A DNA stretch of 64,000 nt, taken from positions 704,001 through 768,000 of the forward strand of contig CAXXXD010000003.1 in assembly GCA_963663385.2 (NCBI GenBank), written 5' to 3'. Each line of letters begins with the position of its first letter. Positions within the stretch are counted from its first letter, which is position 1. The notes beneath the pieces are model-generated. The model saw nothing but the letters and a program-made list of their open reading frames with translations, had not been told where the DNA came from and ran no database searches. The translations under genes were made by a program, and so were the position numbers. The DNA is from Oceanispirochaeta sp. Lineage in GTDB: Bacteria; Spirochaetota; Spirochaetia; DSM-2461. Positions 1 through 64,000 of the stretch are shown piece by piece.

Positions 1-1198
1 TCAGGTTTTCTATGGTTTTAAAGGATACGGCGAAACGCCTGGAGAGCATCAGGGCCTGGATGACAATAAACAGGATAAAACCGATCTGGGTCATGTAAAA
101 GGTTTTGATAACCTGGTTGGAGTAGAGCATATCGTTGGTAATGGACAGAAGCAGGATAACCATGGCAAGCAGAATCATCAGGGATCCGATCCTTCTGTTT
201 TTTATGGCCCTTATCATAATGGAGATGCAGTAGATCATGTTGATTACCACAGCCAGTTCCGCAATCACAATAAGATGATTGGAGATCCTGACAGGAAGAA
301 AGAGGAAGATAACTGCCGAAAGACCGCTTATACCCAGAATCAGGCGTATGATTTTTCTGTTGGTTTCCACCGGGAACAGTGTCTGAAGGAAGAGAGGAAG
401 CAGAGCCGCAACCAGGAAGAAAGGGGAAAATTCCATTTTTCTGGCAATTTCCCAGGGGATTCCCGGGAGGGTGTAACTTAAAAGCTGTTCTCCCGTGGAA
501 AGGATGCGGATCGCCATGACCAGACAGATCAGACCGAAATAGAGCTGGGCTTTTTCCTTCTTTCTGAACAGGTAGAGGCTGACGTGATAGATACTCACGA
601 ACAGCAGCAGGCCGATCAGGAACATATCCAGCAGCATCTTCTTCTGCCGCATATCCTGTATGGTATCCGGATGCCCCAGGTAGAGATTCCGCCAGACTCC
701 GCTCTTTCTGTAATCGAAGTTGCTGACCCAGATGGTCAGGAGATCCTTCTTTCCATTGGAGATGAACTCCACGGTTTCGGGGCTGAAAAAGGGCGTGGTG
801 TCCGCTCTGGTTTTTCCGGGGATTCCATTGGAGGCATACTCTCTCCCGTTGATGAAAAGACGGAATGCCGAGATCATCTCAGGGACATAGAGGGCATAAA
901 TCTCTCCCTCTGAAAGCCCGGTAAGGACCAGCTGATAGGTTCCGAATCCTTCAGCGCTGAAGGATTCGTCTGCAGCCCAGTTCCCCGGAACAGAAAGCCG
1001 CGTCCCCGCTTCTATCGGGGCATCGGGATCACAGAACTGTTGCCACTGGAAATTCCACTCCCCCTTCAGGGGGATGTTTTTTACCAGTTCCGCAGGGTTA
1101 ACGGACAGGGTACCCTCTTCCGCGGGGGTTCCGAAAACCGGGAGGCATATGTTAGCCGTTAGGAGTATTACTGCAGCATAAAGTATTTTTTTAACCAT
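1..1198 (-). CDS. 7TM-DISM-type membrane sensor, N-terminal part (runs off left edge)
   Basis: ATG at 1198 on minus gives MVKKILYAAVILLTANICLPVFG (signal-like) then LKGEWNFQWQQ, typical of 7TMR-DISM extracellular domains, followed by hydrophobic helices; absent from ORF track because no stop is in the window. Confidence 0.7.
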   Translation of the reverse strand, partial: MVKKILYAAVILLTANICLPVFGTPAEEGTLSVNPAELVKNIPLKGEWNFQWQQFCDPDAPIEAGTRLSVPGNWAADESFSAEGFGTYQLVLTGLSEGEIYALYVPEMISAFRLFINGREYASNGIPGKTRADTTPFFSPETVEFISNGKKDLLTIWVSNFDYRKSGVWRNLYLGHPDTIQDMRQKKMLLDMFLIGLLLFVSIYHVSLYLFRKKEKAQLYFGLICLVMAIRILSTGEQLLSYTLPGIPWEIARKMEFSPFFLVAALLPLFLQTLFPVETNRKIIRLILGISGLSAVIFLFLPVRISNHLIVIAELAVVINMIYCISIMIRAIKNRRIGSLMILLAMVILLLSITNDMLYSNQVIKTFYMTQIGFILFIVIQALMLSRRFAVSFKTIENL

Positions 1199-1405
1199 AA
1201 TCTGTTTCAAAGTTTATGAAAAAATCCCGATCCAATCAATCATAAATTGTAAAACCGTATTTCTTATATCCTATATTTTAGACTCCTTCCTGAACCATTA
1301 TGAAATCCGGTGTTTTTTCTACTGGTCAGATAAGGAGTAAATGAATATAATGGGAGCAATTTAAGCAAAACACGCCCCTAGAGAGGCAGATAATCCGGAG
1401 AATAA

Positions 1406-2830
1406 TTGATGAAGTTTTTTGAAAAATTGGAAAAAGTATGTCATGAGAAGGAAAGTCTTCTCTGTGTCGGTCTGGACCCCCGCGTAGAGTACAAGGCTCC
1501 CGGAGATGCTCTCAGATCGATTGTAGAACAGAACCGCCGGATTATTGAGGCAACACTGCCTTACACGGTTTGCTATAAACCTAACATTGCCTTCTATGAA
1601 GTTTTCGGACCGGAAGGGCTGAAGGCCCTGAAAGAAACCCTGACCTTTATCCCCCGGGAAGTCCCGGTACTCATTGATGCCAAAAGAAACGATATCGGTT
1701 CCACAGCCCAGGCTTACGCGGACTCCCTTATTGATTTCTACAAGGCCGATGCTGTCACCCTCTCTCCCTATATGGGGCGGGATGCGGTAGATCCTTTTCT
1801 GGAAAAAGGGGAACAGCACGGTGTATTCCTTCTCTGCCGGACCACAAATCCGGGAGCGGGGGCCATTCAGGATCTGCAGGTGAAAAGGCCCGGCAATGTT
1901 TTTGAGGATATGTATATTGCCACAGCCAGGGAGTGTATATCCTGGGGAAGTCAGGTAGGTCTGGTAGTAGCGGGGAACGATACGGAAGCTCTGCGGAAAG
2001 TACGAAGAGTCTGCCCTGAAACATGGTTTCTTACACCGGGTATCGGAGCCCAGGGAGGTGATATGCTGGAAGCTGTTTCAGCCGGCTGCCGGGCCGACGG
2101 AATGGGAATCCTCCCCAATGTATCCAGGGGTATCGCCGGAGCGGATGATCCCGGAGCAGCGGCGAAGGAGTTCAGGGATAAACTGAATGAAGCACGGAAA
2201 AAGCTGGTTTCAGGTGAAGTGTTTACAACCCGGGATTTCCGGAAAGAAAAGATCATGAAAGGACTGATTCAGACCGAATGTTTCAGAGTTGGCGAGTTTA
2301 CCCTGAAATCCGGTAAAAAATCACCTTTCTACATAGATCTGAGAAGAGTCTCCTCCGATGCGGCTCTTCTGGCGGAAGTAGCCAGGGGCTATGCCGAGCT
2401 GATAAAGGATAAACACTATGACAGAATCGCCGGTATTCCCGTAGCGGCTCTGCCTCTGGCGACAGCCGTCTCTCTTGAAACAGGTATTCCCCTGATCTAT
2501 CCCCGTATGACCATGAAGGATCATGGAACCGGCAACCGCATTGAGGGAGAATATAAGCAAGGTGAAAAAGTTCTTCTTCTGGATGATCTGATTACAACAG
2601 GGAAAAGCAAGGTGGAAGCCATTGAAATCCTGCGGGAGGCGGGACTGGTTGTTACAGAACTGGCTGTCCTACTGGAAAGGGGCGCCCAGGGCCGTAAGGA
2701 CATGGAAGCAGCCGGTATCGCCCTCCACAGCTATGCCCATGTGAAAGAGCTTCTGCAGCCCTGTCACGAGCTGGGGCTGATAGATGAAAACCAGCTTAGG
2801 GATATGCTGGATTATGCCGCACAGGAGTAA
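1406..2830 (+). CDS. pyrFE: Bifunctional OMP decarboxylase / orotate phosphoribosyltransferase (PyrF-PyrE fusion)
   Basis: N-terminal LCVGLDP, KPNIAFYE, DAKRNDIGST, PGIGAQGG (OMPDC); C-terminal FTLKSGKKSPFYIDLR and LLLDDLITTG (PRTase). Confidence 0.93.
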   Translation: MMKFFEKLEKVCHEKESLLCVGLDPRVEYKAPGDALRSIVEQNRRIIEATLPYTVCYKPNIAFYEVFGPEGLKALKETLTFIPREVPVLIDAKRNDIGSTAQAYADSLIDFYKADAVTLSPYMGRDAVDPFLEKGEQHGVFLLCRTTNPGAGAIQDLQVKRPGNVFEDMYIATARECISWGSQVGLVVAGNDTEALRKVRRVCPETWFLTPGIGAQGGDMLEAVSAGCRADGMGILPNVSRGIAGADDPGAAAKEFRDKLNEARKKLVSGEVFTTRDFRKEKIMKGLIQTECFRVGEFTLKSGKKSPFYIDLRRVSSDAALLAEVARGYAELIKDKHYDRIAGIPVAALPLATAVSLETGIPLIYPRMTMKDHGTGNRIEGEYKQGEKVLLLDDLITTGKSKVEAIEILREAGLVVTELAVLLERGAQGRKDMEAAGIALHSYAHVKELLQPCHELGLIDENQLRDMLDYAAQE

Positions 2831-2837
2831 TATTTAA

Positions 2838-4040
2838 GTGAAATTCCTTCAAACCCTCTGGCTGCTGCTGACATCTTCCATCACTCTGGGGAATCTGAAG
2901 CTCTCCTTCAGTATCCTGGAAGTCATAACCAAGGTGGCTCTGCCCTTTATCGGTGTGCTGATTTTCTACTTCACCCTGAAGTGGCTGATCCGGAAACTGG
3001 TGAATATGACCAGGCTGAAAGAGGATGTCAGAAAGAAAATTATTCAGTACAGCCGGATGGCTTTGAAGTTCCTGGTCTTTATCGGACTGATAACCTTCAT
3101 AGGGAATCTGCTGGGAAGCCGGCTGCATTACTATATAGGGAGCTTTTTAAATATACTGAATGCGCCCTTTTTCTCCTCGGGGAATACCCATGTTTCGGTC
3201 ATCACCCTGCTGATGCTGATTCCCGTATTCTATCTGGCTTCCTGGTCGGGAAAAGCTTCCCGTACCCTGCTGGAACGATCAATCTTCGATCAGCTGGGGC
3301 TGGATGACGCCCGAAAATTCTCCTTCGGCAGCATTACCCGCTATGCGGTGATGGGGATTGTCTTTCTCTTCGGTCTGTCAATTGTGGGGCTGGATCTGTC
3401 CGTGCTGGGGGTTCTGTTCGGAGTTGTCGGTATCGGTCTCGGTTTTGGTCTGCAGAGCATAGTTTCAAACTTCTTCGCCGGTCTGATTATCATCTCCACC
3501 CGTCCCATCAAAGAGGGCGACCGGGTTCTGATTAACGGATACGACGGGATTGTCCACAATATACGCTTTGTCAGCACGGATATCAGAACCTTTGAGAATG
3601 AAAATATTATTATCCCCAATTCGCACTTTGTGGACCAGCCTGTCCATAACTACTCCTATTCGGACAGGAAGGTTGTTATTGTCAATAAGGTGCAGGCTGC
3701 CTATGATTCCGATCTGGAAAGGGCTGTTGAAATTCTGGAAGAGATAGGCAGCCGGAATCCCAACCGGATAGAGGGACCGGACAATGTGGTTCGTGTGCTC
3801 TCCTTCGATGACTCGGGGATTACCCTGAGCCTGCGGACCCTGATCCGGGATGTTGCTCTGAAAGCGGTATCCCACTCCTGGACCAATATGGAAATCTGGA
3901 AGGAGTTCAGGAATAACGGTATCGAGATTCCCTATCCCAAGATGGATGTGCATGTGGTTTCCCTGCCCGGGGCAGAAGCATCGGACGAGGGGAATACGGA
4001 TAATCGGGACAGGGATCGGGAAGAGGATTTCCCCGTCTGA
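2838..4040 (+). CDS. mscS: Small-conductance mechanosensitive channel (MscS family)
   Basis: TM helices, GIGLGFGLQSIVSNFFAG, PIKEGD, IIIPNS, GIEIPYP. Confidence 0.9.
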   Translation: MKFLQTLWLLLTSSITLGNLKLSFSILEVITKVALPFIGVLIFYFTLKWLIRKLVNMTRLKEDVRKKIIQYSRMALKFLVFIGLITFIGNLLGSRLHYYIGSFLNILNAPFFSSGNTHVSVITLLMLIPVFYLASWSGKASRTLLERSIFDQLGLDDARKFSFGSITRYAVMGIVFLFGLSIVGLDLSVLGVLFGVVGIGLGFGLQSIVSNFFAGLIIISTRPIKEGDRVLINGYDGIVHNIRFVSTDIRTFENENIIIPNSHFVDQPVHNYSYSDRKVVIVNKVQAAYDSDLERAVEILEEIGSRNPNRIEGPDNVVRVLSFDDSGITLSLRTLIRDVALKAVSHSWTNMEIWKEFRNNGIEIPYPKMDVHVVSLPGAEASDEGNTDNRDRDREEDFPV

Positions 4041-4172
4041 ATTCCTGACCTTTCCAGTTATTTCAGCTCTCGGCCTGCTCGTTTACTGCAACGAGCTGTT
4101 TGTAACAGAGGAGAGCACAAAGGATCAAAAATCAAACAATATAATACTGTAGAGTAGCAGCTGGAGGACCCC

Positions 4173-5045
4173 TTGGATTGGATAGAAAGGCTTAACGCGG
4201 CCCTGGAGTATATTGAGGATAACCTTTGCGGCAGTGAGGATATCAGGGAAATAGCCGGGGCAGCCAATACAAGTCATTTTCACTTTCAGCGGCTGTTTCA
4301 TGTGATAACTGATACAACCGTTGCGGACTATGTCAGAAGAAGACGGCTCACTCAGGCTGCCGGTGATATTCAGCAGGGGGCGGATATACTGGAAACGGCT
4401 CTGAAATACGGATATGAGTCTCAAGCCTCTTTCTCAAGAGCTTTCGGCCGCTTGCATGGTCTGACACCTGCCAAAGCCCGGGAACCGGGTGCCAGACTGA
4501 AAGCCTATCCACCCCTTACCTTCAATATATCGATACAGGGAGTACACAGTATGGAATATCAGATCAAAGACTTTGAACGTTTTCAAATTGCCGGTGCGGT
4601 GCGTAGAATCACGACTGCAGATGGACAGAACCTCAGGGATATCCCGGCCTTTTTTGAAGAGAAGGATAAAGACGGGACAATTGGCAGGCTGATGCATCTG
4701 AACGGGAAGTCCGGTCATTTTGCAGGATGCCTTTTGGGGGTCTGCGCCGATTTCGAAGAAGAGAAGGAAGAATTCAATTTTCTGATTGCGGTAGAACCGG
4801 ATAAAGACGCTGATCATAAAGACCTGGTAACAAGATCGATTCCGGCTATGACATGGGCGGTATTTCCGGGAAACGGCAAGATGCCCGAATCCATCCAGCA
4901 GGTCTGGAAGCGGATCTTCTCCGAATGGTTTCCTTCAATGGACTATGTACATGCGGACGGACCGGAACTGGAAGTGTATCTGCCGGATAACGGAGATCCT
5001 GACGACTGTCCTTTTGAAGTATGGATACCCATCCGGAAAAAATAA
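4173..5045 (+). CDS. AraC-family regulator with GyrI-like effector domain
   Basis: FHFQRLF...YVRRRRLT...ALKYGYESQASFSRAF HTH; C-terminal WAVF...IFSEWFP...PELEVY...EVWIPI. Confidence 0.9.
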   Translation: MDWIERLNAALEYIEDNLCGSEDIREIAGAANTSHFHFQRLFHVITDTTVADYVRRRRLTQAAGDIQQGADILETALKYGYESQASFSRAFGRLHGLTPAKAREPGARLKAYPPLTFNISIQGVHSMEYQIKDFERFQIAGAVRRITTADGQNLRDIPAFFEEKDKDGTIGRLMHLNGKSGHFAGCLLGVCADFEEEKEEFNFLIAVEPDKDADHKDLVTRSIPAMTWAVFPGNGKMPESIQQVWKRIFSEWFPSMDYVHADGPELEVYLPDNGDPDDCPFEVWIPIRKK

Positions 5046-5139
5046 AAAAGTCCGTTCTGTAGAGAGACCGGATTACTGTCCTGTCTTCGCCTTTCTGCAA
5101 AAGGAGGAAATCCCGAAAGCAGGAGCAGGGCAGTTCTGA

Positions 5140-6348
5140 TCAGCCCTTCTGAAGAAGTATCCCCCGGTTTCCCTTGAACCGGTCGTCTTCCCGGAAGGTA
5201 AATCCCTTCAGAAATCTGACAAGCTGGGAGAGATCCGAGCTGCGTCCCATGATATAGCAGTACTTACCCGGTTTAACCAGACGGGCCGCTGTATCCATTA
5301 CATCCTGGTGCCATTTTGCTTTGGGGATGGGGCTGAGGTTCAGATAGAGAAAATCCAGGCTCTTCTCTTCAATCCTGTCATTTAAAAAGGATTCTCCCGG
5401 CAGCTCATGGCACTCTATCTCAGCCTCAACAGAACTGTTTTCCAGATTCCTTTTTGTTATTCTGTTCTGAAGGATATCCCTGGAAGCCAGATGGATCTTT
5501 TTAAGGTGATTGGAGGGGCGTTTTGCCATCCATAGAGGAATATGTCCCTGCCCGGCATTCCAGAAGAGGGCTTCTCCCGTAAAGGCTGTATGCCGCAAAA
5601 GTTCCCCGGATATGCGGGTAGAGTAGCTGAGCTGATCAAAATCGGGTAAGTTATACACCGTCTCCATCGGATAGCTCTCTTCCGCCAGCTTAAAAGTTCC
5701 CTTATGACGGACATAGCGTCCGAAATCTTCCCCGGGAAAATCCCTTCCTCCGTCAAAGTGAAAAACCGTATGCATTTTAGTGCTTTCCTTATACAGGATA
5801 CGGCATCCCGCGTTTTCAAGAGCCTTTTCGGCTGTTTCTTTCAGAGGATCCACAATGACGACGGCAACCCGGCCGCACTCTTTAAGGAAGTATCCCGCAT
5901 AGGAGAAAAAGTCGTTTAGAACCTTCTCTCCCGCTTTTGCAGGAATATTGGAAACTATCAGATCCTGACTGGATCTTTCAAGCCCCTCCAGAAGAAGGGC
6001 ATTTTCTATTCTGTCGGCCTTTACGCCATTGAACATGCTGTTCTCTGCCGTATAGGCCGTGGCCAGTGCATCCCTGTCCTGAAAAAGCATCTCCATCCGG
6101 GGAAACTTCTTTTTCAGGCTGATACCTATCACTCCGGTGCCGCATCCCGTATCGACAGCATTTTTAACAGAATCCAGGTTTGCCTCTTTGGCAAGGGTTT
6201 TTAAAAGCAGCCTTGTTCCCGAATCGATATCAAAGCTGCTGAACAATCCCATGGAGAGATGATAAGTCATCTTTTCGCCGTAGAACTGAAAGGGAACCTG
6301 TTTGTTGGAGTAAACAGAGAGTCGGGGATCAAAGGCCTTCTTTTTCAT
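5140..6348 (-). CDS. Class I SAM-dependent methyltransferase (RsmC/MTS-like, duplicated domain)
   Basis: GLFSSFDIDSGTRLLL, DTGCGTGVIG, DLIVSNIP; degenerate second MTS-like half. Confidence 0.75.
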   Translation of the reverse strand: MKKKAFDPRLSVYSNKQVPFQFYGEKMTYHLSMGLFSSFDIDSGTRLLLKTLAKEANLDSVKNAVDTGCGTGVIGISLKKKFPRMEMLFQDRDALATAYTAENSMFNGVKADRIENALLLEGLERSSQDLIVSNIPAKAGEKVLNDFFSYAGYFLKECGRVAVVIVDPLKETAEKALENAGCRILYKESTKMHTVFHFDGGRDFPGEDFGRYVRHKGTFKLAEESYPMETVYNLPDFDQLSYSTRISGELLRHTAFTGEALFWNAGQGHIPLWMAKRPSNHLKKIHLASRDILQNRITKRNLENSSVEAEIECHELPGESFLNDRIEEKSLDFLYLNLSPIPKAKWHQDVMDTAARLVKPGKYCYIMGRSSDLSQLVRFLKGFTFREDDRFKGNRGILLQKG

Positions 6349-6351
6349 ATC

Positions 6352-6921
6352 CTAGCTGTTAATCCGTTCCTGGTACTCTTTGGTTTCCACATTGATACGT
6401 ATTTTTTCACCCTGCTTGATAAAGATGGGAACCTTTACGGTCAGGCCGGTTTCCACTTTTACGAATTTGGTAGCACCTGTAACGGTATCGCCTTTTACTG
6501 CGTCTTCCGCTTCGGTTACGATCAGATCCATCTTGGGGGGGAGTTTGATATCCAGAGACTCTTCACCCCAGCGGACAACTTTATAGCTTTCGCCCTCTCT
6601 CAGAAAGTACTGCATATCCTCCATGGCTGCCATGGGAATTTCATACTGCTCATAAGTATCGGCATTCATAAAGTAAAAGTTTTCTCCGTCGGAGTAGAGA
6701 AACTGGGAACTTACATCCTGTACATCGATCTCTTCTACGATATCCTGTGATTTGTGGGTTACTTTCAGTACCGAACCGTTTCTCAGGTTCTTCAGTTTCA
6801 GTCTTACAAAGGCTGATCCTTTTCCGGGGTTAACGAACTCTCTCTCTGTTACGATAAAGGGGATCTCCTTTTCCAGGAGGAAGGTTCCTTTGGCAATTGA
6901 GCCGGCTTTAATCTGTCCCAT
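6352..6921 (-). CDS. efp: Elongation factor P
   Basis: VNPGKGSAFVRLKLKNL (Lys34-type loop), KGDTVTG, ETGLTVKVPIFI. Confidence 0.96.
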   Translation of the reverse strand: MGQIKAGSIAKGTFLLEKEIPFIVTEREFVNPGKGSAFVRLKLKNLRNGSVLKVTHKSQDIVEEIDVQDVSSQFLYSDGENFYFMNADTYEQYEIPMAAMEDMQYFLREGESYKVVRWGEESLDIKLPPKMDLIVTEAEDAVKGDTVTGATKFVKVETGLTVKVPIFIKQGEKIRINVETKEYQERINS

Positions 6922-7021
6922 AGTTAATCCTTTTCATATGGGGCGCCGCTGAAATCATTGCAGAACTTCAGGTATGTCGGCTGCCCTTTTTTATATAAAA
7001 TCATTTGGCATAATTTTTTGC

Positions 7022-8014
7022 TCAGGCGAGTATATCACTAAGCGGAAATAAAATCACCCCCTGTATATCCCTCTTTCCCAATATCTGCGCGATCAGCCTG
7101 TCCACCCCGACGGCAGTACCGGAGCAGGAGGGGAATGTTTTGAAAAGATCAGGGTAATCCGGATCGGTCTGTACGGGTATACGGGCCTTCAGATTCTTTT
7201 CCCTGCACTCGGTGGAGTAATACAGACGGACTTTTTCCGGATCGGTCTCTTCTGTATAGCAGTTGGCGACCTCCACTCCGTTCATATAGAGTTCCCAGCG
7301 GTCGGACCAGGGGGTCCCGGGGATATCGGCTGCCAGGGTTTTAAGGGCTGAGGGGTAATTTTTCAAAACCAGGGGGGCGTCCGTGGGGAGTTCCGGTTCC
7401 ACAAGTGTAAGAAAGAGTTTATGAAACAGAACTTCCCAGTCATCCTCCCTGTCCACAGGAATATCATGCTCCCTGTTTTTCATTCTCAGAGCTTCAGATG
7501 AAAGGTTTTCCGAAAGGGAGAATCCCGCCAGTTCGCAGAAAGCATCCTCCATTGTCCAGATTCTGAAAGGGGCTTTCACATTTTCGGGGGTTTCCCGGTC
7601 TGCCAGGGTCCTTACCAGAGCTTCGGTGATCCGGATATTCTCATCGGCGGTTATCCCTGTTCTATACCATTCCAGCATGGTGAATTCGGGGTTGTGTATG
7701 GGGCTGATCTGCTCACTGTTGCGGAAGCTTTTACAGATCTGAAAAATATCCCCCGACCCGCCGGCCAGCAGGGCCTTCATCCAGACTTCCGGTGAGGGGG
7801 TAAGGTAGAGAGGCCTTGACGGTCCATAGGGGGATATCAGATCGCATTTGAAATTTTCTATGGATGATTCGGGTATAAGGTGGGGAGAAAGAAGCGGCGT
7901 TTCCACTTCAAGAAACCCATTGCCTGTAAAAAACTGTCTGATTTTCTGTGTTATAACTGCCCGCTGACGGATAAGCGAAAGGTCCATAACTGCCTCTTGT
8001 TGATTGATTATCAT
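7022..8014 (-). CDS. epmA: EF-P lysine beta-lysyltransferase (LysRS2 paralogue)
   Basis: FLEVETP, SPE, FRNSE...HNPEFTMLEWYR, SGTAVGVDRL; no anticodon domain; adjacent to efp. Confidence 0.88.
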   Translation of the reverse strand: MIINQQEAVMDLSLIRQRAVITQKIRQFFTGNGFLEVETPLLSPHLIPESSIENFKCDLISPYGPSRPLYLTPSPEVWMKALLAGGSGDIFQICKSFRNSEQISPIHNPEFTMLEWYRTGITADENIRITEALVRTLADRETPENVKAPFRIWTMEDAFCELAGFSLSENLSSEALRMKNREHDIPVDREDDWEVLFHKLFLTLVEPELPTDAPLVLKNYPSALKTLAADIPGTPWSDRWELYMNGVEVANCYTEETDPEKVRLYYSTECREKNLKARIPVQTDPDYPDLFKTFPSCSGTAVGVDRLIAQILGKRDIQGVILFPLSDILA

Positions 8015-8041
8015 AAATGCTGAAATGTTTTCTTATAAAAG

Positions 8042-8065
8042 AAAAAACCGTCTGCTGACAGACGG
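8042..8065 (-). terminator. Intrinsic terminator after ferredoxin
   Basis: CCGTCTG-ctga-CAGACGG hairpin followed by T-run on minus strand. Confidence 0.7.
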
Positions 8066-8088
8066 CTTTATTAGGAAAATATTAATAA

Positions 8089-8262
8089 TTAACCTTCACT
8101 GATGCATTCGGTGGGACAAACATCGGCACAAGCTCCGCAGCTGGTACACAGATCAGGATCGATCACTCTTGCATCATCTTTTTCGCTGATAGCTTCAACC
8201 GGACATTCGCCTTCACAGGCACCGCAGTTAACGCAATCTTCTGCATTGATTACATAGGCCAT
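8089..8262 (-). CDS. 2x[4Fe-4S] ferredoxin
   Basis: CVNCGACEGECP and CTSCGACADVCP; GGAGG RBS supports start at 8262 (MAYVI). Confidence 0.93.
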   Translation of the reverse strand: MAYVINAEDCVNCGACEGECPVEAISEKDDARVIDPDLCTSCGACADVCPTECISEG

Positions 8263-8557
8263 GGGTACTACCTCCATATAACAGTATGAACTTAAACATA
8301 TCCGAAACGAATTTAAATATCAAGAGATTTATCGGGTTTATTCGCTTCTCCCGGCGGAAAGAATCCTGCTTCGGGGAAGCAGAAAAATAATGAGTGAACT
8401 TTTTAAGATTCAATTGACCTCCAGAAAGCGCCGGGGTATAGTGATTTACAACTATTCGGCATAGTGACTATAAACTAGTTAGTGGATAAATACCTATTTG
8501 GACAGGTTTTAAAGTCTATCTCTATAAAGTAAAGCAAATAATGAGGAGTTAACTTGT

Positions 8558-10462
8558 ATGGAAGCAACTATCATGAAGCAGCTGCAGACAATCGTGCGGC
8601 AGTTTCCCGATCAGCCGGCTCAGAAAAGCAAGGATAAGGATGGCAATTATCAAACCACCAGTTACAGAACCTTCTATCAGGAAGTTCAGGAAGCGGCTGC
8701 GGGGTTTATGGAAATCGGCATCAGACGGGAAGAGACTGTCGGGATAATTGCAGACAACAGAAAAGAGTGGCTGATCTGCGATATGGGGCTTCTTTGCATC
8801 GGTGCCAGCGATGCCCCCAGGGGATGTGATATCACAACAAAAATTCTGGTTCATATTCTGGGTATCCCCGAATGTTCCTCTGTTATTCTGGAAAACTCTC
8901 ATCAGCTGGATAAGGTTCTGGAGGTCAGGGATGAGCTGCCGGCGCTTAAACAGATTATTATGCTGGAGCCGGCAGAAGAGGAGACTCTTTCAAAAGCAGG
9001 AGAGTACAGGATCATTAATTTCAGCGATTTTATGGAAATGGGAAAAAAGAAACTTTCTGAATCCCCTTCCATGATTGAAGAAGAGATTGCAAAGGGCCGG
9101 CCCGAAGATATTGCCACCATTATTTTTACTTCCGGCACAACAGGTGTACCCAAAGGGGTTATGCTCAGCAACTCAAGCTATGTTTACCAGGCGGAAGCCA
9201 TGCTGCATGTTATTGACGTAACCGAGAATGACACCTGGCTGACCATCCTGCCCGTATGGCACTCCTTTGAACGGATCATTCAGTATGTTTCCGCTCTGAA
9301 CGGAGCCTGTCTAGGCTACTCAAAACCTGTTGGAAAAACCCTGCTCAATGACCTCCAGGTCATTCAGCCGACCCTCTTTACGGCTGTGCCCCGGCTGTGG
9401 GACGCCCTGTATGCGGGGATCTTCCGGAATATCAAAGGAAAGGGAGAGAAAGTCGAAAAACTGTTTAACTTCTTTCTCAAAGTGGCGACCCGGGATGAGC
9501 ACTTTAAAAGAATCCTGGAAGACCGCTATCCCGATTATACGGGAAAATCCAATTCTTTTAGGAAATTCAGCGCTTCTCTGGGACGGATCGGTACTCTGCC
9601 TCTCAGGAAAGCCGGGGATAAAATCCTGTTCAGCAAAGTAGTGGAGGGGATGTTTCCCAGACTGAGAGCCGGCATCTCCGGCGGAGGGGCTCTGCAGAAA
9701 AATGTGGACGAATTCTACTCTGCCGTGGGCATAAAGGTTCTGGAAGGGTACGGCCTGACCGAATCCGGCCCTGTCATCAGTGTCCGTGACGAGAACCATC
9801 CCGTCGTGAATACAGTAGGGCCCGCCTTTATCGGAACCGAGATTAAAGTACTGGATCAGGATGGAAAGGTTCTTCCTGCGGGAGAAAGAGGGGTTCTTCA
9901 TATCAGGGGCCCCCAGGTTATGAAGGGGTACTATAAAAATCAGGAACTGACCGATAGTGTCCTGTCCGGAGACGGATGGCTGAATACGGGCGATATAGCG
10001 GTTATTTCATTGAACAACGAAATAACGCTGGTCGGACGGGCAAAGGATACGATCGTTCTGCTGGGCGGTGAAAATGTCGAACCAGTTCCCCTGGAGTCGA
10101 AGCTGAAGGAATCTCCCTACATCGATAATGCTGTGGTACTGGGGCAGGATAAAAAATACCTGTCTGCTTTGATTGTTCCCGATTTCGATACTCTGGAGGC
10201 TTATGCCAAGGAGAACGGGATCATGTATGAGGACAGGGAGCACCTGGGGGAATCCCCCGAAATCAGGGAAATGATCAATCAGGAGATTGCCGATCTTGTT
10301 TCCCCGGGCAACGGCTTTTCCACATTTGAAAGGATCTATCAGTTCACCATCCTTCAGAACTCCTTTGAAGTGGGAAAAGAGCTGTCCGCCAAGATGGAGC
10401 TTTTAAGACCGGAAATCTACGAGCTGTACGCTTCAGAAATAGAGGACCTGCTGGAAAAGTAA
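8558..10462 (+). CDS. Long-chain fatty acid--CoA ligase
   Basis: IIFTSGTTGVPKG, EGYGLTE, GWLNTGD, GRAKDTIVL.GGENVEP. Confidence 0.92.
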   Translation: MEATIMKQLQTIVRQFPDQPAQKSKDKDGNYQTTSYRTFYQEVQEAAAGFMEIGIRREETVGIIADNRKEWLICDMGLLCIGASDAPRGCDITTKILVHILGIPECSSVILENSHQLDKVLEVRDELPALKQIIMLEPAEEETLSKAGEYRIINFSDFMEMGKKKLSESPSMIEEEIAKGRPEDIATIIFTSGTTGVPKGVMLSNSSYVYQAEAMLHVIDVTENDTWLTILPVWHSFERIIQYVSALNGACLGYSKPVGKTLLNDLQVIQPTLFTAVPRLWDALYAGIFRNIKGKGEKVEKLFNFFLKVATRDEHFKRILEDRYPDYTGKSNSFRKFSASLGRIGTLPLRKAGDKILFSKVVEGMFPRLRAGISGGGALQKNVDEFYSAVGIKVLEGYGLTESGPVISVRDENHPVVNTVGPAFIGTEIKVLDQDGKVLPAGERGVLHIRGPQVMKGYYKNQELTDSVLSGDGWLNTGDIAVISLNNEITLVGRAKDTIVLLGGENVEPVPLESKLKESPYIDNAVVLGQDKKYLSALIVPDFDTLEAYAKENGIMYEDREHLGESPEIREMINQEIADLVSPGNGFSTFERIYQFTILQNSFEVGKELSAKMELLRPEIYELYASEIEDLLEK

Positions 10463-10463
10463 A

Positions 10464-10573
10464 CCTCCCCCGACCCCTCCTCAGGAGGGGAGAGTGTCTT
10501 GATTCCCTGGCTGAGAGGCGGCTGTGAAATGCGACAGCCTTACCTCTCCCCTGTGGGGAGACTGAGAGGGGTC
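10464..10573. repeat. REP/BIME-like pair of GC-rich palindromes
   Basis: CCCCTCC-tcag-GAGGGG and CTCCCC-tgt-GGGGAG units in inverted arrangement directly after a stop codon. Confidence 0.5.
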
Positions 10574-10703
10574 TTGTGACTGAGATGAGTATGGAAGAAA
10601 ATAGAGGACTGCCTGCAAAAAAAATATTTTTTTGCTGCAGTCCTTTTTTATAAAATGCTGATAAAATAGAGATAACAGATAGAATAGGTACGGAGGATTA
10701 ATT

Positions 10704-11261
10704 ATGAGCAGAGTTGCAATTATTCTGGCTGAGGGACTGGAAGAAGTTGAGGCCGTTACCCCCATAGATTTTTTAAGAAGAGCCGGTATCAGCGTGGTAA
10801 CCGTCGGATTGACGGGAAGAGAAATAACGGGCGCCCACGGTATTACGATTCTGGCCGATACGGTGTTGTCTGATTTTGACGGAAGGGTCGATTGTATATT
10901 GATTCCCGGAGGAATGCCCGGAGCGGCCAATATTGCAGCCAGCAGGGATATTGTTGAGCTTGTGAGAGCATTTTATAAGGAAAGTAAACTGGTTGCGGCA
11001 ATTTGTGCCGCACCTGCTCTGGTGCTGGGCAAGGCTGCGGGTATTCTGAAAAACCGGTCTTACACCTGCTACCCCGGAATGGAGTCCGAAGCCGGGCCTG
11101 ATGGACGGTATACGGGAGAAAGGGTCGTGGTAGACGGGAATCTTATAACCGGATGCGGTCCCGGAGGGGCGGCTGAATTTACAGCGGCTGTTATTACAGC
11201 CCTTGCCGGAAAAAGCAGGGCAGATGAAGTAATGCGCGGCTCCCTGCAGGCAGGCTGCTGA
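10704..11261 (+). CDS. DJ-1/PfpI (YajL/ThiJ-like) protein
   Basis: AEGLEEVEA, IPGGMPGA, AAICAAP, TCYPG. Confidence 0.92.
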   Translation: MSRVAIILAEGLEEVEAVTPIDFLRRAGISVVTVGLTGREITGAHGITILADTVLSDFDGRVDCILIPGGMPGAANIAASRDIVELVRAFYKESKLVAAICAAPALVLGKAAGILKNRSYTCYPGMESEAGPDGRYTGERVVVDGNLITGCGPGGAAEFTAAVITALAGKSRADEVMRGSLQAGC

Positions 11262-11262
11262 T

Positions 11263-12477
11263 ATGAAAGAGATGACGATCATTGCCGAAGGCCATCTTAT
11301 TGATTCGGGCCTTCTGTCCAGTATCCTCAATTTTATCCTGGAAGAGGGGATGGACTACCGTATTACCGGAATGGATGTGGGAAAAACGAAGAATGAAACT
11401 ACCCGTGCGGAAATCCTGGTATTCGGAACAACCGATGAGAGCCTGCAGGAGATTATGACGAAGCTGACTCCCCTGGGGGCTTACGAAAAGGGGGCCGTCA
11501 ATGCCCAGTTTGAAGCCGCTCCCCGGGATAAAACGGCCCCTGTTAAGTTCTATTCCACCACCAACCACCGGACGGAAGTATATAGGGACGGAAAGTGGAA
11601 TCCTGTAGAGCATCAGAGGATGGATGCTGTTATAGTTCGTAAGGATGAGCGCTTAATCTGTACAAAAATACGGGATATTGTAAAAGGCGACGAGGTCCTC
11701 TGCGGGAGTGAGTCGGTTCATGTGTATCCTCCCCAGGCCGAGAAGAAGGACGACGGTTTTGCGTTTATGACCAATGAGGTCTCATCCGAGCGGAGTTATG
11801 ATATTGCTGTGGATACCATAGCCACGGAACTCCAGCAGATAAAAGACAGAGGCGGCAAGACCGTTGTAGTCTGCGGTCCCGTGGTCGTTCATACCGGAGG
11901 TGCTCCCGCTCTGGCAGCGCTGATAAAAGCCGGGTATATTCAGGGCTTTCTGGGAGGGAACGCTGTTGCCGTTCACGATCTGGAATCCTATTTTTACGGA
12001 ACCTCCCTGGGGGTAGACCTTGAAACGGGAAAACCGACTCACGGCGGTCATAATCACCATATGCGTGCCATCAACAAAATCAACAGTTACGGTTCGATCA
12101 GGGAAACCATCAATGCGGGCGAGTTGGACAGAGGCCTGATGTATGAAGTCATAAAGGCGGATATCCCCTACTGTCTGGCCGGGTCAATCCGTGACGACGG
12201 CCCCCTTCCAGAAACGGTAATGGATATGATTGAAGCCCAGTCCCAGTATGCGGAGATCATAAAGGATACGGATATGATCCTGATGCTTTCCTCCATGCTG
12301 CACTCCATCGGTACGGGAAACATGACCCCTTCCTGGGTAAAAACGGTCTGTATTGACATCAACCCGGCTGTGGTTACCAAGCTGGCAGACAGGGGCAGCG
12401 GGCAGGCAGTAGGTATCGTCAGCGATGTAGGCCTTTTTCTGATTGCATTGGCTAAGCGGCTGCGTCTGAACTTCTAA
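11263..12477 (+). CDS. TIGR00300 / LOR-SDH conserved-domain protein (ornithine cyclodeaminase-type)
   Basis: GHLIDS, FYSTTNH, FMTNEVSSER, GPVVVHTG, LAGSIRDDGPLP, MLHSIGTGN, TKLADRGS. Confidence 0.85.
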   Translation: MKEMTIIAEGHLIDSGLLSSILNFILEEGMDYRITGMDVGKTKNETTRAEILVFGTTDESLQEIMTKLTPLGAYEKGAVNAQFEAAPRDKTAPVKFYSTTNHRTEVYRDGKWNPVEHQRMDAVIVRKDERLICTKIRDIVKGDEVLCGSESVHVYPPQAEKKDDGFAFMTNEVSSERSYDIAVDTIATELQQIKDRGGKTVVVCGPVVVHTGGAPALAALIKAGYIQGFLGGNAVAVHDLESYFYGTSLGVDLETGKPTHGGHNHHMRAINKINSYGSIRETINAGELDRGLMYEVIKADIPYCLAGSIRDDGPLPETVMDMIEAQSQYAEIIKDTDMILMLSSMLHSIGTGNMTPSWVKTVCIDINPAVVTKLADRGSGQAVGIVSDVGLFLIALAKRLRLNF

Positions 12478-12479
12478 AT

Positions 12480-12600
12480 CATAAGTCCCCTTTTGATCAA
12501 ATACTGCGTTAGAAAACTGCACGGGGTGCTCATGTATCAAAGATACACTCCGCTCCCGGTTCATTTTCTGTCTTGTCTTTGATCAAAATCATGACTTATG
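12480..12600. repeat. ~120-bp intergenic element with terminal inverted repeats (MITE/REP-like)
   Basis: Left CATAAGTCcccTTTTGATCAAA vs right revcomp CATAAGTCatgaTTTTGATCAAA; internal TGTATC-aaa-GATACA hairpin. Confidence 0.5.
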
Positions 12601-12620
12601 GGGGTTTTCCCCCCTCCACT

Positions 12621-12666
12621 AAAAAAAGGCTGTCAAACCCGGTTCGAACCGGGAATTGACAGCCTT
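12621..12666 (-). terminator. Intrinsic terminator of ackA
   Basis: AAGGCTGTCAA...TTGACAGCCTT stem with T-run on minus strand. Confidence 0.75.
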
Positions 12667-12687
12667 GTTGTTTATAAGACGGAAGAA

Positions 12688-14022
12688 TTACAGTTCTACA
12701 ATTACATCTTTCAGAGCGGGATTCTTCTCGATGTTACCGGGAAGGGCTCTCTCTCTGGCCTTGTTTTTATACTCTTTACTCTGGAAGTAGTAGGTATAGT
12801 TTGTGTGAACATCGTAGCTGCCGTTCATCAGGGCATAGGTATCTTCTGTCATGACAAGTTCCTCATCTGTGGGAATAACAAAAACCTTTACAGGAGAATT
12901 GTCGGCTGAGATACAGGTCTCGCAGTTTCTGGAAATGGAAGCGGCATTCTTTTTCTCGTCCAGAATAATTCCCATGTTTTCCAGTCCCTGGAGGGATTTC
13001 ATTCTGTAGGTGGGGTTCATCTCTCCTACACCGGCTGTAAATACAACGGCGTCCACTCTGCCCAGTGCGGCATAATAGGAACCAATGTACTTTTTGATAC
13101 GGTAAGCTTCCATATCCTGAGCCAGGGTTGCTCTCTCTTCGCCTTTTTCGACTCCCGCCTGAACATCCCGTCTGTCCACAGTCCCTTCCGTAATTCCGAA
13201 AACTCCGCTTTTCTTGTTCATGGTGTCATCCATTTCTTTGGCATCCATACCGGTTTCATTCATCATATAGGTAACGATGGCGGGATCGATGTCTCCGCAT
13301 CTGGTGCCCATCATCAGGCCTTCAAGGGGAGTCATTCCCATGGAGGTATCAAAGCCCTTGCCGTCCTTTACGGCACACATGGAAGCGCCGTTACCGATAT
13401 GGGCAATGATAACGTTTGTTTTGGCAGGATCCTTGTCCATAAGAACAGAGGCTCTTTTGGCAGTGTACAGGTAGGATGTCCCGTGGAAACCATAGCGTCT
13501 TACATTATTTTCCTTGTACCACTTATAGGGAAGAGCATACATAAAGGACAGGGAAGGCATGGTCTGGTGCCAGGCTGTATCCATTACGGCACAGTGGGGA
13601 ACGGAAGGAAGAACCGCCATTGCTGCCCTGATACCAGTGATATTGGCGGGATTGTGCAGAGGCGCCAGGTGGTTGAGGCTTTCAAACTCTTTCAGAACTT
13701 CATCATTAACAATTACGGACTTTTTGAAAGCTTCTCCTCCGTGTACAACGCGATGACCAACAGCTTTGATTTCGCCCATATCGCTGATACAGCCGGCTTT
13801 TTCATCCAGAATGGTACTGATAATCCATTCTATGGCTTCCTTGTGGGAAGGACAGGCCTTCTTTTCTTCAAACTCGGGTTTATCAAGGGGTTTGTGTTCG
13901 ATATTGGATATATCCTGTCCGATTCTCTCTACCATTCCTACACCAAGGACTTCTTTTTTGTCCCAGTCATAAACCTGAAATTTTGCAGAAGAACTTCCGC
14001 AGTTCAGTGTTAAAATAACCAT
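12688..14022 (-). CDS. ackA: Acetate kinase
   Basis: [40 protein letters not shown]. Confidence 0.96.
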
Positions 14023-14271
14023 TTCATTCCTCCAGAGTAATACTTGCTAAATCTAAATCCGTAATTTGTACGGTAAAAGGCAGTAAAATTAAAATTTTGT
14101 TTTATTGTACAGTATGGAAAATAAAATTCAAGTCAGTGTACCTAAGGAAAGGGGTTTATCAGTATTTTTTTACTTTTAGATCTGTGCTAATTCTTCACTG
14201 TTATATTGCAGTTTTTACATTTATAAAAAAAATAACTTTGTGAATCCGAATTCCTGTTATATAATTATCCG

Positions 14272-15240
14272 GTGATTCAAGAAAGTGATGGTTCCCTTAA
14301 ATCCGGCGGAGAAGCTTTTACATTTAAAGCAGCAGACGGTGTTATGATTCATGGATGCCGTTGGATACCCGCAGAAAAAACAGTAAAAAGCATATTAATA
14401 ATCAATCACGGTATGGCCGAGCATATCCGGCGGTATAATGATTTTTCCCTTTTCCTGAATGAAAAGGGAATAGCCGTCTGGGGCGAGGATCACCGCGGAC
14501 ACGGGAAAACCGCCGGAGAAGAAACCAATCTGGGATATTTTGCCGATTCCGAAGGCTGGATGAAAGTCGTGGAGGATATCCGCAGTCTGTTCCTTCAGGT
14601 CAGAGAGGAGAATCCCGGCATTCCGGTTTTTATGATGGGGCACAGTATGGGGTCGTTTCTGACCCGGCACTACCTCAGTATATACGGAGATGACGGTCTG
14701 GCCGGAGCTATTATTTCCGGAACAGGATATACCTCCGGCGCCCTGGCTTCTATCGGCAGTCTGATCGCCAGCTTTGAAATCAGGACGAAGGGAAAACGGA
14801 ATCGCAGCAAGGTGCTGGACAATATGAGTTTCGGCTCCTTCAACAAGCCTTTTAAGGGAGAAGGCACCAGTGGCTTCGAATGGCTGAGCCGGGACAGGGA
14901 ACAGGTTCAGAAATACACCAGTGACCCCCTGTGCGGGTTTATCTGTACTTCGGGTCACTTCAAAGACCTCTTTTCGGGTGTGAAGATTATTAACAGTTTA
15001 AAGGCTTTTCAGAATACTACAGATAAACTGCCCCTGCTTATGATTTCCGGCGACAGGGACCCTGTGGGGAATAACGGCAGAGGCGTCCGGAAAGTCTATG
15101 ATCTGTACAGGAAAACGGGTCAACGGGATATAACCCTTCATCTGCTCACAGAGGGCAGACACGAATGCCTTAATGAAATCAACAAATCAGAAGTCTATAA
15201 TATTCTGTCCGACTGGATGGAAAAAAAAGTGATCGGCTGA
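14272..15240 (+). CDS. Alpha/beta hydrolase (lysophospholipase-like)
   Basis: HGMAEH, DHRGHG, GHSMG nucleophile elbow, RHE. Confidence 0.9.
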   Translation: MIQESDGSLKSGGEAFTFKAADGVMIHGCRWIPAEKTVKSILIINHGMAEHIRRYNDFSLFLNEKGIAVWGEDHRGHGKTAGEETNLGYFADSEGWMKVVEDIRSLFLQVREENPGIPVFMMGHSMGSFLTRHYLSIYGDDGLAGAIISGTGYTSGALASIGSLIASFEIRTKGKRNRSKVLDNMSFGSFNKPFKGEGTSGFEWLSRDREQVQKYTSDPLCGFICTSGHFKDLFSGVKIINSLKAFQNTTDKLPLLMISGDRDPVGNNGRGVRKVYDLYRKTGQRDITLHLLTEGRHECLNEINKSEVYNILSDWMEKKVIG

Positions 15241-15312
15241 GTTTTTTATAAAACCGGCAAAAAAGGGGAATTGCCTTAATTTCATAGGGAATTAATGGCG
15301 CAAAAGGAGTTG

Positions 15313-15346
15313 GAGGCTGTCTCATCCGGGACAGCCTCTTTTTTTT
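15313..15346 (+). terminator. Intrinsic terminator
   Basis: GAGGCTGTC...GACAGCCTC followed by T8. Confidence 0.8.
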
Positions 15347-15381
15347 GAATCATCCCGGCTTCCCGTGCTGTAGAAGCTGAT

Positions 15382-16701
15382 ATGATGAAAATTACGGTAA
15401 TCTTCCTTCTCGGGTTTCAATTTTTTCTTCTGGGAGCAGCAGAACAGACTCTTCGAAGCCAGTGGCGTCTTGAGGAATCTTCTACCTCATTTTTCTACCG
15501 CCTGGAGGAGGATGATGTTTCTACGGAGCTTCTGCTTCGCGCGGACGAATCCTTTAACGGGATTGAGCCTGCCCGCTTTATCTTTGATTCGCCCTTTATC
15601 CTGGCGGGGACAATCAAACCTCTGGGGATGTTTAAACTGTTTGAACTGGACTCGCTTATCGGCAGGGAGTCTCTTAAGGACAGGAGCCGCTACGGGGCGG
15701 ACAGGAGCGCAGAGTCCCTGGATAACCCGGGTGGCGCAGTTTTCTGGCCGGAGTGGGGAGGCCTGTTTTTTGAAACGAACCGGCAGCAGTATTTTAACGG
15801 AGGAACCTGGCTCAGCCTGGAACCGGGTTCCTGTTCCCATCTGGATTGTGCCCTGGATATAAGCATCCGGGAGGATGAGGAAACGGAAGATCCGGAAGAA
15901 GCTGAATGGTTCAGGGAGTCCCCTTCCGATGTGACGGGTTCCCTCCTTCATGCCGGTTCGGACCTGCGTTTTGATTACCGGTTTCTGAGCCTGAGGGTAA
16001 GAACTTCCCTGTCGGTAGGGGACCATTACTTTCCGGGTGTTTCTGTGCTGCCGGAAATCCATTTTATTTTTGACAGGGTTGCCCTTTATACCCGTTACTG
16101 GCGGAACTCCGCGGATTACCGGACCCGCTTTATGGAGTACCCGGACTGGAACTGGCAGTTTGAGGGAGAAGCCCTCTACTATACGGGCTGCGGCTTCTGG
16201 AGTCTGAAGGGATTAACGGGCCGGCCCAGACCGGAATCTCCTCCCTCCCCCCAAACCTGTGACCTGCCCTGCCAGGAGTATAATCTCAAATGGCAGAGGG
16301 AAGGAGACAGGCTGGACTGGCAGCTGAAGGGAACAGGATCTCTGGATCCGGAGGAATCCTCTCCTTATCAGCTGGGGGCTGAGGGATCTCTGGGCGTTCG
16401 TCTGGGCAGCTGGTATCTGAAAGGGGGAGGAGGGGGGCAGTGGGAGGGCTTTCCCCTCTGGCCTCTGTCCCGCAATGCCGAGATTCTGCTGCGGCACAGG
16501 GTAAAAGGACTGGTTCAGAACAGCCTGAAACTCTCCTGTTCGGCGGATGAGGACGGAACCGGCTGGGAGCCGGCCTGGTCCGGCACTGTTTTCCTGGGAA
16601 GGTGGAACTTCAGCGCCTCAGCCGCTTATGAAATGATGGAGTGGGGAGACCCGGCGCGGTCGCCCTTCTCCATGACCTTGAAAATCGAGTGGTCCGGTTA
16701 A
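15382..16701 (+). CDS. Hypothetical exported protein, possibly outer-membrane beta-barrel
   Basis: Signal peptide; aromatic, beta-strand-like periodicity; C-terminal MTLKIEW. Confidence 0.55.
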   Translation: MMKITVIFLLGFQFFLLGAAEQTLRSQWRLEESSTSFFYRLEEDDVSTELLLRADESFNGIEPARFIFDSPFILAGTIKPLGMFKLFELDSLIGRESLKDRSRYGADRSAESLDNPGGAVFWPEWGGLFFETNRQQYFNGGTWLSLEPGSCSHLDCALDISIREDEETEDPEEAEWFRESPSDVTGSLLHAGSDLRFDYRFLSLRVRTSLSVGDHYFPGVSVLPEIHFIFDRVALYTRYWRNSADYRTRFMEYPDWNWQFEGEALYYTGCGFWSLKGLTGRPRPESPPSPQTCDLPCQEYNLKWQREGDRLDWQLKGTGSLDPEESSPYQLGAEGSLGVRLGSWYLKGGGGGQWEGFPLWPLSRNAEILLRHRVKGLVQNSLKLSCSADEDGTGWEPAWSGTVFLGRWNFSASAAYEMMEWGDPARSPFSMTLKIEWSG

Positions 16702-16985
16702 GCGCTTTCTACCCCGGAATCCCGGGCTTCCACGGTTTCCGTGATTTTCTGTACAGCCTCATCCAGGGAGAGCCCGTGATAGGTGGTCCCCCCTATGGCC
16801 AGGCAGGGTTCCCTTTTCATCCTGTCCTTGTCCCGGCAGTAGCCCATACAGGGGCTTCCTTCAATCTCAACCCTGTTTTTTACGGTATCCGGAAGGTTAT
16901 CCATCAGCATCAGGTAGTTGCTTCCCCCCAGGATGTAGCAGGTTGTTCCTGTACAGATGGTGACTTTGATTCTTTCATTCTTCAT
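16698..16985 (-). CDS. NuoE-like thioredoxin-fold [2Fe-2S] protein
   Basis: ICTGTTCYILG...CMGYC. Confidence 0.8.
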   Translation of the reverse strand: MKNERIKVTICTGTTCYILGGSNYLMLMDNLPDTVKNRVEIEGSPCMGYCRDKDRMKREPCLAIGGTTYHGLSLDEAVQKITETVEARDSGVESA

Positions 16986-17010
16986 AATTCCTACTCCTTA
17001 CAGGGATTTC

Positions 17011-18192
17011 TCAGATAAAGCTGATAATGACATTCTTCAAATACTTTTCTTTCATAGTGCCGGCTATGTTCTTTACCACATTGCGCCGGATTTCCAGTTC
17101 CATGGGCATATTGGGATCCTGATGGGCATCGTTGATTCTTGTTCCCACCACAAAGTGGATCTCATCCGAATCCATCAGGGCTTCCACAATCTGTTCCGCC
17201 GGGTTTTTATAAATGGAAGAGGGTATCCTATGACAGCGCAGGTATTCGGATACCCTTCCCAGGGTAATGATCCCTTCCGTTATTAAAGAGATCCCCTCCA
17301 TGGTGGAGGCGGGGGGGATGTCGGCGCACTGGGAATCCAGATCCACCTGGATTTCCCTTCCCAGTTCCCTGGAAACAATATTGGCTGTCGTTCCCCCGCT
17401 GATTATGGTTCTTCCGGGGAAATCCCGTATCATCTCGGTCAGGGAGATATCCCTTTCCGGGTTGTAGGGAGGTCCGGTGGCTATGAGGAGCTTGCGGGGG
17501 TCCCTGAAGTAGACGGCCCCGCAGGTAATATCATCCTTGGCCCTGTATACATCATTCTTCAGGCTCTCGTTTACCACTTTCCGGGTCAGGGCGTCGGATG
17601 AAATATTGGGTTCCTCCGCCAGAATGCCCCGGATAAAACGGCGCACCGAATCATCTCCCCAGCCCAGGGGCCACATGGTTGTTCCCAGCCCCGACTGGGT
17701 TACCCCGTCGGAAAAGAAAATCAGCCTGTCTCCGGGGCGGGCGGTAAAATGGCAGCTTGTCACCTTGTTGCGCTTTACCGTCCCCGGCTTGAAGGTGACC
17801 GTGGTTTCATCGGGCGAGGCTATTTCATTGTCCCGTATAAGAATAAAATGGGGGTTGTCGTACTCCAGTATCTGAACCTCCCCCTGCTCGTCAATGTCCA
17901 CAATGGTAAAAGTGGCGTAACTGATCTGTCTCTCGCTGCAGACGGGCAGGGTGCGGGATATGAGTTCCGCCGTTTTCAGAACAGACAGGTTTTTCTCAAC
18001 CGAACGGAGGGCTATAGTGGCTGTCAGGGAGGAGAGCACATTGGCCCGTATCCCGCTGCCCAGCCCGTCGGAGAGAACGGAGATCATCCGCTGCCGGCCC
18101 TCCACTTTTCGGGAGAGAAAGGCGTCTCCGGGAGCGGATTCGCCGTTTTTCATAACCTGGTAGTAGCCTACATCAAGAAAGGTCTGATTCAT
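17011..18192 (-). CDS. SpoIIE/PP2C Ser/Thr phosphatase (HfsC-like)
   Basis: LSDGLGSG, ATFTI, FSDGVTQ, DDIT; C-terminal GGTT domain. Confidence 0.88.
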   Translation of the reverse strand: MNQTFLDVGYYQVMKNGESAPGDAFLSRKVEGRQRMISVLSDGLGSGIRANVLSSLTATIALRSVEKNLSVLKTAELISRTLPVCSERQISYATFTIVDIDEQGEVQILEYDNPHFILIRDNEIASPDETTVTFKPGTVKRNKVTSCHFTARPGDRLIFFSDGVTQSGLGTTMWPLGWGDDSVRRFIRGILAEEPNISSDALTRKVVNESLKNDVYRAKDDITCGAVYFRDPRKLLIATGPPYNPERDISLTEMIRDFPGRTIISGGTTANIVSRELGREIQVDLDSQCADIPPASTMEGISLITEGIITLGRVSEYLRCHRIPSSIYKNPAEQIVEALMDSDEIHFVVGTRINDAHQDPNMPMELEIRRNVVKNIAGTMKEKYLKNVIISFI

Positions 18193-19919
18193 CAGTGTTT
18201 TTCCCCGCCTTTTCCGCCGGGGCTGAAGGATTCAATAATGGTATTGAGCATAACCTCACTTTCTGCGGCATTTTCGCCCAGGAGAAAGGCAATCTGCTGA
18301 ACCGATTCAATATTTTTTTCCATAACCTGCTTGGCCTGGCGGATAATCCTCTCCTTCTGAACCTGGGGAGAGGTGACATCCTGAAAAATGGCTCCCACCG
18401 CCTGGTTCTTCTCTATGGAGAAAACAGAACCGTCCAGAATTTTGTCTCCGATATGGAAGGTTTCTCCGGTCAGGCTGCTGTCGCTTCGAAGCACCCCGTC
18501 GAATACGGCCGCAAAGGGGAGTATCTTTTCCAGCACCGCTCCCTTCAAACCGGGACGGGCCTTATAGGCTGTTTCTGTTTCCGGCCCTATCAGTCTGGCA
18601 AAGGCCCAGTTGCACTCGATGATATGCATATCCTGGTCTACAATCACCACCCCCGAAGGCATCGCTTTGAGCAGGGCGTTGGCCTTCTTTTCCGAGAGCT
18701 TTTTGAGGTAGCTCACGCACATATCCTTTTCGGCCCTGTTCTCCAGAAAAGCCCGGGCATACTCCCGGCAGGTATGGTAACCGCAGGCGCCGCAGTTTTT
18801 TTCGTCTTCGCTGTCGTACTTTCCAATGCGGCGCAGGGCCCTCCGGATATCCTCCTCCTTAAAATCCAGCTGGGGGGGAACCGTGATTTCCCTTTTGTAG
18901 CTGATGTCCCTGCACTGCAGGGCAGGATCGGGTTTTTTCTCTTCCCTGGACTGGGCGTAATCCTGAACCAGGCACTGTTTGACCGCGGAACCGACGGCCT
19001 TGGCCGCCGCCGGTCCATTAATACATCCCCCTTCGCAGGCCAGCAGTTCGAGAAAGAGGGGACCGTCCCCCTTTAGATTATCCAGTCCCTTCAGGATCTC
19101 ATCCATTTTGTGGATATTGGAAAAACTGAGCATCCTTCCCCGGGTATGGGCATCCTGCCGGCGGATGCTCTCTATCATCCCTCCTTCCGAGGGATAATAG
19201 GCTCCGTCCCCGGATGTCCGGGGAATAAAAATGTCATCGTTTTCCGGTGTCAGCCTGTAGGGATCGATCAGTTCATCATCAAACCAATGACGCAGGTCTT
19301 CAAAAGAAATGGCCAGATTCAAAAGATCGGGACGCAGATCGGCCTCCCGTTTTTTGGATATACAGGGACCTGCAAAGACAATGCGGACGTCCTCTCCGTA
19401 TATCTGCTTCAGTATACGGCAGTGGGTCAGAAGGGGAGAGAGGCTTTCTGATACATAGGAGGCATACTGAGGCTGATATTTGTTGATGTATTCCACAATG
19501 GTGGGACAGGCCGAGGAGATATGTATCTCCCTGTTGTTCCTGTTCAGAAGGGAGACCGTGTGCCTGGTGACCTCCTGAGCCCCCAGGGCTGTTTCCGAAA
19601 CCCCCGAGAATCCCAGCCTTCTGGCAGCCTTGATGAGCTGTCCCGCTTCAAGCCCGGGGAATTCACTTATAAAAGAGGGCGCCAGGGAGAGAATCACCTC
19701 CTCTTTCCGGTCGATCAGTTTTTTGGCCCGGGAGAGGTCGTTCCGGATTTTCTTTGCCCCCACGGGACAGACCCGGACGCAGTTGCCGCACAGTATGCAG
19801 TGATCCGTCAGAATTCTGGCGTGCCCATCCTTAACCTCGATGGTTTTTACAGGACAGTGTCTGAGGCATTTGTAGCAGTCCTGACACTCTGTTTCTTCTG
19901 TATATATGGGGTTCAGCAT
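18192..19919 (-). CDS. PAS-containing sensory [FeFe]-hydrogenase (HydS/HfsB-like)
   Basis: Two N-terminal 4Fe-4S motifs; H-cluster motifs SSACP, GPCISKKRE, ELLACEGGCING; CGACGYHTC FeS; PAS MPSGVVIVD. Confidence 0.88.
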   Translation of the reverse strand: MLNPIYTEETECQDCYKCLRHCPVKTIEVKDGHARILTDHCILCGNCVRVCPVGAKKIRNDLSRAKKLIDRKEEVILSLAPSFISEFPGLEAGQLIKAARRLGFSGVSETALGAQEVTRHTVSLLNRNNREIHISSACPTIVEYINKYQPQYASYVSESLSPLLTHCRILKQIYGEDVRIVFAGPCISKKREADLRPDLLNLAISFEDLRHWFDDELIDPYRLTPENDDIFIPRTSGDGAYYPSEGGMIESIRRQDAHTRGRMLSFSNIHKMDEILKGLDNLKGDGPLFLELLACEGGCINGPAAAKAVGSAVKQCLVQDYAQSREEKKPDPALQCRDISYKREITVPPQLDFKEEDIRRALRRIGKYDSEDEKNCGACGYHTCREYARAFLENRAEKDMCVSYLKKLSEKKANALLKAMPSGVVIVDQDMHIIECNWAFARLIGPETETAYKARPGLKGAVLEKILPFAAVFDGVLRSDSSLTGETFHIGDKILDGSVFSIEKNQAVGAIFQDVTSPQVQKERIIRQAKQVMEKNIESVQQIAFLLGENAAESEVMLNTIIESFSPGGKGGEKH

Positions 19920-20182
19920 TAATTCCCCTCTACCGTATCGTTCAATAAAAAGCCTTTCAGCAGATCGGGAAGATCTGACGCTTCCACATGGGTGTGGATC
20001 TGGTCGTTCAGATAGATAATGGGACCTTTCCGGCAGTTTTCCTGACAGAGGGCGCCCGACAGATTGATGTCCGCCTCCAGACTGTTCTCTTTCAGATAGT
20101 CCTGAATAATCTTCAAATTCGTATTGTTTCCTCTGGTAAAACAGGAACTTCCCATGCAGATGGTAATCTTTTTCTTATCCAT
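19919..20182 (-). CDS. [2Fe-2S] ferredoxin-like protein (HfsA-like)
   Basis: ICMGSSCFTRGN...LCQENCRKGP. Confidence 0.85.
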   Translation of the reverse strand: MDKKKITICMGSSCFTRGNNTNLKIIQDYLKENSLEADINLSGALCQENCRKGPIIYLNDQIHTHVEASDLPDLLKGFLLNDTVEGN

Positions 20183-20348
20183 GTTCTAGCGACCTCCGGA
20201 CAGCCTGTATGGTGGCATAAAAACAGGATTAAGTCAATAAATATATATCGATATAATAAAATCGATAAAAAATTACCAATTCTATTGACAAAAAAATAAA
20301 TCTGTAAAATTATATCGATAAATAATTACTCTTATTGAGGAGATTCAA

Positions 20349-22997
20349 ATGGCAAAAGATGAAATGACAGCCCTTAAAATGAAGAAGGATCTGGATGCGG
20401 CTATCCAGAGAGTAAAAGATGCACAGAAACTCTATGCTTCTTTCTCGCAGGAACAGGTTGATGAAATTTTCAGACAGTCCGCTATCGCCGCCAATGATGC
20501 CAGAATCTCACTGGCCAAAATGGCAGTAGAAGAGACTGGTATGGGAATTGTGGAAGACAAGGTAATCAAGAACCACTTTGCTTCCGAGTTCATTTTCAAT
20601 AAATACAAAGACACCAAAACCTGCGGTATCCTGGAAGACGACGGGACATACGGTATAAAGAAAATCGCCGAACCTATAGGGGTTCTCTGCGGTATCATAC
20701 CCACCACCAACCCCACATCGACGGCTATCTTTAAAGCCCTGATCGCGCTGAAAACCAGAAACGCCATCATTTTTTCACCCCATCCCCGGGCGGCCAAATG
20801 TACGGTCAGGGCGGCGCAGATTATACTGGAAGCCGCGGTCAAGGCGGGAGCACCCGCGGATATCATCGGCTGGGTGGAAGAACCGAGCATGGAGCTCTCC
20901 CAGCACCTGCTGGCGCACAGCGATATCAATATGATCCTGGCAACGGGAGGACCCGGCATGGTTAAGGCGGCCTATTCCTCCGGAAAACCGGCTGTCGGAG
21001 TAGGGGCGGGCAATACTCCGGCTCTTATGGACGAAACTGCGGATATCCGCATGGCCGTCAGCTCCGTTCTGATGAGCAAGACCTTTGATAACGGTGTTAT
21101 CTGTGCTTCCGAGCAGTCCGTTATTGTTCATAAGTCCCTCTATAACGAGGTGAAGAAGGAGTTCCTTTTAAGGGGCGCCTATATCCTTAACGCAGCGGAA
21201 ACCAAAAAGGTGGCCGGTCTGATTATCGATCCCGAACGGGGAACGATCAACCCCAAAATCGTAGGGCAGAAAGCCGCGGATATAGCCGCCATGGCCGGTT
21301 TTACCGTGGATCCGGATGTAAAGGTTCTGATTGGAGAGGTGAGCGATATCAGCCACGCCGAGCCTTTCGCTCACGAAAAACTGAGCCCCTGTCTGGCCAT
21401 GTACAAGTGTAACGATTTTGAAGACGGTCTTGACAAGGCACGCCGGCTGGTGGAACTGGGCGGTATCGGCCATACCTCCGTACTCTACACGGACGAAAAG
21501 AACGTGGACAGGATCAAACGCTACGGGGATGTTATCAAAACCGGACGCGTGCTGGTCAATATGCCTTCCTCCCACGGCGCCATCGGCGACCTTTATAACT
21601 TCCGTCTGGAACCCTCCCTTACCCTGGGATGCGGAAGCTGGGGCGGAAACTCGGTCAGTGAAAACGTTGGTGTCAAACACCTTCTGAATGTGAAAACCGT
21701 TGCGGAAAGGAGAGAGAATATGCTCTGGTTCAGAATCCCCCCCAAAGTTTACAGCAAGTACGGTTGTCTTCCCATCGCTCTGAAGGAGCTGGACGGAAAG
21801 AAACGGGCCTTTATCGTAACAGACTCCTACCTTTACGACAGCGGCTGCGTAGACAGGATCACCCGTATCCTCAAGCCCATGGGTATCGAGGTAGAGTGCT
21901 TTCATCAGGTTAAGCCCGATCCCACTCTGAGCACCATCAATGAAGGGCTGGCTGTTATGAACAACTTCAAACCCGATGTGATCATCGGTCTGGGGGGCGG
22001 TTCTCCCATGGATGCGGCCAAGATCATGTGGCTGCTGTACGAACACCCGGAAGTTCACTTCGAGGGGCTGGCCATGCGCTTTATGGACATCGAGAAGAGG
22101 ATCTACGCCTTCCCCGATATGGGTAAAAAAGCCGAGATGGTGGCTATCCCCACCACGTCCGGTACGGGCAGCGAGGTAACGCCGTTCTCTGTTGTTACAG
22201 ACGACAGAACCGGTCTTAAGTACCCTATTGCAGACTACGCTCTGACCCCCAATATGGCTATTGTGGATCCCGAGCTGGTTATGTCCATGCCCAGGGGGCT
22301 CACCGCCGCTTCCGGTATCGATGCGATTACCCACTCTCTGGAGGCTTTCGTTTCCATTATGGCGTCGGACTATACAAACGGACTGGCTCTGGAATCCCTG
22401 CGGATCCTTTTCAAATACCTGCCCGATTCCTACAGAAACGGAGCGGACGATAAAAAGGCCAAGGAGAAGGTTCACAATGCCTCCTGTATAGCCGGTATGG
22501 CTTTTGCCAATGCTTTTCTGGGTGTTTGTCACTCTATGGCCCACAAGCTGGGTGCAGCGTTCCATATCCCCCACGGTGTGGCCAATGCGCTTATGATTAA
22601 CGAGGTTATCCGCTTTAATGCTACAGATAATCCCATTAAGCAGGCGGCTTTCCCCCAGTACGAGTACCCTACGGCGATTTCCCGTTATGCGAGAATTTCC
22701 GACTACCTGGGACTGGGCGGAAAGAGCGATATGGACAAGATTGAAAAACTGACGGAAAAACTGGATGAGCTCAAGAATGAGCTGAATATCCCTGCTTCCA
22801 TCAAAGAGTACGGTATCGACGAGGCTGTCTTCCTGGATCAGGTGGATATGCTTGCCGAACAGGCTTTTGATGATCAGTGCACCGGCGGGAATCCGCGGTA
22901 TCCCCTGATGCGCGAAATAAAGCAGATGTATCTGAATGCTTTCTACGGCAAAATGCATGTGGTAAAGAGTGAGGGTAAATCTGTAAAAGCGGGCTGA
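20349..22997 (+). CDS. adhE: Bifunctional acetaldehyde-CoA/alcohol dehydrogenase
   Basis: ALDH half (PTTNPTST, ATGGPGMV, ICASEQ), linker TLGCGSWGGN, Fe-ADH half (GGGSPMDAAK, HSMAHK). Confidence 0.97.
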   Translation: MAKDEMTALKMKKDLDAAIQRVKDAQKLYASFSQEQVDEIFRQSAIAANDARISLAKMAVEETGMGIVEDKVIKNHFASEFIFNKYKDTKTCGILEDDGTYGIKKIAEPIGVLCGIIPTTNPTSTAIFKALIALKTRNAIIFSPHPRAAKCTVRAAQIILEAAVKAGAPADIIGWVEEPSMELSQHLLAHSDINMILATGGPGMVKAAYSSGKPAVGVGAGNTPALMDETADIRMAVSSVLMSKTFDNGVICASEQSVIVHKSLYNEVKKEFLLRGAYILNAAETKKVAGLIIDPERGTINPKIVGQKAADIAAMAGFTVDPDVKVLIGEVSDISHAEPFAHEKLSPCLAMYKCNDFEDGLDKARRLVELGGIGHTSVLYTDEKNVDRIKRYGDVIKTGRVLVNMPSSHGAIGDLYNFRLEPSLTLGCGSWGGNSVSENVGVKHLLNVKTVAERRENMLWFRIPPKVYSKYGCLPIALKELDGKKRAFIVTDSYLYDSGCVDRITRILKPMGIEVECFHQVKPDPTLSTINEGLAVMNNFKPDVIIGLGGGSPMDAAKIMWLLYEHPEVHFEGLAMRFMDIEKRIYAFPDMGKKAEMVAIPTTSGTGSEVTPFSVVTDDRTGLKYPIADYALTPNMAIVDPELVMSMPRGLTAASGIDAITHSLEAFVSIMASDYTNGLALESLRILFKYLPDSYRNGADDKKAKEKVHNASCIAGMAFANAFLGVCHSMAHKLGAAFHIPHGVANALMINEVIRFNATDNPIKQAAFPQYEYPTAISRYARISDYLGLGGKSDMDKIEKLTEKLDELKNELNIPASIKEYGIDEAVFLDQVDMLAEQAFDDQCTGGNPRYPLMREIKQMYLNAFYGKMHVVKSEGKSVKAG

Positions 22998-23103
22998 TGC
23001 GGGCTGCCTCCGGGCAGTACGATTAGGTCTATTCCCCGGTGTCCGGAAACTTCTCCTTTTGTTTCCGGGCATCAGCTTTTAAAATAAATTCCTCTAACCG
23101 CGG

Positions 23104-23128
23104 CCGCCTCTGTCAGGGGCGGTTTTTT
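23104..23128 (+). terminator. Intrinsic terminator after adhE
   Basis: CCGCCTCT-gtc-AGGGGCGG followed by T6. Confidence 0.75.
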
Positions 23129-23519
23129 ATTTATAAATCCTTTTGCCGGCAAATGCCCTGCGGGCCCGGGCTCTTTCGGGCTGCGGCTGCCGCCTTCGGT
23201 ATTTGCCTGGGCAAATACAGGCTATGCCTCCCTGTCGATCCCTATTTGGGGTGGTTATTATAATCAGAAATGAGTTTTGTGTTGTCTGATTTTGCTGTGT
23301 TGATTATGTAACGTTTTATTTTGTAAGAAGTTATGGGCGGTGCTAACTAAAGTTAGTTGTGTATTTTCTTTTAAAAAATGACTTTTTACTGTAAAATGAA
23401 TCGATTTTGTACTTTTTGCAGGAGTGATTCTGTGTTTGGGTGTTTATTTATTGGTTATGTGGATATTATTGCAGGGTATTTGCGGATAATGTGGAATACC
23501 TTGTTCAAGAGATAATAAG

Positions 23520-23912
23520 TTACATCGACACATTTTGTACTTCTGGTTCTTTCATAACTGCCAGACGATTTTATAGTTTTTAGGCATATGATCCGAGTTG
23601 ATTGATGCTCTCACTACACTGATTATCAATCTTTGACGCCGGTTGCGGCTGGCAGTAGTAGAAATGAGGGCATTCGCCTTCACCTACGATAGCTTTTATA
23701 TTATTGCCTGATATGGCATCGGTGATTTTCAAAATGATGCTGACGTAACATTAAAATGATCCTGTCGTCGCTATAGATCACGATTCTTGCAAGGTAAGTC
23801 CTTTAATGAGAAATTGTTCTTTTCAAAAATATAATGACTGTTTAAAATAAAGATGCAAGAATAGCGCCTATACCTGTCCTTCGGCCAGGCCGCTCCGCAG
23901 GATATTTTGGTG
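23520..23912 (+). repeat. ORF-less cassette, copy 1 (diverged)
   Basis: Starts GTTACAT (23519), R'' ACGTAAC 23743-23749; body homologous to copies 2-4. Confidence 0.85.
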
Positions 23913-23918
23913 TTATAT
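23743..23918 (+). other. attC site, long family (176 bp)
   Basis: ACGTAAC-attaa-AATGATCCTGTCG ... CGCAGGATATT-ttggt-GTTATAT; extra G and T on the L'' arm. Confidence 0.9.
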
Positions 23919-24305
23919 CGAACACATTTTGTACTTCTGGTTCTTTCATAATTGCCAGATGATTTAGTAGGTTTTAGGGTTTTGATACGGGTTGATTGAT
24001 GCTCACACTACACTGATTATCAATCTTTGACGCCGGTTGCGGCTGGCAGAAGTGAAAATAAGGGAATTCGCCTTCACCTACGTTTATTAAGATATTCTTG
24101 CCTGATATGGCATCGGTGATTTACAAAATGCTGTAGACATAACAAGAAAATGATACTGTCGTCGCTACAGATCACATTTCTTGCAGAGATACAGAATGCT
24201 GATAAATAGTTCTTTCTTAAAAACAAATTACTGTTTAAAATAAGTCTGCAAGAAAAGCGCCTGTACCTGTCCTTCGGCCAGGCCGCTCCGCAGCATATTT
24301 TGGCG
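23913..24305 (+). repeat. ORF-less cassette, copy 2
   Basis: Tandem 393-bp repeat of copy 1; near-identical to copies 3 and 4. Confidence 0.9.
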
Positions 24306-24311
24306 TTATAT
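24137..24311 (+). other. attC site, long family (175 bp)
   Basis: ACATAAC-aagaa-AATGATAC ... GCATATT-ttggc-GTTATAT. Confidence 0.9.
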
Positions 24312-24347
24312 TGACAAAATATCAGTCAATAGAGAATGGAGGAAAAA

Positions 24348-25013
24348 ATGAAAAGAAAAATGGTAGAGTTATTGTTACTAGTGCTGGCAATTTCAGCTTT
24401 TGCAGAAAATTACCCTGGTACATCAATTGATTTAGATAACATAAAAGCTAATAATTCTAGGGATATAGTGGCAATCTTAAACGGAAATATTTTCTATGTT
24501 TTTTATAATGATCTAAAGACATATGAAACTGAATTACAGCAAAAGAATTTTTTAGAAACAGATGAGGCTCAAGTTTATCAAGAGAAAATTGAGGAATTAA
24601 AAAATATTATTCAAACTCAGGGAATTACAACTGTTTATGAGCAAAGGAAAGCACAATTTTCCGATTATGATATTGAGAATAGAGGTTTTTGGGTTACAAT
24701 CGGAGACTCATATAATGATGGAGATAATATTTCACTAAATAATTTCCTATGTGATAAAGTAGAAATTTATACAAAAAAAAGTGCTATAACTTATTATATG
24801 CTTTTTATCCCTGTCCCCGAAGATGTTGCAGGCAAGATTGAGCATAATAATAATATTATCTTAAAACAAGAAATGAAAATATCCGATATTGGAATATTCA
24901 CCGTTGTTGCAAATGGTTGGAAATTTACTGACCCCCTTCCTATTGCTGAGACATTAAAGTTTATAATTTATGATAAAGCTACAAATGAAGTAATAACTGA
25001 AGTTCAATACTAA
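24348..25013 (+). CDS. Cassette hypothetical exported protein
   Basis: GGAGG RBS before ATG 24348; signal peptide ending SAFA; no recognisable family. Confidence 0.7.
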   Translation: MKRKMVELLLLVLAISAFAENYPGTSIDLDNIKANNSRDIVAILNGNIFYVFYNDLKTYETELQQKNFLETDEAQVYQEKIEELKNIIQTQGITTVYEQRKAQFSDYDIENRGFWVTIGDSYNDGDNISLNNFLCDKVEIYTKKSAITYYMLFIPVPEDVAGKIEHNNNIILKQEMKISDIGIFTVVANGWKFTDPLPIAETLKFIIYDKATNEVITEVQY

Positions 25014-25027
25014 ATTAGGACATTTGT

Positions 25028-25555
25028 ATGAAGGATAATTCGTTAGAACCAAAGAAGATTGATAGTGTTGAGAAGTTGAAAAAAATAGATCTCGCGATTT
25101 GGGCCAAATCAAAGGGTTTTGACCCAATCGTTGCACATCCGAATGGTATTGGAAATGATTATAAATACCAATACCGATTGATGTTATTTTATAAATACTA
25201 TTTATCTGGTAAGAATCAAATTTCAATTGAGAATGCTAGATCATTTGTAAAATATCTTGATGAAAATTCATATTCTGGCCGATTTATTGAGTATTTTATT
25301 CGAGAATATCGAAGAATATTAGATGACTTGATAGAAGAGATTACTGGAATTGGAAGATACTGGACAGGAACCTTTATCAGAATAAGTGAAACAGCGAGTG
25401 CCGAGGAAATTTTAATTCAGCAGTGTCAGATTCTTAGAAATGAATTATTCGATAAAGATTGTTTTAGATATCTCAATGATGATAACTATTTTAAATTTAT
25501 AGAAGAAAGAGAAATGCTTTATCAGAAAGAAGAGTTTTGGGAAAAAGAAGCTTGA
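25028..25555 (+). CDS. Cassette hypothetical protein
   Basis: 175-aa ORF, AGGA RBS, operonic with neighbours. Confidence 0.65.
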   Translation: MKDNSLEPKKIDSVEKLKKIDLAIWAKSKGFDPIVAHPNGIGNDYKYQYRLMLFYKYYLSGKNQISIENARSFVKYLDENSYSGRFIEYFIREYRRILDDLIEEITGIGRYWTGTFIRISETASAEEILIQQCQILRNELFDKDCFRYLNDDNYFKFIEEREMLYQKEEFWEKEA

Positions 25556-25580
25556 CTATTTAAATATGAAGGAATAGAAG

Positions 25581-26573
25581 ATGGAGAATGAAAATCTTGC
25601 ATTATTCAAATATTGTCCGGAATCTAATATAAAGTATATTTTCAAGGATAAAACATTAAGATTTACACAACCATCACAATTGAACGATCCTTTAGAATTA
25701 CGTCCGTTACTCGAATTTGATAAAGCCTGTAAGAATAATTCTTATGAAATTAACGGAATTAAAATGCCATCTATGAATAAATGGTACCAGTTAATTTTAG
25801 TTGAACAAGTTGTAAATAGGTATGGGATTTTATCACTTACAAGTAATTGTAAATCGATCAATATGTGGAATTATTATGCAAATGGACATAAAGGATTCAT
25901 AATAAAATTTAAGAATGATTTTCACATGAATAATTTCATAAGATCGGAAAGAGAAGAGTTCAAGTTAAAAAAAGTTGACTATGTTTCTAAATATACATTA
26001 GATATAGGGAAAATTAGTAATAATGCTGGTTACTTCACAGAAAATGATTATATCGATGACGCTGTATTCAAAAAAATAGAAATTTGGTCTTACGAATGTG
26101 AATATCGTCTAATAAAACCATTAACTGATTTTCCGAATTATCAGGAACCTGAAAACCTTGATTTTAATGATTCAAATATATATTCATGTGAACTGGATTT
26201 CAAAATTATTGATTCTATTATTTTTGGTTCTTTAATGAGCAAAGAGGATAAACAAAAAATATATAATGAAATAAAAAATTATGACATATCAATTTTTCAG
26301 GCATTATTGATCAAAGGAAGAATATCAAATGATGCTGTCGGTTTATCACCAATTGAGATTGTGAAAATCACTGATTTTGACAATATTAAAAACTATCAGC
26401 CAAAAAATTTTGTATTTGATGATTTTCCTTTTGATGAAAAAGTTATTAAAATTGATACAATTGATAAATTACCATATTACAATGAAACATATAAACAGCA
26501 AATTGAACAATTATTTAATGCAAAGCAAAGGCAATATAACAAAGAAATGGAGCAGTCAAATCCTTTGTCATGA
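25581..26573 (+). CDS. DUF2971-like protein
   Basis: LFKY, QLNDPLE, SLT...MWNYYANGHKGF, K..WSYECEYR; stop codon lies inside attC. Confidence 0.8.
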   Translation: MENENLALFKYCPESNIKYIFKDKTLRFTQPSQLNDPLELRPLLEFDKACKNNSYEINGIKMPSMNKWYQLILVEQVVNRYGILSLTSNCKSINMWNYYANGHKGFIIKFKNDFHMNNFIRSEREEFKLKKVDYVSKYTLDIGKISNNAGYFTENDYIDDAVFKKIEIWSYECEYRLIKPLTDFPNYQEPENLDFNDSNIYSCELDFKIIDSIIFGSLMSKEDKQKIYNEIKNYDISIFQALLIKGRISNDAVGLSPIEIVKITDFDNIKNYQPKNFVFDDFPFDEKVIKIDTIDKLPYYNETYKQQIEQLFNAKQRQYNKEMEQSNPLS

Positions 26574-26640
26574 TTAATGCTTACGCAAGAATACATGCCA
26601 ACCCTTCGGGACGGCTTTGCAGCTCATTTCGGCGTTATAT
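26534..26640 (+). other. attC site (107 bp)
   Basis: ATATAAC-aaaga-AATGGAGC ... GCTCATT-tcggc-GTTATAT; CAATATAAC complements cassette start GTTATATTG (24305). Confidence 0.9.
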
Positions 26641-26864
26641 CGAACACATTTTGTACTTCTGGTTCTTTCATAATTGCCTGATGATTTAGTAGGTTTTAGG
26701 GTTTTGATACGGGTTGATTGATGCTCACACTACACTGATTATCAATCTTTGACGCCGGTTGCGGCTGGCAGAAGTGGAAATAAGGGCATTCGCCTTCACC
26801 TACGTTTATTAAGATATTCTTGCCTGATATGGCATCGGTGATTTACAAAATGCTGTAGACATAA

Positions 26865-28853
26865 ATCGGGTAGCCAGAGGCTTTTGACCTCCAGCCCCCA
26901 CACCACCCTGCAAGCGGGTCCGCACAGGGCGGTTCACTCCATGGAGCAAACGAAACTATAATTTGATCATGTGTAGCCCTGGATTTTACACCAGAGGGCC
27001 TTAATATTGATCAATCCTTGCTCTTCCAACCATTTATTGGACATAGCGGCATTGGTTGCATAGCCTTTTGACAGATGCCAGTAGGACTTACTACTTGCTC
27101 CTGTCATAATGGCAAAATCTTTCGGAATACCCAGCTCCATCAGTTTCCTGACTTTTGTTCTGGGGTAACGCCACTGTTTCCAGTAGCACATACGGATTCT
27201 TCTTCTCAGCCATTCATCAATTGATTGTAGAGGTCTGTAATATTGGGAAATACCATAATAGTTCATCCACCCCCGGATATACTCGTTAAGTTTCCGGAAT
27301 CGATATTCCATTGATACCCCCCAAGACCGTCTTGTCAAATGCTTTAACTGATATTGAAACTCCCGAAAGGATGATTCAGTCCATCGGATTTTCTTACCCT
27401 TGAAAGTGAATCCCAGAAAACTGCATTCGGAGATTTTACACACCTTGCTTTTCTTCTGGTTTACAACCAATTTTAACCTGCGACTGAGATAATCACTTAT
27501 TTCAGTCAATATAGCTTTTCCATCACACAGGCGTTTTGATACAATTAATGCATCATCTGCGTAACGTGCAAAGCACAGGTTTCTCCGTTCCAACTCCTTA
27601 TCGAAATTATCAAGAAGGATATTGGAAAGTAGAGGCGACAATGGCCCTCCTTGAGGAGTCCCGATTTCAGTAGGGATTTTAATCCCATCCTTGTCCATAA
27701 TACCGGCTCTCAGGTAGCGGCCAATCAATTTCAGGACTGATTTGTCCCGGACTTTCTTAGCCACACAATGCATCAGAATATCGTGATTTACCGTATCAAA
27801 GAACTTTTCCAAGTCCAGATCAACTGCATACTTGTATCCCGATTTAACATAGGTATTTACCTGTCGTACTGCTCCGTGAGCCGATCTTCCCGGCCTGAAT
27901 CCAAAACTGCTTTCCGAAAAATCCGAATCGAATAGAGGATTCAAAACCTGTGAAATAGCCTGTTGGATAACCCTGTCTAAAATAGTGGGAATACCCAGCA
28001 TTCGCATACCTCCGGATCTCTTGGGGATTTCCACCCTGAGCACCGGAGAGGGTACATAGTACCCCAAAAGCAAAGCTTGCTTGATTTTACTCCATCTTCT
28101 GCGTAGATATTCCGGAAATTTCTCAATAGTCATGCCATTGACTCCCGGACTGCCGCCATTGCGTTTGACCTGTTTCCAGGCCTTACGCATGTTTTCAGAT
28201 GATAAAATCAAATCCATCATAGAATCGTTCAAGGCTGGTTTCTCCATAATTCGCCAAAAGTTATTTCGGCCAGTGCTAAAATTGTTCCTTTGAGAACCAT
28301 AAGGCTCCTCCTTGTGAAATGTTCAGGCCTTCACCGTGAACCGGACATTACTCCGGGCGTTGGTTACTATGCCTTCTGCTGACTTCTGCCTGCTAATCAA
28401 CGAGATTGCTCCCGTTGATGCTATACCGTGCTTTTAAACCTGTGACGACTTATTTGTACTCAAGATAATCTTGCTCATTTCCAGAGTGTCACCCTCTGAA
28501 AAGCCGGGGATTGGTTTTCCGGTTCCCTACCGGATTCTCAGTTTAAAAGAACACATTACCGCCCCGCAGACAGATCTCCCCGAATAAGACTGTACACTGT
28601 CCCCGGACAACCCTGTGATTTACCCTATTCCATACCCACGGGGCATCGTCATCATTGGCTGACTCGCCTCTGGAACTGAGCCTTCTATCACATTCTTGTA
28701 CATGGGCTCCCGGTTTTGCATTCCGGCTTCCTCCAGACATTCCCTCGCGGAAATGCCCTTGCCTTCAGCTAACAGTTGGTATAGCATGTTCACTATACGT
28801 GGGCACCTGTAGAGGACTTTTACCTCATTAGCGTACAGCCATGTCGGGCGTAC
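26865..28853 (-). mobile_element. Group IIC-attC intron, full length (1989 nt)
   Basis: 5' end GTACGCCCGACATGG, 3' end CTACCCGAT, short domain V GAACCGCCCTGTGCGGACCCGCTTGCAGGGTGGTGTG with CGC triad; inserted antisense in attC R''; removal restores ACATAACAAG. Confidence 0.93.
26967..28247 (-). CDS. ltrA: Group II intron reverse transcriptase/maturase, no endonuclease domain
   Basis: RMLGIPT, SFGFRPGRS, DLEKFFD, GTPQGGPLSP, RYADD, X domain; 426 aa. Confidence 0.95.
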   Translation of the reverse strand: MEKPALNDSMMDLILSSENMRKAWKQVKRNGGSPGVNGMTIEKFPEYLRRRWSKIKQALLLGYYVPSPVLRVEIPKRSGGMRMLGIPTILDRVIQQAISQVLNPLFDSDFSESSFGFRPGRSAHGAVRQVNTYVKSGYKYAVDLDLEKFFDTVNHDILMHCVAKKVRDKSVLKLIGRYLRAGIMDKDGIKIPTEIGTPQGGPLSPLLSNILLDNFDKELERRNLCFARYADDALIVSKRLCDGKAILTEISDYLSRRLKLVVNQKKSKVCKISECSFLGFTFKGKKIRWTESSFREFQYQLKHLTRRSWGVSMEYRFRKLNEYIRGWMNYYGISQYYRPLQSIDEWLRRRIRMCYWKQWRYPRTKVRKLMELGIPKDFAIMTGASSKSYWHLSKGYATNAAMSNKWLEEQGLINIKALWCKIQGYT

Positions 28854-29047
28854 CAAGAAAATGATACTGTCGTCGCTACAGATCACATTTCTTGCAGAGA
28901 TGCAGAATGCTGATAAATAGTTCTTTCTTAAAAACAAATTACTGTTTAAAATAAGTCTGCAAGAAAAGTGCCTGTACCTGTCCTTCGGCCAGGCCGCTCC
29001 GCAGTATATTTTGGCGTTATGTAGAACTAAGGTGTTAAAAGGTAAAT

Positions 29048-29653
29048 ATGAAAAAAGTAACGATTATAATAATTATATTGATAACACAAAGCATCTTTTC
29101 ACAATCTCAAATCAGTAGCATACGAGAATATTTAAAAGCAAATAGTTATATGCCTATTATTGAAGTACCTTTAGAATCAACAAAACTATATATATACGCT
29201 AAAGAGTCTCAGAAAAGCCAGATAAATAGTGATTATTTCTTAAACGGTGATGTATACCTTGTCAATATTGATAATGATGAAAGAATTAGATCTCATGTCA
29301 TATGCGAACTTGCTAGTAGTGCTGTTGAAGTATTCACCAATAATAAGGAATTCATAATAAATCCACGTAGTAGAAGCGAGATACGAGGATCAAGAGAAAT
29401 AATATATTATGATGAAAGATTCAATAAATTTACAATTTTCATTTCAGAATGGATGTTTCTAAGTGGCTTTAAAATTATTGATGAGTATATTGTCTGTAGC
29501 CTAGGAAACCATCCAAAATATAAGTATTTAGTGATAAATAAATATACTGGAGAAGAAATACCTGTAGATCAATTAAGCACAACCTTAAGAAGTAGTTATT
29601 CACTAGCAATACGTAATGGAAATAATTGGAATTTATATGATTACCATAAATAG
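29048..29653 (+). CDS. Cassette hypothetical exported protein
   Basis: AAGG RBS; signal peptide MKKVTIIIIILITQSIFS. Confidence 0.7.
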   Translation: MKKVTIIIIILITQSIFSQSQISSIREYLKANSYMPIIEVPLESTKLYIYAKESQKSQINSDYFLNGDVYLVNIDNDERIRSHVICELASSAVEVFTNNKEFIINPRSRSEIRGSREIIYYDERFNKFTIFISEWMFLSGFKIIDEYIVCSLGNHPKYKYLVINKYTGEEIPVDQLSTTLRSSYSLAIRNGNNWNLYDYHK

Positions 29654-29676
29654 TAAAAATCTTTATCAAATGATAA

Positions 29677-30366
29677 GTGGGTAATATGAATATTGAAAAG
29701 AAGAGAATAATTTATTGTATAATTCTATTATTTATAAACTTTGTAAATATTTATTCTGAAAATATAAAAGGACTAAATATTGAGATTTTTGAATTATTAA
29801 ACGGTGTATGGGATACAAATAACTCGAAACCTAGATCTGTAGATGAAACATATAGTTGGGGAAAAGATAATTCATATAGAGATGGCATTATAATTGATTT
29901 CGGATATGCAAGAATTGAGTTCAATGGTTTAAGTTATGGCTATACAATTGAGGACGTAAATCAACTGAATGATAATATCATCGAATTTTCAGGTTATTTC
30001 ACTGTATATGATGCAAGAATTGAAAAAATTGTTAATTCGCCTGCAACAATACATATAAAGACTAATTCACTAAGTGAAATGGAATTCATTGAAGCTGAAG
30101 CTGGCGAGTATAATTTTCAGTTAAGATTCGGAGATGCGCCAAATATCAGAATCCATGAAATTGAATTCGTGGACAAAGAAATCATTATTTCTGAAGAAAC
30201 AATATTAATGACACTGAAAAGGGATGAGTATATATACTCTGCTTCAATTGAAAATACTGTAAAAGCACATGTTATAAAAAGTTATGATTCAAAATTTTTT
30301 GTGTTAACAGAAAATGGCGATATTGGATGGATAAATCAGGATAATGTACATTTCTCTAACGAATAG
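29677..30366 (+). CDS. Cassette hypothetical exported protein (possible C-terminal SH3-like segment)
   Basis: Signal-like N-terminus; C-terminal VLTENGDIGWI. Confidence 0.6.
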   Translation: MGNMNIEKKRIIYCIILLFINFVNIYSENIKGLNIEIFELLNGVWDTNNSKPRSVDETYSWGKDNSYRDGIIIDFGYARIEFNGLSYGYTIEDVNQLNDNIIEFSGYFTVYDARIEKIVNSPATIHIKTNSLSEMEFIEAEAGEYNFQLRFGDAPNIRIHEIEFVDKEIIISEETILMTLKRDEYIYSASIENTVKAHVIKSYDSKFFVLTENGDIGWINQDNVHFSNE

Positions 30367-30377
30367 AGAATAGTACT

Positions 30378-30550
30378 ACATAACAATAAAATGATGCAGT
30401 CGAAGCTATAGATCACATTTCTTGCTGATATTGCTTCAATCAAGAATTATTGCTTCTCAAAAAGAGAATAGCTGTTTAGAATGAATGCAAGAAAAGCGCC
30501 TATACCTGTCCTTCGGCCAGGCCGCTTCGCAGCATATTTTGGCGTTGAGA
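30378..30550 (+). other. attC site, long family (173 bp), followed by IS1182 at GTT
   Basis: ACATAAC-aataa-AATGATGC ... GCATATT-ttggc-GTT; CTACATAAC complements cassette start GTTATGTAG. Confidence 0.9.
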
Positions 30551-30624
30551 CTGTAGAAAAAGGTAAGCGGTAATTCTCTCCATCTTGCGTGATTTCGAAA
30601 TGATTATATACTCCATGAAAAATC

Positions 30625-30921
30625 ATGGAGGAACCTAATATGACCAACTGGAATTGGCCTGAATTAATCGAAGAACAAAAACAGAGCGGGAAAACAATTT
30701 CTGAGTTCTGCGCAGATAAAGGAGTTCACTATACATCTTTCTACAAGAATCGAAAAAAATTAAAGAAAAGCAGTTTTATTGAAATCAAACAGAAAGCCCC
30801 GGTATTACAGCCACAAAACCCCACAATGATACTCAGATACAAGGATTTCTCATTGGATCTGGCATCAGGTTATAACAGGCAATCCCTGATAGATCTTCTG
30901 AAGATTCTGAGAGAGTTGTAA
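30625..30921 (+). CDS. tnpA: IS66 TnpA accessory protein
   Basis: HTH QSGKTISEFC; first ORF of IS66. Confidence 0.85.
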   Translation: MEEPNMTNWNWPELIEEQKQSGKTISEFCADKGVHYTSFYKNRKKLKKSSFIEIKQKAPVLQPQNPTMILRYKDFSLDLASGYNRQSLIDLLKILREL

Positions 30922-31265
30922 TGTTTGTTGACCTGAACGAATACCGGATCTTTCTGAGACCCGGCACGACAGACTTAAGAAAAGCGATCAACGGATTATC
31001 TCTGTTTATCCAGAATGAAATGAATCATGATTTATTCGCCAAATCGCTATTCCTCTTTTGTAACCGGCAGAGAAAACTTCTGAAAATTGTCTACTGGGAT
31101 AATACCGGTTTTTGTCTCTGGCAGAAGAGACTGGAAGAGAACAGATATCCCTGGCCGGAAACAGATGAAGATGCTAAAGAGATCAGCATGGATGAATTGA
31201 AAATGCTCCTGACGGGAATAGACTTTTTCAAAGCGCATAAAAAATTATCATATTCCCGTATTTAG
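30921..31265 (+). CDS. tnpB: IS66 TnpB accessory protein
   Basis: TDLRKAINGL, LFLFCNR, KIVYWD.TGFCLWQKRLE. Confidence 0.92.
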   Translation: MFVDLNEYRIFLRPGTTDLRKAINGLSLFIQNEMNHDLFAKSLFLFCNRQRKLLKIVYWDNTGFCLWQKRLEENRYPWPETDEDAKEISMDELKMLLTGIDFFKAHKKLSYSRI

Positions 31266-31304
31266 AGATTTTATAATTATAGAAACTTTGATAGAATTCC
31301 CCGT

Positions 31305-32867
31305 ATGGAGAATGAAGAACAGCATTTAAGAGAACAACTTGATGCACAAAAAATAGAAATTGCTGAACTGAAAAGACTTAATGCCATTCTCCAGGAGCAA
31401 GTAGCAAAACTGAACCTCCTGCACTTTGGAACAAAATCAGAGAAGATAACTGCCGAAGATAAGAAACAAGCTTCTCTCTTCAATGAAGCGGAAGATAGTG
31501 CTTTTGCTCAGAATGATGAAGAGCAGGAGAAAAATGTTATTGAAACGGTTGAGGTCGGTTCCTACAAGAAAAATATTAAAAAATCCGGCCGGAAACCTCT
31601 GCCGGCAGATCTGCCGAGAGAGATCGTGGAATATGATATTCCGGATAAAGATAAGATCTGTGCCTGCGGAACAGAAAAGACCTGTATCGGTGAAGATGTT
31701 TCCGAGAGAGCAAAAATTATTCCGTCAAAAGTCGTTGTTATTCAGGAACGTAGAAAAAAGTACTCCTGCAAGAATTGTGAAGGGACGACTCTTGATGAAG
31801 CTGCTGTACAGACCGCAGAAGGAGCAAAGCATCTGGTCGCGGGCAGTATTGCCGATGAAAGCCTGCTCGCTTGGAGTATAAGCGAAAAGTTTGAGTTCGC
31901 TCTTCCTTTCTACAGGCAATCAAAACGGTTAAACCAGATAGGCATACCGATCCCCCGGGCGACATTGAGCAATCTTACGATAAAATCGGCAACGGCATGT
32001 AAGCCTCTATATGATTTGCTGAAAGAAAACATTAAATCCGGTTCCATTATTAATGCCGATGAGACGAGAGTTCAGGTTCTAAAGGAACCGAAACGAAAAG
32101 CTTCAGATAAATCATGGATGTGGGTCTTTCTCAGAGGAGATCCCGATAAAAAATGTGTCATATTTCAGTATGAGCAAGGCCGATCCCATGCAATTCCGTT
32201 GGATTTCTTGGAAAATTACTCTGGCTGGGTTCAAACTGATGATTTTGAGGCCTACCATACTGCCCGAAAAAAAGTTGATGGAGATATAAAGCATGTCTTA
32301 TGCTGGGCCCATGCCAGAAGAAAGTTCTTCCAATATTGGGAATCAACCAAGAAAAAAGATGCAGAAGCAAAGCAAATTCTCGACCTGATAAAGGATCTGT
32401 TTGAACTGGAATCATTACGGGATAATTATTCGCTAAAAGGGTTTCATAAACAGCGACAAAATAGAGCAGAACCGATACTAGATAAGTTACAGAAAAAACT
32501 GACGAAGCTTTATCCTCAAGTACCTCCTTCTTTAGAGTTCGGTAAGGCGATGAAGTATACATTGAGCAACTGGGAGCAGTTGGTTCTATATCTGAAAAAT
32601 CCTGTTTTGACTCCTTCGAACAATAGCGCTGAAAATGCAATCAGACCCTTCGTAATCGGGAGAAAAAACTGGCTTTTTGCCGGAAGCCCGAAAGGTGCTG
32701 AATCATCGGCAATTCTGTACAGTCTCGTTGAATCTGCGAAGATGAACAATCTTCCAGTTTATGCTTACTTGTACTTTATCTTCCGGGAATTGCCCTGCTG
32801 TGAAAAACAGAGTGATTATGAAAAATTACTTCCCTATAATTTAACTGCTGAAGATATTGCAATCTGA
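31305..32867 (+). CDS. tnpC: IS66 TnpC DDE transposase
   Basis: FGTKSEK, ADET, CWAHARRKF, NNSAENAIR, GRKNWLF. Confidence 0.95.
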   Translation: MENEEQHLREQLDAQKIEIAELKRLNAILQEQVAKLNLLHFGTKSEKITAEDKKQASLFNEAEDSAFAQNDEEQEKNVIETVEVGSYKKNIKKSGRKPLPADLPREIVEYDIPDKDKICACGTEKTCIGEDVSERAKIIPSKVVVIQERRKKYSCKNCEGTTLDEAAVQTAEGAKHLVAGSIADESLLAWSISEKFEFALPFYRQSKRLNQIGIPIPRATLSNLTIKSATACKPLYDLLKENIKSGSIINADETRVQVLKEPKRKASDKSWMWVFLRGDPDKKCVIFQYEQGRSHAIPLDFLENYSGWVQTDDFEAYHTARKKVDGDIKHVLCWAHARRKFFQYWESTKKKDAEAKQILDLIKDLFELESLRDNYSLKGFHKQRQNRAEPILDKLQKKLTKLYPQVPPSLEFGKAMKYTLSNWEQLVLYLKNPVLTPSNNSAENAIRPFVIGRKNWLFAGSPKGAESSAILYSLVESAKMNNLPVYAYLYFIFRELPCCEKQSDYEKLLPYNLTAEDIAI

Positions 32868-32985
32868 TCCATCAGTCCTAAAATGCTGTCAATGTGGGAA
32901 GAATTACCGCTTACAGAAAAAGTCACCTTTTCTACAGCTCTCAGCCAAAACATGGTAAAATTCTATAAAAGGGAGGTTTTCAATA

Positions 32986-34530
32986 ATGGCCAGATATAAA
33001 GAGTATTCTTATGCCCAAACAATGATGATCCCCGTAAGCTTTGAAAAACAGATTTTACCAGGAACATTCGAATATACATTATGCCATCTGATAGACAATC
33101 AAATTGACATTGATATGTCAGTTTTTGAAAACCACTACGAAAATGATGAAACCGGAGCTCCCGCCTACGACCCTGCCATCCTCTTAAAAATAGTCCTTTA
33201 CGCCTATTCAAAAGGAATAAACAGCAGCAGAAAAATTGAACAATTATGTCGGGAAAACATAGTCTGTATGGCACTGGCCGCCGATTCCAGACCCCACTTT
33301 ACAACAATCGCCGACTTTATCTCTTCTCGTCACAAAGAGTGCCAATCCCTCTTTACCATGATACTCTCTGTTTGTTACTCCCAGGGACTCATTGGAAAAA
33401 ACATGTTTGCCATAGACGGCTGTAAAATCTCCTCCAACTGCTCTAAGGAATGGAGCGGAACCAAAGCTGAACTATTTGCCAAAACAAAAAAAATAGAGAA
33501 ATCCGTAAACTACCTGATTGAGAAACACAAAAGCACGGATATTAAATGGGATGATAAGAATCAGCGGAAAAAAGAAAAGCAGGCCATCAAAAAGCTAAAG
33601 ACTAAAACAGATAAAATCTACAAATGGCTTGATACCCATTATGACCGTTTCGGGAGTCAGGATCAGCCCATTAAAAGCAATATAGTTGATAACGAAAGCG
33701 CTAAAATGTCCACCGGACATGGCGTTATACAGGGATATAATGGCATTGCTGCAGTAGACGACAAGCATCAATTAATTATATTTGCCGATACATACGGTGA
33801 TGTAAACGAATCAGGACACCTAACAGAGATACTTGAGGGGATTGATAAGAGCTGCAAAGAATCTCACATAGATGACCACATCTATAATAATGTCACCATA
33901 ACTGCTGATACAGGCTTTCATAATAAAAAGAACATGCAGATGATCTGCGAGAAGAAGATAGATGCCTATATCCCGGACAATCAGTTCAGAAAAAGGCACG
34001 TAGCCTTTCAGGATGCCGGCAGATACAAAAAGAAAGTCGCCAACTGGAAACCGGAAAAAGGAAAACACTATTTTAGTCCGGAAGACTTTTATATGGATAC
34101 GGCAACCAACCAGCTTATCTGCCCTGCCGGTCATGCCATGTGGCTGAAATCCCCCAACTTCAGAAGCAATGACGGTCGGTATACCGGAAAGTCCTATCAA
34201 GGGCATATACGCAATTGTCGTGACTGTAAACTTCGTTCAAAATGTATAAGAAAGGAAACGACAAAGGCCCGTCAGGTTGCCATACTGAAGGAAGTGCCGG
34301 ATGGAAAAGGGAGCAATCCCATGGCCGGTATGAAGGAGAAAATTGATACGCCCTATGGACGATCAGTTTATGCAAAACGGATGAGTACGGTAGAACCTGT
34401 ATTCGGACATATTGCCGGAATGAAAAAGCTGAATCGCTTTACTTTACGGGGTACGGAAAAGGTCCGGACACAGTGGTTGTTGTACTGTATGGTGCATAAT
34501 ATCGGGAAAATCCAGCAGTATAGTGCGTAG
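32986..34530 (+). CDS. IS1182-family transposase
   Basis: GAPAYDP, SSRKIE, PHFTTIADF, AIDG, QGYN, ADTGF, VEPVFGHI. Confidence 0.92.
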   Translation: MARYKEYSYAQTMMIPVSFEKQILPGTFEYTLCHLIDNQIDIDMSVFENHYENDETGAPAYDPAILLKIVLYAYSKGINSSRKIEQLCRENIVCMALAADSRPHFTTIADFISSRHKECQSLFTMILSVCYSQGLIGKNMFAIDGCKISSNCSKEWSGTKAELFAKTKKIEKSVNYLIEKHKSTDIKWDDKNQRKKEKQAIKKLKTKTDKIYKWLDTHYDRFGSQDQPIKSNIVDNESAKMSTGHGVIQGYNGIAAVDDKHQLIIFADTYGDVNESGHLTEILEGIDKSCKESHIDDHIYNNVTITADTGFHNKKNMQMICEKKIDAYIPDNQFRKRHVAFQDAGRYKKKVANWKPEKGKHYFSPEDFYMDTATNQLICPAGHAMWLKSPNFRSNDGRYTGKSYQGHIRNCRDCKLRSKCIRKETTKARQVAILKEVPDGKGSNPMAGMKEKIDTPYGRSVYAKRMSTVEPVFGHIAGMKKLNRFTLRGTEKVRTQWLLYCMVHNIGKIQQYSA

Positions 34531-34731
34531 GAATACGGAAAAGTGCTAAAGAATGGGTATAGCGTTGGATAAAACCAATTGTAGTTGAATATAGCCGGTT
34601 TTAATCGGATTTAATATTGAAATCAAAGAGATGAATGATTTTTCCAAATGAGTGCTTTCAGGGGAGCCTTGAAAATACCCAGTTTGAGTTTTTCTACAGT
34701 CTCGTTATACAACAAGAATCAAGGATCACAT

Positions 34732-36057
34732 ATGATATCTTCGGAATTCAAGAATAATTTTCTCAAAAGGATTACTAGAATTGATTCAATAAATGTTACA
34801 GCTACACAATGTATTGAAAAAGATCCTAATACGATAAATGGAACAGCAACTATCTTTTTTGAGAATGAAATTTTAAAAATAGTTTTTTATCCAACAAATG
34901 ATGAATTAGATTTTTTCTACCCTCCATATGAAATTGGAGCAATAATAAAAAAAGAATATTATTATAAAATTACTTTCAGCGACAAAAATGGAAAATTATG
35001 GGAAACAGATCGATTTCTGCCAAAAAGAACAATTTCTTTACCAAAAAATGAAGTTATTTGGAATTGTTCTATTAGATCGATAAAAACAATATTCTCAATG
35101 CAGGATGTGGGTGCTGCAAAAAAGTTAAATTATTTGACTATATCAGTTAAAAATAATTTAGAAATTCCAATTAATGACTACTATTGTCAAAAATGTTTAA
35201 CCGATAATTTTACATTTACAGATAATAATGTTGGAATTTGGCATATAAGGGAAGAAAATGAAAATTTCAAAATAATGAATTTAAATGGAAGCACAATAAT
35301 TAAGTTCGAAACAAATGATTTATTTCCTCAAAAGACAATAGCATCTTTACTTGGTACTATATCCTTTATGTGGGGAGAAAAAATTGAATATGAATATATT
35401 GAATATCTATATGATGATAAAAAAAGTATAGAATTATTTAATTCTCCAAATGCTGATAATAATAAGCTCAATACACCACTTGTAATGAAAACTCATGAGC
35501 ATAAAGATAATTATGACAAACTTTTTTATAAGTATTTCAAATTTATTGATAATGAAGCGAATAAGTTGATATATATACAAAATCAAATTATTGCTTCTAA
35601 TAAAACAATATTGGAAGTTTATTCATTAGTACTTTCAACTTGTATCGAAAATTTGATTAAAAATCGGTTTGATATGAAAGATAAAAAGACTATCACTGAA
35701 GTTGATTCAATAATAACATTAGTCAGAAAAAAGAATATTGAGGAAAAAATAAAAAATAGAATTTTAGGATCTTTAAATTCAATACGTAAATCACCCAAAA
35801 GAGCAAAAGACATTCTAAATGAATTATTGAACAACGGAGTCATTACAAAAGAGCAAAAAAAATCATGGGACAAACTTAGAAACTCTACAGCACATGGTTC
35901 ATATGATTTTGAGGTTTCAGATCTCTTAAAATTAACCAATGATGTATTAACACTTTATTATTTGATAATCTTTGAAATTATTGGATATAAGGGAGAATAT
36001 GTAAATTACTCAAAAAAGAATTTCCCTGTAGAATTAAATTATGCAAATGATGAATAA
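34732..36057 (+). CDS. ApeA-like HEPN domain protein (putative anti-phage RNase)
   Basis: C-terminal WDKLRNSTAHG (Rx4H); AAGGA RBS before ATG 34732 (the track start 34648 lies inside IS1182). Confidence 0.7.
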   Translation: MISSEFKNNFLKRITRIDSINVTATQCIEKDPNTINGTATIFFENEILKIVFYPTNDELDFFYPPYEIGAIIKKEYYYKITFSDKNGKLWETDRFLPKRTISLPKNEVIWNCSIRSIKTIFSMQDVGAAKKLNYLTISVKNNLEIPINDYYCQKCLTDNFTFTDNNVGIWHIREENENFKIMNLNGSTIIKFETNDLFPQKTIASLLGTISFMWGEKIEYEYIEYLYDDKKSIELFNSPNADNNKLNTPLVMKTHEHKDNYDKLFYKYFKFIDNEANKLIYIQNQIIASNKTILEVYSLVLSTCIENLIKNRFDMKDKKTITEVDSIITLVRKKNIEEKIKNRILGSLNSIRKSPKRAKDILNELLNNGVITKEQKKSWDKLRNSTAHGSYDFEVSDLLKLTNDVLTLYYLIIFEIIGYKGEYVNYSKKNFPVELNYANDE

Positions 36058-36063
36058 ATTGTT

Positions 36064-36160
36064 GTATAACAAAGCCTTGCAACTGTCATGGCAAACTGTC
36101 ACAGAAAATGCGTGGCATTTTCTGCGCCAATTCACCATGCAGCTGAAGGCGACGTTATAT
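36064..36160 (+). other. attC site (97 bp)
   Basis: GTATAAC-aaagc-CTTGCAAC ... GCTGAAG-gcgac-GTTATAT; GTTGTATAAC complements cassette start GTTATACAAC. Confidence 0.9.
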
Positions 36161-36396
36161 CGAACACATTTTGTACTTCTGGTTCTTTCATAATTGCCAG
36201 ATGATTTAGTAGGTTTTAGGGTTTTGATACGGGTTGATTGATGCTCACACTACACTGATTATCAATCTTTGATGTGAGCAACGGTGCTAGAGTTCCTACA
36301 TTCAGCGGCGAAAAAGTTCCGCTTTTACTGACATAAAAAGGGGCAAATATCCTAAAGTAGAGATTACCACACCTACTACAAAAGGAACCTGCCCCT

Positions 36397-37680
36397 ATGT
36401 GTCAAAAGGAAGATCGCATGCATGTAGCACGCATCATGGCCAACGAAGGCCATACTCAAAAGTATATCGCTGAGTATCTTGGTGTCAGCGACCGGATGGT
36501 AAGGAAATACCTGAATCCGGACTTCAGAACCCGTCCCAGGAAATCCCGGGAAAGCATCCTTAAACCATTCTACCCCATAATAGAAGATACCTTGGAAAAT
36601 GATCCATACTTCAACCTCGTTTATCTTCATGAGAGACTACAAAACTCCGGTTATTCTGGAAAAATGACAATCCTACGTGACTATGCCCGGAAGTACAGGA
36701 AGAAACTGATTGAGAAAGCAGTAATCCGCTTTGAAACAGAGCCGGGAAGACAGGCCCAAGTTGACTGGAAAGAATGCGGAAAAATGGAGATTGATGGCAA
36801 ACTTCAGAAAGTATATGCATTTGTCATGCTGCTGGGATATAGTAGGATCCCGTTTGTCCTTTTCTCCTTGGATATGACCTCGCCGACATTGCTCCAAGCC
36901 CATCTGATGGCATTCCGGTTCTTCGGTGCTGTTCCGAAGGAAATTCTTTACGACAACATGAGAACAGCCTGGTACAACAACGGCGGTGTCTGGCACGTGA
37001 ACTCAAAGCTCCTGGCCTTTGCTTCAGCCTGTGGTTTCACTCCTCTTCGCTGCCAAGTTCGTAGACCGCAAACTAAGGGAAAGGTAGAGCGTTTTATCGG
37101 TTACCTGGGCCACAACTTCTTGATCCGTGAAGAAGCAATGAAGAGCCGCTCAATAAACGATTTAAACCTGACTGTCTCCAAATGGATCAAAACAGTAGTG
37201 GAACAGCAGATGAGCCAATTTAAACAGACTCGAAAAGAGAGATTTGAGTACGAAAGGCAGTTTATGAACCCTTGGAACCCTGAGGCAGCTCCAGATGTAA
37301 GGCTGGTTAAAGAACTGCTTGTCTCCAGAGAAGGGTTTATTCGTTTTGAATCAAACAAGTACAGCATTCCCGCGGACTTCATAGGACAAGTTGCGACACT
37401 GAAAGTAGATACGCTGGCAAGAACTGCCGCTATCTTCATTGATGGGGCCCCTGTTAGAACCTTCAAGCTTCTGACAAAAGGTGCGAAATTAGAATCTATC
37501 CGAAAGATTGATACCGACTCACTGGTTAAACGCTGGAAGAAAGAGAATCGCATGACAAAAAGGAATGTCGTTGCCAGTGTCCCGGAAATAAAGAATACTC
37601 CCAGGTCATCATTGATGCATACAGAGGTTGATACACGCCATCCTGAAAGCTACGACAAGCTTATGGGGGTAACAGCATGA
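36397..37680 (+). CDS. istA: IS21 transposase IstA
   Basis: RFETEPGRQAQVDW, ILYDNM, PQTKGKVER. Confidence 0.95.
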   Translation: MCQKEDRMHVARIMANEGHTQKYIAEYLGVSDRMVRKYLNPDFRTRPRKSRESILKPFYPIIEDTLENDPYFNLVYLHERLQNSGYSGKMTILRDYARKYRKKLIEKAVIRFETEPGRQAQVDWKECGKMEIDGKLQKVYAFVMLLGYSRIPFVLFSLDMTSPTLLQAHLMAFRFFGAVPKEILYDNMRTAWYNNGGVWHVNSKLLAFASACGFTPLRCQVRRPQTKGKVERFIGYLGHNFLIREEAMKSRSINDLNLTVSKWIKTVVEQQMSQFKQTRKERFEYERQFMNPWNPEAAPDVRLVKELLVSREGFIRFESNKYSIPADFIGQVATLKVDTLARTAAIFIDGAPVRTFKLLTKGAKLESIRKIDTDSLVKRWKKENRMTKRNVVASVPEIKNTPRSSLMHTEVDTRHPESYDKLMGVTA

Positions 37681-38441
37681 ATGTACTGCAGGAGACCATA
37701 GAGATCAGGATGAACGACTTAGGGCTGGAGTTTATGGCGGCGGGGTTGGAGAGCTTCCTTGAAGCTCAATCTCACACAGAAAACACTCTCTCTCAGTCAA
37801 TTGCAGACCTATTGGAACTGGAGTACGTTCCCCGTAAGGAGAGAGCTGCAAAAAGCCGTCTGAAGCTCTCTGGAATGCCATCGATCAAGCTATTAGAGGA
37901 CTTCGACCTATCCTGGTTGAAGGGAGGATTGACCGCTGCTCAACTGGCAGAGTTTTCTAGTCTGGCTTTCATTGAAAGAAAGGAAAATCTAGTACTGATG
38001 GGGCCAAGTGGATTGGGTAAAACCCATTTGATGCTAGCTCTGGCTCATAAAGCCTGTCAGAATGGTTATACTGTATGGTATACAAGCTGCATCGATCTGA
38101 TGGAGAATCTGACCCATGCCCGGGAGCAGGGGCGGTTGAAGCGACGGCTTACCTGGCTTAGAAAGCCTCATCTCATCCTTATCGATGAAGTTGGCTACGA
38201 GAACCTGACGAAAGAACAGGCCAACTTGTTTTTTCAGATTGTAAACACCCGCTATGAACAAGGCAGTATGATCATCACCACAAACAAGTCTTTCGGTCGT
38301 TGGGCTGAGATTCTGGATGATGAAGCCATTGCGACAGCGACTATAGACAGGCTCCTTCACCATGCACATGTCCTGAGTCTTAAAGGGGATTCATACCGGA
38401 TGAAAGACCGGTTGAAAATAGGGATCGTTGATCCTGTTTAA
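37677..38441 (+). CDS. istB: IS21 helper ATPase IstB
   Basis: GPSGLGKT, LIDEVGY, ITTN, IDRLLHH, GDSYR. Confidence 0.95.
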   Translation: MNVLQETIEIRMNDLGLEFMAAGLESFLEAQSHTENTLSQSIADLLELEYVPRKERAAKSRLKLSGMPSIKLLEDFDLSWLKGGLTAAQLAEFSSLAFIERKENLVLMGPSGLGKTHLMLALAHKACQNGYTVWYTSCIDLMENLTHAREQGRLKRRLTWLRKPHLILIDEVGYENLTKEQANLFFQIVNTRYEQGSMIITTNKSFGRWAEILDDEAIATATIDRLLHHAHVLSLKGDSYRMKDRLKIGIVDPV

Positions 38442-38617
38442 TTTTACCCAGAAGCGGAACTTTTAAACCGTTGAAATGAGGAACTTTTTCACCGCTGTTG
38501 ACAATCTTTGACGCCGGTTGCGGCTGGCAGAAGTGGAAATAAGGGCATTCGCCTTCACCTACGTTTATTAAGATATTCTTGCCTGATATGGCATCGGTGA
38601 TTTACAAAATGCTGTAG

Positions 38618-38792
38618 ACATAACAAGAAAATGATACTGTCGTCGCTACAGATCACATTTCTTGCAGAGATACAGTATGCTGATAAATAGTTCTTTCTTA
38701 AAAACAAATTACTGTTTAAAATAAGTCTGCAAGAAAAGCGCCTGTACCTGTCCTTCGGCCAGGCCGCTCCGCAGCATATTTTGGCGTTATAC
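38618..38792 (+). other. attC site, long family (175 bp)
   Basis: Near-identical to 24137-24311; ends GTTATAC. Confidence 0.9.
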
Positions 38793-38811
38793 CGATACAG
38801 GGAGTTAAAAA

Positions 38812-40320
38812 ATGAAGATCTTACTTGATACAAATATTCTAATACATCGAGAATCAAATCGAGTCATAAATCAAGATATAGGTCTTCTTTTTTATTGGCT
38901 TGATAAAATGGGTTATGAAAAATGGATACACCCAGATTCAATAAATGAAATTGAAAATTACCAAGATCGTATTGTTGTTGAAACCATACGAGCTAAAATA
39001 CAAAATTATAGATTATTAAATACGTTATCCGAAGACAATGTTGATATTCAAAGAATAAGAAAAGAATTTGATAATAACAGAAATGATGAAATAGATACTA
39101 ACCTTTTAAAAGAAGTCCATAATCAGAGAATAGAATATTTCATTACAGAAGATAGAAAAATACATAAGAAAGCAAAAAGTTTAAATATTCATGATAAAGT
39201 TTTCACAATAGATTCTATTATCGAAAAATTAACCTTTGAAAATCCAGATCTAATCGAGTATCCAATCCCATCAATTAAGAAAATTTACTTTGGGAATATC
39301 GATGTAAATCAATCTTTCTTCGATTCATTTCGGGAGGATTATCCAGGATTTAACGAATGGTTCAATAAAAAATCGGAGAATGAAGCATATATTTCAGAAG
39401 TGAGTAATCATATTGTTGCCTTTTTGTATATCAAAATTGAAGACGAAAGAGAAAATTATAAAAATATAACTCCAAATTTCGCACCTCATAGAAGGTTGAA
39501 AATTGGAACTTTTAAGGTTATTTCTAATGGATATAAAATAGGTGAGCGATTCCTAAAAATAATCTTCGATAATGCTGTAATAAACAAAGTTGATGAAATA
39601 TATGTTACAATATTCTCAAATAGCTTAGAGAAAAAAATGTTGATAAATCTTCTATGCGATTGGTGTTTTACAGAATTTGGAAAAAAACATAATGCTTATG
39701 GAAATGAATTAGTTTTTATACGTAAGATATCTTCATTTGAAAATGGATATTGTAAAAATATTTTTCCAAAGATACCCTTAAATACAGATAAGTATATTGT
39801 CCCTATATATCCTGCATATCATACAAATCTTTTCCCTGATTCAATATTAAATAATGAAAGCCCAATAGATTTTATCGAGAATGAACCATTTAGAAATGCG
39901 ATACAAAAAGTTTATATCTCACGATCGATAAATAGAGAATTTAAAGAAAATGACCTTATTGTTTTTTATAGAACAGGTGGTTTCTATAAAAGTGTTATTA
40001 CTACAATAGGTATTGTGCATTCTGTTATTGACGATATTAGTTCGGAAAGAGACTTTTTAAGTCTTTGTAGAAAACGATCAGTGTTTACTGATAAAGAATT
40101 ATCAGAACATTGGAACTATAATCGAGGGAATAGACCTTTTATAGTAAATTTTCTATATTCATATTCTTTCCCTAAACGGATAAATATGGAAAAATTAATA
40201 AATTTAGGTATAATACCGGATAGATTCTCAGCTCCCAGAGGGTTTGAGCCATTATCAGACTCAAAATTTGACACAATACTTAAGGAGACCAATTCTGATG
40301 AACGTTATTTTATCCATTAA
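38812..40320 (+). CDS. PIN - GNAT - PUA/ASCH-like multidomain protein
   Basis: PIN: ILLDTNILI...FITEDRKI; GNAT-like: LKIGTFKV...GYKIGERFL...IYVT; PUA-like: IVPIYP.YH..LFPD, KVYIS, DLIVFYRT. Confidence 0.75.
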   Translation: MKILLDTNILIHRESNRVINQDIGLLFYWLDKMGYEKWIHPDSINEIENYQDRIVVETIRAKIQNYRLLNTLSEDNVDIQRIRKEFDNNRNDEIDTNLLKEVHNQRIEYFITEDRKIHKKAKSLNIHDKVFTIDSIIEKLTFENPDLIEYPIPSIKKIYFGNIDVNQSFFDSFREDYPGFNEWFNKKSENEAYISEVSNHIVAFLYIKIEDERENYKNITPNFAPHRRLKIGTFKVISNGYKIGERFLKIIFDNAVINKVDEIYVTIFSNSLEKKMLINLLCDWCFTEFGKKHNAYGNELVFIRKISSFENGYCKNIFPKIPLNTDKYIVPIYPAYHTNLFPDSILNNESPIDFIENEPFRNAIQKVYISRSINREFKENDLIVFYRTGGFYKSVITTIGIVHSVIDDISSERDFLSLCRKRSVFTDKELSEHWNYNRGNRPFIVNFLYSYSFPKRINMEKLINLGIIPDRFSAPRGFEPLSDSKFDTILKETNSDERYFIH

Positions 40321-40693
40321 ACCAAAGTATGTTGATAAAATATTCAAAGGTGAGAAAACATTTGAATATAGAAAAAGTATATTTAAAAGAAATGACATAG
40401 AGAAAGTCATAATATATTCTTCATCTCCAGTAATGAAAGTTGTAGGTGAATTCAAGATTAAAGATATTTATTGTGCCAATCCTGATGAGATATGGGAGAA
40501 TACAAAATTAGAATCTGGAATTGATGAAACTTTCTTTAGGAAATATTTTGACGGGAAGGATAAAGCATTTGCAATAAAAATAAACAACCTAAAACAATAT
40601 AAAGATGAATATGATTTATTTAAAAGCTTTGGAATAAAACCACCTCAATCATTTGCATATGTAGACAACGGTATAACAAAGCTATGCAACTGA
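40298..40693 (+). CDS. ASCH domain protein
   Basis: ILSIKPKYVDKIFKGEKTFEYRK, IYSSSP, PPQSF; AAGGAG RBS before ATG 40298; stop inside attC. Confidence 0.85.
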   Translation: MNVILSIKPKYVDKIFKGEKTFEYRKSIFKRNDIEKVIIYSSSPVMKVVGEFKIKDIYCANPDEIWENTKLESGIDETFFRKYFDGKDKAFAIKINNLKQYKDEYDLFKSFGIKPPQSFAYVDNGITKLCN

Positions 40694-40805
40694 CCCAATT
40701 TTTGTCACGATTTTTGCCTTCGGCCGTTACGGAACTAATCGTTCCTACACTCAAAAATCACGCCAACCCTTCGGGACAATTGGGCAGCTGATAGCGATGT
40801 TATAC
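40671..40805 (+). other. attC site (135 bp)
   Basis: GTATAAC-aaagc-TATGCAAC ... GCTGATA-gcgat-GTTATAC; CGGTATAAC complements cassette start GTTATACCG. Confidence 0.88.
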
Positions 40806-40846
40806 GGAAAAAGATATACAAATGAATAGTATCGGAGATAATTCCA

Positions 40847-40875
40847 TTGTCTGAAATTATTGAGACTGTTAGAAT
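40847..40875 (+). promoter_or_regulatory. Sigma70-type promoter, probably leaderless, for the R-M cassette
   Basis: TTGTCT-17-TAGAAT with TGn extension; ATG 6 nt downstream; no SD. Confidence 0.6.
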
Positions 40876-40881
40876 ACAAAA

Positions 40882-42255
40882 ATGATGAATAATAATACGA
40901 AATATCGAATCGTTAGCCTTTTTAGTGGGTGCGGTGGCTTAGATATTCCTTTTTCAGAAGATAAATATGAATTTGCAGGAGCATATGATAATGATCCTGC
41001 TGCTATTAAATGTTTAAATCATAATCTACGATGCAATGCTAAAGTTCTAGATGTTTTAAGTGAGGACTTTACTCCAGAAATGAAGGCTGTTGGTTCCGCT
41101 GATATTGTACTTGGAGGATTTCCGTGTCAAGGTTTTTCAAAATCAGGTCCTAAAAAAGAGAATGATCCACGAAATAAATTATATAAGTCGATGCTAAATG
41201 CAGTTGATATTTTACAACCAAAAATATTCATTGCAGAAAATGTCGATGGCTTAGTTCAGAATTTCAAGGGATCTTTTGTAGAGCAAATAATAACAGATTT
41301 TAATGAAATCGGATATGATGTCGAGCATAGAATCCTAAATGCAGTAAATTATGGTGTTTCACAATATAGAAGAAGAATATTCTTTGTTGGTAAAAAAAAG
41401 GAATCAAATTCTAAATTTGATTGGCCTGAACCCAAACATGAAGGAAAAAGTAGGAATGGAGAATTCAAAACAAAATGGGATGTATTTGATCGCGATTCGT
41501 TGTTTTTTCAACATGAGATTCTACCTAGCAAAACAATAAAAGATAGTATTGAGGATTTATTAGATATAAAATCCAATATTCCTGATCATATACATTTACC
41601 AATTTCAGAGAAAGATGTTGAGATAATGAAAAATATTGGAGAAGGTAAGAAGTTATGCAATGTAAGATTTTCTAATACATCTGTATATACTTGGAACATA
41701 CCAAAAGTATTTGGAGAGATTTCTGAAAAAGAAAAAGCTATTTTGGAAATAATAGGTAAAAATCGCAGAAAAAAAATATATGGAAATATACCAAATGGTA
41801 ATCCATTATCGATTGAAGTTATTAAGGAATTATCTGGATTTGATATTTTACCAAATGAACTCAATTCTCTTATCGATAAAGGATATTTAAAATTAAAAAA
41901 TAATAAATATGACTTAAAAGGTGCAATGTTTGCTTCTGGAATATATAAAAGACCTAATTGGAATGAACCTTCACCAACTGTTCTTACTGTATTTGATAAT
42001 CCAAGGTTCTTTTTCCATCCATTAAAAAATAGACCATTCACAATCAGAGAAGCCGCTAGATTACAGTCTTTTCCTGATAGTTTTGAGTTTATTAATTCAG
42101 GTATTTCTATAAAGGATGCTTATAGATTAATTGGAAATGCTGTTCCTCCTTTACTTGCTTCTCATTTAGAAAAAGCTATTTTTAACTACTTAAATAAAGA
42201 AGGTTTTAATGAAACTAGAACTGAAAACATTAACATTAACAGAAAAGCTCAATGA
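40882..42255 (+). CDS. DNA (cytosine-5)-methyltransferase
   Basis: SLFSGCGG, GGFPCQGFS, ENV, QYRRRIF, REAARLQSFP, IGNAVPP. Confidence 0.95.
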   Translation: MMNNNTKYRIVSLFSGCGGLDIPFSEDKYEFAGAYDNDPAAIKCLNHNLRCNAKVLDVLSEDFTPEMKAVGSADIVLGGFPCQGFSKSGPKKENDPRNKLYKSMLNAVDILQPKIFIAENVDGLVQNFKGSFVEQIITDFNEIGYDVEHRILNAVNYGVSQYRRRIFFVGKKKESNSKFDWPEPKHEGKSRNGEFKTKWDVFDRDSLFFQHEILPSKTIKDSIEDLLDIKSNIPDHIHLPISEKDVEIMKNIGEGKKLCNVRFSNTSVYTWNIPKVFGEISEKEKAILEIIGKNRRKKIYGNIPNGNPLSIEVIKELSGFDILPNELNSLIDKGYLKLKNNKYDLKGAMFASGIYKRPNWNEPSPTVLTVFDNPRFFFHPLKNRPFTIREAARLQSFPDSFEFINSGISIKDAYRLIGNAVPPLLASHLEKAIFNYLNKEGFNETRTENININRKAQ

Positions 42256-43699
42256 ATTTGATTTTTGGATAACTTCCAGATTATCAGAAATTAAAGACTC
42301 AGAAAAATTTAAATCAGAGATTAATCAAATCATTAATGCCATAGAGGTTTTGGGAACTCGAACTTCTAATTTTGATAATATCGAGGATGTATCTCCTAAG
42401 AAAATATCAGAATCTATTATTTATCATGTAAAGGGTAAGACTGGAACAGAACAAGAAGTAGCAATCCTTGGACTAATCAGCTTTATTTTTATGGTTACCG
42501 GGAAATCAGATAATAACTGTAAATGTCAGTTTCCAGTATATTTGCACAAGCAATTAAATAAGGATTCTATTCCAAAGATAAACTCGAATTCCACAATCGA
42601 AAATATTCCTATTCCTAGAACTATAAATGATTCGAGAGTCGCAAAAATTGTTGCCTCATTAGATAAATCACCTTTAGAACAATATGATTTTTTGTCTTCA
42701 TATATTCATTTTCTACTGGAAGAAAAATCATACATAGATTCTTTGTGGTCATTAGGTAGAACATATTTCCAATTAAAAGAAATTGGCTACCAAGAAGCAT
42801 TTTTATTACCACTTGTTGTTTATAGAGTCAGGGGTTCTGTAAGTGCATCTGGAGGTCATGAACCTGAAGAAATATTACGGGATCGAATGATAGAATGGGG
42901 ATTAGTAAGAGAAACAGATTTTAATACTAATGATGTGATTGTTGGAGAAGTAGATAAAAAATCTAAAACAAGGGCTTATGATTTTGTCTTACCCTATAAG
43001 ATTGATAGTTGGAGCCAAAAAATATTTATTCAAAGTCAGTTTTATGCAGGTGATAGTGGAAGTGTAAGTCATAAAAATGTTGATCAAATAAGTACTTCAA
43101 GATCTCATGTCAAATCAAAAATTTCAGAACCTATCTTTTTGGAATATGTTGATGGTGCCGGATATTATAGCTCCTTAAATGGAGATTTAAAGAAAATTCT
43201 TGCTATGGATGATACAGAAGATTTTTTCCAAGTAAAGACATCAGTTGTAAAATTAAGATTCTACCTTCAAGAGATTGGTTTTATAACTCCCATGGAGATT
43301 TTTCATGGTATTCTACTTGGTAATAATCATGAAGAAAAATGTAAAAAATTCCTAGAATCGCAGGGTTATAGTGAATCTGAAATTGAAAGAAGCATTAGCA
43401 ATGCTATTTCTAGACATCTTATATCATATGATAATTCAATTCTATCAATTGCATCTGATAATATTAGGATTGCTAAAAAGTATTTCTTATTAGATGTTAT
43501 AGTAAATCATTCTAATGAAAAAAGTAAAAGAGATAAAGGATGTTTTTTTATACCAGGTAAAGGTAATCAGATGGGAATTTCTTTTACGGATCTAGGAAAG
43601 GCAATTCAGAACTATTCCTCAGATATATGGAAAGATCCCTCTGCTTTACTTGAAGATATTCAATTCCTAATAGATAAAGGGTTTGTGAGCTCTACATAG
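42209..43699 (+). CDS. Putative type II restriction endonuclease
   Basis: Overlaps m5C MTase in same cassette; GHEPE...RAYDFVL...IFIQSQFY resembles a variant PD-(D/E)xK core. Confidence 0.7.
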   Translation: MKLELKTLTLTEKLNEFDFWITSRLSEIKDSEKFKSEINQIINAIEVLGTRTSNFDNIEDVSPKKISESIIYHVKGKTGTEQEVAILGLISFIFMVTGKSDNNCKCQFPVYLHKQLNKDSIPKINSNSTIENIPIPRTINDSRVAKIVASLDKSPLEQYDFLSSYIHFLLEEKSYIDSLWSLGRTYFQLKEIGYQEAFLLPLVVYRVRGSVSASGGHEPEEILRDRMIEWGLVRETDFNTNDVIVGEVDKKSKTRAYDFVLPYKIDSWSQKIFIQSQFYAGDSGSVSHKNVDQISTSRSHVKSKISEPIFLEYVDGAGYYSSLNGDLKKILAMDDTEDFFQVKTSVVKLRFYLQEIGFITPMEIFHGILLGNNHEEKCKKFLESQGYSESEIERSISNAISRHLISYDNSILSIASDNIRIAKKYFLLDVIVNHSNEKSKRDKGCFFIPGKGNQMGISFTDLGKAIQNYSSDIWKDPSALLEDIQFLIDKGFVSST

Positions 43700-43711
43700 A
43701 AATCCGTATAA

Positions 43712-46412
43712 ATCGGGTAGCCGGAGGCTTTTAACCTCCAGCCCCCACACCACCCTGCATGCGGGTCCGCACAGGGCGGTTCACTCCATGGAGCAAACGA
43801 AACTATAATTTGATCATGTGTAGCCCTGGATTTTACACCAGAGGGCCTTAATATTGATCAATCCTTGCTCTTCCAACCATTTATTGGACATAGCGGCATT
43901 GGTTGCATAGCCGTAAGCGGTAATTCTTCCCACATTGACAGCATTTTAGGACTGATGGATCAGATTGCAATATCTTCAGCAGTTAAGTTATAGGGAAGTA
44001 ATTTTTCATAATCACTCTGTTTTTCACAGCAGGGCAATTCCCGGAAGATAAAGTACAAGTAAGCATAAACTGGAAGATTGTTCATCTTCGCAGATTCAAC
44101 GAGACTGTACAGAATTGCCGATGATTCAGCACCTTTCGGGCTTCCGGCAAAAAGCCAGTTTTTTCTCCCGATTACGAAGGGTCTGATTGCATTTTCAGCG
44201 CTATTGTTCGAAGGAGTCAAAACAGGATTTTTCAGATATAGAACCAACTGCTCCCAGTTGCTCAATGTATACTTCATCGCCTTACCGAACTCTAAAGAAG
44301 GAGGTACTTGAGGATAAAGCTTCGTCAGTTTTTTCTGTAACTTATCTAGTATCGGTTCTGCTCTATTTTGTCGCTGTTTATGAAACCCTTTTAGCGAATA
44401 ATTATCCCGTAATGATTCCAGTTCAAACAGATCCTTTATCAGGTCGAGAATTTGCTTTGCTTCTGCATCTTTTTTCTTGGTTGATTCCCAATATTGGAAG
44501 AACTTTCTTCTGGCATGGGCCCAGCATAAGACATGCTTTATATCTCCATCAACTTTTTTTCGGGCAGTATGGTAGGCCTCAAAATCATCAGTTTGAACCC
44601 AGCCAGAGTAATTTTCCAAGAAATCCAACGGAATTGCATGGGATCGGCCTTGCTCATACTGAAATATGACACATTTTTTATCGGGATCTCCTCTGAGAAA
44701 GACCCACATCCATGATTTATCTGAAGCTTTTCGTTTCGGTTCCTTTAGAACCTGAACTCTCGTCTCATCGGCATTAATAATGGAACCGGATTTAATGTTT
44801 TCTTTCAGCAAATCATATAGAGGCTTACATGCCGTTGCCGATTTTATCGTAAGATTGCTCAATGTCGCCCGGGGGATCGGTATGCCTATCTGGTTTAACC
44901 GTTTTGATTGCCTGTAGAAAGGAAGAGCGAACTCAAACTTTTCGCTTATACTCCAAGCGAGCAGGCTTTCATCGGCAATACTGCCCGCGACCAGATGCTT
45001 TGCTCCTTCTGCGGTCTGTACAGCAGCTTCATCAAGAGTCGTCCCTTCACAATTCTTGCAGGAGTACTTTTTTCTACGTTCCTGAATAACAACGACTTTT
45101 GACGGAATAATTTTTGCTCTCTCGGAAACATCTTCACCGATACAGGTCTTTTCTGTTCCGCAGGCACAGATCTTATCTTTATCCGGAATATCATATTCCA
45201 CGATCTCTCTCGGCAGATCTGCCGGCAGAGGTTTCCGGCCGGATTTTTTAATATTTTTCTTGTAGGAACCGACCTCAACCGTTTCAATAACATTTTTCTC
45301 CTGCTCTTCATCATTCTGAGCAAAAGCACTATCTTCCGCTTCATTGAAGAGAGAAGCTTGTTTCTTATCTTCGGCAGTTATCTTCTCTGATTTTGTTCCA
45401 AAGTGCAGGAGGTTCAGTTTTGCTACTTGCTCCTGGAGAATGGCATTAAGTCTTTTCAGTTCAGCAATTTCTATTTTTTGTGCATCAAGTTGTTCTCTTA
45501 AATGCTGTTCTTCATTCTCCATACGGGGAATTCTATCAAAGTTTCTATAATTATAAAATCTCTAAATACGGGAATATGATAATTTTTTATGCGCTTTGAA
45601 AAAGTCTATTCCCGTCAGGAGCATTTTCAATTCATCCATGCTGATCTCTTTAGCATCTTCATCTGTTTCCGGCCAGGGATATCTGTTCTCTTCCAGTCTC
45701 TTCTGCCAGAGACAAAAACCGGTATTATCCCAGTAGACAATTTTCAGAAGTTTTCTCTGCCGGTTACAAAAGAGGAATAGCGATTTGGCGAATAAATCAT
45801 GATTCATTTCATTCTGGATAAACAGAGATAATCCGTTGATCGCTTTTCTTAAGTCTGTCGTGCCGGGTCTCAGAAAGATCCGGTATTCGTTCAGGTCAAC
45901 AAACATTACAACTCTCTCAGAATCTTCAGAAGATCTATCAGGGATTGCCTGTTATAACCTGATGCCAGATCCAATGAGAAATCCTTGTATCTGAGTATCA
46001 TTGTGGGGTTTTGTGGCTGTAATACCGGGGCTTTCTGTTTGATTTCAATAAAACTGCTTTTCTTTAATTTTTTTCGATTCTTGTAGAAAGATGTATAGTG
46101 AACTCCTTTATCTGCGCAGAACTCAGAAATTGTTTTCCCGCTCTGTTTTTGTTCTTCGATTAATTCAGGCCAATTCCAGTTGGTCATATTAGGTTCCTCC
46201 ATGATTTTTCATGGAGTATATAATCATTTCGAAATCACGCAAGATGGAGAGAATTACCGCTTACGCATAGCCTTTTGACAGATGCCAGTAGGACTTACTA
46301 CTTGCTCCTGTCATAATGGCAAAATCTTTCGGAATACCCAGCTCCATCAGTTTCCTGACTTTTGTTCTGGGGTAACGCCACTGTTTCCAGTAGCACATAC
46401 GGATTCTTCTTC
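43712..46412 (-). pseudogene. Second group IIC-attC intron insertion: 3' remnant (43712-43912, 46265-46412) split by IS66
   Basis: Same 3' end ATCGGGTAG directly after R'' CCGTATAA (complements cassette start GTTATACGG); near-identical to 26865 onward. Confidence 0.92.
43913..46264 (-). mobile_element. IS66-family element, copy 2 (tnpA 45906-46202, tnpB 45562-45906, tnpC 43960-45522)
   Basis: Proteins identical to copy 1; 8-bp TSD GCATAGCC. Confidence 0.95.
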
Positions 46413-48764
46413 GTAAGCGGTAATTCTTCCCACATTGACAGCATTTTAGGACTGATGGATCAGATTGCAATATCTTCAGCAGTTAAGTTATAGGGAAGTA
46501 ATTTTTCATAATCACTCTGTTTTTCACAGCAGGGCAATTCCCGGAAGATAAAGTACAAGTAAGCATAAACTGGAAGATTGTTCATCTTCGCAGATTCAAC
46601 GAGACTGTACAGAATTGCCGATGATTCAGCACCTTTCGGGCTTCCGGCAAAAAGCCAGTTTTTTCTCCCGATTACGAAGGGTCTGATTGCATTTTCAGCG
46701 CTATTGTTCGAAGGAGTCAAAACAGGATTTTTCAGATATAGAACCAACTGCTCCCAGTTGCTCAATGTATACTTCATCGCCTTACCGAACTCTAAAGAAG
46801 GAGGTACTTGAGGATAAAGCTTCGTCAGTTTTTTCTGTAACTTATCTAGTATCGGTTCTGCTCTATTTTGTCGCTGTTTATGAAACCCTTTTAGCGAATA
46901 ATTATCCCGTAATGATTCCAGTTCAAACAGATCCTTTATCAGGTCGAGAATTTGCTTTGCTTCTGCATCTTTTTTCTTGGTTGATTCCCAATATTGGAAG
47001 AACTTTCTTCTGGCATGGGCCCAGCATAAGACATGCTTTATATCTCCATCAACTTTTTTTCGGGCAGTATGGTAGGCCTCAAAATCATCAGTTTGAACCC
47101 AGCCAGAGTAATTTTCCAAGAAATCCAACGGAATTGCATGGGATCGGCCTTGCTCATACTGAAATATGACACATTTTTTATCGGGATCTCCTCTGAGAAA
47201 GACCCACATCCATGATTTATCTGAAGCTTTTCGTTTCGGTTCCTTTAGAACCTGAACTCTCGTCTCATCGGCATTAATAATGGAACCGGATTTAATGTTT
47301 TCTTTCAGCAAATCATATAGAGGCTTACATGCCGTTGCCGATTTTATCGTAAGATTGCTCAATGTCGCCCGGGGGATCGGTATGCCTATCTGGTTTAACC
47401 GTTTTGATTGCCTGTAGAAAGGAAGAGCGAACTCAAACTTTTCGCTTATACTCCAAGCGAGCAGGCTTTCATCGGCAATACTGCCCGCGACCAGATGCTT
47501 TGCTCCTTCTGCGGTCTGTACAGCAGCTTCATCAAGAGTCGTCCCTTCACAATTCTTGCAGGAGTACTTTTTTCTACGTTCCTGAATAACAACGACTTTT
47601 GACGGAATAATTTTTGCTCTCTCGGAAACATCTTCACCGATACAGGTCTTTTCTGTTCCGCAGGCACAGATCTTATCTTTATCCGGAATATCATATTCCA
47701 CGATCTCTCTCGGCAGATCTGCCGGCAGAGGTTTCCGGCCGGATTTTTTAATATTTTTCTTGTAGGAACCGACCTCAACCGTTTCAATAACATTTTTCTC
47801 CTGCTCTTCATCATTCTGAGCAAAAGCACTATCTTCCGCTTCATTGAAGAGAGAAGCTTGTTTCTTATCTTCGGCAGTTATCTTCTCTGATTTTGTTCCA
47901 AAGTGCAGGAGGTTCAGTTTTGCTACTTGCTCCTGGAGAATGGCATTAAGTCTTTTCAGTTCAGCAATTTCTATTTTTTGTGCATCAAGTTGTTCTCTTA
48001 AATGCTGTTCTTCATTCTCCATACGGGGAATTCTATCAAAGTTTCTATAATTATAAAATCTCTAAATACGGGAATATGATAATTTTTTATGCGCTTTGAA
48101 AAAGTCTATTCCCGTCAGGAGCATTTTCAATTCATCCATGCTGATCTCTTTAGCATCTTCATCTGTTTCCGGCCAGGGATATCTGTTCTCTTCCAGTCTC
48201 TTCTGCCAGAGACAAAAACCGGTATTATCCCAGTAGACAATTTTCAGAAGTTTTCTCTGCCGGTTACAAAAGAGGAATAGCGATTTGGCGAATAAATCAT
48301 GATTCATTTCATTCTGGATAAACAGAGATAATCCGTTGATCGCTTTTCTTAAGTCTGTCGTGCCGGGTCTCAGAAAGATCCGGTATTCGTTCAGGTCAAC
48401 AAACATTACAACTCTCTCAGAATCTTCAGAAGATCTATCAGGGATTGCCTGTTATAACCTGATGCCAGATCCAATGAGAAATCCTTGTATCTGAGTATCA
48501 TTGTGGGGTTTTGTGGCTGTAATACCGGGGCTTTCTGTTTGATTTCAATAAAACTGCTTTTCTTTAATTTTTTTCGATTCTTGTAGAAAGATGTATAGTG
48601 AACTCCTTTATCTGCGCAGAACTCAGAAATTGTTTTCCCGCTCTGTTTTTGTTCTTCGATTAATTCAGGCCAATTCCAGTTGGTCATATTAGGTTCCTCC
48701 ATGATTTTTCATGGAGTATATAATCATTTCGAAATCACGCAAGATGGAGAGAATTACCGCTTAC
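46413..48764 (-). mobile_element. IS66-family element, copy 3 (tnpA 48406-48702, tnpB 48062-48406, tnpC 46460-48022), no TSD
   Basis: Identical proteins; flanks TCTTCTTC vs ACTTTAAA do not match. Confidence 0.95.
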
Positions 48765-51152
48765 ACTTTAAAAGAAGAATTAGACGAGTATATCCCACTT
48801 TATGACAGATTCAAGAAATATTTCGGTTATATGGACAAGGGATTTAAAGGTAAAAAGTATGAAATTTATGCCTATAATGGCGGGCTTTTTGCACCTGATG
48901 AGATTCTAGATAATATTTGTATCGATGATGAAATTCTCCATGAACATACTGTTAAGCTCAGTACTTATGATTTTGATACAGAAGTTGATGTAAATATTCT
49001 CGGGCATATTTTTGAACACTCATTAGGAGAAATCGAAAATGTACAAGCTCAAATCTTAGGCGAGAAAGTTGATAATCAAAAGACCAAACGTAAAAAAGAT
49101 GGCATCTTCTATACACCAAAATATATTACTAAATACATAGTTGAAAACACATTGGGCAAGTTTTGTGAGCAAAAGCGAAAAGAGCTTGACATTATTGACG
49201 AGGAATATGCTAAGGGTCGTAAGAATCGGAAGAAATCAACCATAATAGACTTAAATGATAAACTAAACATATATCGTGAATGGTTGTTGTCATTATCAAT
49301 ACTCGACCCAGCCTGTGGGTCTGGTGCATTTCTAAATCAGACTGTAGAATTCTTAATTGAAGAACATAAGAAAATTGACGAACTCCGTGCTCGAATGTAT
49401 GAAGATAGTTTGGTTTTTTCCGATATAACAACTGAAATCCTTGAAAAAAATATTTACGGTGTCGATTTAAATGAAGAATCAGTAGAAATTGCTAAACTGT
49501 CTCTTTGGTTACGTACAGCCGAAAAAGGGCGGAAACTAAATTCGCTCAGCAAAAATATTAAATGCGGAAATTCATTGATTGTGGATCCTAAAGTTGCAGG
49601 TGAAAAAGCATTTATCTGGGAAAACGAATTCCCTGAAATATTTGCGAATGGTGGGTTTGATGTGATTATTGGGAATCCGCCATATGTTCACCTTGAAAAA
49701 ATAAAAGAGACATCTGTTGCATTGAAAGATGCAAAATACGAAACTTACCATAGCCAGGGTGATATTTATTGTGTATTTGTAGAAAAAGGAATTGATATAT
49801 TAAAACAGAATGGGTTGATTTCTTATATTATGCCAAACAAGTGGTTGCAGGCAGGGTATGGAAGACCTCTCAGAGAGTATTTTCTTAAATACAAAATGTT
49901 AGAATTAATTGATTTCGGTGATATTCAAATATTTGAAGGAGCAACCACCTATCCTTGTATTTTTATTTCTCAAAAAGCAGAACCTCAAGAAGAAATTTCT
50001 ATTTCAGTATTAAAAGAATCAAATTCAATTGACTTTAAATTTAATGTAACCGAAACAGCTGAAATATTTGATGCAAAAACGTTTAGTGGTGATACTTGGG
50101 TAATAACCTCAAAAAAGGAAAAAGCGTTTTTAGAAACACTACAAAAAAAATATAATAAACTATCTGATTTTATAGATGGACAGGCTTTTTATGGGTTAAA
50201 AACAGGCTTGACTGAAGCTTTTTTAATTAATGAAGAAACAAAGCATAATATCATAAATAAAGATCAAAAAGCAAGTGAAAGAATTGAGCCATTTCTGCAA
50301 GGACGGGATATCATCAGATACAATACTGTAACACCATCAAGTCATTTAATTTTATTCGAAAAAGGTTTTACTAATGAACATATTAAGGATTCATCACAAG
50401 CTACAAGCTGGTTAAATTCAAAATATCCATCAATTGCAAGCTGGTTAGCTCCATTTGAAGAAAAAGGTAAGAAACGTACAGACAAAGGAGATTACTGGTG
50501 GGAACTACGGGCTTGCGATTATTATTCAGAATTTGCTAAGCCCAAAATAATGTATCAAAAATTTCAAGTAAAACCTTGCTTTATTTATGATGAGCAAGGA
50601 TTGTATTGTAATGATTCCATGTGGATTATACCAACAGAAAATAAAGCCCTTTTAGGTGTATTGAACTCAAAAATGGGGTGGTGGCTAATAACAAAATACT
50701 GTACACAAATACAAAATGGCTGCCAGTTAATTTGGAAATACTTCGGACAAATCCCTATACCTAATATTGATTCATCTGAATTAACTGAATTGGTGGAAAC
50801 AATGTTGGATAGAACTAGTGTTCATCAGGCTAGAACAAGATCGTTTCTTAAATATTTGTCTTCAAAGTTTAGTATAGAAAATTTTACTAAAAAACTTGAA
50901 AACTGGTCAGAATTAGATTTCTCAAACTTCTTAAAAGAACTGAATATAGGCATTAAAAAATCAGGTAGTAACAAACTCTCCAAGTCTGATGAAATGGAAT
51001 GGATGGAACTATTTGAAACAAAAAAAACTGAAGTTCAGGCATTAAAAACATTAATTGTAAATACAGATAATGAAATAAACAAATTGGTTTATGAATTGTA
51101 TGGTTTGAATGAAGAGGAGATAAAAATTGTTGAAGGTTCACATTCTTCATGA
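48765..51152 (+). pseudogene. 5'-truncated type IIG (Eco57I/TaqI-C-like) restriction-modification gene
   Basis: GIFYTP, DPACGSGAF, IIGNPPY, C-terminal TRD; first 18 codons of the track ORF come from the IS66 end; N-terminal nuclease region absent. Confidence 0.85.
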
Positions 51153-51209
51153 CGGTTTATGGTAAAGAAGTCACCTAATTCATACATATGTACCGATGTG
51201 GGCCTTATT

Positions 51210-51306
51210 TAGTATCAAAGCCTTGCAACTGTCATGGCAAACTGTCACAGAAAATGCTTGGCATTTTCTGCGCCAATTCACCATGCAGCTGAAGGCGATG
51301 TTGAGA
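51210..51306 (+). other. attC site (97-bp family) with R'' AAC mutated to ATC
   Basis: Near-identical to 36064-36160 but begins TAGTATC. Confidence 0.85.
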
Positions 51307-51332
51307 CTTCGGAAAAATTATTAAGAAAAGGA

Positions 51333-51361
51333 TTGTTGATAGTATCATATGATACTATTAT
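51333..51361 (+). promoter_or_regulatory. Fic promoter with 20-bp perfect palindromic operator
   Basis: TTGTTG-17-TATTAT; ATAGTATCATATGATACTAT at 51339-51358; ATG 6 nt after the -10. Confidence 0.6.
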
Positions 51362-51367
51362 TAGTAT

Positions 51368-52333
51368 ATGAAACCACCGTATGATATAACTAAAACGATA
51401 TTGGATTTATATGGGCAAATAACAGAAGCATTAGGAATATGCCAGAGTTTAATGCTTGTAAAACCAGAAGCTCGTTTACGCCGGCAAAATCGTATTAAAA
51501 CAATACAATCATCTCTAGCGATCGAAGGTAATACATTAAATATTGAGAACGTAACAGCATTACTTGATAATCAAAGAATTATTGGACCTGAAAAAGATAT
51601 TATTGAAGTACAAAATGCCATAAAGGCATATGAGAGCCTGATCACATTAAAGCCTCACAATAAAAAAGATTTCCTTTTAGCGCATAAAATACTAATGAAT
51701 GATTTAGTGAAAACACCTGGAGAATATAGAAAATCCCAGGTTGGAATAATGAAGGGAAAAGAAGTAGCACATATTGCTCCCACATCAGATATGGTTCCTG
51801 GTCTTATGAATGATTTGTTCAAATACTTGAAAGAAGATTCCGACTTAGAAATTATTAAAAGTTGCGTCTTTCATTATGAGGTGGAGTTCATCCATCCATT
51901 TGAAGATGGTAATGGAAGAATGGGAAGATATTGGCAAACACGAATACTAATGAATGTAAACCCAATCTTTGAGTTTGTACCCATTGAGAAACTTATAAAA
52001 GATAATCAAAAAGAATATTACCATGCCTTAGCACTATCAGAGAATACAGGCAAATCAACCGTATTTATCGAGTTTATGTTGAATGTCATAAATGAAGCAT
52101 TAAGAGATACAATTAATAAATCAAAGCCAACAAGTCCTGATTTTCATAAACGTTCAGAGATAGCTCTCTCTCAGCTGGATGGTTGGTTTGATAGAAAAGA
52201 GTACATGCAAGTCTGTAAAGGAATCTCAAGTGCTACAGCGAGCAGAGATTTAAAGCAATTACTTGATGAAAACAGAATTGAATCTTCCGGAAAGGGGAGA
52301 ATGACAAAATATAGAAATAAAAGGGATGGATAA
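51368..52333 (+). CDS. Fic protein (class II, N-terminal inhibitory motif) with C-terminal HTH
   Basis: SSLAIEGN; HPFEDGNGRMGR; ISSATASRDLKQL. Confidence 0.92.
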   Translation: MKPPYDITKTILDLYGQITEALGICQSLMLVKPEARLRRQNRIKTIQSSLAIEGNTLNIENVTALLDNQRIIGPEKDIIEVQNAIKAYESLITLKPHNKKDFLLAHKILMNDLVKTPGEYRKSQVGIMKGKEVAHIAPTSDMVPGLMNDLFKYLKEDSDLEIIKSCVFHYEVEFIHPFEDGNGRMGRYWQTRILMNVNPIFEFVPIEKLIKDNQKEYYHALALSENTGKSTVFIEFMLNVINEALRDTINKSKPTSPDFHKRSEIALSQLDGWFDRKEYMQVCKGISSATASRDLKQLLDENRIESSGKGRMTKYRNKRDG

Positions 52334-52347
52334 CAAAAACTTGCAGC

Positions 52348-53031
52348 GTGTGCCACGAGAAGGCACCTTAATCTAAAAGATGGAGGTATTTTCATAACTG
52401 TAATATTGATGAGGGAAGGACCCTCGGGATCGGTTTTCAGGAACAGGTTTCAAACCACCGCAAGCTGCATTGGTAAAGAGCCTTTGTGGTGAACGTTGTC
52501 GGAAAAAGCAGGAATTAGAACCTGTCAGGTGAGTCTTTGGAAGGTGAACAAAAGTGAACCGTCGATGAGGTCTTTGACACAATTGATCATGAGTTATTGC
52601 TTAAAGCAGTGCGGTTTCATAATCCTCCTGCCTGGGTAGTTCTCTATATCGCTAGATGGTTAAAGGCCTCTGCAGAAGATTCGAATGGAGTTGTGATTAA
52701 GCGAGAGCAGGGGACACCACAGGGCGGAGTTATCAGCCCATTGTTGGCGAATCTGTTTATACACTATGCCTTTGATGAATGGATGACGAGGACTTATCCA
52801 CATGTTGAGTTTGCTCGATATGCGGATGACGTTGTAATTCATTGTCGGAGAAGAAGTGAAGCAGAGTCATTGCTCTCGGGAGTTAAAAATCGTTTAAGTG
52901 ACTGCAAATTATCGGTGCATCCTGAGAAGACAAAAATTGTGTTTTGTAAAGACGACAATCGCAAAGGTGATTACGAATATACGGAATTTGACTTCCAGCT
53001 TTACGGTCTGCTGCTGAAAACGGTGTTCTAA
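52348..53031 (+). pseudogene. Internally deleted group II intron (class D-like) inserted in a truncated attC
   Basis: GTGTGCC 5' end right after GGATAAC-aaaaa-CTTGCAGC; intron-like RNA joined to RT fragment FDTIDHELLL...WVVLYIARWL...GTPQGGVISPLLAN...RYADD. Confidence 0.75.
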
Positions 53032-53053
53032 AGACAAAGGTAAAATACATTGA

Positions 53054-53656
53054 ATGAAACATAATGATTTCCTTTCAAAAACATTAAGGCAATACTGTCA
53101 CATCTCTGATAATGAAATCGATCTAATCAGGCCTAAAATTATAAAAAGGAATATCAATAGAAATGATCATTTTCTAAATCAGGGTGATAATATAAATCGT
53201 ATTTGTTTGATAAGGGAAGGTTTGTTCCGGGTATATTGTAATGATTTGTCAGGAGATGAAAAGACTTTGGCCTTTAGAAGTCAAGGTCAGTTTCTTGCCG
53301 GTTATTCCCCATTTATAGAAAACAAAGAAATTTGGTATTCGATAGAAGCTCTTGAGGATAGTGTAATCCTCGCAATGAGGTTTGAAGACTATCTGGACTT
53401 GGAGAGAAATTCGAATAGCTGGAATGAATTAATCAAAAACTACATGACTAGATTGTTTATTGAGAAGGAAGAAAGGGAACGTTCTTTTCTTCTTGATGAT
53501 GCCACAACCCGATATCTGGAATTTGTAAGGAAAAATCCGGATTTCGAGGAAAGAATTCCGCAGTTTATCATCGCATCATATCTTGGAATAACACCGGTTT
53601 CATTAAGTAGGATCAGGTCAAAGCTAAAAAAAAATAAATCAGATCAATTATCCTAG
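53054..53656 (+). CDS. Crp/Fnr-family transcriptional regulator
   Basis: cNMP-binding-like N-terminus; IASYLGITPVSLSRIR HTH. Confidence 0.9.
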   Translation: MKHNDFLSKTLRQYCHISDNEIDLIRPKIIKRNINRNDHFLNQGDNINRICLIREGLFRVYCNDLSGDEKTLAFRSQGQFLAGYSPFIENKEIWYSIEALEDSVILAMRFEDYLDLERNSNSWNELIKNYMTRLFIEKEERERSFLLDDATTRYLEFVRKNPDFEERIPQFIIASYLGITPVSLSRIRSKLKKNKSDQLS

Positions 53657-53718
53657 GATAATTACAGAAGTTTATTTCGATTGTATTGTTTTTTTTAAAT
53701 CTATATTGGGAGAACAAT

Positions 53719-54714
53719 ATGTCAAAAGCTTTTGTAACAGGAGCGGCAGGCTTCCTGGGAAACAATGTTATCAGGGAATTGCTTGATCAAGGTTGGGATG
53801 TTACGGCATTTCACTTGCCTTCAGACAATTTGAAATACTTATCTGGTTTGAATATTAAGTTTGCAGAAGGTGACATTCTTGATTATCAGTCTTTACTTGA
53901 TTCAATCCCTCAGGATGAGAATGTAATTGTCTTTCATATTGCCGGAGACACAAGCATGTGGGACAGACATAATGAGCGACAATACATGATCAACGTAAAA
54001 GGAACGGCTAATGTCGCCAAGGCGGCTCTGGATAGAGGCGTGAAAAAATTTGTTTTTACGTCTTCTATATCTGCCTATGGATATCATTCAGAAAGGATCG
54101 ATGAAGAAACACCATCGAATGCCCTGACATGTAAAATGAATTACAACAAGACCAAATATCTGGCAGAGCTGGAAGTCCATAAGGTTATTGAAAAAGGTTT
54201 AAATGCTGTCATTCTCAATCCCTGTAATATGATGGGGCCCTTTGATATAAAAGGATGGTCTACGCTTATTAAGAGTGTACTTAATAACGATGTTCCCGCT
54301 GTTTCCCTTGGTGTTGGAACTTTCGCTCATGTCCGCGATGTAGCAAAGGCTCATATTAAAGCTGCAGAAGTCGGGAAAAAAGGGGAAAACTATTTAATAG
54401 GCGGCGTTGAAATAGTATTCAGAGACATTTACCGGGAAATTAATGAAATACTGGGTAAAGATATGAATCTGAGAACTGTTTCCAGTCCAGTTTTTCGAAT
54501 GGCTATGTATTTAATAAGATTGAAAGCCTTTTTGAAAAGGGAAGAACCTATTTTGACATATCCGAGATATAAAAGACTGACTGGCAGAATTATCTGCAAT
54601 GATGAAAAAGCCAGGAAGGAACTGTCATTTCAGACTTCCAGTATGAAAGAGATGTTAAGTGATTCCTATGCATGGCTACAGCAGGAAGGTCTTACCATAA
54701 AGGAAAATTCATGA
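53719..54714 (+). CDS. NAD-dependent epimerase/dehydratase (extended SDR)
   Basis: VTGAAGFLG, YNKTK; GGAG RBS before ATG 53719. Confidence 0.9.
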   Translation: MSKAFVTGAAGFLGNNVIRELLDQGWDVTAFHLPSDNLKYLSGLNIKFAEGDILDYQSLLDSIPQDENVIVFHIAGDTSMWDRHNERQYMINVKGTANVAKAALDRGVKKFVFTSSISAYGYHSERIDEETPSNALTCKMNYNKTKYLAELEVHKVIEKGLNAVILNPCNMMGPFDIKGWSTLIKSVLNNDVPAVSLGVGTFAHVRDVAKAHIKAAEVGKKGENYLIGGVEIVFRDIYREINEILGKDMNLRTVSSPVFRMAMYLIRLKAFLKREEPILTYPRYKRLTGRIICNDEKARKELSFQTSSMKEMLSDSYAWLQQEGLTIKENS

Positions 54715-55406
54715 AATCCAGGACAGCCTTTGTAGAAGTAAGTGATGAACCCCTTCATCAGGAAGTATATAGAAATGATCATGTTCGTGTTTATCGTGCT
54801 ATATTGAAGCCTGGTTATTCTACCGATTTTCATAGACATTCAAAAAATACTTTATATGTTACCATTCGGGGAGGTAACATAATGACAAGGACAATGAAAG
54901 GAACCCATGCTTGTCCTACTGTTCTATCAAAGAGGGTTTCTTTGATTAAGCGTATTTGTTTATTGTTTCAAAAAATTTTTTCCAATTCCCTGAATCTCTT
55001 CAACGGTTTTGTATTTTACATGGCAAGTGAAAGGAATCCTGTAATTCACAAGGCAACAGCCTCAAGTAAAAACGGTTTCAATATGGATTTAATGGGAATT
55101 GAAGTCCTGTATTCAAATCAAATGAAATACAGAGTTAAGAATATCTATGGTAAGATTGAGATTGAATCAGATGAAATAATGGCCTGTCGAATCACTTTGA
55201 ATTCTCATCAAAAATTATCAGGTGAAAATTTACATAGAGACGGACTCATTATTGTTTTATCAGGAAAATTAGGTATAAAAGTAAATCAGGAATATTCTTA
55301 TCTGAAAGCAGGAGAACTTTATTCTACTGGCGATGAATCTATTCAAGAAACAGAGAATCAGGGACTTAAACAGATGGAAATTCTATATATTGTTTTCAAA
55401 AAATAG
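54711..55406 (+). CDS. Cupin-like hypothetical protein
   Basis: NDHVRVY...PGYSTDFHRH; ATGA overlap with upstream gene. Confidence 0.6.
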   Translation: MKSRTAFVEVSDEPLHQEVYRNDHVRVYRAILKPGYSTDFHRHSKNTLYVTIRGGNIMTRTMKGTHACPTVLSKRVSLIKRICLLFQKIFSNSLNLFNGFVFYMASERNPVIHKATASSKNGFNMDLMGIEVLYSNQMKYRVKNIYGKIEIESDEIMACRITLNSHQKLSGENLHRDGLIIVLSGKLGIKVNQEYSYLKAGELYSTGDESIQETENQGLKQMEILYIVFKK

Positions 55407-55417
55407 ACTAATAAAAA

Positions 55418-55451
55418 TGAAAATACCCAGTTTGAGTTTTTCTACAGTCTC
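55418..55451 (+). mobile_element. Orphan IS1182 right end
   Basis: TGAAAATACCCAGTTTGAGTTTTTCTACAGTCTC identical to 34670-34703, again followed by GTT. Confidence 0.9.
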
Positions 55452-55469
55452 GTTATGAATAATTCAGGA

Positions 55470-55498
55470 TTGATGGCTAAGTCTAAATGTGGTACAAT
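55470..55498 (+). promoter_or_regulatory. TA cassette promoter
   Basis: TTGATG-17-TACAAT, then GGAGG RBS. Confidence 0.65.
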
Positions 55499-55520
55499 AT
55501 ATGCACTTGGAGGTTGATAA

Positions 55521-55808
55521 ATGAATTTAAAAGACGATATAAAGCCAATTTCATATATAAAGACAAATGCTGCTGATATGCTTAAACGCGTGAATGAAAC
55601 ACACAATCCAATAGTTATTACTCAAAACGGAGAAGCAAAAGCAGTATTGTTAGACACTGAATCATATCAGGATATGCGTAATAGTTTAGGAATTTTAAAG
55701 ATTCTTGCAGAAGGTGAGAAAGCTGCAGAAGATGGACAAGTATATACTCAAGATGAAGTTTTCGACTACATGGAAGAAAAATTAAGAAAATTAAAAGAAA
55801 AAGAATAG
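55521..55808 (+). CDS. Phd/YefM antitoxin
   Basis: IKPISYIK...PIVITQNGEAKAVL. Confidence 0.9.
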   Translation: MNLKDDIKPISYIKTNAADMLKRVNETHNPIVITQNGEAKAVLLDTESYQDMRNSLGILKILAEGEKAAEDGQVYTQDEVFDYMEEKLRKLKEKE

Positions 55809-55809
55809 A

Positions 55810-56133
55810 ATGGATAAATTCAAAGTTATATGGACGAAACCTGCGTTAGATGATTTAGACGAGATAATTGGTTATATCGCAAAGGATTCAGTAGATATCG
55901 CACTAAAGCAATATGAAAGAATTAAGGATACATCTCTGGAGATTGGAAAATTCCCAAAACAAGGAAGAATAATACCAGAATTGCAGAATGAGAATATAAT
56001 AAAATTTAGAGAAATAGTTTTAACGCCATGGCGAATGATGTATCGAATTGAAGAGACGAGAATTCTGATATTAGCAATATTAGATGGCAGAAGAAATATT
56101 GAAGAAATAATGATGAAAAGACAGCTTAGGTAA
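55810..56133 (+). CDS. RelE/ParE toxin
   Basis: VIWTKPALDDLDEI...FPKQGR...RMMYRI...ILAILDGRR. Confidence 0.9.
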   Translation: MDKFKVIWTKPALDDLDEIIGYIAKDSVDIALKQYERIKDTSLEIGKFPKQGRIIPELQNENIIKFREIVLTPWRMMYRIEETRILILAILDGRRNIEEIMMKRQLR

Positions 56134-56167
56134 TTGACTTTATAAAATTTTAAATAAGCTTCAAATA

Positions 56168-56243
56168 ACAGATTTTACCAGGAACATTTGAATAAACATT
56201 ATGCCATGCGGCTTAAATCTCCCAACTTTTAAAAGCAATGACG
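56168..56243 (+). pseudogene. Degenerate, internally deleted IS1182 transposase fragment at array end
   Basis: Matches ~33049-33088 joined to ~34133-34173 through shared ATGCCAT. Confidence 0.75.
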
Positions 56244-56308
56244 ACCAGCCCCTCCCTGTCTGAGGGATATTCTCTTTATTCCGGGAAAGCTGTCGGGAAA
56301 AAAGAGAA

Positions 56309-56337
56309 TTGACACGCCAACCTGCAGATTATATGCT
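56309..56337 (+). promoter_or_regulatory. Sigma70 promoter of ABC operon
   Basis: TTGACA-17-TATGCT. Confidence 0.65.
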
Positions 56338-56385
56338 TGGATATTGTTTGTAAATTAGTCATTCCAAACATAAAGAGGAGACATT

Positions 56386-57462
56386 ATGAGAAAATTGTCA
56401 GGTTTTATTTTTCTGCTGCTGACAGCACTGCTTTTCCTGTCATGCGGAAAAGAAAAGGAGACCGATGAAAAACCTGCTGTTCAGACCGTATATCTGGGGC
56501 AGGACTGGTCTTCCCCTCATTACCGGGAGGATATGGCGGGAACAGTTCTGAATCTCTACGGGGTTACCGACAAAGTTCGCCCCATACTTGATGTTTTTAC
56601 AGAAGATACAGGTATCAAGGTTGAGCATCTGACTCTTAAAAACGGGGAAATTCTACAGAGGCTTACCCACGAAGCCGATTCGGGAGTCGTCATCGCCGAT
56701 CTCTGGTTTACCGGAGGAGCTGACACATTTATCATAGCCGGGCAGAATGATCTGTTGCTCTCTTACGAATCTTCCAACGGAGATGTTCTGGATAAGGATA
56801 TGAAAGATTCCGATCATTACTGGTACGGAACATCCCTGACTCTGGTCAACTGGGTTGTCAACAAAGAGCTAATCGAAGAGAAAGGGTTGAAAATGCCTGA
56901 AGTCTGGGACGATCTTCTTCAACCGGGCCTGAAGGGGCAGGTTTCCATGTCCAATCCGGCTTCCTCCGGTACCGCATACAATGTAGTCAGTGCCGTGCTG
57001 CAGACAAGAGGGGAAGTGAGGGGCTGGGGCTACCTCAAGGAACTTATCGGACAGGTTCCGTTCTTTACGGCCCGTGGCAGTGACCCCGCCAATATGGTTG
57101 TCAATGGCGAGGCTATTGTCGGTATCAATGCCAGTAATGGTGACCGGGAGCTGGAAATCAACAATTCCCATATCAAACTGGTTTATCCTTCGGACGGAAC
57201 CGGATGGTGGCCTCAGCCTGCGGCTATTATCAAAGGGACAAAACACGAAGAGGAAGCTAAAGTCTTTATCGACTGGATCATTTCAAAAAGGGGGATGGAA
57301 ACTGTAGCCTCATCCCGTTATGCTGCGGTAGCCCGCAAGGATGTTAAAATCCCCGAGGGAATAGAGGACATTCAGGATATTGCTCTGTTTCCCACTGATT
57401 TTCAGGCCAATGCGCTGGAGCGTGACGCTATTCTCGCACAATGGGCTGAATATGTAGAATAA
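56386..57462 (+). CDS. ABC substrate-binding lipoprotein (AfuA/FbpA-like family)
   Basis: Lipobox FLSC; ADLWFTGG, SNPASSGT. Confidence 0.88.
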   Translation: MRKLSGFIFLLLTALLFLSCGKEKETDEKPAVQTVYLGQDWSSPHYREDMAGTVLNLYGVTDKVRPILDVFTEDTGIKVEHLTLKNGEILQRLTHEADSGVVIADLWFTGGADTFIIAGQNDLLLSYESSNGDVLDKDMKDSDHYWYGTSLTLVNWVVNKELIEEKGLKMPEVWDDLLQPGLKGQVSMSNPASSGTAYNVVSAVLQTRGEVRGWGYLKELIGQVPFFTARGSDPANMVVNGEAIVGINASNGDRELEINNSHIKLVYPSDGTGWWPQPAAIIKGTKHEEEAKVFIDWIISKRGMETVASSRYAAVARKDVKIPEGIEDIQDIALFPTDFQANALERDAILAQWAEYVE

Positions 57463-57464
57463 TC

Positions 57465-59111
57465 GTGAAAGCCGATGCCATGAAGGGGGTATATTACCTC
57501 CTCGCTTTTGCTCTCCTTTGCTTTACCGCTTTTCCGGTCCTCTCCGTTTTCCTGTACGGGTTATTCCCCCTTTCGGCAGACGGGGAGCTGGGGAGCATGG
57601 TGCTCAGATCTCTACCCTATCTGAAAAACAGCTTTTTTATTGCTTTAATTGTCACACCGGCAGCAGTCCTCATCGGGCTGGCTGCCACACTGGCCGTTCA
57701 CAGGTTCGCATCTCCGTTTAACAGATTTTTCAGACCTGTAATTCTTCTCTCACTGATCCATCCCCCTTTTGTGGGAAGTATAGCCTTTATCATGCTCTTC
57801 GGTAAAAGAGGGCTTGTAACCCACGATCTGCTTCATCTCGACGTCAGTCCCTACGGATGGCAGGGAATAGCCCTGATGCAGTTTCTGGGAATGGGATCCA
57901 TGGCTTATCTTATCATCTCCAGCTCTGTAGGGAAATCAGATCCCCTTATTGAGGATGCGGCGCGGAACCTTGGAATCTCTGAATGGAAAATCTTCCGGGA
58001 TATCACCCTGAGATCCATGTCTCCCGAACTTTCATCCGCAGCCATCCTGGTTTTTCTGGCATCGATGGCCGATTTCGGTACGCCTTTAATTATCGGCGGT
58101 CCTTTTCAGACTCTGGCATCCGATCTCTACATACAGATTACCGGACTATACGATATGCGATCGGCCTCTGTTTCGGGAATCCTGCTTCTTGTCCCCTGCA
58201 TAGTCCTTTTTGTATATCAGAGGCGGCTCAACAGGAAAAAGGCTTATTACGCCATGGCTCTTTCCGGCGGATCTATTCACTTCCGGCATTTCAGCCGCTT
58301 TGTAAAGATCCCTGCTGTCGGTATAACCCTGCTCTATACTCTTTTTATCCTTCTCAAATACGGCTTTATTTTTATCGGTGCCTTTACCGAGCACTGGGGA
58401 TACGATTATTCTCTGACTCTGCGCCATCTGATAAAAGTTCTTCAGAAAGACCTGTCCCCCTTTGTCAACAGTGTGCTTCTGGCATTTTTTACAGCATTGT
58501 TCTCTTCGCTGGCGGGTGTTTTTCTCAGTTATGTCGTAAAAACAAAAAAATGGGCTTTTCTGGCTGTTTCCGATGTTCTGGCGACTCTTCCCGCCGCTGT
58601 TCCGGGAATACTTCTGGGGATCGGGTATCTGGTTACGTTTAAGTACCCTGTGCTGGGGATCGGTCGTTTTATTCTGAAGGACCTGTCACCCCTTATTCTT
58701 CTGGGTACGGGAATCATCATTTACATCATCTGTATTTTCCGGTATATGAATGTGGGGCTGAGAACCGGGTATGCCCTGCTGGAGCATATCAATCCCAATA
58801 TCGAGGAAGCAGCCAGAAATCTGGGACAAAGTGAAAACAGAATTTTCTCAGGTATCATGCTGCCCCTTCTGTCTCCGGCTTTCCGGACATCGTTTTTCAA
58901 GGTTTTTTCCACAACCATGACCACTCTCGGGGCAATTATATTCCTGCTGCTCCCTTCAAATAAAGTAGCTGTTCAGTCTATATTTCAGATTATCACGAGC
59001 AGCGAAAGAGGGGTAGCGGCTTCAATGGCTTTACTTCTTTCTCTGACTACCGGGCTTATGCTCGGTATATTCCGGTTATTAAATGCATTGATAGCAAAGA
59101 AGAGAATATGA
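57465..59111 (+). CDS. ABC permease (FbpB-like, two EAA loops)
   Basis: EDAARNLG and EEAARNLG; DFGTP. Confidence 0.9.
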   Translation: MKADAMKGVYYLLAFALLCFTAFPVLSVFLYGLFPLSADGELGSMVLRSLPYLKNSFFIALIVTPAAVLIGLAATLAVHRFASPFNRFFRPVILLSLIHPPFVGSIAFIMLFGKRGLVTHDLLHLDVSPYGWQGIALMQFLGMGSMAYLIISSSVGKSDPLIEDAARNLGISEWKIFRDITLRSMSPELSSAAILVFLASMADFGTPLIIGGPFQTLASDLYIQITGLYDMRSASVSGILLLVPCIVLFVYQRRLNRKKAYYAMALSGGSIHFRHFSRFVKIPAVGITLLYTLFILLKYGFIFIGAFTEHWGYDYSLTLRHLIKVLQKDLSPFVNSVLLAFFTALFSSLAGVFLSYVVKTKKWAFLAVSDVLATLPAAVPGILLGIGYLVTFKYPVLGIGRFILKDLSPLILLGTGIIIYIICIFRYMNVGLRTGYALLEHINPNIEEAARNLGQSENRIFSGIMLPLLSPAFRTSFFKVFSTTMTTLGAIIFLLLPSNKVAVQSIFQIITSSERGVAASMALLLSLTTGLMLGIFRLLNALIAKKRI

Positions 59112-60175
59112 AAAAAGTAAAACTATCCATCAGTCAGCTTCGGCAGAATTACGGAGGAGAACCGGTTCTGAAAGGGATCTCCCTGGATATTTATGAAGGA
59201 GAAACCCTGGTTGTTCTCGGCCCTTCGGGGTGCGGTAAAACATCTCTGCTTAAATCGATTGCCGGGCTGGTCCCTGTCGATGGGGGAACACTTCTTCTCG
59301 ACGGCGCAAATGTTGAAGCTCTTCCTCCCCAGGAAAGAAAAACTGCTATGATTTTCCAGAATTATGCTCTTTTCCCCCATATGACTGTTGAGGAAAATCT
59401 GTCATATGGATTGACTGTTAAAGGCCGGAAACCGGAGAACCGCAGTGAAAATATCCGCAATATTCTCAGACTTCTCAAACTCGAAGGGTTTGAGAACAGA
59501 CCGGTTACGGAGCTTAGCGGCGGACAGCAGCAGCGGGTCGCTATCGGTCGTGCCATGATCATAGGGCCTTCGGTTCTCCTCTTTGATGAACCCCTGAGCA
59601 ACCTGGATGAAAACCTGCGAAAACTGATGAGGAGAGAGATAAGAACCATTCTGCGTGATGCCAATGTCACAAGCCTGTATGTAACCCACGACCAGAACGA
59701 AGCCCTTGCAATGGCAGACAGGATTGTTGTGATGAAAGAGGGGGTGATCGAACAGATTGCAACTCCCGGGGAGCTGCACTTCAAGCCGGCAAATACCTAT
59801 GTCGCCCGCTTTCTCGGTTACGGGAATATTTTTACCTGTGAACAGCGGGACGGCCGGTTTTTTCTTTTCGGTCAGGAAGTCCCTGTTTCACCCGGAAGAG
59901 GATCGGATCCGGTTTCCGTACTTATCAGGCCTGAGGATCTGGAGCTTCTGGCAGCGGGTGAACCACCGCAGGGCGCTCTAAGCGGAACCGTAACGGATGT
60001 GGAAATTCAGAGCAGTGTTATCCGGTATAAAGTGAAAACCGCAGAAGCGGAGTTTGATGTCGCCCTTCTCAACTGCCGTGACGGTGCCATGCTTTCTCCA
60101 GGCCATTCCGTTTTTCTCAAGGTGAAAAGTGAAAATTTTCATATTCTCCGTTCTGTAGAGAGGGTAGATCCGTGA
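59108..60175 (+). CDS. ABC ATP-binding protein (FbpC/PotA-like, TOBE)
   Basis: GPSGCGKT, LSGGQQQR, FDEPLSNLD. Confidence 0.93.
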   Translation: MKKVKLSISQLRQNYGGEPVLKGISLDIYEGETLVVLGPSGCGKTSLLKSIAGLVPVDGGTLLLDGANVEALPPQERKTAMIFQNYALFPHMTVEENLSYGLTVKGRKPENRSENIRNILRLLKLEGFENRPVTELSGGQQQRVAIGRAMIIGPSVLLFDEPLSNLDENLRKLMRREIRTILRDANVTSLYVTHDQNEALAMADRIVVMKEGVIEQIATPGELHFKPANTYVARFLGYGNIFTCEQRDGRFFLFGQEVPVSPGRGSDPVSVLIRPEDLELLAAGEPPQGALSGTVTDVEIQSSVIRYKVKTAEAEFDVALLNCRDGAMLSPGHSVFLKVKSENFHILRSVERVDP

Positions 60176-60804
60176 TAATTGACCTGCATTTCCATACGAA
60201 AGCTTATTCCTCCTGCAGCCGCATCATCCTGGAAGAGGGGGTGGCGCGGGCTGCTTCCATTGGCCTTGATGCCATCTGTCTTACTGAACACGATGTGTTT
60301 CCCCGGTACCGGGAGATTCCAGAGTTAGAAAAGCGATTTGGAATCAGGATCTTTTCCGGTGTGGAAATTTATACGGTTCAGGGAGACATACTCTGCTTCG
60401 GTCTCGACAGGCTTCCTTCGGGAAGAGTTGATGCCGCTGCGCTTGTAAACCGGGTGGCGGAACAGGGGGGGGCCACCATAGCCGCACATCCTTTCAGGAA
60501 TAACGACAGAGGCGTGGGGGAGCTGATCACCGCGCTTCCGGGGCTTTCCGCCGTTGAAGCCTGGAATGGAAATACCTCTTATGAGAATAATCTGAAAGCA
60601 TTGAAAATGGCTGAATCACAGAGTATTCCCGTTACGGGCTCCAGTGATTCCCATCGTCTGGAGAGGATAGGCCTTTACGCAACGGAATTCCGGGATAGGA
60701 TAGGAACAAAGAGAGAACTGATTTCAGCTCTCAGAAGCGGTTCATTCAAACCGGTTATATACAATGCGGAGACCGGGGTATTCGACACGATATCCATTAG
60801 CTGA
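60172..60804 (+). CDS. PHP-family phosphoesterase
   Basis: DLHFHT, TEH, AAHP, GSSDSH. Confidence 0.9.
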   Translation: MIIDLHFHTKAYSSCSRIILEEGVARAASIGLDAICLTEHDVFPRYREIPELEKRFGIRIFSGVEIYTVQGDILCFGLDRLPSGRVDAAALVNRVAEQGGATIAAHPFRNNDRGVGELITALPGLSAVEAWNGNTSYENNLKALKMAESQSIPVTGSSDSHRLERIGLYATEFRDRIGTKRELISALRSGSFKPVIYNAETGVFDTISIS

Positions 60805-61295
60805 TCATTTCAGTGTCAACTTCATTAATCAACTCACCGGAATATATTCAATTATAAAGGGATATAAATGGTTTTTAATGAATACAGAATGGAAAACAGT
60901 GCGGTGAAGAATACCCGCACGGAACTATAGGTAAATTGGGCCGGTACGGGATTTAAGCTCGTTCAGCTTTTCCCGCACCACATCAGGTATATTTCTCTGT
61001 TTTCCGGCTGACCTGAGAAGAGACTCTATCAGAGGTCAGTATCCGAATGACCGCCGTAAAGCAGGCGGCCTCCAGGATAGCTGTTTTCAAATATACTTCT
61101 GTCTTCCTATGGTTTCTAGCTCTTAAAAACAGATCTGACCGGGACCACTGCAGTGGCTCTGCGGTATTTGCATTTAAAAATGAATGTGCAATAATTAAAA
61201 AAGCGGACCGGTTGCGTGGAATAGACAGGCTTTCCGCAGCAAAAGGGGTATTCCCATCAGATGCGTTTGGTGAAAAGGAAGAGGAGGTGCATTCA

Positions 61296-62300
61296 ATGTC
61301 TCGGAATGAACGACACAATGATTTTCTGAAAAATGCCTGGAACCAGTGCACCGCAAATTGTGCCGAATATTTTTCATCCACCTACAACCTTCATTATTCC
61401 ATGAAAGACAGGATAGACAATATTGATCTGTACGGATCCACCTTTACCTCCAGCCCCCACAGATACATCGGCAGAGACAGTCTGACAGCCGAAGGCGGAA
61501 TCAATCTTTCTCAGAATATCAGTCCTCTCCAGGACAATCTCGGCGATATTTATCTGAAATACAGCCATTACAATCTGATTGCCTATCTGAAATCAGTCAG
61601 ACAGGAGATTCTGGCGATGGTCAATGGAGATGAGGCATCCGTTCTCGCTCTCCCGGAAAGTTTTAAAGACTCAATAGACAGTCTGCTCTCCATCTGGAAA
61701 TTCCGGATCAACAGTGAGTTTGATTATTCCACAATAACCTATACGGATCACCTTGAAGATCCGCTGAACGAGGACGACAGGGTTACCATTCAGCCGGTAT
61801 ACAGCGTCATGATCTACCATGAGCTGGGGCACCTTTATTATAACCTTTACAACGGAAGAATCATAAAGGACATCCCCGAATATCTGCTGGAGGACTCCGG
61901 GATAAATGAGAAGAGAAGGGTCTTTGAACAAATTGTGGAAGACAACCATATGGGGTCGCTGTGTCCCGATAAATATGAAGAGTATTTTGCTGATAATTTT
62001 TCTTATATGAATTGTTCCCGCCTGCTGGGCGGATTATCCCGTATAGAACCATTCTACCTTTCTCTATACGGCATAATCATGAATCTGGTTATACTGGAGA
62101 TCAAGAATTACTACCTGGGAATCGATGAGTCCGACAGTCATCCAACTTCCCGTGAAAGAATCGAGTTTATATACGGGTATATCAAGGTTGTAAACACTGG
62201 GCGATTCCCGGATTATTTCCGAAACTCCGGCAGAATCTGCCGGGCGGGAATGGATATTGTTTCTCTGGTTAGAGATCATTTAAGGAGTAATCATGCATAA
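61296..62300 (+). CDS. HEXXH zinc metallopeptidase (Lit/U49- or M48-like)
   Basis: IYHELGH, EEYFAD, SHPTSRERI; strong GAGGAGG RBS before ATG 61296. Confidence 0.7.
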   Translation: MSRNERHNDFLKNAWNQCTANCAEYFSSTYNLHYSMKDRIDNIDLYGSTFTSSPHRYIGRDSLTAEGGINLSQNISPLQDNLGDIYLKYSHYNLIAYLKSVRQEILAMVNGDEASVLALPESFKDSIDSLLSIWKFRINSEFDYSTITYTDHLEDPLNEDDRVTIQPVYSVMIYHELGHLYYNLYNGRIIKDIPEYLLEDSGINEKRRVFEQIVEDNHMGSLCPDKYEEYFADNFSYMNCSRLLGGLSRIEPFYLSLYGIIMNLVILEIKNYYLGIDESDSHPTSRERIEFIYGYIKVVNTGRFPDYFRNSGRICRAGMDIVSLVRDHLRSNHA

Positions 62301-62643
62301 TTTGAAGATTGTAGGGCCATCCACGGAACTGGAAATACTGTCGGGGCTTCTGCCGGGTTCCTTTGAGTACAGGGAACAGACGGTCAGGCCCGGACTCTCG
62401 GAGAAAAAAGATTTCGGTGATGTAGGGGCGGTCATCCTGGGTTCCTTTGCAAGCGGAACACTTGGTCAGATCCTGGTGATCATAGCCCGGTACATCAAAG
62501 ATAAAAAAGAAAAATATATTGATATTGAGACCGAAGACGGCATGAAATTCCGGGTGCCCTACAATATCAGCGATGAAGATCTGGATGAATTGTTGTCAAA
62601 AATCGACAGGATCAGATCAAATCTGCATCTGACACTGAGGTGA
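62293..62643 (+). CDS. Small EACC1-like protein with central hydrophobic hairpin
   Basis: PG..FGDVGAVILGSFASGTLGQILVIIARYI then IDIETEDG.K.RV...DLDELL; overlaps peptidase stop; AAGGAG RBS. Confidence 0.55.
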   Translation: MHNLKIVGPSTELEILSGLLPGSFEYREQTVRPGLSEKKDFGDVGAVILGSFASGTLGQILVIIARYIKDKKEKYIDIETEDGMKFRVPYNISDEDLDELLSKIDRIRSNLHLTLR

Positions 62644-62729
62644 TGAAATTGATTACGACAAATGTATTTAGAAAGCACCTGTGAAAATTTAAATAAGTCG
62701 GGTAGGATGTTAAAAGGAAAATATAAACA

Positions 62730-63560
62730 GTGATCAACCATAAGAAAATACTGGGTTCCTATAGAAATGACTGGTACAACACTGACTTTCTGGAATTATT
62801 AAATAAAAGGTATGATTTTAAATCAAAAAACAAGATTCTCGATGTGGGATGCGGGGAGTATCACTGGATACTCAATTTTATCAATTTCTTTAATCAGAAT
62901 GCGCAAATTACAGGTATAGATATCAATGACATTGATGCTGAAATCTTATCTGGCTTACAGGCCGCTGCAAAAGATACCATCAGAGAACTGAACTTTATAA
63001 AATCATCATCTGATAAACTTCCCTTCGATGATGAGTCATTTGATCTGGTTACATGTCAGACACTTATGATACATCTGGAGAATCCATTGGAAACATTAGC
63101 TGAAATGAAGAGGGTAGTAAAACAGGGCGGCCTGATTCTAATATCAGAACCTAATAATCTAGCTCAGGCGGTTTTTATTAATAGCATAAACATTAAAGAA
63201 TCAATCGACGAGAAGATACACTTTATCAGAGAAAAAATGAAAAGTGATGAATTAAAAATAGAAAGCTGTCAGGGAAATAACTCGATAGGAGAATTGATTC
63301 CTGTATATCTGAAACAGATCGGTTTGGAAAATATACAGTGTTATTTAAATGACAAAGTTACTCGACTGACCAGTCCATACAGTTCTGAATCAGAAAAGCG
63401 GAAAATCAGAATGTTGAAATCTCTGATTACCGATTATCCATTTAAGTTTTCTGAATCAGAAAAAGTTAAAATACAGAGAATTGTTGATGATATAAGCAGC
63501 GGAGATTACTGGTCCTATTCACCGACAATGTTATTTATATCTTCCGGAATTAAGGGATAA
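62730..63560 (+). CDS. Class I SAM-dependent methyltransferase
   Basis: ILDVGCG, TGIDIN, LPFDDESFDLV, LAEMKRVVKQGG. Confidence 0.88.
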   Translation: MINHKKILGSYRNDWYNTDFLELLNKRYDFKSKNKILDVGCGEYHWILNFINFFNQNAQITGIDINDIDAEILSGLQAAAKDTIRELNFIKSSSDKLPFDDESFDLVTCQTLMIHLENPLETLAEMKRVVKQGGLILISEPNNLAQAVFINSINIKESIDEKIHFIREKMKSDELKIESCQGNNSIGELIPVYLKQIGLENIQCYLNDKVTRLTSPYSSESEKRKIRMLKSLITDYPFKFSESEKVKIQRIVDDISSGDYWSYSPTMLFISSGIKG

Positions 63561-63889
63561 TTCTTCGATGGCTATATAAACGGTTACTGCTAAGTGTGAG
63601 AAGCCTGTTGACTGCGGATCTACAGTAAAAGAGAATCTTGAAATTATAAAATGGAATGGATGCAAAATAAGAATCCTCCCTATTGGATATCAGCAAAATT
63701 CAAGTAGAATACGAAGAGGAGAAGAAAGAGTAAATACGATAGAAGAATATCTTAAATTTAATGAATCAAAATATAAAGAGGCGTGTTAGAGCTATAATAT
63801 CTTACTGAAAATACTATTGGTAAATAATATTGGATGAGAAATTATATGAAAAATATAATAATTAATAAGATGAAAAAGCAGGTGGAAAA

Positions 63890-64000
63890 ATGGAATTGAG
63901 AATTGAACGAGTTTATGAAGAATGCCGTAAAGAAGTCCTTGATATATTTAACTACTATATAAAAAATACGACAGCAGCATATAGAGAAGATATTGTTGAT
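63890..64000 (+). CDS. Partial GNAT (phosphinothricin acetyltransferase-like) N-terminus
   Basis: MELRIERVYEECRKEVLDIFNYYIKNTTAAY; runs off right edge. Confidence 0.55.
   Translation, partial: MELRIERVYEECRKEVLDIFNYYIKNTTAAYREDIVD

Follow-up and report, generated by a model that had tools for sequence, protein, structure and literature searches.

The window, that is, the whole 64,000-nt stretch of DNA analysed here, contains four copies of an integron cassette that carries no gene and that bears a short conserved core upstream of its attC site. Mobility and amplification of this cassette are well supported. We tentatively favour, with somewhat less than even confidence, the view that the gene-less cassette is self-amplifying and that its core has a cis-acting role, probably in how the array is transcribed.

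The cassette, its copies and its arrays

The repeat unit is 393 nt long, counted from crossover to crossover (G/TT to G/TT), and consists of a body of about 224 nt followed by an attC of 169 nt. Units start at 23520, 23913, 26635 and 36155, and the four copies with a body of about 225 nt and a long attC that the earlier note had described at these positions were thus borne out. G/TT junctions at 23519, 23912, 24305, 26634, 29016, 36154 and 38786 abut neighbouring cassettes or an attI directly. Within the attC, R'' reads ACATAAC and R' reads GTTATAT. When the bottom strand was folded as DNA, both arms paired across the 169-nt site to give a long hairpin, and this attC family could be aligned over 13 cassettes. 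With G/TT borders, a terminal attC hairpin and an integrase in the genome, the repeat is an integron cassette.

Two of the copies, 1 and 2, are intact; a group II intron interrupts the attC of copy 3, and an IS21-family element interrupts the body of copy 4 (Table 1). Copies 2-4 and three further copies elsewhere in the genome differ by 1-7 substitutions between any of them, whereas copy 1 differs from the others at 60-63 of 393 positions, in agreement with the earlier description of three copies a few bases apart and a diverged first one.

Table 1. Coordinates of the cassette copies, their cores and the inserted elements in the window.
Feature	Position	Strand	Details
attI-like leader, no integrase adjoining	23341..23519	+	simple site CCTTGTTCAAGAGATAATAAG/TT ends at 23519
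Copy 1, diverged	23520..23912	+	body 23520-23742, attC 23743-23912
Conserved core, copy 1	23640..23685	+	
Copy 2, intact	23913..24305	+	body 23913-24136, long attC 24137-24305
Conserved core, copy 2	24034..24079	+	CGGYTGCGGCTGGCAG, purine-rich linker, GGAATTCGCCTTCRCCT; about 62 nt upstream of R''
Copy 3, left part	26635..26864	+	body and first bases of R''; core 26756-26801
Group II intron in R'' of copy 3 attC	26865..28853	-	1989 nt; RT-maturase ORF 26967-28247
Copy 3, right part	28854..29016	+	remainder of attC
Copy 4, left part	36155..36272	+	cassette positions 1-118
IS21-family element in copy 4 body	36273..38503	+	2231 nt; istA 36397-37680, istB 37677-38441
Copy 4, right part	38504..38786	+	cassette positions 111-393; core 38515-38560

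The attI-like leader at the head of the array has adhE upstream of it and, in an alignment of 185 positions, shares 71% identity with the attI region adjoining intI on contig C2. A tblastn search with the genome's own IntI found no IntI in the window. Across the genome, seven copies of the cassette lie in four attI-headed arrays. Only one of these arrays contains an integron integrase, which lies at C2:1688005-1688940 and scores 381 bits with TIGR02249 (cut-off 265). On C2 the copy is the first cassette and starts 273 nt from the start of intI. The cassette directly follows 3 of the 4 attI simple sites in this genome, is also first beside intI in genomes G004 and G005, and stands behind attI-like sites lacking intI in genomes G006, G009 and G010; these first-position counts are partly biased, several of the attI sites having been found by looking upstream of the cassette. 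When only attI sites found via intI are counted, 3 of 6 have the cassette first. One metagenome contig carried at least three related cassettes in tandem, and run X11 yielded a 420-nt cassette unitig with 2 differences and an adhE flank with 11 in 212. The earlier suggestion of a highly recombinogenic mini-cassette that is amplifying fits these data, with six of the seven copies nearly identical, four attI-headed arrays and tandem relatives in a metagenome. The occurrence of one cassette in four arrays and behind three attI sites points indirectly to excision and integration driven by IntI.

The copies have themselves served as targets. The insert in copy 3 is oriented opposite to the cassette, which is split at 26864/26865 (junctions read). 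Its protein contains the Pfam domains RVT_1 and GIIM, and Rfam ribozyme matches cover domain V (26865-26934) and D1-D4 (28326-28420 and 28589-28754). A second cassette carries an insertion at an R'' site of like kind, at 43707/43708. Insertion into the bottom strand of attC, opposite to cassette transcription, is the defining behaviour of group IIC-attC introns in the sections of PMC3001079 drawn on here, and the ORF, ribozyme domains, site and orientation of the copy 3 insert identify it as an intron of this class. The insert in copy 4, with Pfam domains rve and IstB_IS21, ends TGTGAGCAACGGTG and TGTCAACAGCGGTG and an 8-bp target duplication ATCTTTGA, is an IS21-family element. Because 4 of the 7 copies in the genome have been struck by other mobile elements (two by the intron, one by IS21, and one with its 5' end cut by an IS), single copies of the cassette look dispensable.

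A short core conserved without a reading frame

The conserved core spans 46-49 nt, and about 62 nt separate it from the attC downstream. In the core alignment (A3, 13 variants) 26 columns were invariant, and the flanks were unalignable. Linkers of 14, 15, 16 and 17 nt occur within the core, with indels that are not multiples of three. In 10 variants the core stands 59-64 nt from R'', though the sequence between differs; since three variants hold an insertion of 100-115 nt between core and R'', this spacing is not obligatory.

Within the genus, 7 of 11 genomes contained the core; it also occurred on two metagenome contigs, and in none of 27 other genomes of the order. Half-sites of the core (at most one mismatch, right partner) did not occur elsewhere in the genome outside cassettes. 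A scan with the strict pattern returned 13 stretches in genome contigs, of which 1 was a true homologue, 13 stretches in metagenome contigs, of which 3 (from 2 contigs) were true homologues, and 1 match in viral contigs, which arose by chance. Plasmids gave no match to the cassette by blastn. Judged from these sequence searches, this family of non-coding cassettes is restricted to the genus. We considered the core as a relic of an attC and rejected this origin, as the core, aligned locally with the attC of its own cassette on both strands, scored no better than shuffles did.

In 11 family members the frames through the core occupy three different registers, and two members have stops just upstream of it. 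An ATG-started small ORF runs through the core on the minus strand in several members; it was rejected because its frame is not the same in all of them (CQPQP, LPAAA and SASRSR registers) and because of the two members with stops. The earlier statement that no ORF is conserved therefore holds, given the three registers and the variable linker, and by its reading frames the cassette is gene-less.

A scan for sigma-70-like promoters accepted none on the two strands of copy 2, and over 23000-24400 it found 4 sites where 3.9 were expected. The best promoter weight-matrix scores were 5-10, with a shuffled median of 8.6, and stayed below the 95% level of the shuffles. Inspection by eye for sigma-54 and ECF-type spacings found no fit, no terminator was found, and the core is unlike -35 and -10 boxes. 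The motif TTCTCA-N17-TAnAAT stands at a fixed place in the long attC loop of 6 of the 13 aligned attCs; being absent from the other 7 and present on an ORF-bearing cassette, it is not specific to the gene-less family.

What the core may do

The stems that the earlier note listed as evidence for a structured RNA are present in copies 1 and 2, and most of the hairpins it named are lost in homologues. Its long-range stem is weaker in copy 2 than in copy 1 (A-T to A.A and C-G to T.G), has one pair fewer still in copy 3 and does not occur in the homologues; L008, the closest homologue, no longer has the GATTGAT/ATCAATC hairpin that the note listed. Substitutions do fall mainly between the stems, as had been noted (2 of the 30 body differences between copies 1 and 2 lie in the 65 stem bases; Fisher p 0.002), but this test is circular because the stems were picked as the retained segments. 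The outer stem extending beyond the R boxes beat shuffles clearly in one lineage only, that of G000/G009; a single metagenome lineage did so marginally. Pairing past the R boxes was rejected as a trait of the family, since in only 5 of 13 members did so few as 11 or less of 200 shuffles reach the observed energy. Against shuffles, the whole cassette had no advantage in folding as RNA (z -0.65) and a modest one as bottom-strand DNA (z -2.1). For the core, z lay between -1.4 and +1.5 in 25 of 26 folds on both strands, the exception being the plus strand of copy 1 (-3.0).

It seems unlikely that the body encodes a structured RNA with the core as its functional hairpin, whether as a trans-acting sRNA or as a cis leader, perhaps on the minus strand towards attI/intI. 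This reading would account for a core sequence that is conserved with indels out of triplet phase, and it has a precedent in an ORF-less Xanthomonas cassette encoding an sRNA (cited in PMC6557892, in the part of that paper drawn on here). RNAalifold proposed one interrupted helix of 6 bp in the core, GGY-UGC-GGC with GCC-UUC-RCC, in which the Y-R pair is C-G in 6, U-A in 6 and C.A in 1 of 13 variants, a score reached by 2 of 500 shuffles. The sister variants L017 and L024 show a double change at this pair, and the C.A case becomes G.U on the minus strand. However, it is the only one of the six pairs that covaries, the helix is broken in 3 of 15 variants (L010, L024 and L067), and a competing hairpin, CGGY/GCUG, likewise tolerates the variation at Y. 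Apart from the plus strand of copy 1, core fold energies resemble those of shuffles, neither a promoter nor a terminator was found, and Rfam gave no element match in the window (E up to 1) or at eight homologous loci (E up to 5). The data argue weakly for the structured RNA proposed earlier. A partnership with defence cassettes, also proposed, found no link, as the cassettes downstream vary from copy to copy.

Rather unlikely, in our judgement, is that the core works as DNA in recombination, either through a bottom-strand hairpin or as a site bound by a host factor or by IntI, its distance from R'' being fixed. Excision and re-insertion of this cassette would then be unusually easy, and the element would be purely selfish. 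The near-constant spacing to R'' in 10 variants despite differing sequence, the position of the cassette at attI in many arrays, the tandem copies and the smaller number of helix mismatches on the bottom strand (2 cells against 4) all speak for it. Strict sequence conservation without thermodynamic stability would also suit recognition by a protein, and Boucher et al. considered 'selfish elements' as a reading of the non-coding cassettes of Vibrio (PMC1382264, as presented in the sections used here). On the other side, three variants carry the insertion between core and R'', and the core has no likeness to attC or attI sequence. An accessory recombination site of such a kind is not known for integrons. 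A more specific form, in which the core, as a bottom-strand hairpin or protein-binding site about 62 nt from R'', would signal to the integron machinery and bias IntI to excise the cassette and re-insert it at attI as a recombination 'driver', is quite unlikely; if true, it would explain how an empty cassette heads many attI sites and multiplies, and would be the first accessory recombination element described within an integron cassette. That the cassette is inert filler, either a decayed-gene remnant or a spacer whose copies owe their likeness to recent spread and gene conversion alone, we regard as very improbable. The copies tolerate insertions, and six near-identical copies are what recent spread would leave, but IntI is only 48-55% identical between species and the flanks are unalignable, yet the core keeps its invariant columns, and the translations share no common frame.

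Our favoured reading remains that the gene-less cassette amplifies itself and has a core with a cis-acting role. The integron integrase would move it like any other cassette, and multiplication would proceed by excision followed by re-insertion at attI, so that the cassette would behave as a self-amplifying empty cassette. The core would then be a cis-acting non-coding signal, a candidate role being control of transcription into the next cassette (a promoter or leader cassette). A promoter or leader signal into the next cassette is our best guess, by analogy, because such activity has been measured in Vibrio and Treponema cassettes that lack genes; the recurrent TTCTCA-N17-TAnAAT motif in the attC loop also speaks for it. 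We consider control of transcription more likely than a stable RNA acting in trans. Against a role in transcription speak the promoter scan of copy 2, the weight-matrix scores, the patchy and unspecific occurrence of the attC-loop motif, the unlikeness of the core to -35 and -10 boxes, the 3-nt variation of its linker and the apparent dispensability of single copies.

Relation to known gene-less cassettes

Gene-less cassettes can form a large share of chromosomal integron arrays, and whether they are promoters, regulators or parasites is debated. The present family offers an unusually sharp handle on this debate: a short invariant core in otherwise diverged cassettes, recurrent behind attI, in a genome with four attI-headed arrays and a single integrase. 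Should the core prove to steer recombination, this would show that competition for the integrase among cassettes is possible; should it prove to be a promoter or leader, the 'promoter cassette' idea would extend from Vibrio to spirochaetes.

The statements that follow rest on the sections of the cited reports drawn on here. The closest likeness is to the paralogous non-coding cassettes of Vibrio, which Boucher et al. (2006) read as selfish or as useful to the integron (PMC1382264). Those cassettes, like the present ones, have no ORFs, are repeated within an array, have homologues only within the genus and are conserved across species. In contrast, the Vibrio homologues are alike over their whole length (>80%), whereas here only the 46-49-nt core and parts of the attC are shared (PMC1382264). 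The present cassettes also differ in their host, which belongs to a spirochaete-type genus, in an attC of about 170 nt and in arrays most of which begin with an attI but lack an integrase.

Blanco et al. report sense promoter activity for the majority of the gene-less cassettes of Vibrio that they tested, and show that such promoters are not predictable in silico (bioRxiv 10.1101/2023.11.21.568050). The promoter cassettes of the Vibrio superintegron resemble this family in being gene-less, in sense orientation and among coding cassettes (10.1101/2023.11.21.568050). There is no sequence likeness between the two, and no conserved core is described in the sections of that report used here (10.1101/2023.11.21.568050).

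ORF-less cassettes of Treponema with promoter activity, one of them in first position, were reported by Tansirichaiya et al. (2019, PMC6557892), who proposed a role in expression of the downstream cassette or of intI. Those from the oral metagenome likewise belong to a spirochaete integron setting, and TMB4 among them lies directly after attI, the likeness being one of description (PMC6557892). The Treponema intI is co-directional with its cassettes, whereas intI here is divergent, and ORF-less cassettes in first position, called rare in that paper, are recurrent here (PMC6557892). sRNA-Xcc1, encoded by an ORF-less integron cassette of Xanthomonas (cited in PMC6557892), is a non-coding cassette product, while the element described here matches no Rfam family. 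We conclude that this is a new cassette family of a kind already known, that of the paralogous non-coding and gene-less cassettes of Vibrio and Treponema.

The cassette array and its element copies

The adhE gene lies in ordinary chromosome (48% G+C) ahead of a low-G+C island that extends from ~23.3 to 56 kb of the window. The island forms an array of integron-type cassettes, which abut at G|TT crossover points, and it is heavily colonised by insertion sequences. The element, a gene-less cassette of 393 nt, has a body of ~224 nt followed by an attC of 169 nt, whose bottom strand is predicted to fold into a long hairpin. The coordinates that an earlier note had assigned to four copies were right, but the note missed that two of the four are split by other mobile elements. 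A contig of sequencing run X11 (a 420-nt unitig, on window 23912-24311) spans the whole cassette and continues into the cassette's own start, which implies tandem copies or a circle; it shows 2 differences from copy 2, against 11 differences in 212 for that run's adhE flank.

Coordinates of features in the window and elsewhere in its genome (contigs C1, C2 and C4)
Feature	Position	Remarks
adhE	20349-22997	
Element, copies 1 and 2	23520-23912, 23913-24305	intact, tandem
DUF2971 protein	25581-26573	cassette cargo
Element, copy 3	26635 to 29016	group II intron inside R'', after ...CATAA; cassette continues from 28854
Group II intron in copy 3	26865-28853	1989 nt, minus strand; RT-maturase ORF, Rfam domain V and D1-D4 matches
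Third IS66 copy	30625-32867	within array; orf1, TnpB_IS66, DDE transposase
DDE_Tnp_1 transposase	32986-34530	within array
Element, copy 4	36155 to 38786	IS21-family insert after cassette position 118; cassette continues from 38504
IS21-family element in copy 4		2231 nt; istA and istB; 8-bp duplication
C-5 cytosine methylase	40882-42255	cassette cargo
Second group II intron copy	43708-46412	same kind of R'' site (...CGTATAA|), different cassette; cut by two IS66 copies (transposases 43960-45522, 46460-48022)
Eco57I/MmeI-like fused methylase	48711-51152	cassette cargo
Fic protein	51368-52333	cassette cargo
Group II intron fragment	52411-52530, 52597-53031	plus strand; Rfam D1-D4, partial RT
Large cassette ORFs	24336-25013, 34648-36057, 38812-40320, 42209-43699	no Pfam match
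attI simple sites outside window	C1:37712, C2:1687452, C4:1177612	
intI ORF	C2:1687729-1688955	408 aa from first ATG

Amplification, attI sites and distribution

That the mini-cassette is mobile and recently amplified, in line with one of the earlier note's readings, is well supported: the genome to which the window belongs (four contigs, 5.3 Mb) carries seven copies, six of them 1-7 substitutions apart, with copy 1 differing at 60-63 of 393 positions. A 24-nt attI simple site occurs once on each contig (that in the window ends at 23519) and is followed directly by the element in three of the four cases. The only integron integrase (TIGR02249, 381 bits) is encoded on contig C2, and tblastn found none in the window. 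Four attI sites with a single integrase therefore amount to one integron plus three arrays that have an attI at their head but lack an integrase; the element is present in each of the four arrays. Beside intI the first cassette is the element, with a group II intron at the same place as in copy 3. The attI-like leader of the window (23341-23519) is 71% identical to the attI region beside intI over 185 positions. Both share the palindrome TGCTAACTAAAGTTAGT, which may be an operator. The match to TIGR02249 (315 positions) begins only at genome position 1688005, ~92 codons past the first ATG, which suggests that the predicted IntI is extended by roughly 90 aa at its N terminus. Open intI frames are 406-419 aa in most relatives searched.

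BLAST searches, together with a covariance model built on the core (the conserved segment of the body), recovered the cassette family from seven of 11 genus genomes (the window's own included) and, at E up to 1e-4, from none of 27 genomes representing other genera in the same family and order; intI is present in 10 of the 11 genus genomes. In a sample of 401 genomes of the class, a strict pattern matched five, each of them within the genus. Exact-pattern scans added two metagenome contigs, and the remaining pattern matches were chance hits in unrelated DNA. On one of these two contigs a version of 333-335 nt stands in at least three tandem copies. In the window's genome, G004 and G005 the array next to intI begins with the element, the last two having IntI proteins only 48-55% identical to that of the first; in G002, G009 and G010 the element is not the first cassette. 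In G006, G009 and G010 it follows attI-like sites without intI within the 1.4-1.5 kb examined; as these were found by looking upstream from the element, they are not independent counts.

The conserved core and its possible role

Between species only the core can be aligned, the rest of the bodies being unalignable. It consists of CGGYTGCGGCTGGCAG, a purine-rich linker and GGAATTCGCCTTCRCCT, and has 26 invariant columns among 13 distinct variants. In 10 variants 59-64 nt separate the core from R'' downstream of it; the other three carry an intervening insertion of 100-115 nt that is composed of repeated copies of a downstream motif. This subfamily (loci L017, L024 and L063, in G010 and G004) has about three repeats of a ACCCTGAT..CATGG block that is single in the other members. 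Genus members alone have a weaker second block, TTGACC..TGGCC, ~46 nt ahead of R''. The linker changes length in one-base steps, and members do not share a reading frame across the core, which is therefore non-coding.

A structured RNA, as the earlier note suggested, is an unlikely reading. RNAalifold closes the core with just one interrupted helix of 6 bp, in which one pair covaries among the 13 variants (C-G in 6, U-A in 6, C.A in 1). The covariation score was matched by 2 of 500 shuffles; however, two pairs break in a later-found G006 variant and one in G004, and a competing hairpin also accounts for the pyrimidine variation. On either strand the core folded with shuffle-like energies, the whole cassette as RNA gave z -0.65 against shuffles, and Rfam had no match to the element. 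The other hairpins and the long-range stem of the earlier note are lost in the closest homologue. Its outer pairing beyond the R boxes, between the cassette's 5' end and bases before R'', is not family-wide: it is clear only in the lineage of the window's genome and G009, with compensatory changes in one metagenome variant. As judged from the aligned variants, the main signal in the core is strict primary-sequence conservation.

We tentatively prefer a self-amplifying cassette whose core has a cis-acting role in transcription, a reading that we hold as possible and place ahead of the others. A consensus scan gave no promoter in copy 2, and weight-matrix scores were within the shuffled range; promoters of gene-less Vibrio cassettes are described as unpredictable in silico (Blanco et al., bioRxiv 10.1101/2023.11.21.568050). 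A sigma-70-like motif, TTCTCA-N17-TAnAAT, occupies the same spot in the central loop of six of 13 long attCs, one of which belongs to an ORF-bearing cassette (30378-30546); transcription from it would begin in the attC and extend to the following cassette. At ~165-175 nt, the attCs of this family are unusually long, and an extra hairpin, CCTG..CAGG, is conserved in one arm (window 24137-24305, 30378-30546 and homologous attCs). Next to a cis-acting transcription role we rank a recombination signal acting at the DNA level, which we consider rather improbable, followed by the structured RNA; that the element is inert filler seems the least probable of all.

Relation to known gene-less cassettes

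Paralogous, genus-restricted and conserved non-coding cassettes are described in Vibrio, where they are read as selfish or as useful to the integron (PMC1382264). Promoter activity is reported for most of the gene-less Vibrio cassettes assayed (bioRxiv 10.1101/2023.11.21.568050) and for some ORF-less cassettes of Treponema (PMC6557892). The element constitutes a new family of such paralogous non-coding cassettes.

Follow-up and report, generated by a model that had tools for sequence, protein, structure and literature searches.

We have found that the attC-like elements in an array of Oceanispirochaeta sp. are true recombination sites (attC) belonging to a long class specific to the lineage, and the likeliest single reading of the loop that makes them long, which we hold tentatively from the sequence comparisons, is a candidate outward promoter of the sigma-70 type. 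The window, i.e., the whole stretch of 64,000 nucleotides that was analyzed, contains five such sites of 172–176 bp (Table 1; named here by their first position), compared with the 57–141 bp quoted in the available text of PMC5027507. They lie where a preliminary description of this DNA had placed them, and the features that it had described are present: the clamp TTCTTGC/GCAAGAA in all of them, the motif CTGTTTARAAT, and a pyrimidine box 17 nt 5' of the -10-like box.

That these elements are attC sites is supported by their common fold. One backbone is shared by short (about 87–135 nt) and long (156–180 nt) attCs across the bacterial family. It consists of two helices, R''/R' and L''/L', the latter with two bulged bases, of a three-way junction whose 3' arm carries a small GC hairpin, and of an internal loop with conserved TCAC / GCGCC. 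The long class differs from the short one by a single extra terminal module, a 7-bp clamp TTCTTGC/GCAAGAA, invariant in the long attCs, around an AT-rich loop of 60–64 nt. We aligned 27 long attCs, a non-redundant set drawn from six species; its members are related by descent, so that the counts below overstate their independence. In this alignment 40 of the 50 proposed pairs fell within well-paired helices, and the AAC/GTT triplet of R''/R' (pairs 5-172, 6-171 and 7-170) was standard in 27, 24 and 25 members, respectively. Compensatory changes were detected in 13 of the 17 pairs of the R/L helix and in 3/5 pairs of the helix 30-34/126-130. The covariation score of the R/L helix was 0.255, against 0.132 in shuffles and 0.066–0.098 with the partner slid; likewise 78.4% of cells were paired, against 35–45% on sliding the partner by 1–3 columns. 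With DNA energy parameters, the bottom strand was more stable than the top one in 23 of the 27 members. The cassette boundaries tell the same story, since copies of a gene-less cassette (D2, see below) start right after the GTT of differing upstream sites (attI and a long, a 107-nt and a 97-nt attC), each copy finishing with a GGCGTT of its own, and all are bounded at GTT in a co-oriented array. Searches against Rfam gave four group II intron matches as the only ones over the whole window at the gathering score, with no family covering the attCs, and no match at E up to 5 between 23250 and 24400, the DUF1874 motif included.

Table 1. Positions of the array features in the window (position 1 is its first nucleotide).
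Feature	Position	Strand	Description
attI-like platform remnant	23342..23522	+	Palindrome GCTAACTAAAGTTAGT at 23342-23357; Pc-like TTTAAA-16-TAAAAT at 23370-23397 (promoter scan); 26-nt core TACCTTGTTCAAGAGATAATAAGTTA at 23497-23522, ending at the G|TT crossover
D2 copy 1	23520..23912	+	Body 23520-23742, attC 23743-23918; first after attI
Loop module of attC 23743	23784-23861		-35-like TTTTCA at 23820; -10-like box ends at 23848
D2 copy 2	23913..24305	+	393 bp; box A 24034-24049, box B 24062-24078, attC 24137-24311
Loop (VTS) module of attC 24137	24178..24254	+	Clamp TTCTTGC 24178-24184 and GCAAGAA 24248-24254; 63-nt loop; -35-like TTTCTT 24213-24218, -10-like TAAAAT 24236-24241
attC, 107 nt	26534..26640	+	Shared backbone, without the 60-nt loop; closes three-ORF cassette 24306-26634
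D2 copy 3	26635..29016	+	attC broken after ACATAA (26864) by group II intron; second part from 28854 to R' (G at 29016); attC 28848-29022
Group II intron	26865..28853	-	1,989 nt; RT/maturase ORF 26967-28247; in R'' box, antisense to cassettes
Loop module of attC 28848	28889-28965		-10-like box ends at 28952
Coding cassette	29017..30544	+	ORFs 29048-29653 and 29677-30366; closed by attC 30378-30550
Loop module of attC 30378	30419-30493		TTCTCA (30454)-17-TAGAAT; -10-like box ends at 30482
IS1182-family element	30547..34703	+	Directly after GTT of attC 30378, GTT on both sides
IS66-family element	30563-32914		Nested within IS1182-family element
Short-class attC, 97 nt	36064..36160	+	Closes cassette 34704-36154 (ORF start 34732)
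D2 copy 4	36155..38786	+	Body split by IS21-family element; closes with attC 38618-38792
IS21-family element	about 36273-38501		istA 36397-37680, istB 37677-38441
Loop module of attC 38618	38659-38735		-10-like box ends at 38722
attC, 135 nt	40671..40805	+	Shared backbone, 35-nt loop, GATTTTTG/CAAAAATC clamp; upstream of C5-methylase cassette

In their general design these sites resemble the VCRs of Vibrio and other attCs of sedentary chromosomal integrons (Bouvier 2009; Nivina 2016). They share with them the RYYYAAC...GTTRRRY ends, the stabler bottom strand, the L helix, a spacing of 7 nt between the two bulged bases of the R''-L'' arm, a variable and sometimes branched terminal structure, high similarity within a lineage, and a location in which they close co-oriented cassettes at the 3' end. 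However, in the long attCs described here a stretch of about 60 nt in the terminal structure is mostly unpaired, and the central spacer has 3 nt per arm instead of 5–6. The bulged bases differ too. On the sense strand the two bulged columns of the R''-L'' arm are G in 27/27 members (column 16) and T in 17 or A in 10 (column 23), which predicts C and A/T on the bottom strand, whereas the extrahelical bases of attCs are usually G16 and T23/24 on the bottom strand according to the accessible part of PMC5027507. The DUF1874 motif (Weinberg et al., 2017, PMC5737381), multistem, found in consecutive intergenic regions and suggested to be an unusually complex attC, is a further relative in appearance, but our sites gave no Rfam match to its model.

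Long attCs also occur outside this window. A covariance model listed 49 matches of 156–180 nt, so that at least 49 members are spread over eight genomes of two genera, and the loop measures 60–64 nt in 34 of 36 members. Within the window, however, four of the five sites belong to close copies of D2, a gene-less cassette of about 393 bp with its own long attC and no ORF of 60 aa or more. The five sites thus do not represent five independent cases, the effective number being 2–3. Sites 24137, 28848 and 38618 are 97–100% identical to one another and attC 23743 is 83% identical to them, leaving attC 30378 as the sole long attC of the window not attached to D2. Over the whole genome, seven of the eight long attCs are that of D2.

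This redundancy bears on the strict version of the promoter idea given in the preliminary description, in which long attCs are selectively placed before promoterless cassettes, and short attCs before cassettes with putative promoters of their own, as an on-switch in an array that lacks its platform. The local observations behind it were correct. The ATGs concerned lie 25–42 nt past the G|TT crossover, including that at 34732 once the IS1182-like element (30547-34703) and the nested IS66 are removed, compared with 66–77 nt after the 97-nt and 135-nt attCs, and the R-M and Fic cassettes are preceded by shorter attCs (40671-40805, of 135 nt, and 51213-51302). However, the pattern disappears across the genus. 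In arrays sampled from six genomes, the distance from the crossover to the next ORF had a median of 80 nt for 25 long attCs and of 78 nt for 19 short ones (Mann-Whitney p = 0.65). The adjacency argument collapses because four of the five copies duplicate one cassette and because of this genus-wide result, and a rule that pairs long attCs specifically with promoterless cassettes is not supported. The array is not platform-less either. Although no intI adjoins its attI-like site, as the description had noted, this site is retained with a Pc-like motif and there is an intI elsewhere in the genome, on contig C2 (TIGR02249, 381 bits against a cut-off of 265). The attI-like region is 73% identical to the stretch adjoining that intI, and four arrays of the genome have the identical 26-nt core. 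We regard the strict version as very improbable.

The promoter-like pair of boxes extends beyond this window. Along the 27 long attCs, the two most conserved blocks of a loop that has otherwise diverged (columns 75-82 and 97-106) sit at -35 and -10 positions on the cassette-sense strand, with the forms TTyyCA-like and TAnAnT, 3–6 nt before the clamp, and the spacer between them is 17 nt in 24/27. All five window copies have TAAAAT or TAGAAT as the -10-like box, and 23 of the 27 members have TAnnnT. The motif columns had an information content of 0.95 and the remaining loop columns one of 0.59, and pairwise identity among 10 representatives was 0.59 against 0.41, but by conservation the placement of the motif ranked only third among 36 possible placements. 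Strict sigma-70-like sites were found on the top strand of 13/27 members, when 1.8 were expected from shuffles, and on the bottom strand of six, likewise above expectation. At the conserved position itself the strict criterion was satisfied in 11/27 members and a relaxed one in 18/27.

A competing explanation is that the loop is a mere expansion of the terminal structure with no transcriptional role, an ancestral attC having gained an insert of about 70 nt and spread, and the conserved blocks reflecting shared ancestry, AT-richness and the loose folding needs of a single-stranded site. We consider this explanation a possible one, if somewhat doubtful. All the long members can be aligned and have the clamp in common, which makes a single origin likely. 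The loop is semi-structured, with a mean pairing probability of 0.5 (0.63 in the pyrimidine block, which is able to pair with purine runs in the folds of several members). Nine members lack a usable -10/-35, failing even the relaxed criterion (a group with TACACT, AAGACT or AAGCCT), and the TTG of a -35 is absent from all 27. A -35 with at least 4/6 matches 16–18 nt upstream of the -10 is found in only two of the five window copies (23743 and 30378), and the amplified variant (3/5 copies) has the weakest -35, TTTCTT, with 2/6 matches, and fails the strict criterion. The adjacency signal is absent, as shown above, and promoter-like matches are numerous because the DNA is AT-rich: TTYYYW-N17-TARAAT occurs four further times on the + strand of the window, and a consensus scan of 18 kb gave 82 promoter-like sites where shuffles gave 64.3 ± 8.3. 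However, structure accounts poorly for the conservation of the loop, since there is no conserved loop helix and the best candidate hairpin is paired in just 47.6% of cells, and a bare expansion leaves aside the restriction of the TA.A.T / TTyyCA pattern to one strand at a fixed spacing. Moreover, a long VTS reduces recombination from double-stranded DNA, as far as the consulted part of PMC5027507 goes, and a poorly paired one of 60 nt should therefore be costly. Yet the class has persisted in the numbers given above, which suggests a compensating benefit.

Promoters in such places have precedents. In the sections available of PMC11014356 and PMC6557892, promoter activity has been measured for gene-less cassettes, and a transcription start site was located within an attC; in the former, start sites are given within the attC of the Vibrio cassette F2. 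The same source also reports that in-silico promoter scores failed to predict the activity measured in Vibrio cassettes. D2 resembles these promoter-bearing ORF-less cassettes of Vibrionaceae (Blanco et al., 2024, PMC11014356) and oral Treponema (Tansirichaiya et al., 2019, PMC6557892) in having its own attC, in being located between coding cassettes as well as in first position, and in being proposed to drive its neighbors. The differences, as far as those sections go, are that activity has been measured there, with promoters scattered in the cassette bodies, whereas the candidate promoter of D2 would be a conserved module inside the attC, common to coding cassettes.

Another precedent is offered by introns of the kind inserted in D2 copy 3. 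The group II intron (RF02001, 114 bits, and RF01998, 62 bits, on the minus strand) lies between ACATAA and the C of R'', the first six bases of attC 28848 remaining at 26859-26864. In Pfam its ORF matched RVT_1 and GIIM only, with no endonuclease domain. It fits the description of group IIC-attC introns, a subclass name taken from the literature (available part of PMC3001079). According to the same part, such introns carry outward promoters, Pout (Leon et al., 2010, PMC3001079). In both cases an insert within the attC supplies downstream transcription, a candidate role here, and such an intron is present in two D2 attCs of the genome. However, Pout belongs to a 2-kb retroelement at R'', whereas the candidate described here belongs to the attC itself, of which it makes up 60 nt. 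The contig was at raised depth over 36273-38503, the region of the IS21-family element.

The history of D2 allows two further explanations. The genome has six copies 98–100% identical across four arrays, in three of which D2 is the first cassette after attI; copy 1 is older, with about 83–88% identity to the remaining ones. D2 might simply be a selfish non-coding cassette, efficient at excision and re-insertion (replicative resolution), so that its copy number would say nothing of benefit to its neighbors, and we consider this unlikely. The near identity of the copies, three of them at the preferred insertion point, would fit, as would the tolerance to disruption indicated by the two copies that share the same intron and the one that carries IS21. 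Also, another genus of the family repeats a different gene-less cassette of 399 bp at 399-bp spacing, whose attC has 134 nt (11 matches in one locus). Against this, the long VTS should make a poorer substrate (PMC5027507, as above), and D2-like cassettes are conserved across species, unusual for junk.

Alternatively, what matters could be the body of D2 and not its attC. The body has two boxes, CGGYTGCGGCTGGCAGAAGT and GGAATTCGCCTTCACC, separated by 8–13 variable nt, which three other species and one MAG retain in their D2-like cassettes while the remaining body has diverged. The length differences in the spacer are not multiples of three, and the box region is therefore not coding; the boxes might bind a protein or belong to a small RNA. 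The first place after attI is occupied by a D2-like cassette also in one array of a congener. However, the box region gave no Rfam match at E up to 5, only one small hairpin was conserved in either orientation, and no known motif was recognized. This explanation, which we find rather unlikely, also leaves unexplained the loop module in the attCs of many coding cassettes, 23 of the 36 members having no D2 core upstream (two intron-split copies taken into account).

A modular attC in this spirochaete-like family, whose loop would be a portable sigma-70 promoter, with D2 reduced to an on-switch (its boxes possibly regulatory) that has repeatedly been recruited to first position, is the full form of the reading that we tentatively prefer, and it is put forward as a possibility with some doubt attached. 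The order of the module would be an A-rich stretch, TTyyCA, 17 nt and TAnAnT, transcription would start at the purines of GCAAGAA, and the transcript would open with the hairpin of the 3' arm before entering the next cassette. A cassette ending in a long attC would thus provide its downstream neighbor with Pc-independent transcription, and D2 would be a cassette with essentially that promoter as cargo. If this is true, the recombination site and the on-switch would travel together, and each long-attC cassette would activate whatever inserts behind it. Together with the complementary bulged bases, this would make for an integron lineage in which both site recognition and array expression follow rules of their own.

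Repeat finding and alignment located five long attCs, i.e., integron recombination sites of 172–176 bp, and confirmed the coordinates that a preliminary description had assigned to them. All five sites run from an RYYYAAC-like box to GTTRRRY; in each, TTCTTGC and GCAAGAA enclose an AT-rich stretch of 61–64 nt, and CTGTTTARAAT stands just ahead of GCAAGAA. The coordinates are collected in the table, together with those of D2, a gene-less cassette of ca. 393 bp that consists of a body and a long attC.

Features of the integron array in the window
Feature	Position	Strand	Remarks
Long attC 1	23743–23918		repeat finding and alignment
Long attC 2	24137–24311		repeat finding and alignment
Long attC 3	28848–29022		split by intron; repeat finding and alignment
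Long attC 4	30378–30550		repeat finding and alignment
Long attC 5	38618–38792		repeat finding and alignment
Bulged bases	24152, 24159		alignment columns 16 and 23
D2 body, copy 1	23520–23742		
D2 body, copy 2	23913–24136		
D2 body, copy 3	26635–26864		
D2 body, copy 4	36155–36272 + 38502–38617		split by IS21-family element
D2 conserved boxes	24034–24078; also 23640–23684, 26756–26800, 38515–38559		
Short-class attC	26534–26640		107 nt
Short-class attC	36064–36160		97 nt
Short-class attC	51213–51302		listed as 97 nt, with 36064–36160
Short-class attC	40671–40805		135 nt
Group II intron	26865–28853	−	

A DNA search of 60 relatives gave matches in five of the 10 congeners, and 36 full-length long attCs from six species, 27 of them non-redundant, came out of a profile search of the retrieved arrays. 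A secondary structure was proposed from these 27 sequences and then counted over their alignment, to which all column numbers refer. The R box was paired in 87% of the cells, and compensatory changes were found in 13 of 17 pairs of the L helix and in three of five pairs of helix 30–34/126–130, which carries a small GC hairpin as a branch. The clamp TTCTTGC/GCAAGAA is invariant and therefore says nothing about pairing. Over the whole structure 78.4% of the cells were paired, compared to 35–45% when the 3′ partners were slid by 1–3 columns, and none of 500 shuffles reached the observed covariation score. RNAalifold alone recovered the base helix and the small hairpin only, and Rfam had no match for the attCs or for D2. 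It is certain, or nearly so, that these sites form a lineage-specific long attC class with a branched fold supported by covariation.

With DNA energy parameters 23 of the 27 sites have their more stable fold on the bottom strand, as has been reported for attCs generally (PMC5027507). Two bulged bases 7 nt apart were found on the R″-L″ arm, on the sense strand a G in 27/27 and a T (17) or an A (10), and by eye the short-class sites 36064–36160 and 40671–40805 show the same ones. This geometry is the one published for attCs (PMC5027507). However, the G and the T/A being sense-strand letters, C and A/T would be displayed by the bottom strand, where the attCs of Nivina 2016 carry G16 and T23/24 (PMC5027507). 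Either the integrase reads other bulged bases or the choice of strand differs here.

A finder that judged attCs by nothing but arm energy overlooked the long sites, and its successor found them along with many false matches in core genes; the censuses therefore rest on arm profiles (HMMs) with folding and on a covariance model built from the 27-site alignment. Of 38 genomes of the order 22 contain the attC backbone, and each of the six genera sampled has it. Among the matches listed most measured 87–135 nt, and at least 49 of 156–180 nt came from eight genomes, seven of them species of this genus and the eighth a species of another genus. A metagenome scan with the 3′-arm pattern gave 0 matches. 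The 107-nt site has the arms of the family with ca. 12 nt in the place of clamp and loop, so the extra length of the long class is a discrete module of the terminal structure. The loop measured 60–64 nt in 34 of 36 members (of the other two, one was mis-anchored by the script and one had no anchor), and we take its nature as a discrete 60–64-nt module to be certain or nearly so. The 107-nt site overlaps the final 40 nt of an ORF (25581–26573). Possibly derived from a long site by deletion, it has a 3′ arm resembling the long-class one, GCAAGAA-like stretch included, but no 5′ clamp and no loop. Other attCs on the same backbone, of two further long-loop lineages (L046:1–230, minus strand; L109:3940–4119; and a 174-nt minus-strand site from 8644 in L071, all loci fetched from other genomes) have clamps AATGTTGC/GCAACATT or GGTTTGTGCT/AGCACAAAC and unrelated loops of 66–72 nt. 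Such different clamps and unrelated loops suggest that long terminal loops arose or were exchanged more than once. By eye these sites carry −10-like hexamers on both strands, from which we draw no inference.

The same ORF-less sequence of ca. 220 bp, the body of D2, lies upstream of four of the five long attCs of the window. By BLAST, the whole genome (5.3 Mb in four contigs) contains eight long attCs and seven D2 bodies, and each of the seven bodies is followed by a long attC. Six of the units were 98–100% identical to each other; the first unit of the window was only ca. 83–88% identical to the rest and is older. That a gene-less cassette has been amplified in this genome is certain or nearly so. 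The only long attC of the window that closes a coding cassette (ORFs 29048–29653 and 29677–30366) is the one at 30378. The preliminary description had a long attC preceding every promoterless cassette, a statement that loses force since D2 precedes four of the sites and only one closes a coding cassette: the observation is accurate but over-counted, being mostly one empty cassette copied several times. The constant downstream attC of the D2 copies and their varying upstream partners also indicate that the crossover lies at R′, the canonical place. The same facts rule out a crossover at R″ with recombination of the top strand, by which the loop would come to lie upstream of its own gene.

D2-like cassettes were found in three other species and in one MAG titled Spirochaeta sp. 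They have in common the boxes CGGYTGCGGCTGGCAGAAGT and GGAATTCGCCTTCACC, separated by 8–13 variable nt, and a short TGGCC motif near the attC, the remainder having diverged. The two boxes are conserved across species with a variable spacer and match no known motif, RNA family or ORF. Indels between the D2-like cassettes exclude a coding sequence, and neither a sigma-54 promoter nor a standard promoter nor a coding remnant fits (partly judged by eye). Small ORFs were dismissed by eye, as the ATG at L″ opens frames of unequal length, and so were minus-strand ORFs of 50 aa, placed at non-equivalent positions. RNAalifold applied to D2 in both orientations found a single 6-bp hairpin. A scan of genome contigs with the box pattern gave 21 loci; L046, once read, was found to be related, and the other 20 were counted as chance matches since their record titles name unrelated taxa. 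D2 is not the sole amplified gene-less cassette of the family: a different gene-less unit, of 399 bp with a 134-nt attC, is repeated at 399-bp spacing in another genus, and among the matches listed this attC has 11 in one locus (G013:C1:3594000–3612000) and four in another (L107). The one unit read has TTGCGA-18-TATAAT near the 5′ end of its body. For 23300–30600 the runs listed were six contig sets from two studies, of unrecorded library type and none marked as RNA. The contigs of three of these runs were compared with the window and break at the repeats, and the sole sign of another order was one contig (of run X4, from a second study) in which 30543, at the end of attC 30378, is joined to the start of D2 at 36154. 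The short side of this join, 30 letters, is borderline, and the join hints at another cassette order in that strain.

An intI gene was identified on another contig of the same genome, C2 (TIGR02249, 381 bits over a cut-off of 265). The ca. 200 bp between it and its first cassette, a D2, are 73% identical to window 23341–23540, and the sequence past its far end is matched by window 23148–23195. In the platform comparison (window 23148–23522 against C2:1687433–1689867) 145 bp stand in place of ca. 2.2 kb. This similarity on both sides of intI marks the window array as a paralogous platform that lost the gene. A 26-nt core, TACCTTGTTCAAGAGATAATAAGTTA, which ends at the crossover, is identical in four arrays of the genome; in three of these D2 is the first cassette, and the palindrome GCTAACTAAAGTTAGT recurs in three, together with a T(A/G)TAAAAT box, in the window part of TTTAAA-16-TAAAAT. 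In one congener a D2-like cassette likewise follows an attI-like sequence, ATAATAAGTTAT. The array had been described as lacking intI, which is correct for the window platform, but the gene is present on C2, and the idea that the array has no platform is at odds with the attI-like core and the Pc-like TTTAAA-16-TAAAAT that were kept. A derivation of the loop from the attI/Pc region was rejected: only loop variants own1 and own2 resemble the attI region of the window, and the other 16 of 18 comparisons gave no similarity.

Several mobile elements have entered the array. In attC 3 a 1,989-nt group II intron, recognized by Rfam RF02001 and RF01998, an RT/maturase ORF and the reading of its junctions, cuts off the first six bases, ACATAA (26859–26864). 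Two D2 attCs carry this intron at an identical place in R″, the second on C2 (ca. 1685242–1687230). Group IIC-attC introns are reported to express the next cassette from outward promoters (PMC3001079), and for this reason the cassette at 29048 may be driven from the intron instead of the attC loop. Intron fragments at 43708–43912 and 46265–46412 belong to a copy broken by two tandem IS66 elements (43913–46264 and 46413–48764), and there is a plus-strand fragment around 52411–53031. An IS1182-family element (30547–34703) directly abuts the GTT of attC 30378 and has a further GTT behind it, an arrangement suggestive of targeting to the R′ box. An IS66-family element is nested in it with an 8-bp duplication, AGAAAAAG. 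A lone right end of the same IS1182-family element was found at 55438–55451, followed by GTTAT, and GTT+GAGACT or GTT+CTACAG also occur after attCs of several relatives. The cargo of the window cassettes is of the defence and addiction type, often met in chromosomal integrons: a C5 DNA methylase with a neighbouring 496-aa ORF (40882–43699), an Eco57I/MmeI-like fused restriction-modification enzyme (48711–51152), a Fic-domain protein (51368–52333) and a ParE-family toxin (55810–56133).

The preliminary description proposed that the long attC itself acts as a portable promoter. By weighted conservation the loop has two conserved blocks, columns 75–82 (T.TTTCC) and 97–106 (TG.TTA.A.T), and the −35 was taken as columns 78–83 and the −10 as 101–106. 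Information content in these columns was 0.95 bits vs. 0.59 in the other loop columns, and pairwise identity among ten representatives 0.59 vs. 0.41 elsewhere in the loop. Two hexamers 17 apart can be placed in 36 ways, of which two do better than this one, both shifted 3–4 nt leftward over the same blocks. The spacer is 17 nt in 24/27, the −10 box lies 3–6 nt from the G of GCAAGAA, and TAnnnT is found in 23/27 (TAAAAT, TAGAAT, TACCAT, TACACT, TACAAT, TAGAGT, TAGGCT, TATCCT). Under a strict rule (at least 4/6 matches per hexamer and 9/12 overall, −10 with A at 2 and T at 6, spacer of 16–18 nt) a promoter-like site was found on the top strand of 13/27, compared to 1.8 expected from dinucleotide shuffles, and on the bottom strand of 6/27; owing to the common ancestry of the sequences such counts are not independent events. 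At the conserved position 11/27 comply with the strict rule and 18/27 with a relaxed 8-of-12 rule, and 9/27, with TTTCCG-like boxes and TACACT, AAGACT or AAGCCT, fail both. Structure is not an obvious explanation of the two blocks, since a candidate loop hairpin (TTCTC/GAGAA type) has just 47.6% of its cells paired, and was dismissed as a feature of the family, and the mean pairing probability is flat across the loop at ca. 0.5; in several predicted folds the pyrimidine block pairs with varying purine runs. Every member lacks the G of TTG in the −35, and the poorest −35, TTTCTT, is that of the amplified D2 variant. On the plus strand of the window there are four further occurrences of the degenerate motif that the preliminary description gave, and promoter-like sites are barely enriched in the whole region (82 vs. 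64.3 ± 8.3).

The long attCs were also expected to show a bias in their adjacency to the next gene. In arrays of six genomes, with crude ORF calling, we measured how far the first same-strand ORF of 60 aa or more lies from the crossover; the sample includes IS elements and D2 and excludes 21 of 66 5′-arm matches for want of a found R′ partner. The median leader was 80 nt after long attCs (n = 25) and 78 nt after short ones (n = 19, one further short site having no ORF in range; Mann-Whitney p = 0.65), so that no rule emerges. Of the 36 long members first listed, 13 have the next start no more than 45 nt past the extracted site. The promoter proposal is partly supported: in its favour is the conservation of −35/−10-like blocks in the family; against it are the nine sites that fail, the weak −35 of the amplified variant and the failure of the adjacency rule. 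We regard it as plausible, at somewhat less than even confidence, that the loop module is an outward promoter.

Promoter activity has been measured for gene-less cassettes of the Vibrionaceae, with start sites variously placed and that of one cassette inside the attC, and in-silico promoter scores failed to predict the activity (PMC11014356). It has also been measured in cassettes of oral Treponema, including one in first position (PMC6557892). Treponema attCs measure 63–68 bp, and 115–132 bp in two species (PMC3607928). The DUF1874 motif, a complex multistem candidate attC, has been described (PMC5737381) and does not match the attCs here. In a literature search, judged partly by titles and abstract openings, we found no description of a promoter conserved within the terminal structure of an attC class.

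Regardless of the outcome for the promoter, a single backbone with sites of ca. 97, 107, 135 and 175 nt is a natural series for the effects of loop size and bulged bases on folding and strand choice. The expression of cassettes distant from Pc in large chromosomal arrays has so far been explained only in part, by promoters scattered over some gene-less cassettes and group IIC-attC introns. If true, a promoter within a whole attC class would couple the mobility of cassettes to the activation of neighbouring genes and would change the picture of the array as a “silent memory” for this lineage.

Follow-up and report, generated by a model that had tools for sequence, protein, structure and literature searches.

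Integron arrays are among the chief means by which bacteria exchange adaptive genes, and each of their gene cassettes has G|TT at either end. Two kinds of mobile elements are known to target the recombination sites (attC) of these arrays; the earlier note on this DNA had named the same two, and the literature that we found describes only these. The first kind comprises the IS1111-attC group (ISPa21, ISPst6) of the IS110/IS1111 family, which is described as a monophyletic, attC-specific subgroup that inserts in a single orientation, its insertions lying close to the attC 5' end and running antisense to the cassettes (PMC3001079, citing Tetu and Holmes 2008). Its enzyme is an RNA-guided DEDD transposase, according to PMC11187229. 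The second kind comprises the group IIC-attC introns (e.g., S.ma.I2), which, in the same source, home to the attCs of arrays in a fixed orientation and recognize a hairpin-forming site (PMC3001079). Closest by family are IS1272 and TnSha1, IS1182-family elements of staphylococci, whose reported targets are hairpin-forming inverted repeats with little conservation of primary sequence, one observed insertion point being the base of a terminator hairpin (PMC4923244, PMC5678879). For IS1272, the first of these sources describes no target duplication, deletion or replacement of part of the hairpin, and insertion into many unrelated hairpins in both orientations (PMC4923244).

Here, we describe an IS1182-family element from the genome of an Oceanispirochaeta sp., located in a stretch of 64,000 nucleotides that we refer to as the window. 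Elements of its transposase clade occupy an exact position, with a 3-bp duplication, are strongly associated with attC, and keep one orientation per lineage. Our main reading, to which we assign a probability of about 85%, is that a large clade of the IS1182 family targets the 3' end of attC, with 3-bp staggered cuts around the core triplet, and that the transposase itself reads the target. As the IS1111-attC elements are described, the window element resembles them as an attC-inserting IS of one orientation from a monophyletic subgroup of its family; unlike these DEDD elements, however, it matches DDE/IS1182 models only, and its clade is found at the 3' core triplet, mostly in sense orientation and with a 3-bp duplication, rather than antisense at the 5' end. 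Homing to attC in a fixed orientation is shared with the group IIC-attC introns, but these consist of a ribozyme with a reverse transcriptase, insert into the bottom strand in antisense orientation, and have neither inverted repeats nor a transposase. Rfam gave four intron matches in the window, none of them inside 32915-34703. With IS1272 and TnSha1 the element shares the IS1182 family; in contrast to IS1272 as described, its clade keeps the target intact, duplicates 3 bp at one position of one class of site, and has one orientation per lineage instead of both. Finally, like an integron gene cassette, the IS has G|TT on both sides and lies between an attC and the next cassette, a boundary that a 3-bp duplication also explains; unlike a cassette, it lacks an attC of its own but carries a transposase between inverted repeats, and in its clade a TTT/TTT duplication occurs where the core is a variant one. 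We found no literature on attC targeting by the IS1182 family, with subscription journals and ISfinder entries outside the scope of this search and a prior description there being possible. The clade is a third and, it appears, undescribed type of mobile element with integron gene cassettes as its targets.

The features of the locus are collected in the table below.

Table. Features at and around the insertion, in window coordinates.
Feature	Position	Strand	Evidence or remark
attC (169 bp) of the upstream cassette (ORFs 29048-29653, 29677-30366)	30378-30546	+	Fold, paralogue alignment
Left target-duplication copy, GTT (R' core triplet of attC)	30544-30546	+	Empty paralogous attCs with a single GTT
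Outer 16 bp of the IS1182-family element, severed by IS66	30547-30562	+	Other copies uninterrupted at the junction
Nested IS66-family element, 2,352 bp	30563-32914	+	Pfam, repeat finder, BLAST
IS66 genes tnpA, tnpB, tnpC	30625-30921, 30921-31265, 31305-32867	+	Pfam matches
Rest of the 1,797-bp IS1182-family element; transposase gene 32986-34530 (514 aa)	32915-34703	+	Pfam, NCBIfam
Right target-duplication copy, GTT	34704-34706	+	With 34707-34710 = GTTATAC, original R' core
Downstream cassette; ORF 34732-36057 without Pfam match; own attC 36066-36156	34707-36156	+	
Orphan 34-bp IS right end and GTT starting the Phd/ParE cassette (55521-56133)	55418-55454	+	34/34 identity, Pfam
Internal IS fragment, 53 bp, at the end of the cassette array	56155-56207	+	90.6% identity to query positions 121-173

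Without the nested IS66, the element (30547-34703) measures 1,797 bp. Reading the sequence directly, its left inverted repeat GAGACTGTAGAAAAA (30547-30561) begins directly 3' of one GTT, and its right inverted repeat (34689-34703) is followed by the other GTT and then by ATACAAC. These repeats, as identified by a repeat finder, are perfect (15/15 complementary), and a single intact ORF sits between them. The upstream attC starts with the inverse core ACATAAC (30378-30384), and its 3' end is the GTT duplicated by the IS. In the fold of its bottom strand (30376-30546), AAC pairs with GTT (z = -2.80; 1 of 200 shuffles as good), and the attC aligns over its full length with uninterrupted paralogous attCs at 24139-24309 and 38620-38790. 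These empty sites end in ...GGCGTTATA, with one GTT only, as opposed to GTT on both sides of the insertion, which bears out the proposal of the earlier note that an IS1182 element inserted exactly at the attC crossover GTT and duplicated the triplet. Also upheld is its claim that the upstream attC retains its GTT while the downstream cassette start is restored: set against the paralogues, the attC is complete as far as the triplet, and GTTATAC is found on the right. The same note regarded 30544-34706 as a single IS; the IS1182-family identity stands, but the 4,157 bp between the GTTs are a composite with the nested IS66. The orphan right end that it reported next to a GTT at a cassette start does match the right end of the IS, and it is followed by GTTATGAATAA and the Phd/ParE gene pair.

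The nested IS66 has imperfect 25-nt inverted repeats, with GTAAGCG as first bases, and an 8-bp target duplication, AGAAAAAG (30555-30562 and 32915-32922). In the genome it is represented by 15 BLAST pieces with 88.7 to 100% identity, 14 of them at 99.9% or more. Because it inserted 16 bp from the left tip, the window copy of the IS1182-family element is probably crippled, its transposase gene being intact nonetheless. We found no outward σ70 promoter at the right end of the IS and no promoter at its left end after the IS66. The array in the window also carries IS66 and IS21 copies, as well as one group II intron.

The length of 1,797 bp falls within the range of the IS1182 family, which is roughly 1.3 to 2 kb. 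The transposase scored 281.8 bits against the equivalog model transpos_IS1182 (NCBIfam NF033551; cut-off, 270) and only 38.5 against the IS5 model (cut-off, 140). Its Pfam domains are DUF772 (PF05598, residues 57-124), DDE_Tnp_1 (PF01609, 238-506), and DDE_Tnp_1_6 (PF13751, 378-509), and invariant acidic residues, candidates for the catalytic DDE triad, are present in the transposase alignment.

Besides five full copies, a BLAST search of the same genome yielded a derivative of 438 bp with an internal deletion, a right-hand part, and an orphan right end. The full copies are 91.8 to 98.1% identical to each other, all have intact ORFs of 512 to 514 aa, and the four other than the one described above are 1,791 bp each. 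GTT/GTT flanks all six two-ended elements, and GTTAT directly follows both lone right ends. Five of the six two-ended copies are located at an attC, of which the fold criterion picks up two, the other three being recognized by shared attC-family sequence and by eye. The array-borne elements have their left end toward the attC body and their transposase in sense orientation in 7/7 cases. The idea of attC as the target holds for these five copies, but not for the sixth (C3:287670-289460), which lies at a GTT in an ordinary intergenic spacer after a response-regulator gene; the spacer shows no fold (z = +0.25), and no empty site was found among the sister genomes, where only the coding part matches (65 to 76% identity). 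A conserved attC motif gave seven attC-type matches in this genome, four of them uninterrupted with a single GTT and three running into the IS. A pattern-and-fold census of attCs in the genome returned scattered false sites along with the true ones, and the counts do not draw on it. Because the genome contains 160,948 GTT triplets and 6,335 YGTTAT sites, repeated insertion at attC core GTTs cannot be due to chance.

The earlier note had suggested collecting further copies and tabulating their flanks, and GTT/GTT was found nearly throughout, in the own genome, in sister genomes, and in metagenomes. Among the 41 genomes searched, relatives occur in 10 of the 24 other genomes of the same family and in none of the 16 genomes from other families of the class. 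The sister ISs are 65 to 81% identical to the window copy, and they differ in the tips of their inverted repeats (GAGA, GAGG, GAAA, or GATA); GTT precedes 14/15 left ends (the remaining one has GAT) and follows 9/9 right ends. Relatives with the same flanks were also found in “Candidatus Theseobacter” (Auribacterota), a Lysobacterales metagenome-assembled genome, and Catenovulum, and the chromid of Pseudoalteromonas piscicida carries one full copy and two right ends, all with GTT. The clade thus ranges over at least Spirochaetota, Gammaproteobacteria, and Auribacterota. A protein search yielded at least 120 relatives with 49% identity or more among 7,981 family matches at E ≤ 1e-30. In a collection of 72,556 plasmids, only three records exceeded 40% identity among the matches listed, the other listed records being at 30% or below.

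For metagenomes, we focused on the best 80 of 538 relatives, picked by protein similarity only (45 to 63% amino acid identity). Both ends were found at 59/80 loci, of which 56 have GTT/GTT, two have AAC/AAC (same site, opposite orientation of the element), and one has TTT/TTT. A further 19 loci have one or two unpaired ends (20 ends: 18 GTT, 1 AAC, and 1 GTC), and no element end was found at the remaining 2/80 loci. Over all samples together, the flanks that break the rule are GAT on the left with GTT on the right (L017) and GTC on the left (L085). The consensus of the right flank, GTTAGGC, is the classical core site. A textbook attC (RYYYAAC...GTT) is present in 16 left flanks, and minimum-energy folds pair AAC with GTT at dG ≤ -12 in 20/49 sites versus 14/138 control CGTT sites. 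The attC tests on these flanks, which are crude and leave about half unclassified, gave 24/51, 16/50, and 26/49 with the R box paired. Complementarity of R'' with the outer R' was not significant as an attC test (7/49 versus 204/2,482 controls), likely because those outer bases come from the following cassette. By eye, several sites are not attC-like (e.g., L081, L084, and L122). A covariance model for sorting the flanks was dropped, since the MAFFT alignment of 16 seed attCs had no consensus structure.

The TTT/TTT locus, L113, bears on the origin of the triplet. If GTT were part of the element, carried at one end by an IS that inserts beside a GTT without duplication, it would behave similarly to the IS200/IS605 elements, which insert beside a fixed tetranucleotide. 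The triplet is indeed almost invariant while the tips of the inverted repeats vary, and flanks alone cannot separate the two readings if every target is GTT. L113, however, has TTT/TTT within a clear attC (core TTTAGGC), whereas its 97%-identical sister L122 has GTT/GTT, which indicates, as judged from these flanks, that the triplet is a true 3-bp target duplication outside the element. Moreover, the triplets are direct, not inverted, repeats outside the perfect inverted repeats, and the transposase comes from a DDE family related to IS5; staggered-cut target duplications are the rule for such enzymes. We thus consider a GTT carried by the element extremely improbable.

In a phylogenetic tree, 81 transposases of the GTT-flanked type form one clade (SH-aLRT support of 100, long stem), apart from four IS1182-family outgroups. 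Three metagenome elements of inverted orientation, together with one without found ends, form a subclade (support of 100), and orientation, as far as the tree indicates, is inherited by subclade. A palindrome at the left end of the IS had been a candidate part of the targeting, but it was dropped, as more distant members of the clade are without it.

The integron integrase could in principle generate such flanks as well, by recombining a circular IS, whose ends are joined across one GTT, into an attC or a stray GTT. G|TT on both sides of every cassette is the pattern seen, the genome encodes an intact integron integrase (C2:1688005-1688940; TIGR02249, 381 bits, cut-off of 265), one cassette is found at five GTT junctions, suggesting recombination here, and the occasional non-attC GTT sites may resemble secondary-site integration. 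However, no own attC is present at the 3' end of the IS, whose last 141 nt fold no better than shuffles (z = -0.48; 56/200 shuffles fold as well). If crossover occurs after the first base, recombination of a GTT donor with a TTT target predicts a left TTT and a right GTT, whereas L113 has TTT on both sides. The element also encodes an intact DDE transposase of its own between inverted repeats that are perfect, and the four outgroup elements have inverted repeats with GTT/GTT in 0/4, although their target duplications were read tentatively. The inverted-orientation subclade is likewise easier to explain by an asymmetric transposition complex. Placement by the integrase is therefore very unlikely in our view.

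A preference for a short sequence such as CGTTA, combined with survival in arrays where insertion is harmless, would require no true targeting of attC. Consistent with this, C precedes GTT at 45/53 metagenome sites and A follows it at 41/55, one own copy and some metagenome copies lie at GTTs outside recognizable attCs, and the variety of mobile elements in the window's array (IS66, IS21, group II intron) is expected of a tolerant region. Yet the genome offers 14,339 YGTTA and 6,335 YGTTAT sites, and 7/8 ends or copies are found at an attC core triplet or cassette start, with none of the own copies elsewhere inside cassettes. Uniform orientation within a lineage is not predicted by neutrality and a palindrome-free 5-mer preference, and the insertion at L113 is into a TTT that occupies the core position of an attC. 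In addition, tandem stacks of IS and MITE with single GTTs between them (L041, L064, L069, L091, L097, and L126) suggest that the same attC was chosen repeatedly. We regard the short-sequence preference as improbable and favor targeting of attC by the transposase.

Under this main reading, the transposition machinery would select the 3' end of an integron attC, and cuts staggered by 3 bp would be made around the core triplet, normally GTT, which is also the crossover triplet of the integron integrase. Such cuts would leave attC-GTT on the left and GTT with the next cassette on the right, so that the target DNA would remain intact. The DDE transposase itself would read the target, presumably in the main through what lies upstream of the triplet, the body or structure of the attC, and not through the triplet or the downstream bases alone. 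By analogy, a relation to the hairpin targeting reported for IS1272, also of the IS1182 family, is likely.

More tentatively, the transposase may, like the integron integrase, recognize attC in its folded state, as a hairpin or cruciform, and the IS with the next cassette may form a composite cassette that the integrase could move between arrays and hosts; we consider this possible but rather doubtful. Since the cut falls at the integrase crossover triplet, the upstream attC would keep a usable core, and the core after insertion, GTT followed by GAG or GAA, fits GTTRRR. The hitchhiking on the downstream cassette suggested by the earlier note would be geometrically possible. The own copies are all intact yet 2 to 8% diverged from one another, as opposed to the near-identical IS66 copies, which is compatible with composite-cassette mobility. 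Public runs (contigs only) contain contig junctions that are absent from the assembly, with the candidate partner site of the junctions outside the compared stretch; these extra junctions are likewise compatible with such mobility.

The clade may have gone unnoticed because it is nearly absent from clinical plasmids. Because attC sites are split by the IS elements and by their miniature derivatives, cassettes can be mis-delimited by integron-finding software. The two kinds of parasites so far described at integron recombination sites both rely on unusual chemistry: one has a DEDD enzyme guided by RNA, the other a ribozyme that acts by retro-homing. If a classical DDE transposase locates a single nucleotide position in a site that is mostly defined by how it folds, this would add a third, independent solution, and the clade would offer a tractable model for the reading of DNA structure by an enzyme of the cut-and-paste type. 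If composite cassettes of this kind exist, a DDE transposon would be using integrons as a means of spreading horizontally.

The segment between the two GTT triplets, which the earlier note had read as one IS1182 insertion (30544-34706), spans 4157 bp and contains two elements: an IS1182-family element at an attC GTT, as proposed, and a 2352-bp IS66-family element nested inside it. The outer element (the window IS) measures 1797 bp once the IS66 element is subtracted; the latter lies 16 bp in from its left end, between copies of an 8-bp duplication (AGAAAAAG, 30555-30562 and 32915-32922). The terminal 15-mers of the window IS showed perfect complementarity in an inverted-repeat search, and its single 514-amino-acid protein (32986-34530) carries the Pfam domains DUF772 and DDE_Tnp_1_6 and scores above the NCBIfam IS1182 equivalog cutoff (281.8 versus 270 bits). 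The transposase has a conserved Cys-rich insertion, with C379, C411, C414, and C420 invariant in the alignment with its relatives. In this lineage, an inverted copy of the left inverted repeat lies 5 to 6 nt beyond it, and the pair makes a hairpin whose stem is ∼15 bp; this hairpin is kept in the closest relatives (loci L006 to L009) and absent from more distant members of the clade.

Features of the window and of the Oceanispirochaeta genome to which it belongs (C1 and C2, other contigs of this genome; coordinates without a contig refer to the window)
Feature	Position	Strand	Remarks
Left flank triplet GTT of window IS	30544-30546		preceded by ...TTTTGGC; read directly
Left inverted repeat, window IS	30547-30561		GAGACTGTAGAAAAA; read directly
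Right inverted repeat, window IS	34689-34703		TTTTTCTACAGTCTC; read directly
Right flank triplet GTT of window IS	34704-34706		then ATACAAC; read directly
Left-end hairpin, window IS	30547-30562 + 32915-32934
Nested IS66-family element	30563-32914		2352 bp; inverted repeats start GTAAGCG; TnpB and TnpC Pfam matches
attC upstream of window IS	30378-30546		169 nt; first bases are the inverse core ACATAAC
Uninterrupted paralogous attCs	24139-24309; 38620-38790
Orphan right end	55418-55451		34 bp; 34/34 identical to the IS right end
Gene-less derivative, internally deleted	C1:26341-26778	-	438 bp; both ends, GTT/GTT, in attC
Integron integrase	C2:1688005-1688940		TIGR02249, 381 bits; contig other than that of the window
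Multi-copy cassette start	23915; 26637; 36157; C1:37715 (-); C2:1687455 (-)		ATATCGAACAC... after GTT
Group II intron in cassette of array	26967-28754	-	antisense; RT/maturase 401 bits on TIGR04416
Group II intron domains D1-D4	28326-28754
Further intron fragments in array	43712-43781 (-); 52411-53031 (+)
IS21-family pair	36397-38441		IstA-like rve-domain ORF (427 aa) and IstB ORF (254 aa); between attC 36066-36156 and attC 38620-38790, within a multi-copy cassette copy
C-5 cytosine methyltransferase	40882-42255		cassette cargo
Eco57I/MmeI-like restriction-modification enzyme	48711-51152		cassette cargo
Fic protein	51368-52333		cassette cargo
Phd/ParE pair	55521-56133		cassette cargo

The attC upstream of the window IS aligns over its full length with the two uninterrupted paralogous attCs, and its bottom strand folds with AAC paired to GTT (z of -2.80; 1 of 200 shuffles equally good). 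The empty paralogues run on as ...GGCGTTATA with one GTT only, while the sequence to the right of the window IS starts GTTATAC. Because the empty paralogues have one GTT and the occupied site has two, the insertion consists of the element plus 3 added bp, which bears out the earlier claim of an IS at an attC GTT with the triplet duplicated.

A BLAST search of the 5.3-Mb genome with the window IS yielded five full copies, the 438-bp internally deleted derivative, one right-hand part, the 34-bp orphan right end, and two small fragments. The full copies differ pairwise by 2 to 8% and all retain an intact ORF, whereas the IS66 copies in the same genome are almost all 99.9 to 100% identical (14 of 15 BLAST pieces). 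IS66 also occurs as a tandem pair within the cassette array (43960-46202 and 46460-48702) and reaches contig ends at the start of C3 and the end of C4, a pattern that resembles a recent burst, one that also fragments the assembly. All six two-ended elements related to the window IS are flanked by GTT/GTT, and both lone right ends adjoin GTTAT; one of these is the orphan right end that had been noticed beside a cassette start. The earlier note had named a majority of copies outside attC sites with unrelated flanks as the pattern that would speak against its claim, but five of the six two-ended elements in this genome lie at an attC end. The fold criterion recognized two of these five, and the other three were judged by eye, sharing a conserved attC 3' half with uninterrupted single-GTT sites. 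The sixth copy (C3:287670-289460) follows a response-regulator gene, in an ordinary spacer that folds no better than shuffles (z of +0.25). Since the genome offers 160,948 GTT and 6,335 YGTTAT sites, this distribution is far from chance. In all array-borne elements, the left end and the start of the transposase gene adjoin the attC body. The 438-bp derivative on C1 is a MITE-like form; short units resembling it follow an IS in tandem, with ∼123-bp spacing, in one metagenome locus (L064).

Tabulating the flanks of relatives, as had been suggested, gave GTT nearly throughout. Among 41 genomes of the class, including the present one, related ISs with 65 to 81% nucleotide identity occur in 10 of the 24 others from the same family and in none of the 16 from other families. 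In these sister genomes, 14 of 15 left ends follow GTT and one follows GAT, and all nine right ends found precede GTT; their inverted-repeat tips are variable, and most left flanks are recognizably attC-like. The nearest record in a species-level genome collection is an Oceanispirochaeta metagenome-assembled genome (MAG) with 90% protein identity, and members with the same flanks were also found in other Spirochaetaceae MAGs, in Candidatus Theseobacter exili (Auribacterota), and on a short contig binned as Micrarchaeota. Among 72,556 plasmid records, only three exceeded 40% identity (two from Pseudoalteromonas and one from Catenovulum), the remaining matches listed reaching at most 30%. The Pseudoalteromonas piscicida chromid carries one full copy and two right ends; each of them is at GTT, and the full copy is preceded by an attC. 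The Catenovulum copy has the inverted orientation. A Lysobacterales MAG (L041) likewise holds the element inverted (AAC/AAC), as two tandem copies with a single GTT between them. These copies are located at the core triplet of a GC-rich attC that presumably resembles that of aadA cassettes. An IS110-like transposase gene begins within this attC; two unrelated families, both homing to attC, may have inserted at this one site.

For a broader sample, an alignment of eight transposases was used to search metagenomes, yielding 538 relatives, of which we took the best 80 (45 to 63% identity) together with flanks of as much as 900 bp. Ends were located by the conserved repeat core only, leaving the flanks unconditioned. 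Both ends were found in 59 loci, with flanks GTT/GTT in 56, AAC/AAC in two, and TTT/TTT in one; another 19 loci gave 20 unpaired ends (18 GTT, one AAC, and one GTC), and the repeat-core search found no end in 2 of the 80. A C immediately precedes GTT in 45 of 53 sites, and the right flank consensus is GTTAGGC, the classical core site. Textbook attCs of 50 to 66 nt, running from RYYYAAC to GTT, are present in 16 left flanks. Cruder tests over all flanks showed a clear enrichment of attC features and left many flanks unclassified: local arm complementarity exceeded the 95th percentile of shuffles in 24 of 51, duplex energy reached a P value of ≤0.05 in 16 of 50, AAC was paired with GTT in a minimum-energy fold with a dG of ≤-12 in 20 of 49 (versus 14 of 138 control CGTT sites), and the box score was ≥11 in 16 of 49 (versus 29 of 509 controls). 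Outer R''/R' complementarity failed as an attC test (7 of 49 versus 204 of 2,482 controls). Some metagenome sites are unlike attCs. An attC location is demonstrable for no less than one-third to one-half of this sample, compared with five of six two-ended elements in the window's own genome.

The origin of the triplet is indicated by locus L113, where the element lies at a clear attC with the core TTTAGGC and is flanked by TTT/TTT, yet its sister at L122, 97% identical (1,816 of 1,872 columns), is flanked by GTT/GTT. The triplet therefore derives from the target, of which it is a duplication, and some feature other than the G determines where the cut falls. Insertion of an IS circle by the integron integrase would likewise leave GTT on both sides, but we disfavor this route: it is contradicted by the TTT/TTT locus, the window IS lacks an attC of its own (z of -0.48), and the element encodes an intact transposase of its own and bears inverted repeats. 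A 4-bp duplication was excluded because the base before the left GTT is T or A at some sites, and the element always ends in C. Single GTTs separate stacked elements or miniature derivatives in six loci (L041, L064, L069, L091, L097, and L126), as expected if elements had inserted repeatedly at the GTT nearest the attC; these stacks suggest that the bases 3' of the triplet are dispensable for targeting. Two loci deviate, namely, L017 (G005:C1, about 3032542-3034335), whose left flank is GAT and right flank GTT, and L085, whose left flank is GTC and whose right end lies beyond the contig; either point mutation or an exchange between copies could account for these flanks.

To place these transposases, a maximum-likelihood tree of 85 proteins was built with a quick method (those of the 80 metagenome ORFs with ≥440 amino acids, eight named proteins, and four outgroups), midpoint rooted for drawing only. 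The 81 GTT-type proteins form one clade (SH-aLRT of 100, stem length of 3.26), apart from the four outgroups. Deep in the tree, long branches come together, which leaves the exact place of the Lysobacterales protein unsure. The outgroups are IS1182-family transposases of Sulfurimonas, Sphingobium, Bradyrhizobium, and Alicyclobacillus plasmids; two of their elements share the repeat core GAG-N-CTGT, none of the four has GTT/GTT flanks, and their duplications are tentatively TGTA in one and GT at most in another. The three inverted metagenome elements, together with one for which no ends were found, make up a single subclade (support of 100), sister to the group holding the window IS. Orientation relative to attC is therefore nonrandom and characteristic of the element, which implies that both the complex and the target on which it acts are asymmetric. 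A safe haven combined with a short sequence preference fails to explain insertion at one exact nucleotide position and an orientation that is uniform within a lineage. The best-supported reading is that these elements transpose as ordinary DDE elements do but choose an unusual target: insertion would be directed to the attC stem at its 3' base, with staggered cuts made 3 bp apart around the core triplet. A precedent within the family for hairpin targeting is given by IS1272/TnSha1, which are reported to insert into hairpins, including the base of a terminator hairpin (PMC4923244; PMC5678879), but are described there as leaving no duplication, deleting part of the target, and inserting in both orientations (PMC4923244).

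The cassette array extends from ∼23.9 to 56.2 kb of the window and contains no integrase gene; the genome encodes one elsewhere. Two of the five multi-copy cassette starts follow an identical non-attC sequence, one of them right beside the integrase gene, where it looks like attI; C1 possibly carries a second attI-like site. That this start occurs five times points to a cassette present in several copies and to integrase activity. Junctions missing from the assembly were present in contigs of three public runs from two studies (Logan). One joins the end of an attC of a 175-nt family (window 30503-30546) to the multi-copy cassette start, and the other leads from 30546 back to 29019, as in a circle-like or tandem-like form of the cassette 29019-30546; as paralogues share the last 19 nt of the attC end and its partner occurs five times in the genome, neither can be assigned to a locus. 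The cassette cargo listed in the table is of defense and addiction type.

The attC-targeting elements described so far are, in the text consulted, the IS1111-attC group and group IIC-attC introns, which insert near the attC 5' end and antisense to the cassettes (PMC3001079), in agreement with the earlier note. A 2024 integron paper assigns 49% of cassette-associated transposases to the IS5 family yet cites the IS1111 group only as attC-targeting (PMC11089894). Full-text searches, subscription journals and ISfinder records aside, gave no description of attC targeting by the IS1182 family. The nearest proteins bear the generic name “IS1182 family transposase,” and none of the 120 matches listed is a named ISfinder element. 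We regard the element as a site-specific attC-homing IS that differs from those already described in its enzyme, its insertion position, and its footprint. After insertion, the upstream attC ends in GTT followed by GAG or GAA and still fits GTTRRR, because all 59 of 59 left tips begin with three purines. The IS and the next cassette lie between two attC crossover points, so that, judging from this arrangement, they could in principle be excised together as one unit.

Follow-up and report, generated by a model that had tools for sequence, protein, structure and literature searches.

The 3' end of the window (the whole stretch of 64,000 nucleotides of Oceanispirochaeta DNA analysed here) raises the question of whether a metallopeptidase and a small membrane protein, encoded by two overlapping genes, could constitute a protease-activated death effector pair. 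Such a pair had been proposed by the first-pass annotation from a 334-aa ORF containing HEXXH and an overlapping 116-aa ORF; both ORFs are found where it had placed them, and the motifs are confirmed. The zinc peptidase gene (P0001, 334 aa, a cytosolic HEXXH protein of a rare Lit/U49- and M48-like family) occupies positions 61296..62300 of the + strand, as defined from the ORF, the homologues, the motifs and hhalign. The gene of the small membrane protein (P0002, 116 aa, with an EACC1-like layout) occupies positions 62293..62643 of the same strand, as defined from the ORF, the language-model neighbours and hydropathy. The peptidase reading frame is open from 61047 (61047-62300, 417 aa from the first ATG), and the 334-aa form begins at 61296. 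The latter is supported as the true start by the homologues of 328-341 aa, which align from residue 1, and by the substitution 61049 G>A, which abolishes the ATG at 61047 in the second strain.

Two Shine-Dalgarno sequences were read on the + strand. The first one, GGAGG (61283..61287), is located 8 nt before the ATG at 61296. The second one, AAGGAG (62282..62287), precedes the small gene's ATG by 5 nt and is still inside the terminal part of the peptidase gene. The start of the small gene overlaps the stop of the peptidase gene by 8 nt (ATGCATAA). Both ribosome sites are strong, and the two genes are real and translationally coupled. A promoter-like sequence (TTTGCA-17-AATAAT with TG; 61167..61195, + strand), detected by consensus match alone, is found about 100 nt upstream of the peptidase start, within the 491-nt gap downstream of the PHP gene. 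This site is weak, since 14 such sites were found where 9.0 +/- 3.5 were expected in shuffles. No Rfam family was found in the region 55000-64000. The two-gene unit measures about 1.35 kb in total and is devoid of a large sensor.

Three motifs of the peptidase are encoded on the + strand. The zinc-binding and catalytic motif HELGH (residues 175-179; 61818..61832) contains H175, E176, G178 and H179, invariant in 7/7 family members. The motif EEYFAD (residues 228-233; 61977..61994) contains the probable third zinc ligand, a Glu, and the E..AD motif common to Lit and U49; E228, E229 and D233 are invariant. The sequence SHPTSRERI (residues 281-289; 62136..62162) corresponds to the [ST]HP...R motif, as in THPAAYERI of Lit, with P283 and R288 invariant in the family alignment A1 and H282 invariant in the alignment A2. 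Ten residues (H175, E176, G178, H179, Y182, E228, E229, D233, P283 and R288) are thus invariant in all seven family members, which indicates that the motifs are more than chance. The HEXXH and the conserved downstream Glu (E228/E229), which together are characteristic of gluzincins, are both included in predicted helices (159-185 and 224-243). In the alignments, the catalytic motifs are conserved and none is disrupted. The enzyme contains no membrane or signal segment (best 19-residue Kyte-Doolittle mean 1.38), in agreement with the absence of a signal peptide noted earlier.

The family of this peptidase is tiny, with seven matches among 1.84 billion representatives. No model of Pfam, NCBIfam, PADLOC or PHROGs matches the peptidase, and in the word-indexed protein search only one of 1252 candidates was a relative, namely the 98% identical copy of the second strain. 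The profile rows obtained with the two proteins (ATLF, E 0.18; CarD_TRCF_RID, E 0.12; phrog_25332, E 0.034) were at chance level and were discarded, as none corresponds to a significant family. This extremely rare peptidase family is a new one for the profile libraries searched.

The assignment of the peptidase to a zincin of the Lit/U49 or M48 type, initially made by eye, is supported by the order of the motifs, hhalign, the language-model neighbours and the structural rows. HEXXH, E..EAD and [ST]HP...R follow one another in the protein, which is cytosolic and about 300 aa long; this is the U49 layout. The same order is observed in Lit of Escherichia coli (HEISH..EEREAD..THPAAYERI) and in the Pfam-positive U49 protein of the genome G294 (HEIGH..EIEADNFA..THP). 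The comparison by hhalign of the family profile A1 with the U49 protein of G294 gave a probability of 76% (E 2.2e-5), and the 90 aligned columns take in all three motifs. Against Lit alone the probability was 1% over 16 columns, covering the HEXXH helix only, and against a two-row alignment of Lit and U49 it was 38% over 20 columns. Pfam Peptidase_U49 (PF10463, cut-off 23.9 bits) gave no row at E<=10 for any of the seven family members, and a U49 search of the source genome gave no match. For Pfam Peptidase_M48 (PF01435), one family member of seven gave a row, at E 0.29 and below the cut-off, and P0001 had none. The first language-model neighbour of the peptidase (0.96) is a cluster in which 20% of the members carry U49 and 14% carry M48.

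In a full structural scan of the PDB with a query model of mean pLDDT 65, nine of the ten best rows were zinc peptidases by title, with Z values from 5.2 to 6.6, all below the caution line of the tool (Z 8). The M48 rows were BepA (6sar_A; Z 6.0, rmsd 4.7, 142 aligned residues), ZMPSTE24 (6bh8_A; Z 5.7, rmsd 6.6, 136 aligned residues) and 3c37_B (Z 5.2, rmsd 5.6, 137 aligned residues). Foldseek of the same model gave no PDB match at E<=0.001, and the best row of a sequence profile search of the PDB had E 0.59. By its sequence relationships the peptidase is Lit/M48-like. It resembles Lit of the e14 prophage of E. coli by its cytosolic location, its size of about 300 aa, the position of HEXXH near residue 160-175 and the succession of E..EAD and [ST]HP...ER[I]; like Lit, it is encoded by an accessory gene of patchy distribution. 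However, it differs from Lit in lacking a Pfam U49 match and in an insertion of about 30 residues between HEXXH and E..AD. Moreover, Lit stands alone with EF-Tu as its substrate, whereas the peptidase gene described here is coupled to a gene for a small membrane protein. M48 peptidases (BepA, HtpX, Ste24/ZMPSTE24) carry the same layout of HEXXH, a downstream Glu and His-Pro, and they appear among both the structural rows and the language-model neighbours, but the present enzyme differs from them by the absence of a membrane segment or signal peptide and by a distribution that is not that of a housekeeping protein.

The small protein is composed of an N-terminal segment (residues 1-20), a Pro/Gly-containing linker (21-43) and a hydrophobic stretch (44-66), followed by IDIETEDGMKFRV. 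Secondary structures, predicted with low confidence, are a helix at 10-19, strands at 75-79 and 85-89 and a helix at 94-112. Residues 1-43 (62293..62421, + strand) comprise a short strand, a helix and the linker, which ends in DFGD; by analogy with the N-terminal fragment of EACC1, they may contain an inhibitory part and the cleavage region. Residues 44-66 (62422..62490, + strand) form one hydrophobic helix, in which small residues are clustered (G45, G50, S51, A53, S54, G55 and G58), with a Kyte-Doolittle 19-residue maximum of 1.96 at 46-65. This stretch had been interpreted at first as a Gly-rich hydrophobic hairpin; since it spans 23 residues, it corresponds instead to one membrane-spanning helix. 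Residues 75-88 (62515..62556, + strand) correspond to a beta-hairpin YIDIETEDGMKFRV, also a low-confidence prediction, which precedes the C-terminal helix 94-112. The fold given by AlphaFold2 for the small protein alone, from a two-row alignment, was unusable (pLDDT 40).

This organisation is close to that of EACC1 proteins. The description given for them is a length of about 110 aa, one TM helix, conserved and central, that bears a patch of small residues or Gly, and short alpha+beta extensions at both termini (Kaur et al. 2020, PMC7159879). An EACC1 of 114 aa is reported to be cleaved at Asp49, directly before the helix (Evans et al. 2025, bioRxiv 10.1101/2025.11.14.688446). The small protein, which has 116 aa and in which a single small-residue-rich helix lies centrally between short alpha+beta segments, has, as far as can be read from its sequence, the EACC1 layout. 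Compared by eye with one EACC1 sequence (Table S1 of Evans et al.), the small protein is collinear: in both, the helix opens with D-x-G, then come LGS, L-x-Q and a run of basic residues, and after these a hairpin whose turn is (E/D)-G, and L-x-E-L-L. Among the 30 nearest language-model clusters of the small protein, 14 carry PF19953, on a minority of their members. One such cluster (PF19953 on 19% of members) has a score of 0.90 and 184 of 256 features in common, above the line of 170 used by the tool, whose own figures show that 4 to 10 of every 100 shuffled proteins reach scores of at least 0.9. Pfam EACC1 (PF19953, cut-off 23.6 bits) gave no row at E<=10 for P0002, P0004 or either half and no match at E<=10 in the whole genome, and nothing was found for the small protein in NCBIfam or PADLOC. 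The word-indexed search (5.8 billion clusters) yielded, also at E<=10, a single relative among 34 candidates, which is the 98% identical copy. We infer that the small protein may be homologous to EACC1. The initial EACC1-like designation is thus kept as a lead, carried by the architecture and by the 14 language-model neighbours, but it has no Pfam match, the partner is not a caspase and the gene order is reversed.

EACC1 and a caspase constitute the two-gene system named "System 4" (Kaur, Burroughs, Iyer and Aravind 2020, PMC7159879). EACC1 is described there as the product of a 5' gene directly beside that of a caspase-superfamily peptidase, or beside a cyclase that displaces the peptidase, and the EACC1-caspase pair is said not to be exchanged between systems. 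According to later experiments, EACC1 is the killing part and not a sensor: cleavage removes the N-terminal fragment and leaves a toxic C-terminal piece that permeabilises membranes (Evans et al. 2025, bioRxiv 10.1101/2025.11.14.688446). As regards the sections of these two reports considered here, the only partners named are caspase-like cysteine proteases or a cyclase, with no zincin (PMC7159879, bioRxiv 10.1101/2025.11.14.688446). A metallopeptidase-EACC1 combination would therefore be new. The published EACC1 neighbourhood is not observed at this locus, and no caspase was found among the neighbour genes scanned. EACC1 was detected in 0 of 401 sampled genomes of the phylum, a result of little weight since the control genomes likewise gave no match. 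The pair resembles the EACC1-caspase systems described in these reports by a protein of about 115 aa with a central helix rich in small residues and alpha+beta flanks, encoded directly beside a protease gene, and possibly also by its logic, in which a cut before the helix would free a membrane-damaging C-terminal piece. It differs in that the protease is an HEXXH zincin without a fused sensor domain and in that the small gene is 3' and not 5'.

The complex prediction of the peptidase with the small protein, which the first-pass annotation had suggested, gave a score of 0.45 (runs 0.52, 0.01 and 0.45), against 0.10 for the best of three controls. Of 157 solved complexes, 116 reach the mark set for this score, as do 2 of 215 mismatched pairs; at scores of 0.60 or below, only 18 of the 157 solved complexes reach it, and so do both passing mismatches. 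Contact agreement between the runs is at least 0%, and the pLDDT of the partner is at least 69. The score exceeds all three controls, but one of the three runs fell to 0.01, and the predicted models lend weak support to a pairing of the two proteins.

From these elements, we propose a translationally coupled two-gene protease-effector module in which a cytosolic zinc peptidase related to Lit and M48 would act on an EACC1-like protein. The peptidase would stay inactive in the absence of a signal of infection or stress, just as Lit is described to remain latent until the appearance of the T4 Gol peptide (PMC3014915). Once activated, it would cut the linker of the small protein just before the hydrophobic helix (approximately residues 35-46), and this cut would remove the inhibitory N-terminal piece. 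The C-terminal piece (helix, beta-hairpin and helix) would then oligomerise in the membrane and kill the cell, as reported for caspase-cleaved EACC1. The cleavage, the pore formation and the role of the pair in defence are those that we infer by analogy. That the pair is such a pore module, in which a zincin gates an EACC1-like protein as a variation on the caspase-EACC1 system, is plausible but tentative, its probability lying somewhat below even. It is possible, and a little more doubtful, that an EACC1-type pore-forming effector was captured by a Lit/M48-like zinc peptidase which replaced the caspase-like protease, with a reversed gene order and no fused sensor.

The pair was found in this species only, in two strains with 98% identity. 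Between these strains, the peptidase gene shows seven synonymous and six non-synonymous changes (dN/dS about 0.23) and the small gene three synonymous and two non-synonymous changes (dN/dS about 0.20), both ratios being derived from small counts. The strain comparison shows that the contig of the second strain stops matching the window at position 62665, 22 nt after the stop of the small gene, which indicates that the pair stays intact in a different downstream context. The low-GC DNA beyond 62665 (from the SAM methyltransferase onward) is not linked to the pair in the second strain. The pair was not found in any of the ten other species of the genus or in the 400 other genomes of the phylum searched. 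With only seven relatives of the peptidase in 1.84 billion, this corresponds to a patchy accessory distribution, unlike that of a housekeeping system. A downstream partner was found at none of three related peptidase loci (the distant archaeal relative L006, which was the one relative obtained from genome contigs, the U49 gene of G294 and lit of E. coli).

Several weak matches were set aside: three rows at E 0.003-0.005 inside frames of 318-818 aa in genomes of the phylum, a 59-residue stretch in a congener, a 49-residue stretch containing a stop in a genome of the phylum, and a metagenome contig whose match is an NAD-kinase gene. Among viral contigs, nothing was found for the peptidase alignment A2, P0005 or P0009, and a 22-residue match to the small protein was rejected as it lies in no plus-strand ORF of at least 40 aa. 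A search of plasmids and phages by tblastn with both proteins gave no match. The GC content of the pair is 0.44-0.46, that of the DNA beyond 62665 is 0.34 and that of the window core is 0.47-0.54; by its GC and GC3, the pair resembles the ABC-transporter operon next to it and the core genome, and not the low-GC islands. A location of the pair in a high-GC foreign island was considered and rejected, given the GC content of the window core and the low-GC insertions that constitute the flanks. Downstream of the ABC-PHP operon, two congeners carry unrelated genes.

The peptidase could itself be the death effector and cut an essential host protein such as EF-Tu, the small protein being an accessory (inhibitor or antitoxin, membrane anchor or sensor). 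Lit by itself excludes phage in this way: with the Gol peptide bound, EF-Tu is cut between Gly59 and Ile60 (PMC3014915), so that a Lit-like enzyme needs no partner effector. P0001 has the motif set of Lit, its overall size and its HEXXH position, and the tight coupling and the weak complex signal would suit any binding partner. However, none of the three related peptidase genes has a partner, and the gene added to a self-sufficient peptidase would require another reason; the language-model and layout evidence for the small protein points to an effector family, of which the published member is the killer and not the sensor (bioRxiv 10.1101/2025.11.14.688446), and we regard a death-effector peptidase as rather unlikely. 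In a quite different explanation, the ORF of the small protein is a lineage-specific orphan unrelated to EACC1, the likeness reflecting the convergent look of small single-pass membrane proteins and the adjacency being uninformative. This would agree with the silence of all profile libraries, with the lack of any relative beyond the 98% copy among the 34 word-sharing candidates or in the 400 phylum genomes, and with the frequency of language-model scores of at least 0.9 in shuffled proteins. Against it stand the strong ribosome site, the 8-nt overlap and the ratio of three synonymous to two non-synonymous changes, together with the features held in common with the EACC1-tagged cluster, the collinearity with a published EACC1 and a complex score above all three controls, which make an unrelated orphan improbable.

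Equally improbable is an absence of any conflict function, the M48-like peptidase and the small membrane protein acting in protein quality control or peptide maturation. M48-type peptidases act in housekeeping proteolysis, and BepA and ZMPSTE24 are among the best structural rows; the GC and GC3 values of the pair would also fit with this role. A zincin accompanied by a small fast-evolving precursor, FxSxx-COOH, is already published as a peptide-processing pair, in which the zincin is thought to cut the precursor (PMC7159879). In both cases the zincin gene adjoins the gene of a small protein, but the small protein described here contains a membrane helix and no C-terminal FxSxx motif, and neither a vWA-MoxR nor an FtsH system occurs nearby, unlike in the published pair. 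The patchy distribution of the pair and the unrelated genes that follow the ABC-PHP operon in two congeners also argue against a housekeeping role.

Protease-licensed death effectors represent an emerging common logic of bacterial immunity. With a latent pore-former encoded beside its licensing protease, the module proposed here would resemble the bacterial gasdermin-protease and Pepco-protease modules, from which it differs in that the effector families are unrelated and in that the proteases described for those modules are of the serine or cysteine types. If the zincin-gated EACC1-like reading is true, EACC1 effectors are open to licensing by another class of protease, and the pair would break the rule, as described for the published systems, that ties EACC1 to caspase-like proteases. 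Lit-type exclusion proteases could then work through a dedicated membrane effector and not by cleavage of EF-Tu, which would be a second mode of action, and a minimal two-gene system without a large sensor would be convenient for dissecting the licensing of pores. If this reading is wrong, the locus still provides a new family of Lit/M48-like peptidases and, coupled to it, an orphan membrane protein. Concerning the surroundings, a ParE/Phd pair, a Fic gene, a type IIG restriction-modification gene and several IS elements are located 5-12 kb from the pair.

The small protein and the peptidase are encoded by two overlapping genes on the + strand. The peptidase P0001 (334 aa) occupies positions 61296-62300 and its final codons include the start of the gene of P0002 (116 aa, 62293-62643), in the sequence ATGCATAA, with an overlap of 8 nt. 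The first-pass annotation was therefore right in reading a 334-aa HEXXH frame overlapping a 116-aa one. The ORF listing also contains a longer form of the first frame (61047-62300, +, 417 aa). We retained 61296 as the real start because GGAGG is found 8 nt upstream, the homologues comprise 328-341 aa and can be aligned from residue 1 of the 334-aa form, the 83 additional residues of the longer form have no counterpart in these homologues, and the change 61049 G>A in the second strain (assembly of run X6) abolishes the ATG at 61047. The public annotation of the genome appears to be based on the 417-aa reading from 61047 (a 417-aa member of NCBI source), of which the first 83 residues are probably not translated. 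The ATG of P0002 is preceded, at 5 nt, by AAGGAG.

The comparison with the second strain reveals 7 synonymous and 6 non-synonymous differences in the peptidase gene (dN/dS ~0.23), and 3 and 2, respectively, in the P0002 gene (dN/dS ~0.20); these counts are small and come from one contig of depth 3, in which single differences may be errors. Both genes look to be under purifying selection. They adjoin in both strains, and the contig of the second strain diverges from the window at 62665, 22 nt downstream of the P0002 stop codon, so that the coupled genes form a retained unit from which the low-GC methyltransferase region is excluded. No Rfam family was detected in positions 55000-64000 of the window.

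No model of Pfam, PADLOC, NCBIfam or PHROGs matched P0001. A full HMMER pass on 1,835,955,588 representative proteins recovered 7 relatives with E≤0.001 (5 with E≤1e-10 and 2 with E≤1e-30), namely the second-strain copy (98% identical), a 64-aa fragment (82%) and five distant relatives (25-33%) originating from metagenome or run assemblies. The fragment (P0008, from another assembly, contig of 44,484 bp) has this identity with residues 1-45 of the peptidase, and is possibly a related organism's truncated or decayed copy. When seven proteins are aligned with this fragment excluded, the residues H175, E176, G178, H179, Y182, E228, E229, D233, P283 and R288 are invariant. The HEXXH motif is thus intact, as are the downstream motifs Glu-Glu..Ala-Asp and His-Pro...Arg. 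The same order of motifs is observed in Escherichia coli Lit (HEISH, EEREAD, THPAAYERI) and in the only Pfam-positive U49 protein of the 401 genomes of the phylum (genome G294; HEIGH, EIEADNFA, THP). Using hhalign, the family profile aligned with this U49 protein with a probability of 76% (E 2.2e-5) over 90 columns spanning the three motifs, with Lit alone with a probability of 1% (E 0.042) over 16 columns restricted to the HEXXH helix, and with Lit and the U49 protein aligned together with a probability of 38% (E 0.00034) over 20 columns. The language-model neighbour of P0001 (score 0.96) is a cluster with U49 on 20% of its members and M48 on 14%; among 30 matches, 19 fall in U49-tagged sets (10 and 9), 10 are unnamed and one is M48-tagged.

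The assignment to a Lit/U49- or M48-type zincin is supported by motif order and the language model and, with mixed strength, by hhalign, but neither the U49 nor the M48 Pfam model includes P0001. The protein contains no hydrophobic segment (the highest Kyte-Doolittle mean of a 19-mer is 1.38), in agreement with the proposed absence of a signal peptide. The AlphaFold2 model is all-helical (mean pLDDT 65, pTM 0.74), and a Foldseek search of the PDB yielded no match at E≤0.001. An exhaustive structural alignment with 48,161 chains placed proteins that are zinc peptidases by title in 9 of the 10 top rows (PepO, neprilysin, Zmp1, ECE-1, BepA, ZMPSTE24, the putative Zn peptidase 3c37 and DPP III), with Z values of 5.2-6.6 that are under the caution line of the aligner, so that the enrichment alone was counted. 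We conclude from these sequence comparisons that P0001 is a predicted cytosolic gluzincin with intact catalytic motifs, representing a new and very small family akin to Lit/U49 and M48.

P0002 displays an EACC1-like layout. Residues 3-20 are predicted as a short strand and a helix, residues 21-43 form a linker containing Pro and Gly that ends with DFGD, and residues 44-66 constitute a single hydrophobic helix (maximum Kyte-Doolittle value 1.96), the first half of which carries seven Gly, Ser or Ala residues. It is followed by a Lys-rich stretch, the predicted hairpin YIDIE-TEDG-MKFRV and a predicted C-terminal helix. The N-terminal segment and the linker had been described correctly, but the hydrophobic part is one helix and not a hairpin. 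In a characterized EACC1 of 114 aa, Asp49 is the cut site of the caspase-like partner, toxicity and the permeabilisation of liposomes reside in the 7.1-kDa C-terminal piece, and the N-terminal piece was modelled pairing with two C-terminal strands (Evans et al., bioRxiv 10.1101/2025.11.14.688446). P0002 is collinear by eye with the EACC1 of Table S1 of that work, with about one identity in five and no attached statistic. Both contain, with similar spacing, an Asp before x-G at the helix start, LGS and L-x-Q, then a basic stretch, a hairpin with an (E/D)-G turn and L-x-E-L-L. The best language-model score of P0002 (0.91) is with unnamed clusters (115-127 aa); a score of 0.90, with 184 of 256 features in common, is obtained with a cluster of which 19% of the members carry PF19953, and 14 of 30 matches belong to the PF19953-tagged set. 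The Pfam EACC1 model, however, found nothing at E≤10 on P0002, on its halves or in the whole genome. On balance, we regard homology of P0002 to EACC1 as somewhat more likely than not.

In the EACC1 studies consulted (among them Kaur et al., PMC7159879, and Evans et al.), EACC1 is paired with caspase-like cysteine proteases or with a cyclase that displaces them, and Kaur et al. state that the EACC1-caspase pair does not undergo exchange with other systems. The words metalloprotease, metallopeptidase and zincin are absent from the main text of Evans et al. We found no description of a zincin-EACC1 pair in the literature on EACC1, Peptidase_U49 and Lit-like phage proteases, covered in part through titles and abstract openings among the matches listed; supplements may show rarer partners. 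The pairing would then be a new combination, as first proposed, provided that P0002 is linked to EACC1.

Our preferred, still tentative, reading is that the pair is a protease-effector module. The zincin would remain latent until an infection or stress signal switches it on, would cut the P0002 linker immediately before the hydrophobic helix, and the released C-terminal part would assemble in the membrane and cause cell death. The data show that both genes are real and coupled, that the catalytic motifs are intact and conserved, that the peptidase is akin to Lit/U49-type zincins and that P0002 has an EACC1-like layout, whereas EACC1 homology, cleavage, pore formation, the trigger and a part in defence are inferred. 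The Lit cleavage site in EF-Tu lies between a Gly and an Ile (PMC3014915), and one may speculate that the small-residue/hydrophobic junctions at the helix start of P0002 (FGDVGAVI) are akin to this site. The complex of P0001 and P0002 scored 0.45 (runs 0.52, 0.01 and 0.45), against 0.10 for the best of three controls. Among 157 solved complexes 116 reach the mark used, as do 2 among 215 mismatched pairs; with a score of ≤0.60, only 18 of these solved complexes reach it, together with both mismatched pairs. Contact agreement between the runs was at least 0% and the pLDDT of the partner was at least 69, and the prediction backs the pairing weakly. The peptidase might instead be the killer, like Lit, whose motif order it shares, with P0002 regulating or anchoring it; given the effector-like layout of P0002, we hold this to be rather unlikely. 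It is less probable still that P0002 is an unrelated orphan, a reading that the silent Pfam model would suit and the collinearity with EACC1 would not.

As for conservation of the neighbourhood, proposed as a check, the pair is kept in two strains and was not found in the 10 congeners searched, and no such partner gene was found downstream of the three related peptidases with readable surroundings (the archaeal relative, the U49 gene of G294 and E. coli lit). The family profile found no relative in the 10 other species of the genus, whose DNA had no match over 61296-62643 in a comparison with positions 50000-64000 of the window. In 14 other genomes of the bacterial family it gave a single row, a 59-residue stretch that was rejected, and neither the profile nor P0002 had a real match in 400 other genomes of the phylum. 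The weak rows of these searches were rejected as short stretches within long unrelated frames. Two congeners do possess the upstream ABC-transporter and PHP operon, with unrelated genes downstream of it.

The GC content is 0.47-0.54 in the first 24 kb of the window, 0.47-0.51 in the ABC-PHP operon, 0.44-0.46 in the pair (GC3 0.52-0.55), 0.32-0.41 between 24 and 56 kb and 0.34 in the methyltransferase gene beyond 62.7 kb. According to these values, the pair is not distinct in composition, but its flanks are. The low-GC stretch contains a group II intron reverse transcriptase, three IS66 copies, a DDE_Tnp_1_6 IS and an IS21-type pair, together with a C5 DNA methylase, an Eco57I-like type IIG enzyme, a Fic protein, a reverse-transcriptase fragment and a Phd/ParE pair. 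The neighbourhood is variable and defence-rich; since the transporter operon lies between this stretch and the pair, the support from this setting is suggestive, not strong. A role of the pair in non-conflict processing or quality control appears improbable.

Elsewhere, the distant archaeal relative (contig L006 of an archaeal MAG, 4998-6666, 398 aa; HEIGHIFYN, EFISDCFA, THPPSNLRV) is directly preceded by a 156-aa helical ORF, with its stop 2 nt from the peptidase start, that is possibly a partner different from P0002. In the window, the C5 cytosine methylase gene precedes an overlapping 496-aa ORF (40882-43699, +), and the type IIG restriction-modification enzyme (813 aa, 48711-51152, +) is encoded further along, with the Fic-domain gene after it (51368-52333); the 496-aa ORF has no Pfam match and is possibly the restriction enzyme of the methylase. 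The full group II intron reverse transcriptase/maturase is located at 26967-28247 (-), and the 144-aa reverse-transcriptase fragment at 52597-53031 (+), where the DNA is ~93% identical in other genomes of the genus. The IS66-family copies are found at 31305-32867 (+) and, in tandem ~2.5 kb apart, at 43960-46202 and 46460-48702 (-), each of these two being a complete three-gene unit (98-aa ORF, TnpB-like ORF and 520-aa transposase); the 520-aa transposases at 31305 and 43960 have identical Pfam scores. Finally, the Phd/ParE pair (55521-56133) is flanked by repeats of 40 nt (55419-55458) and 53 nt (56156-56208), with 91-100% identical copies at several other genome sites, usually ~1.6 kb apart. 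The same repeats bracket the DDE_Tnp_1_6 transposase gene at 33035-34708, so that the Phd/ParE pair seems to lie between end-fragments of this IS.
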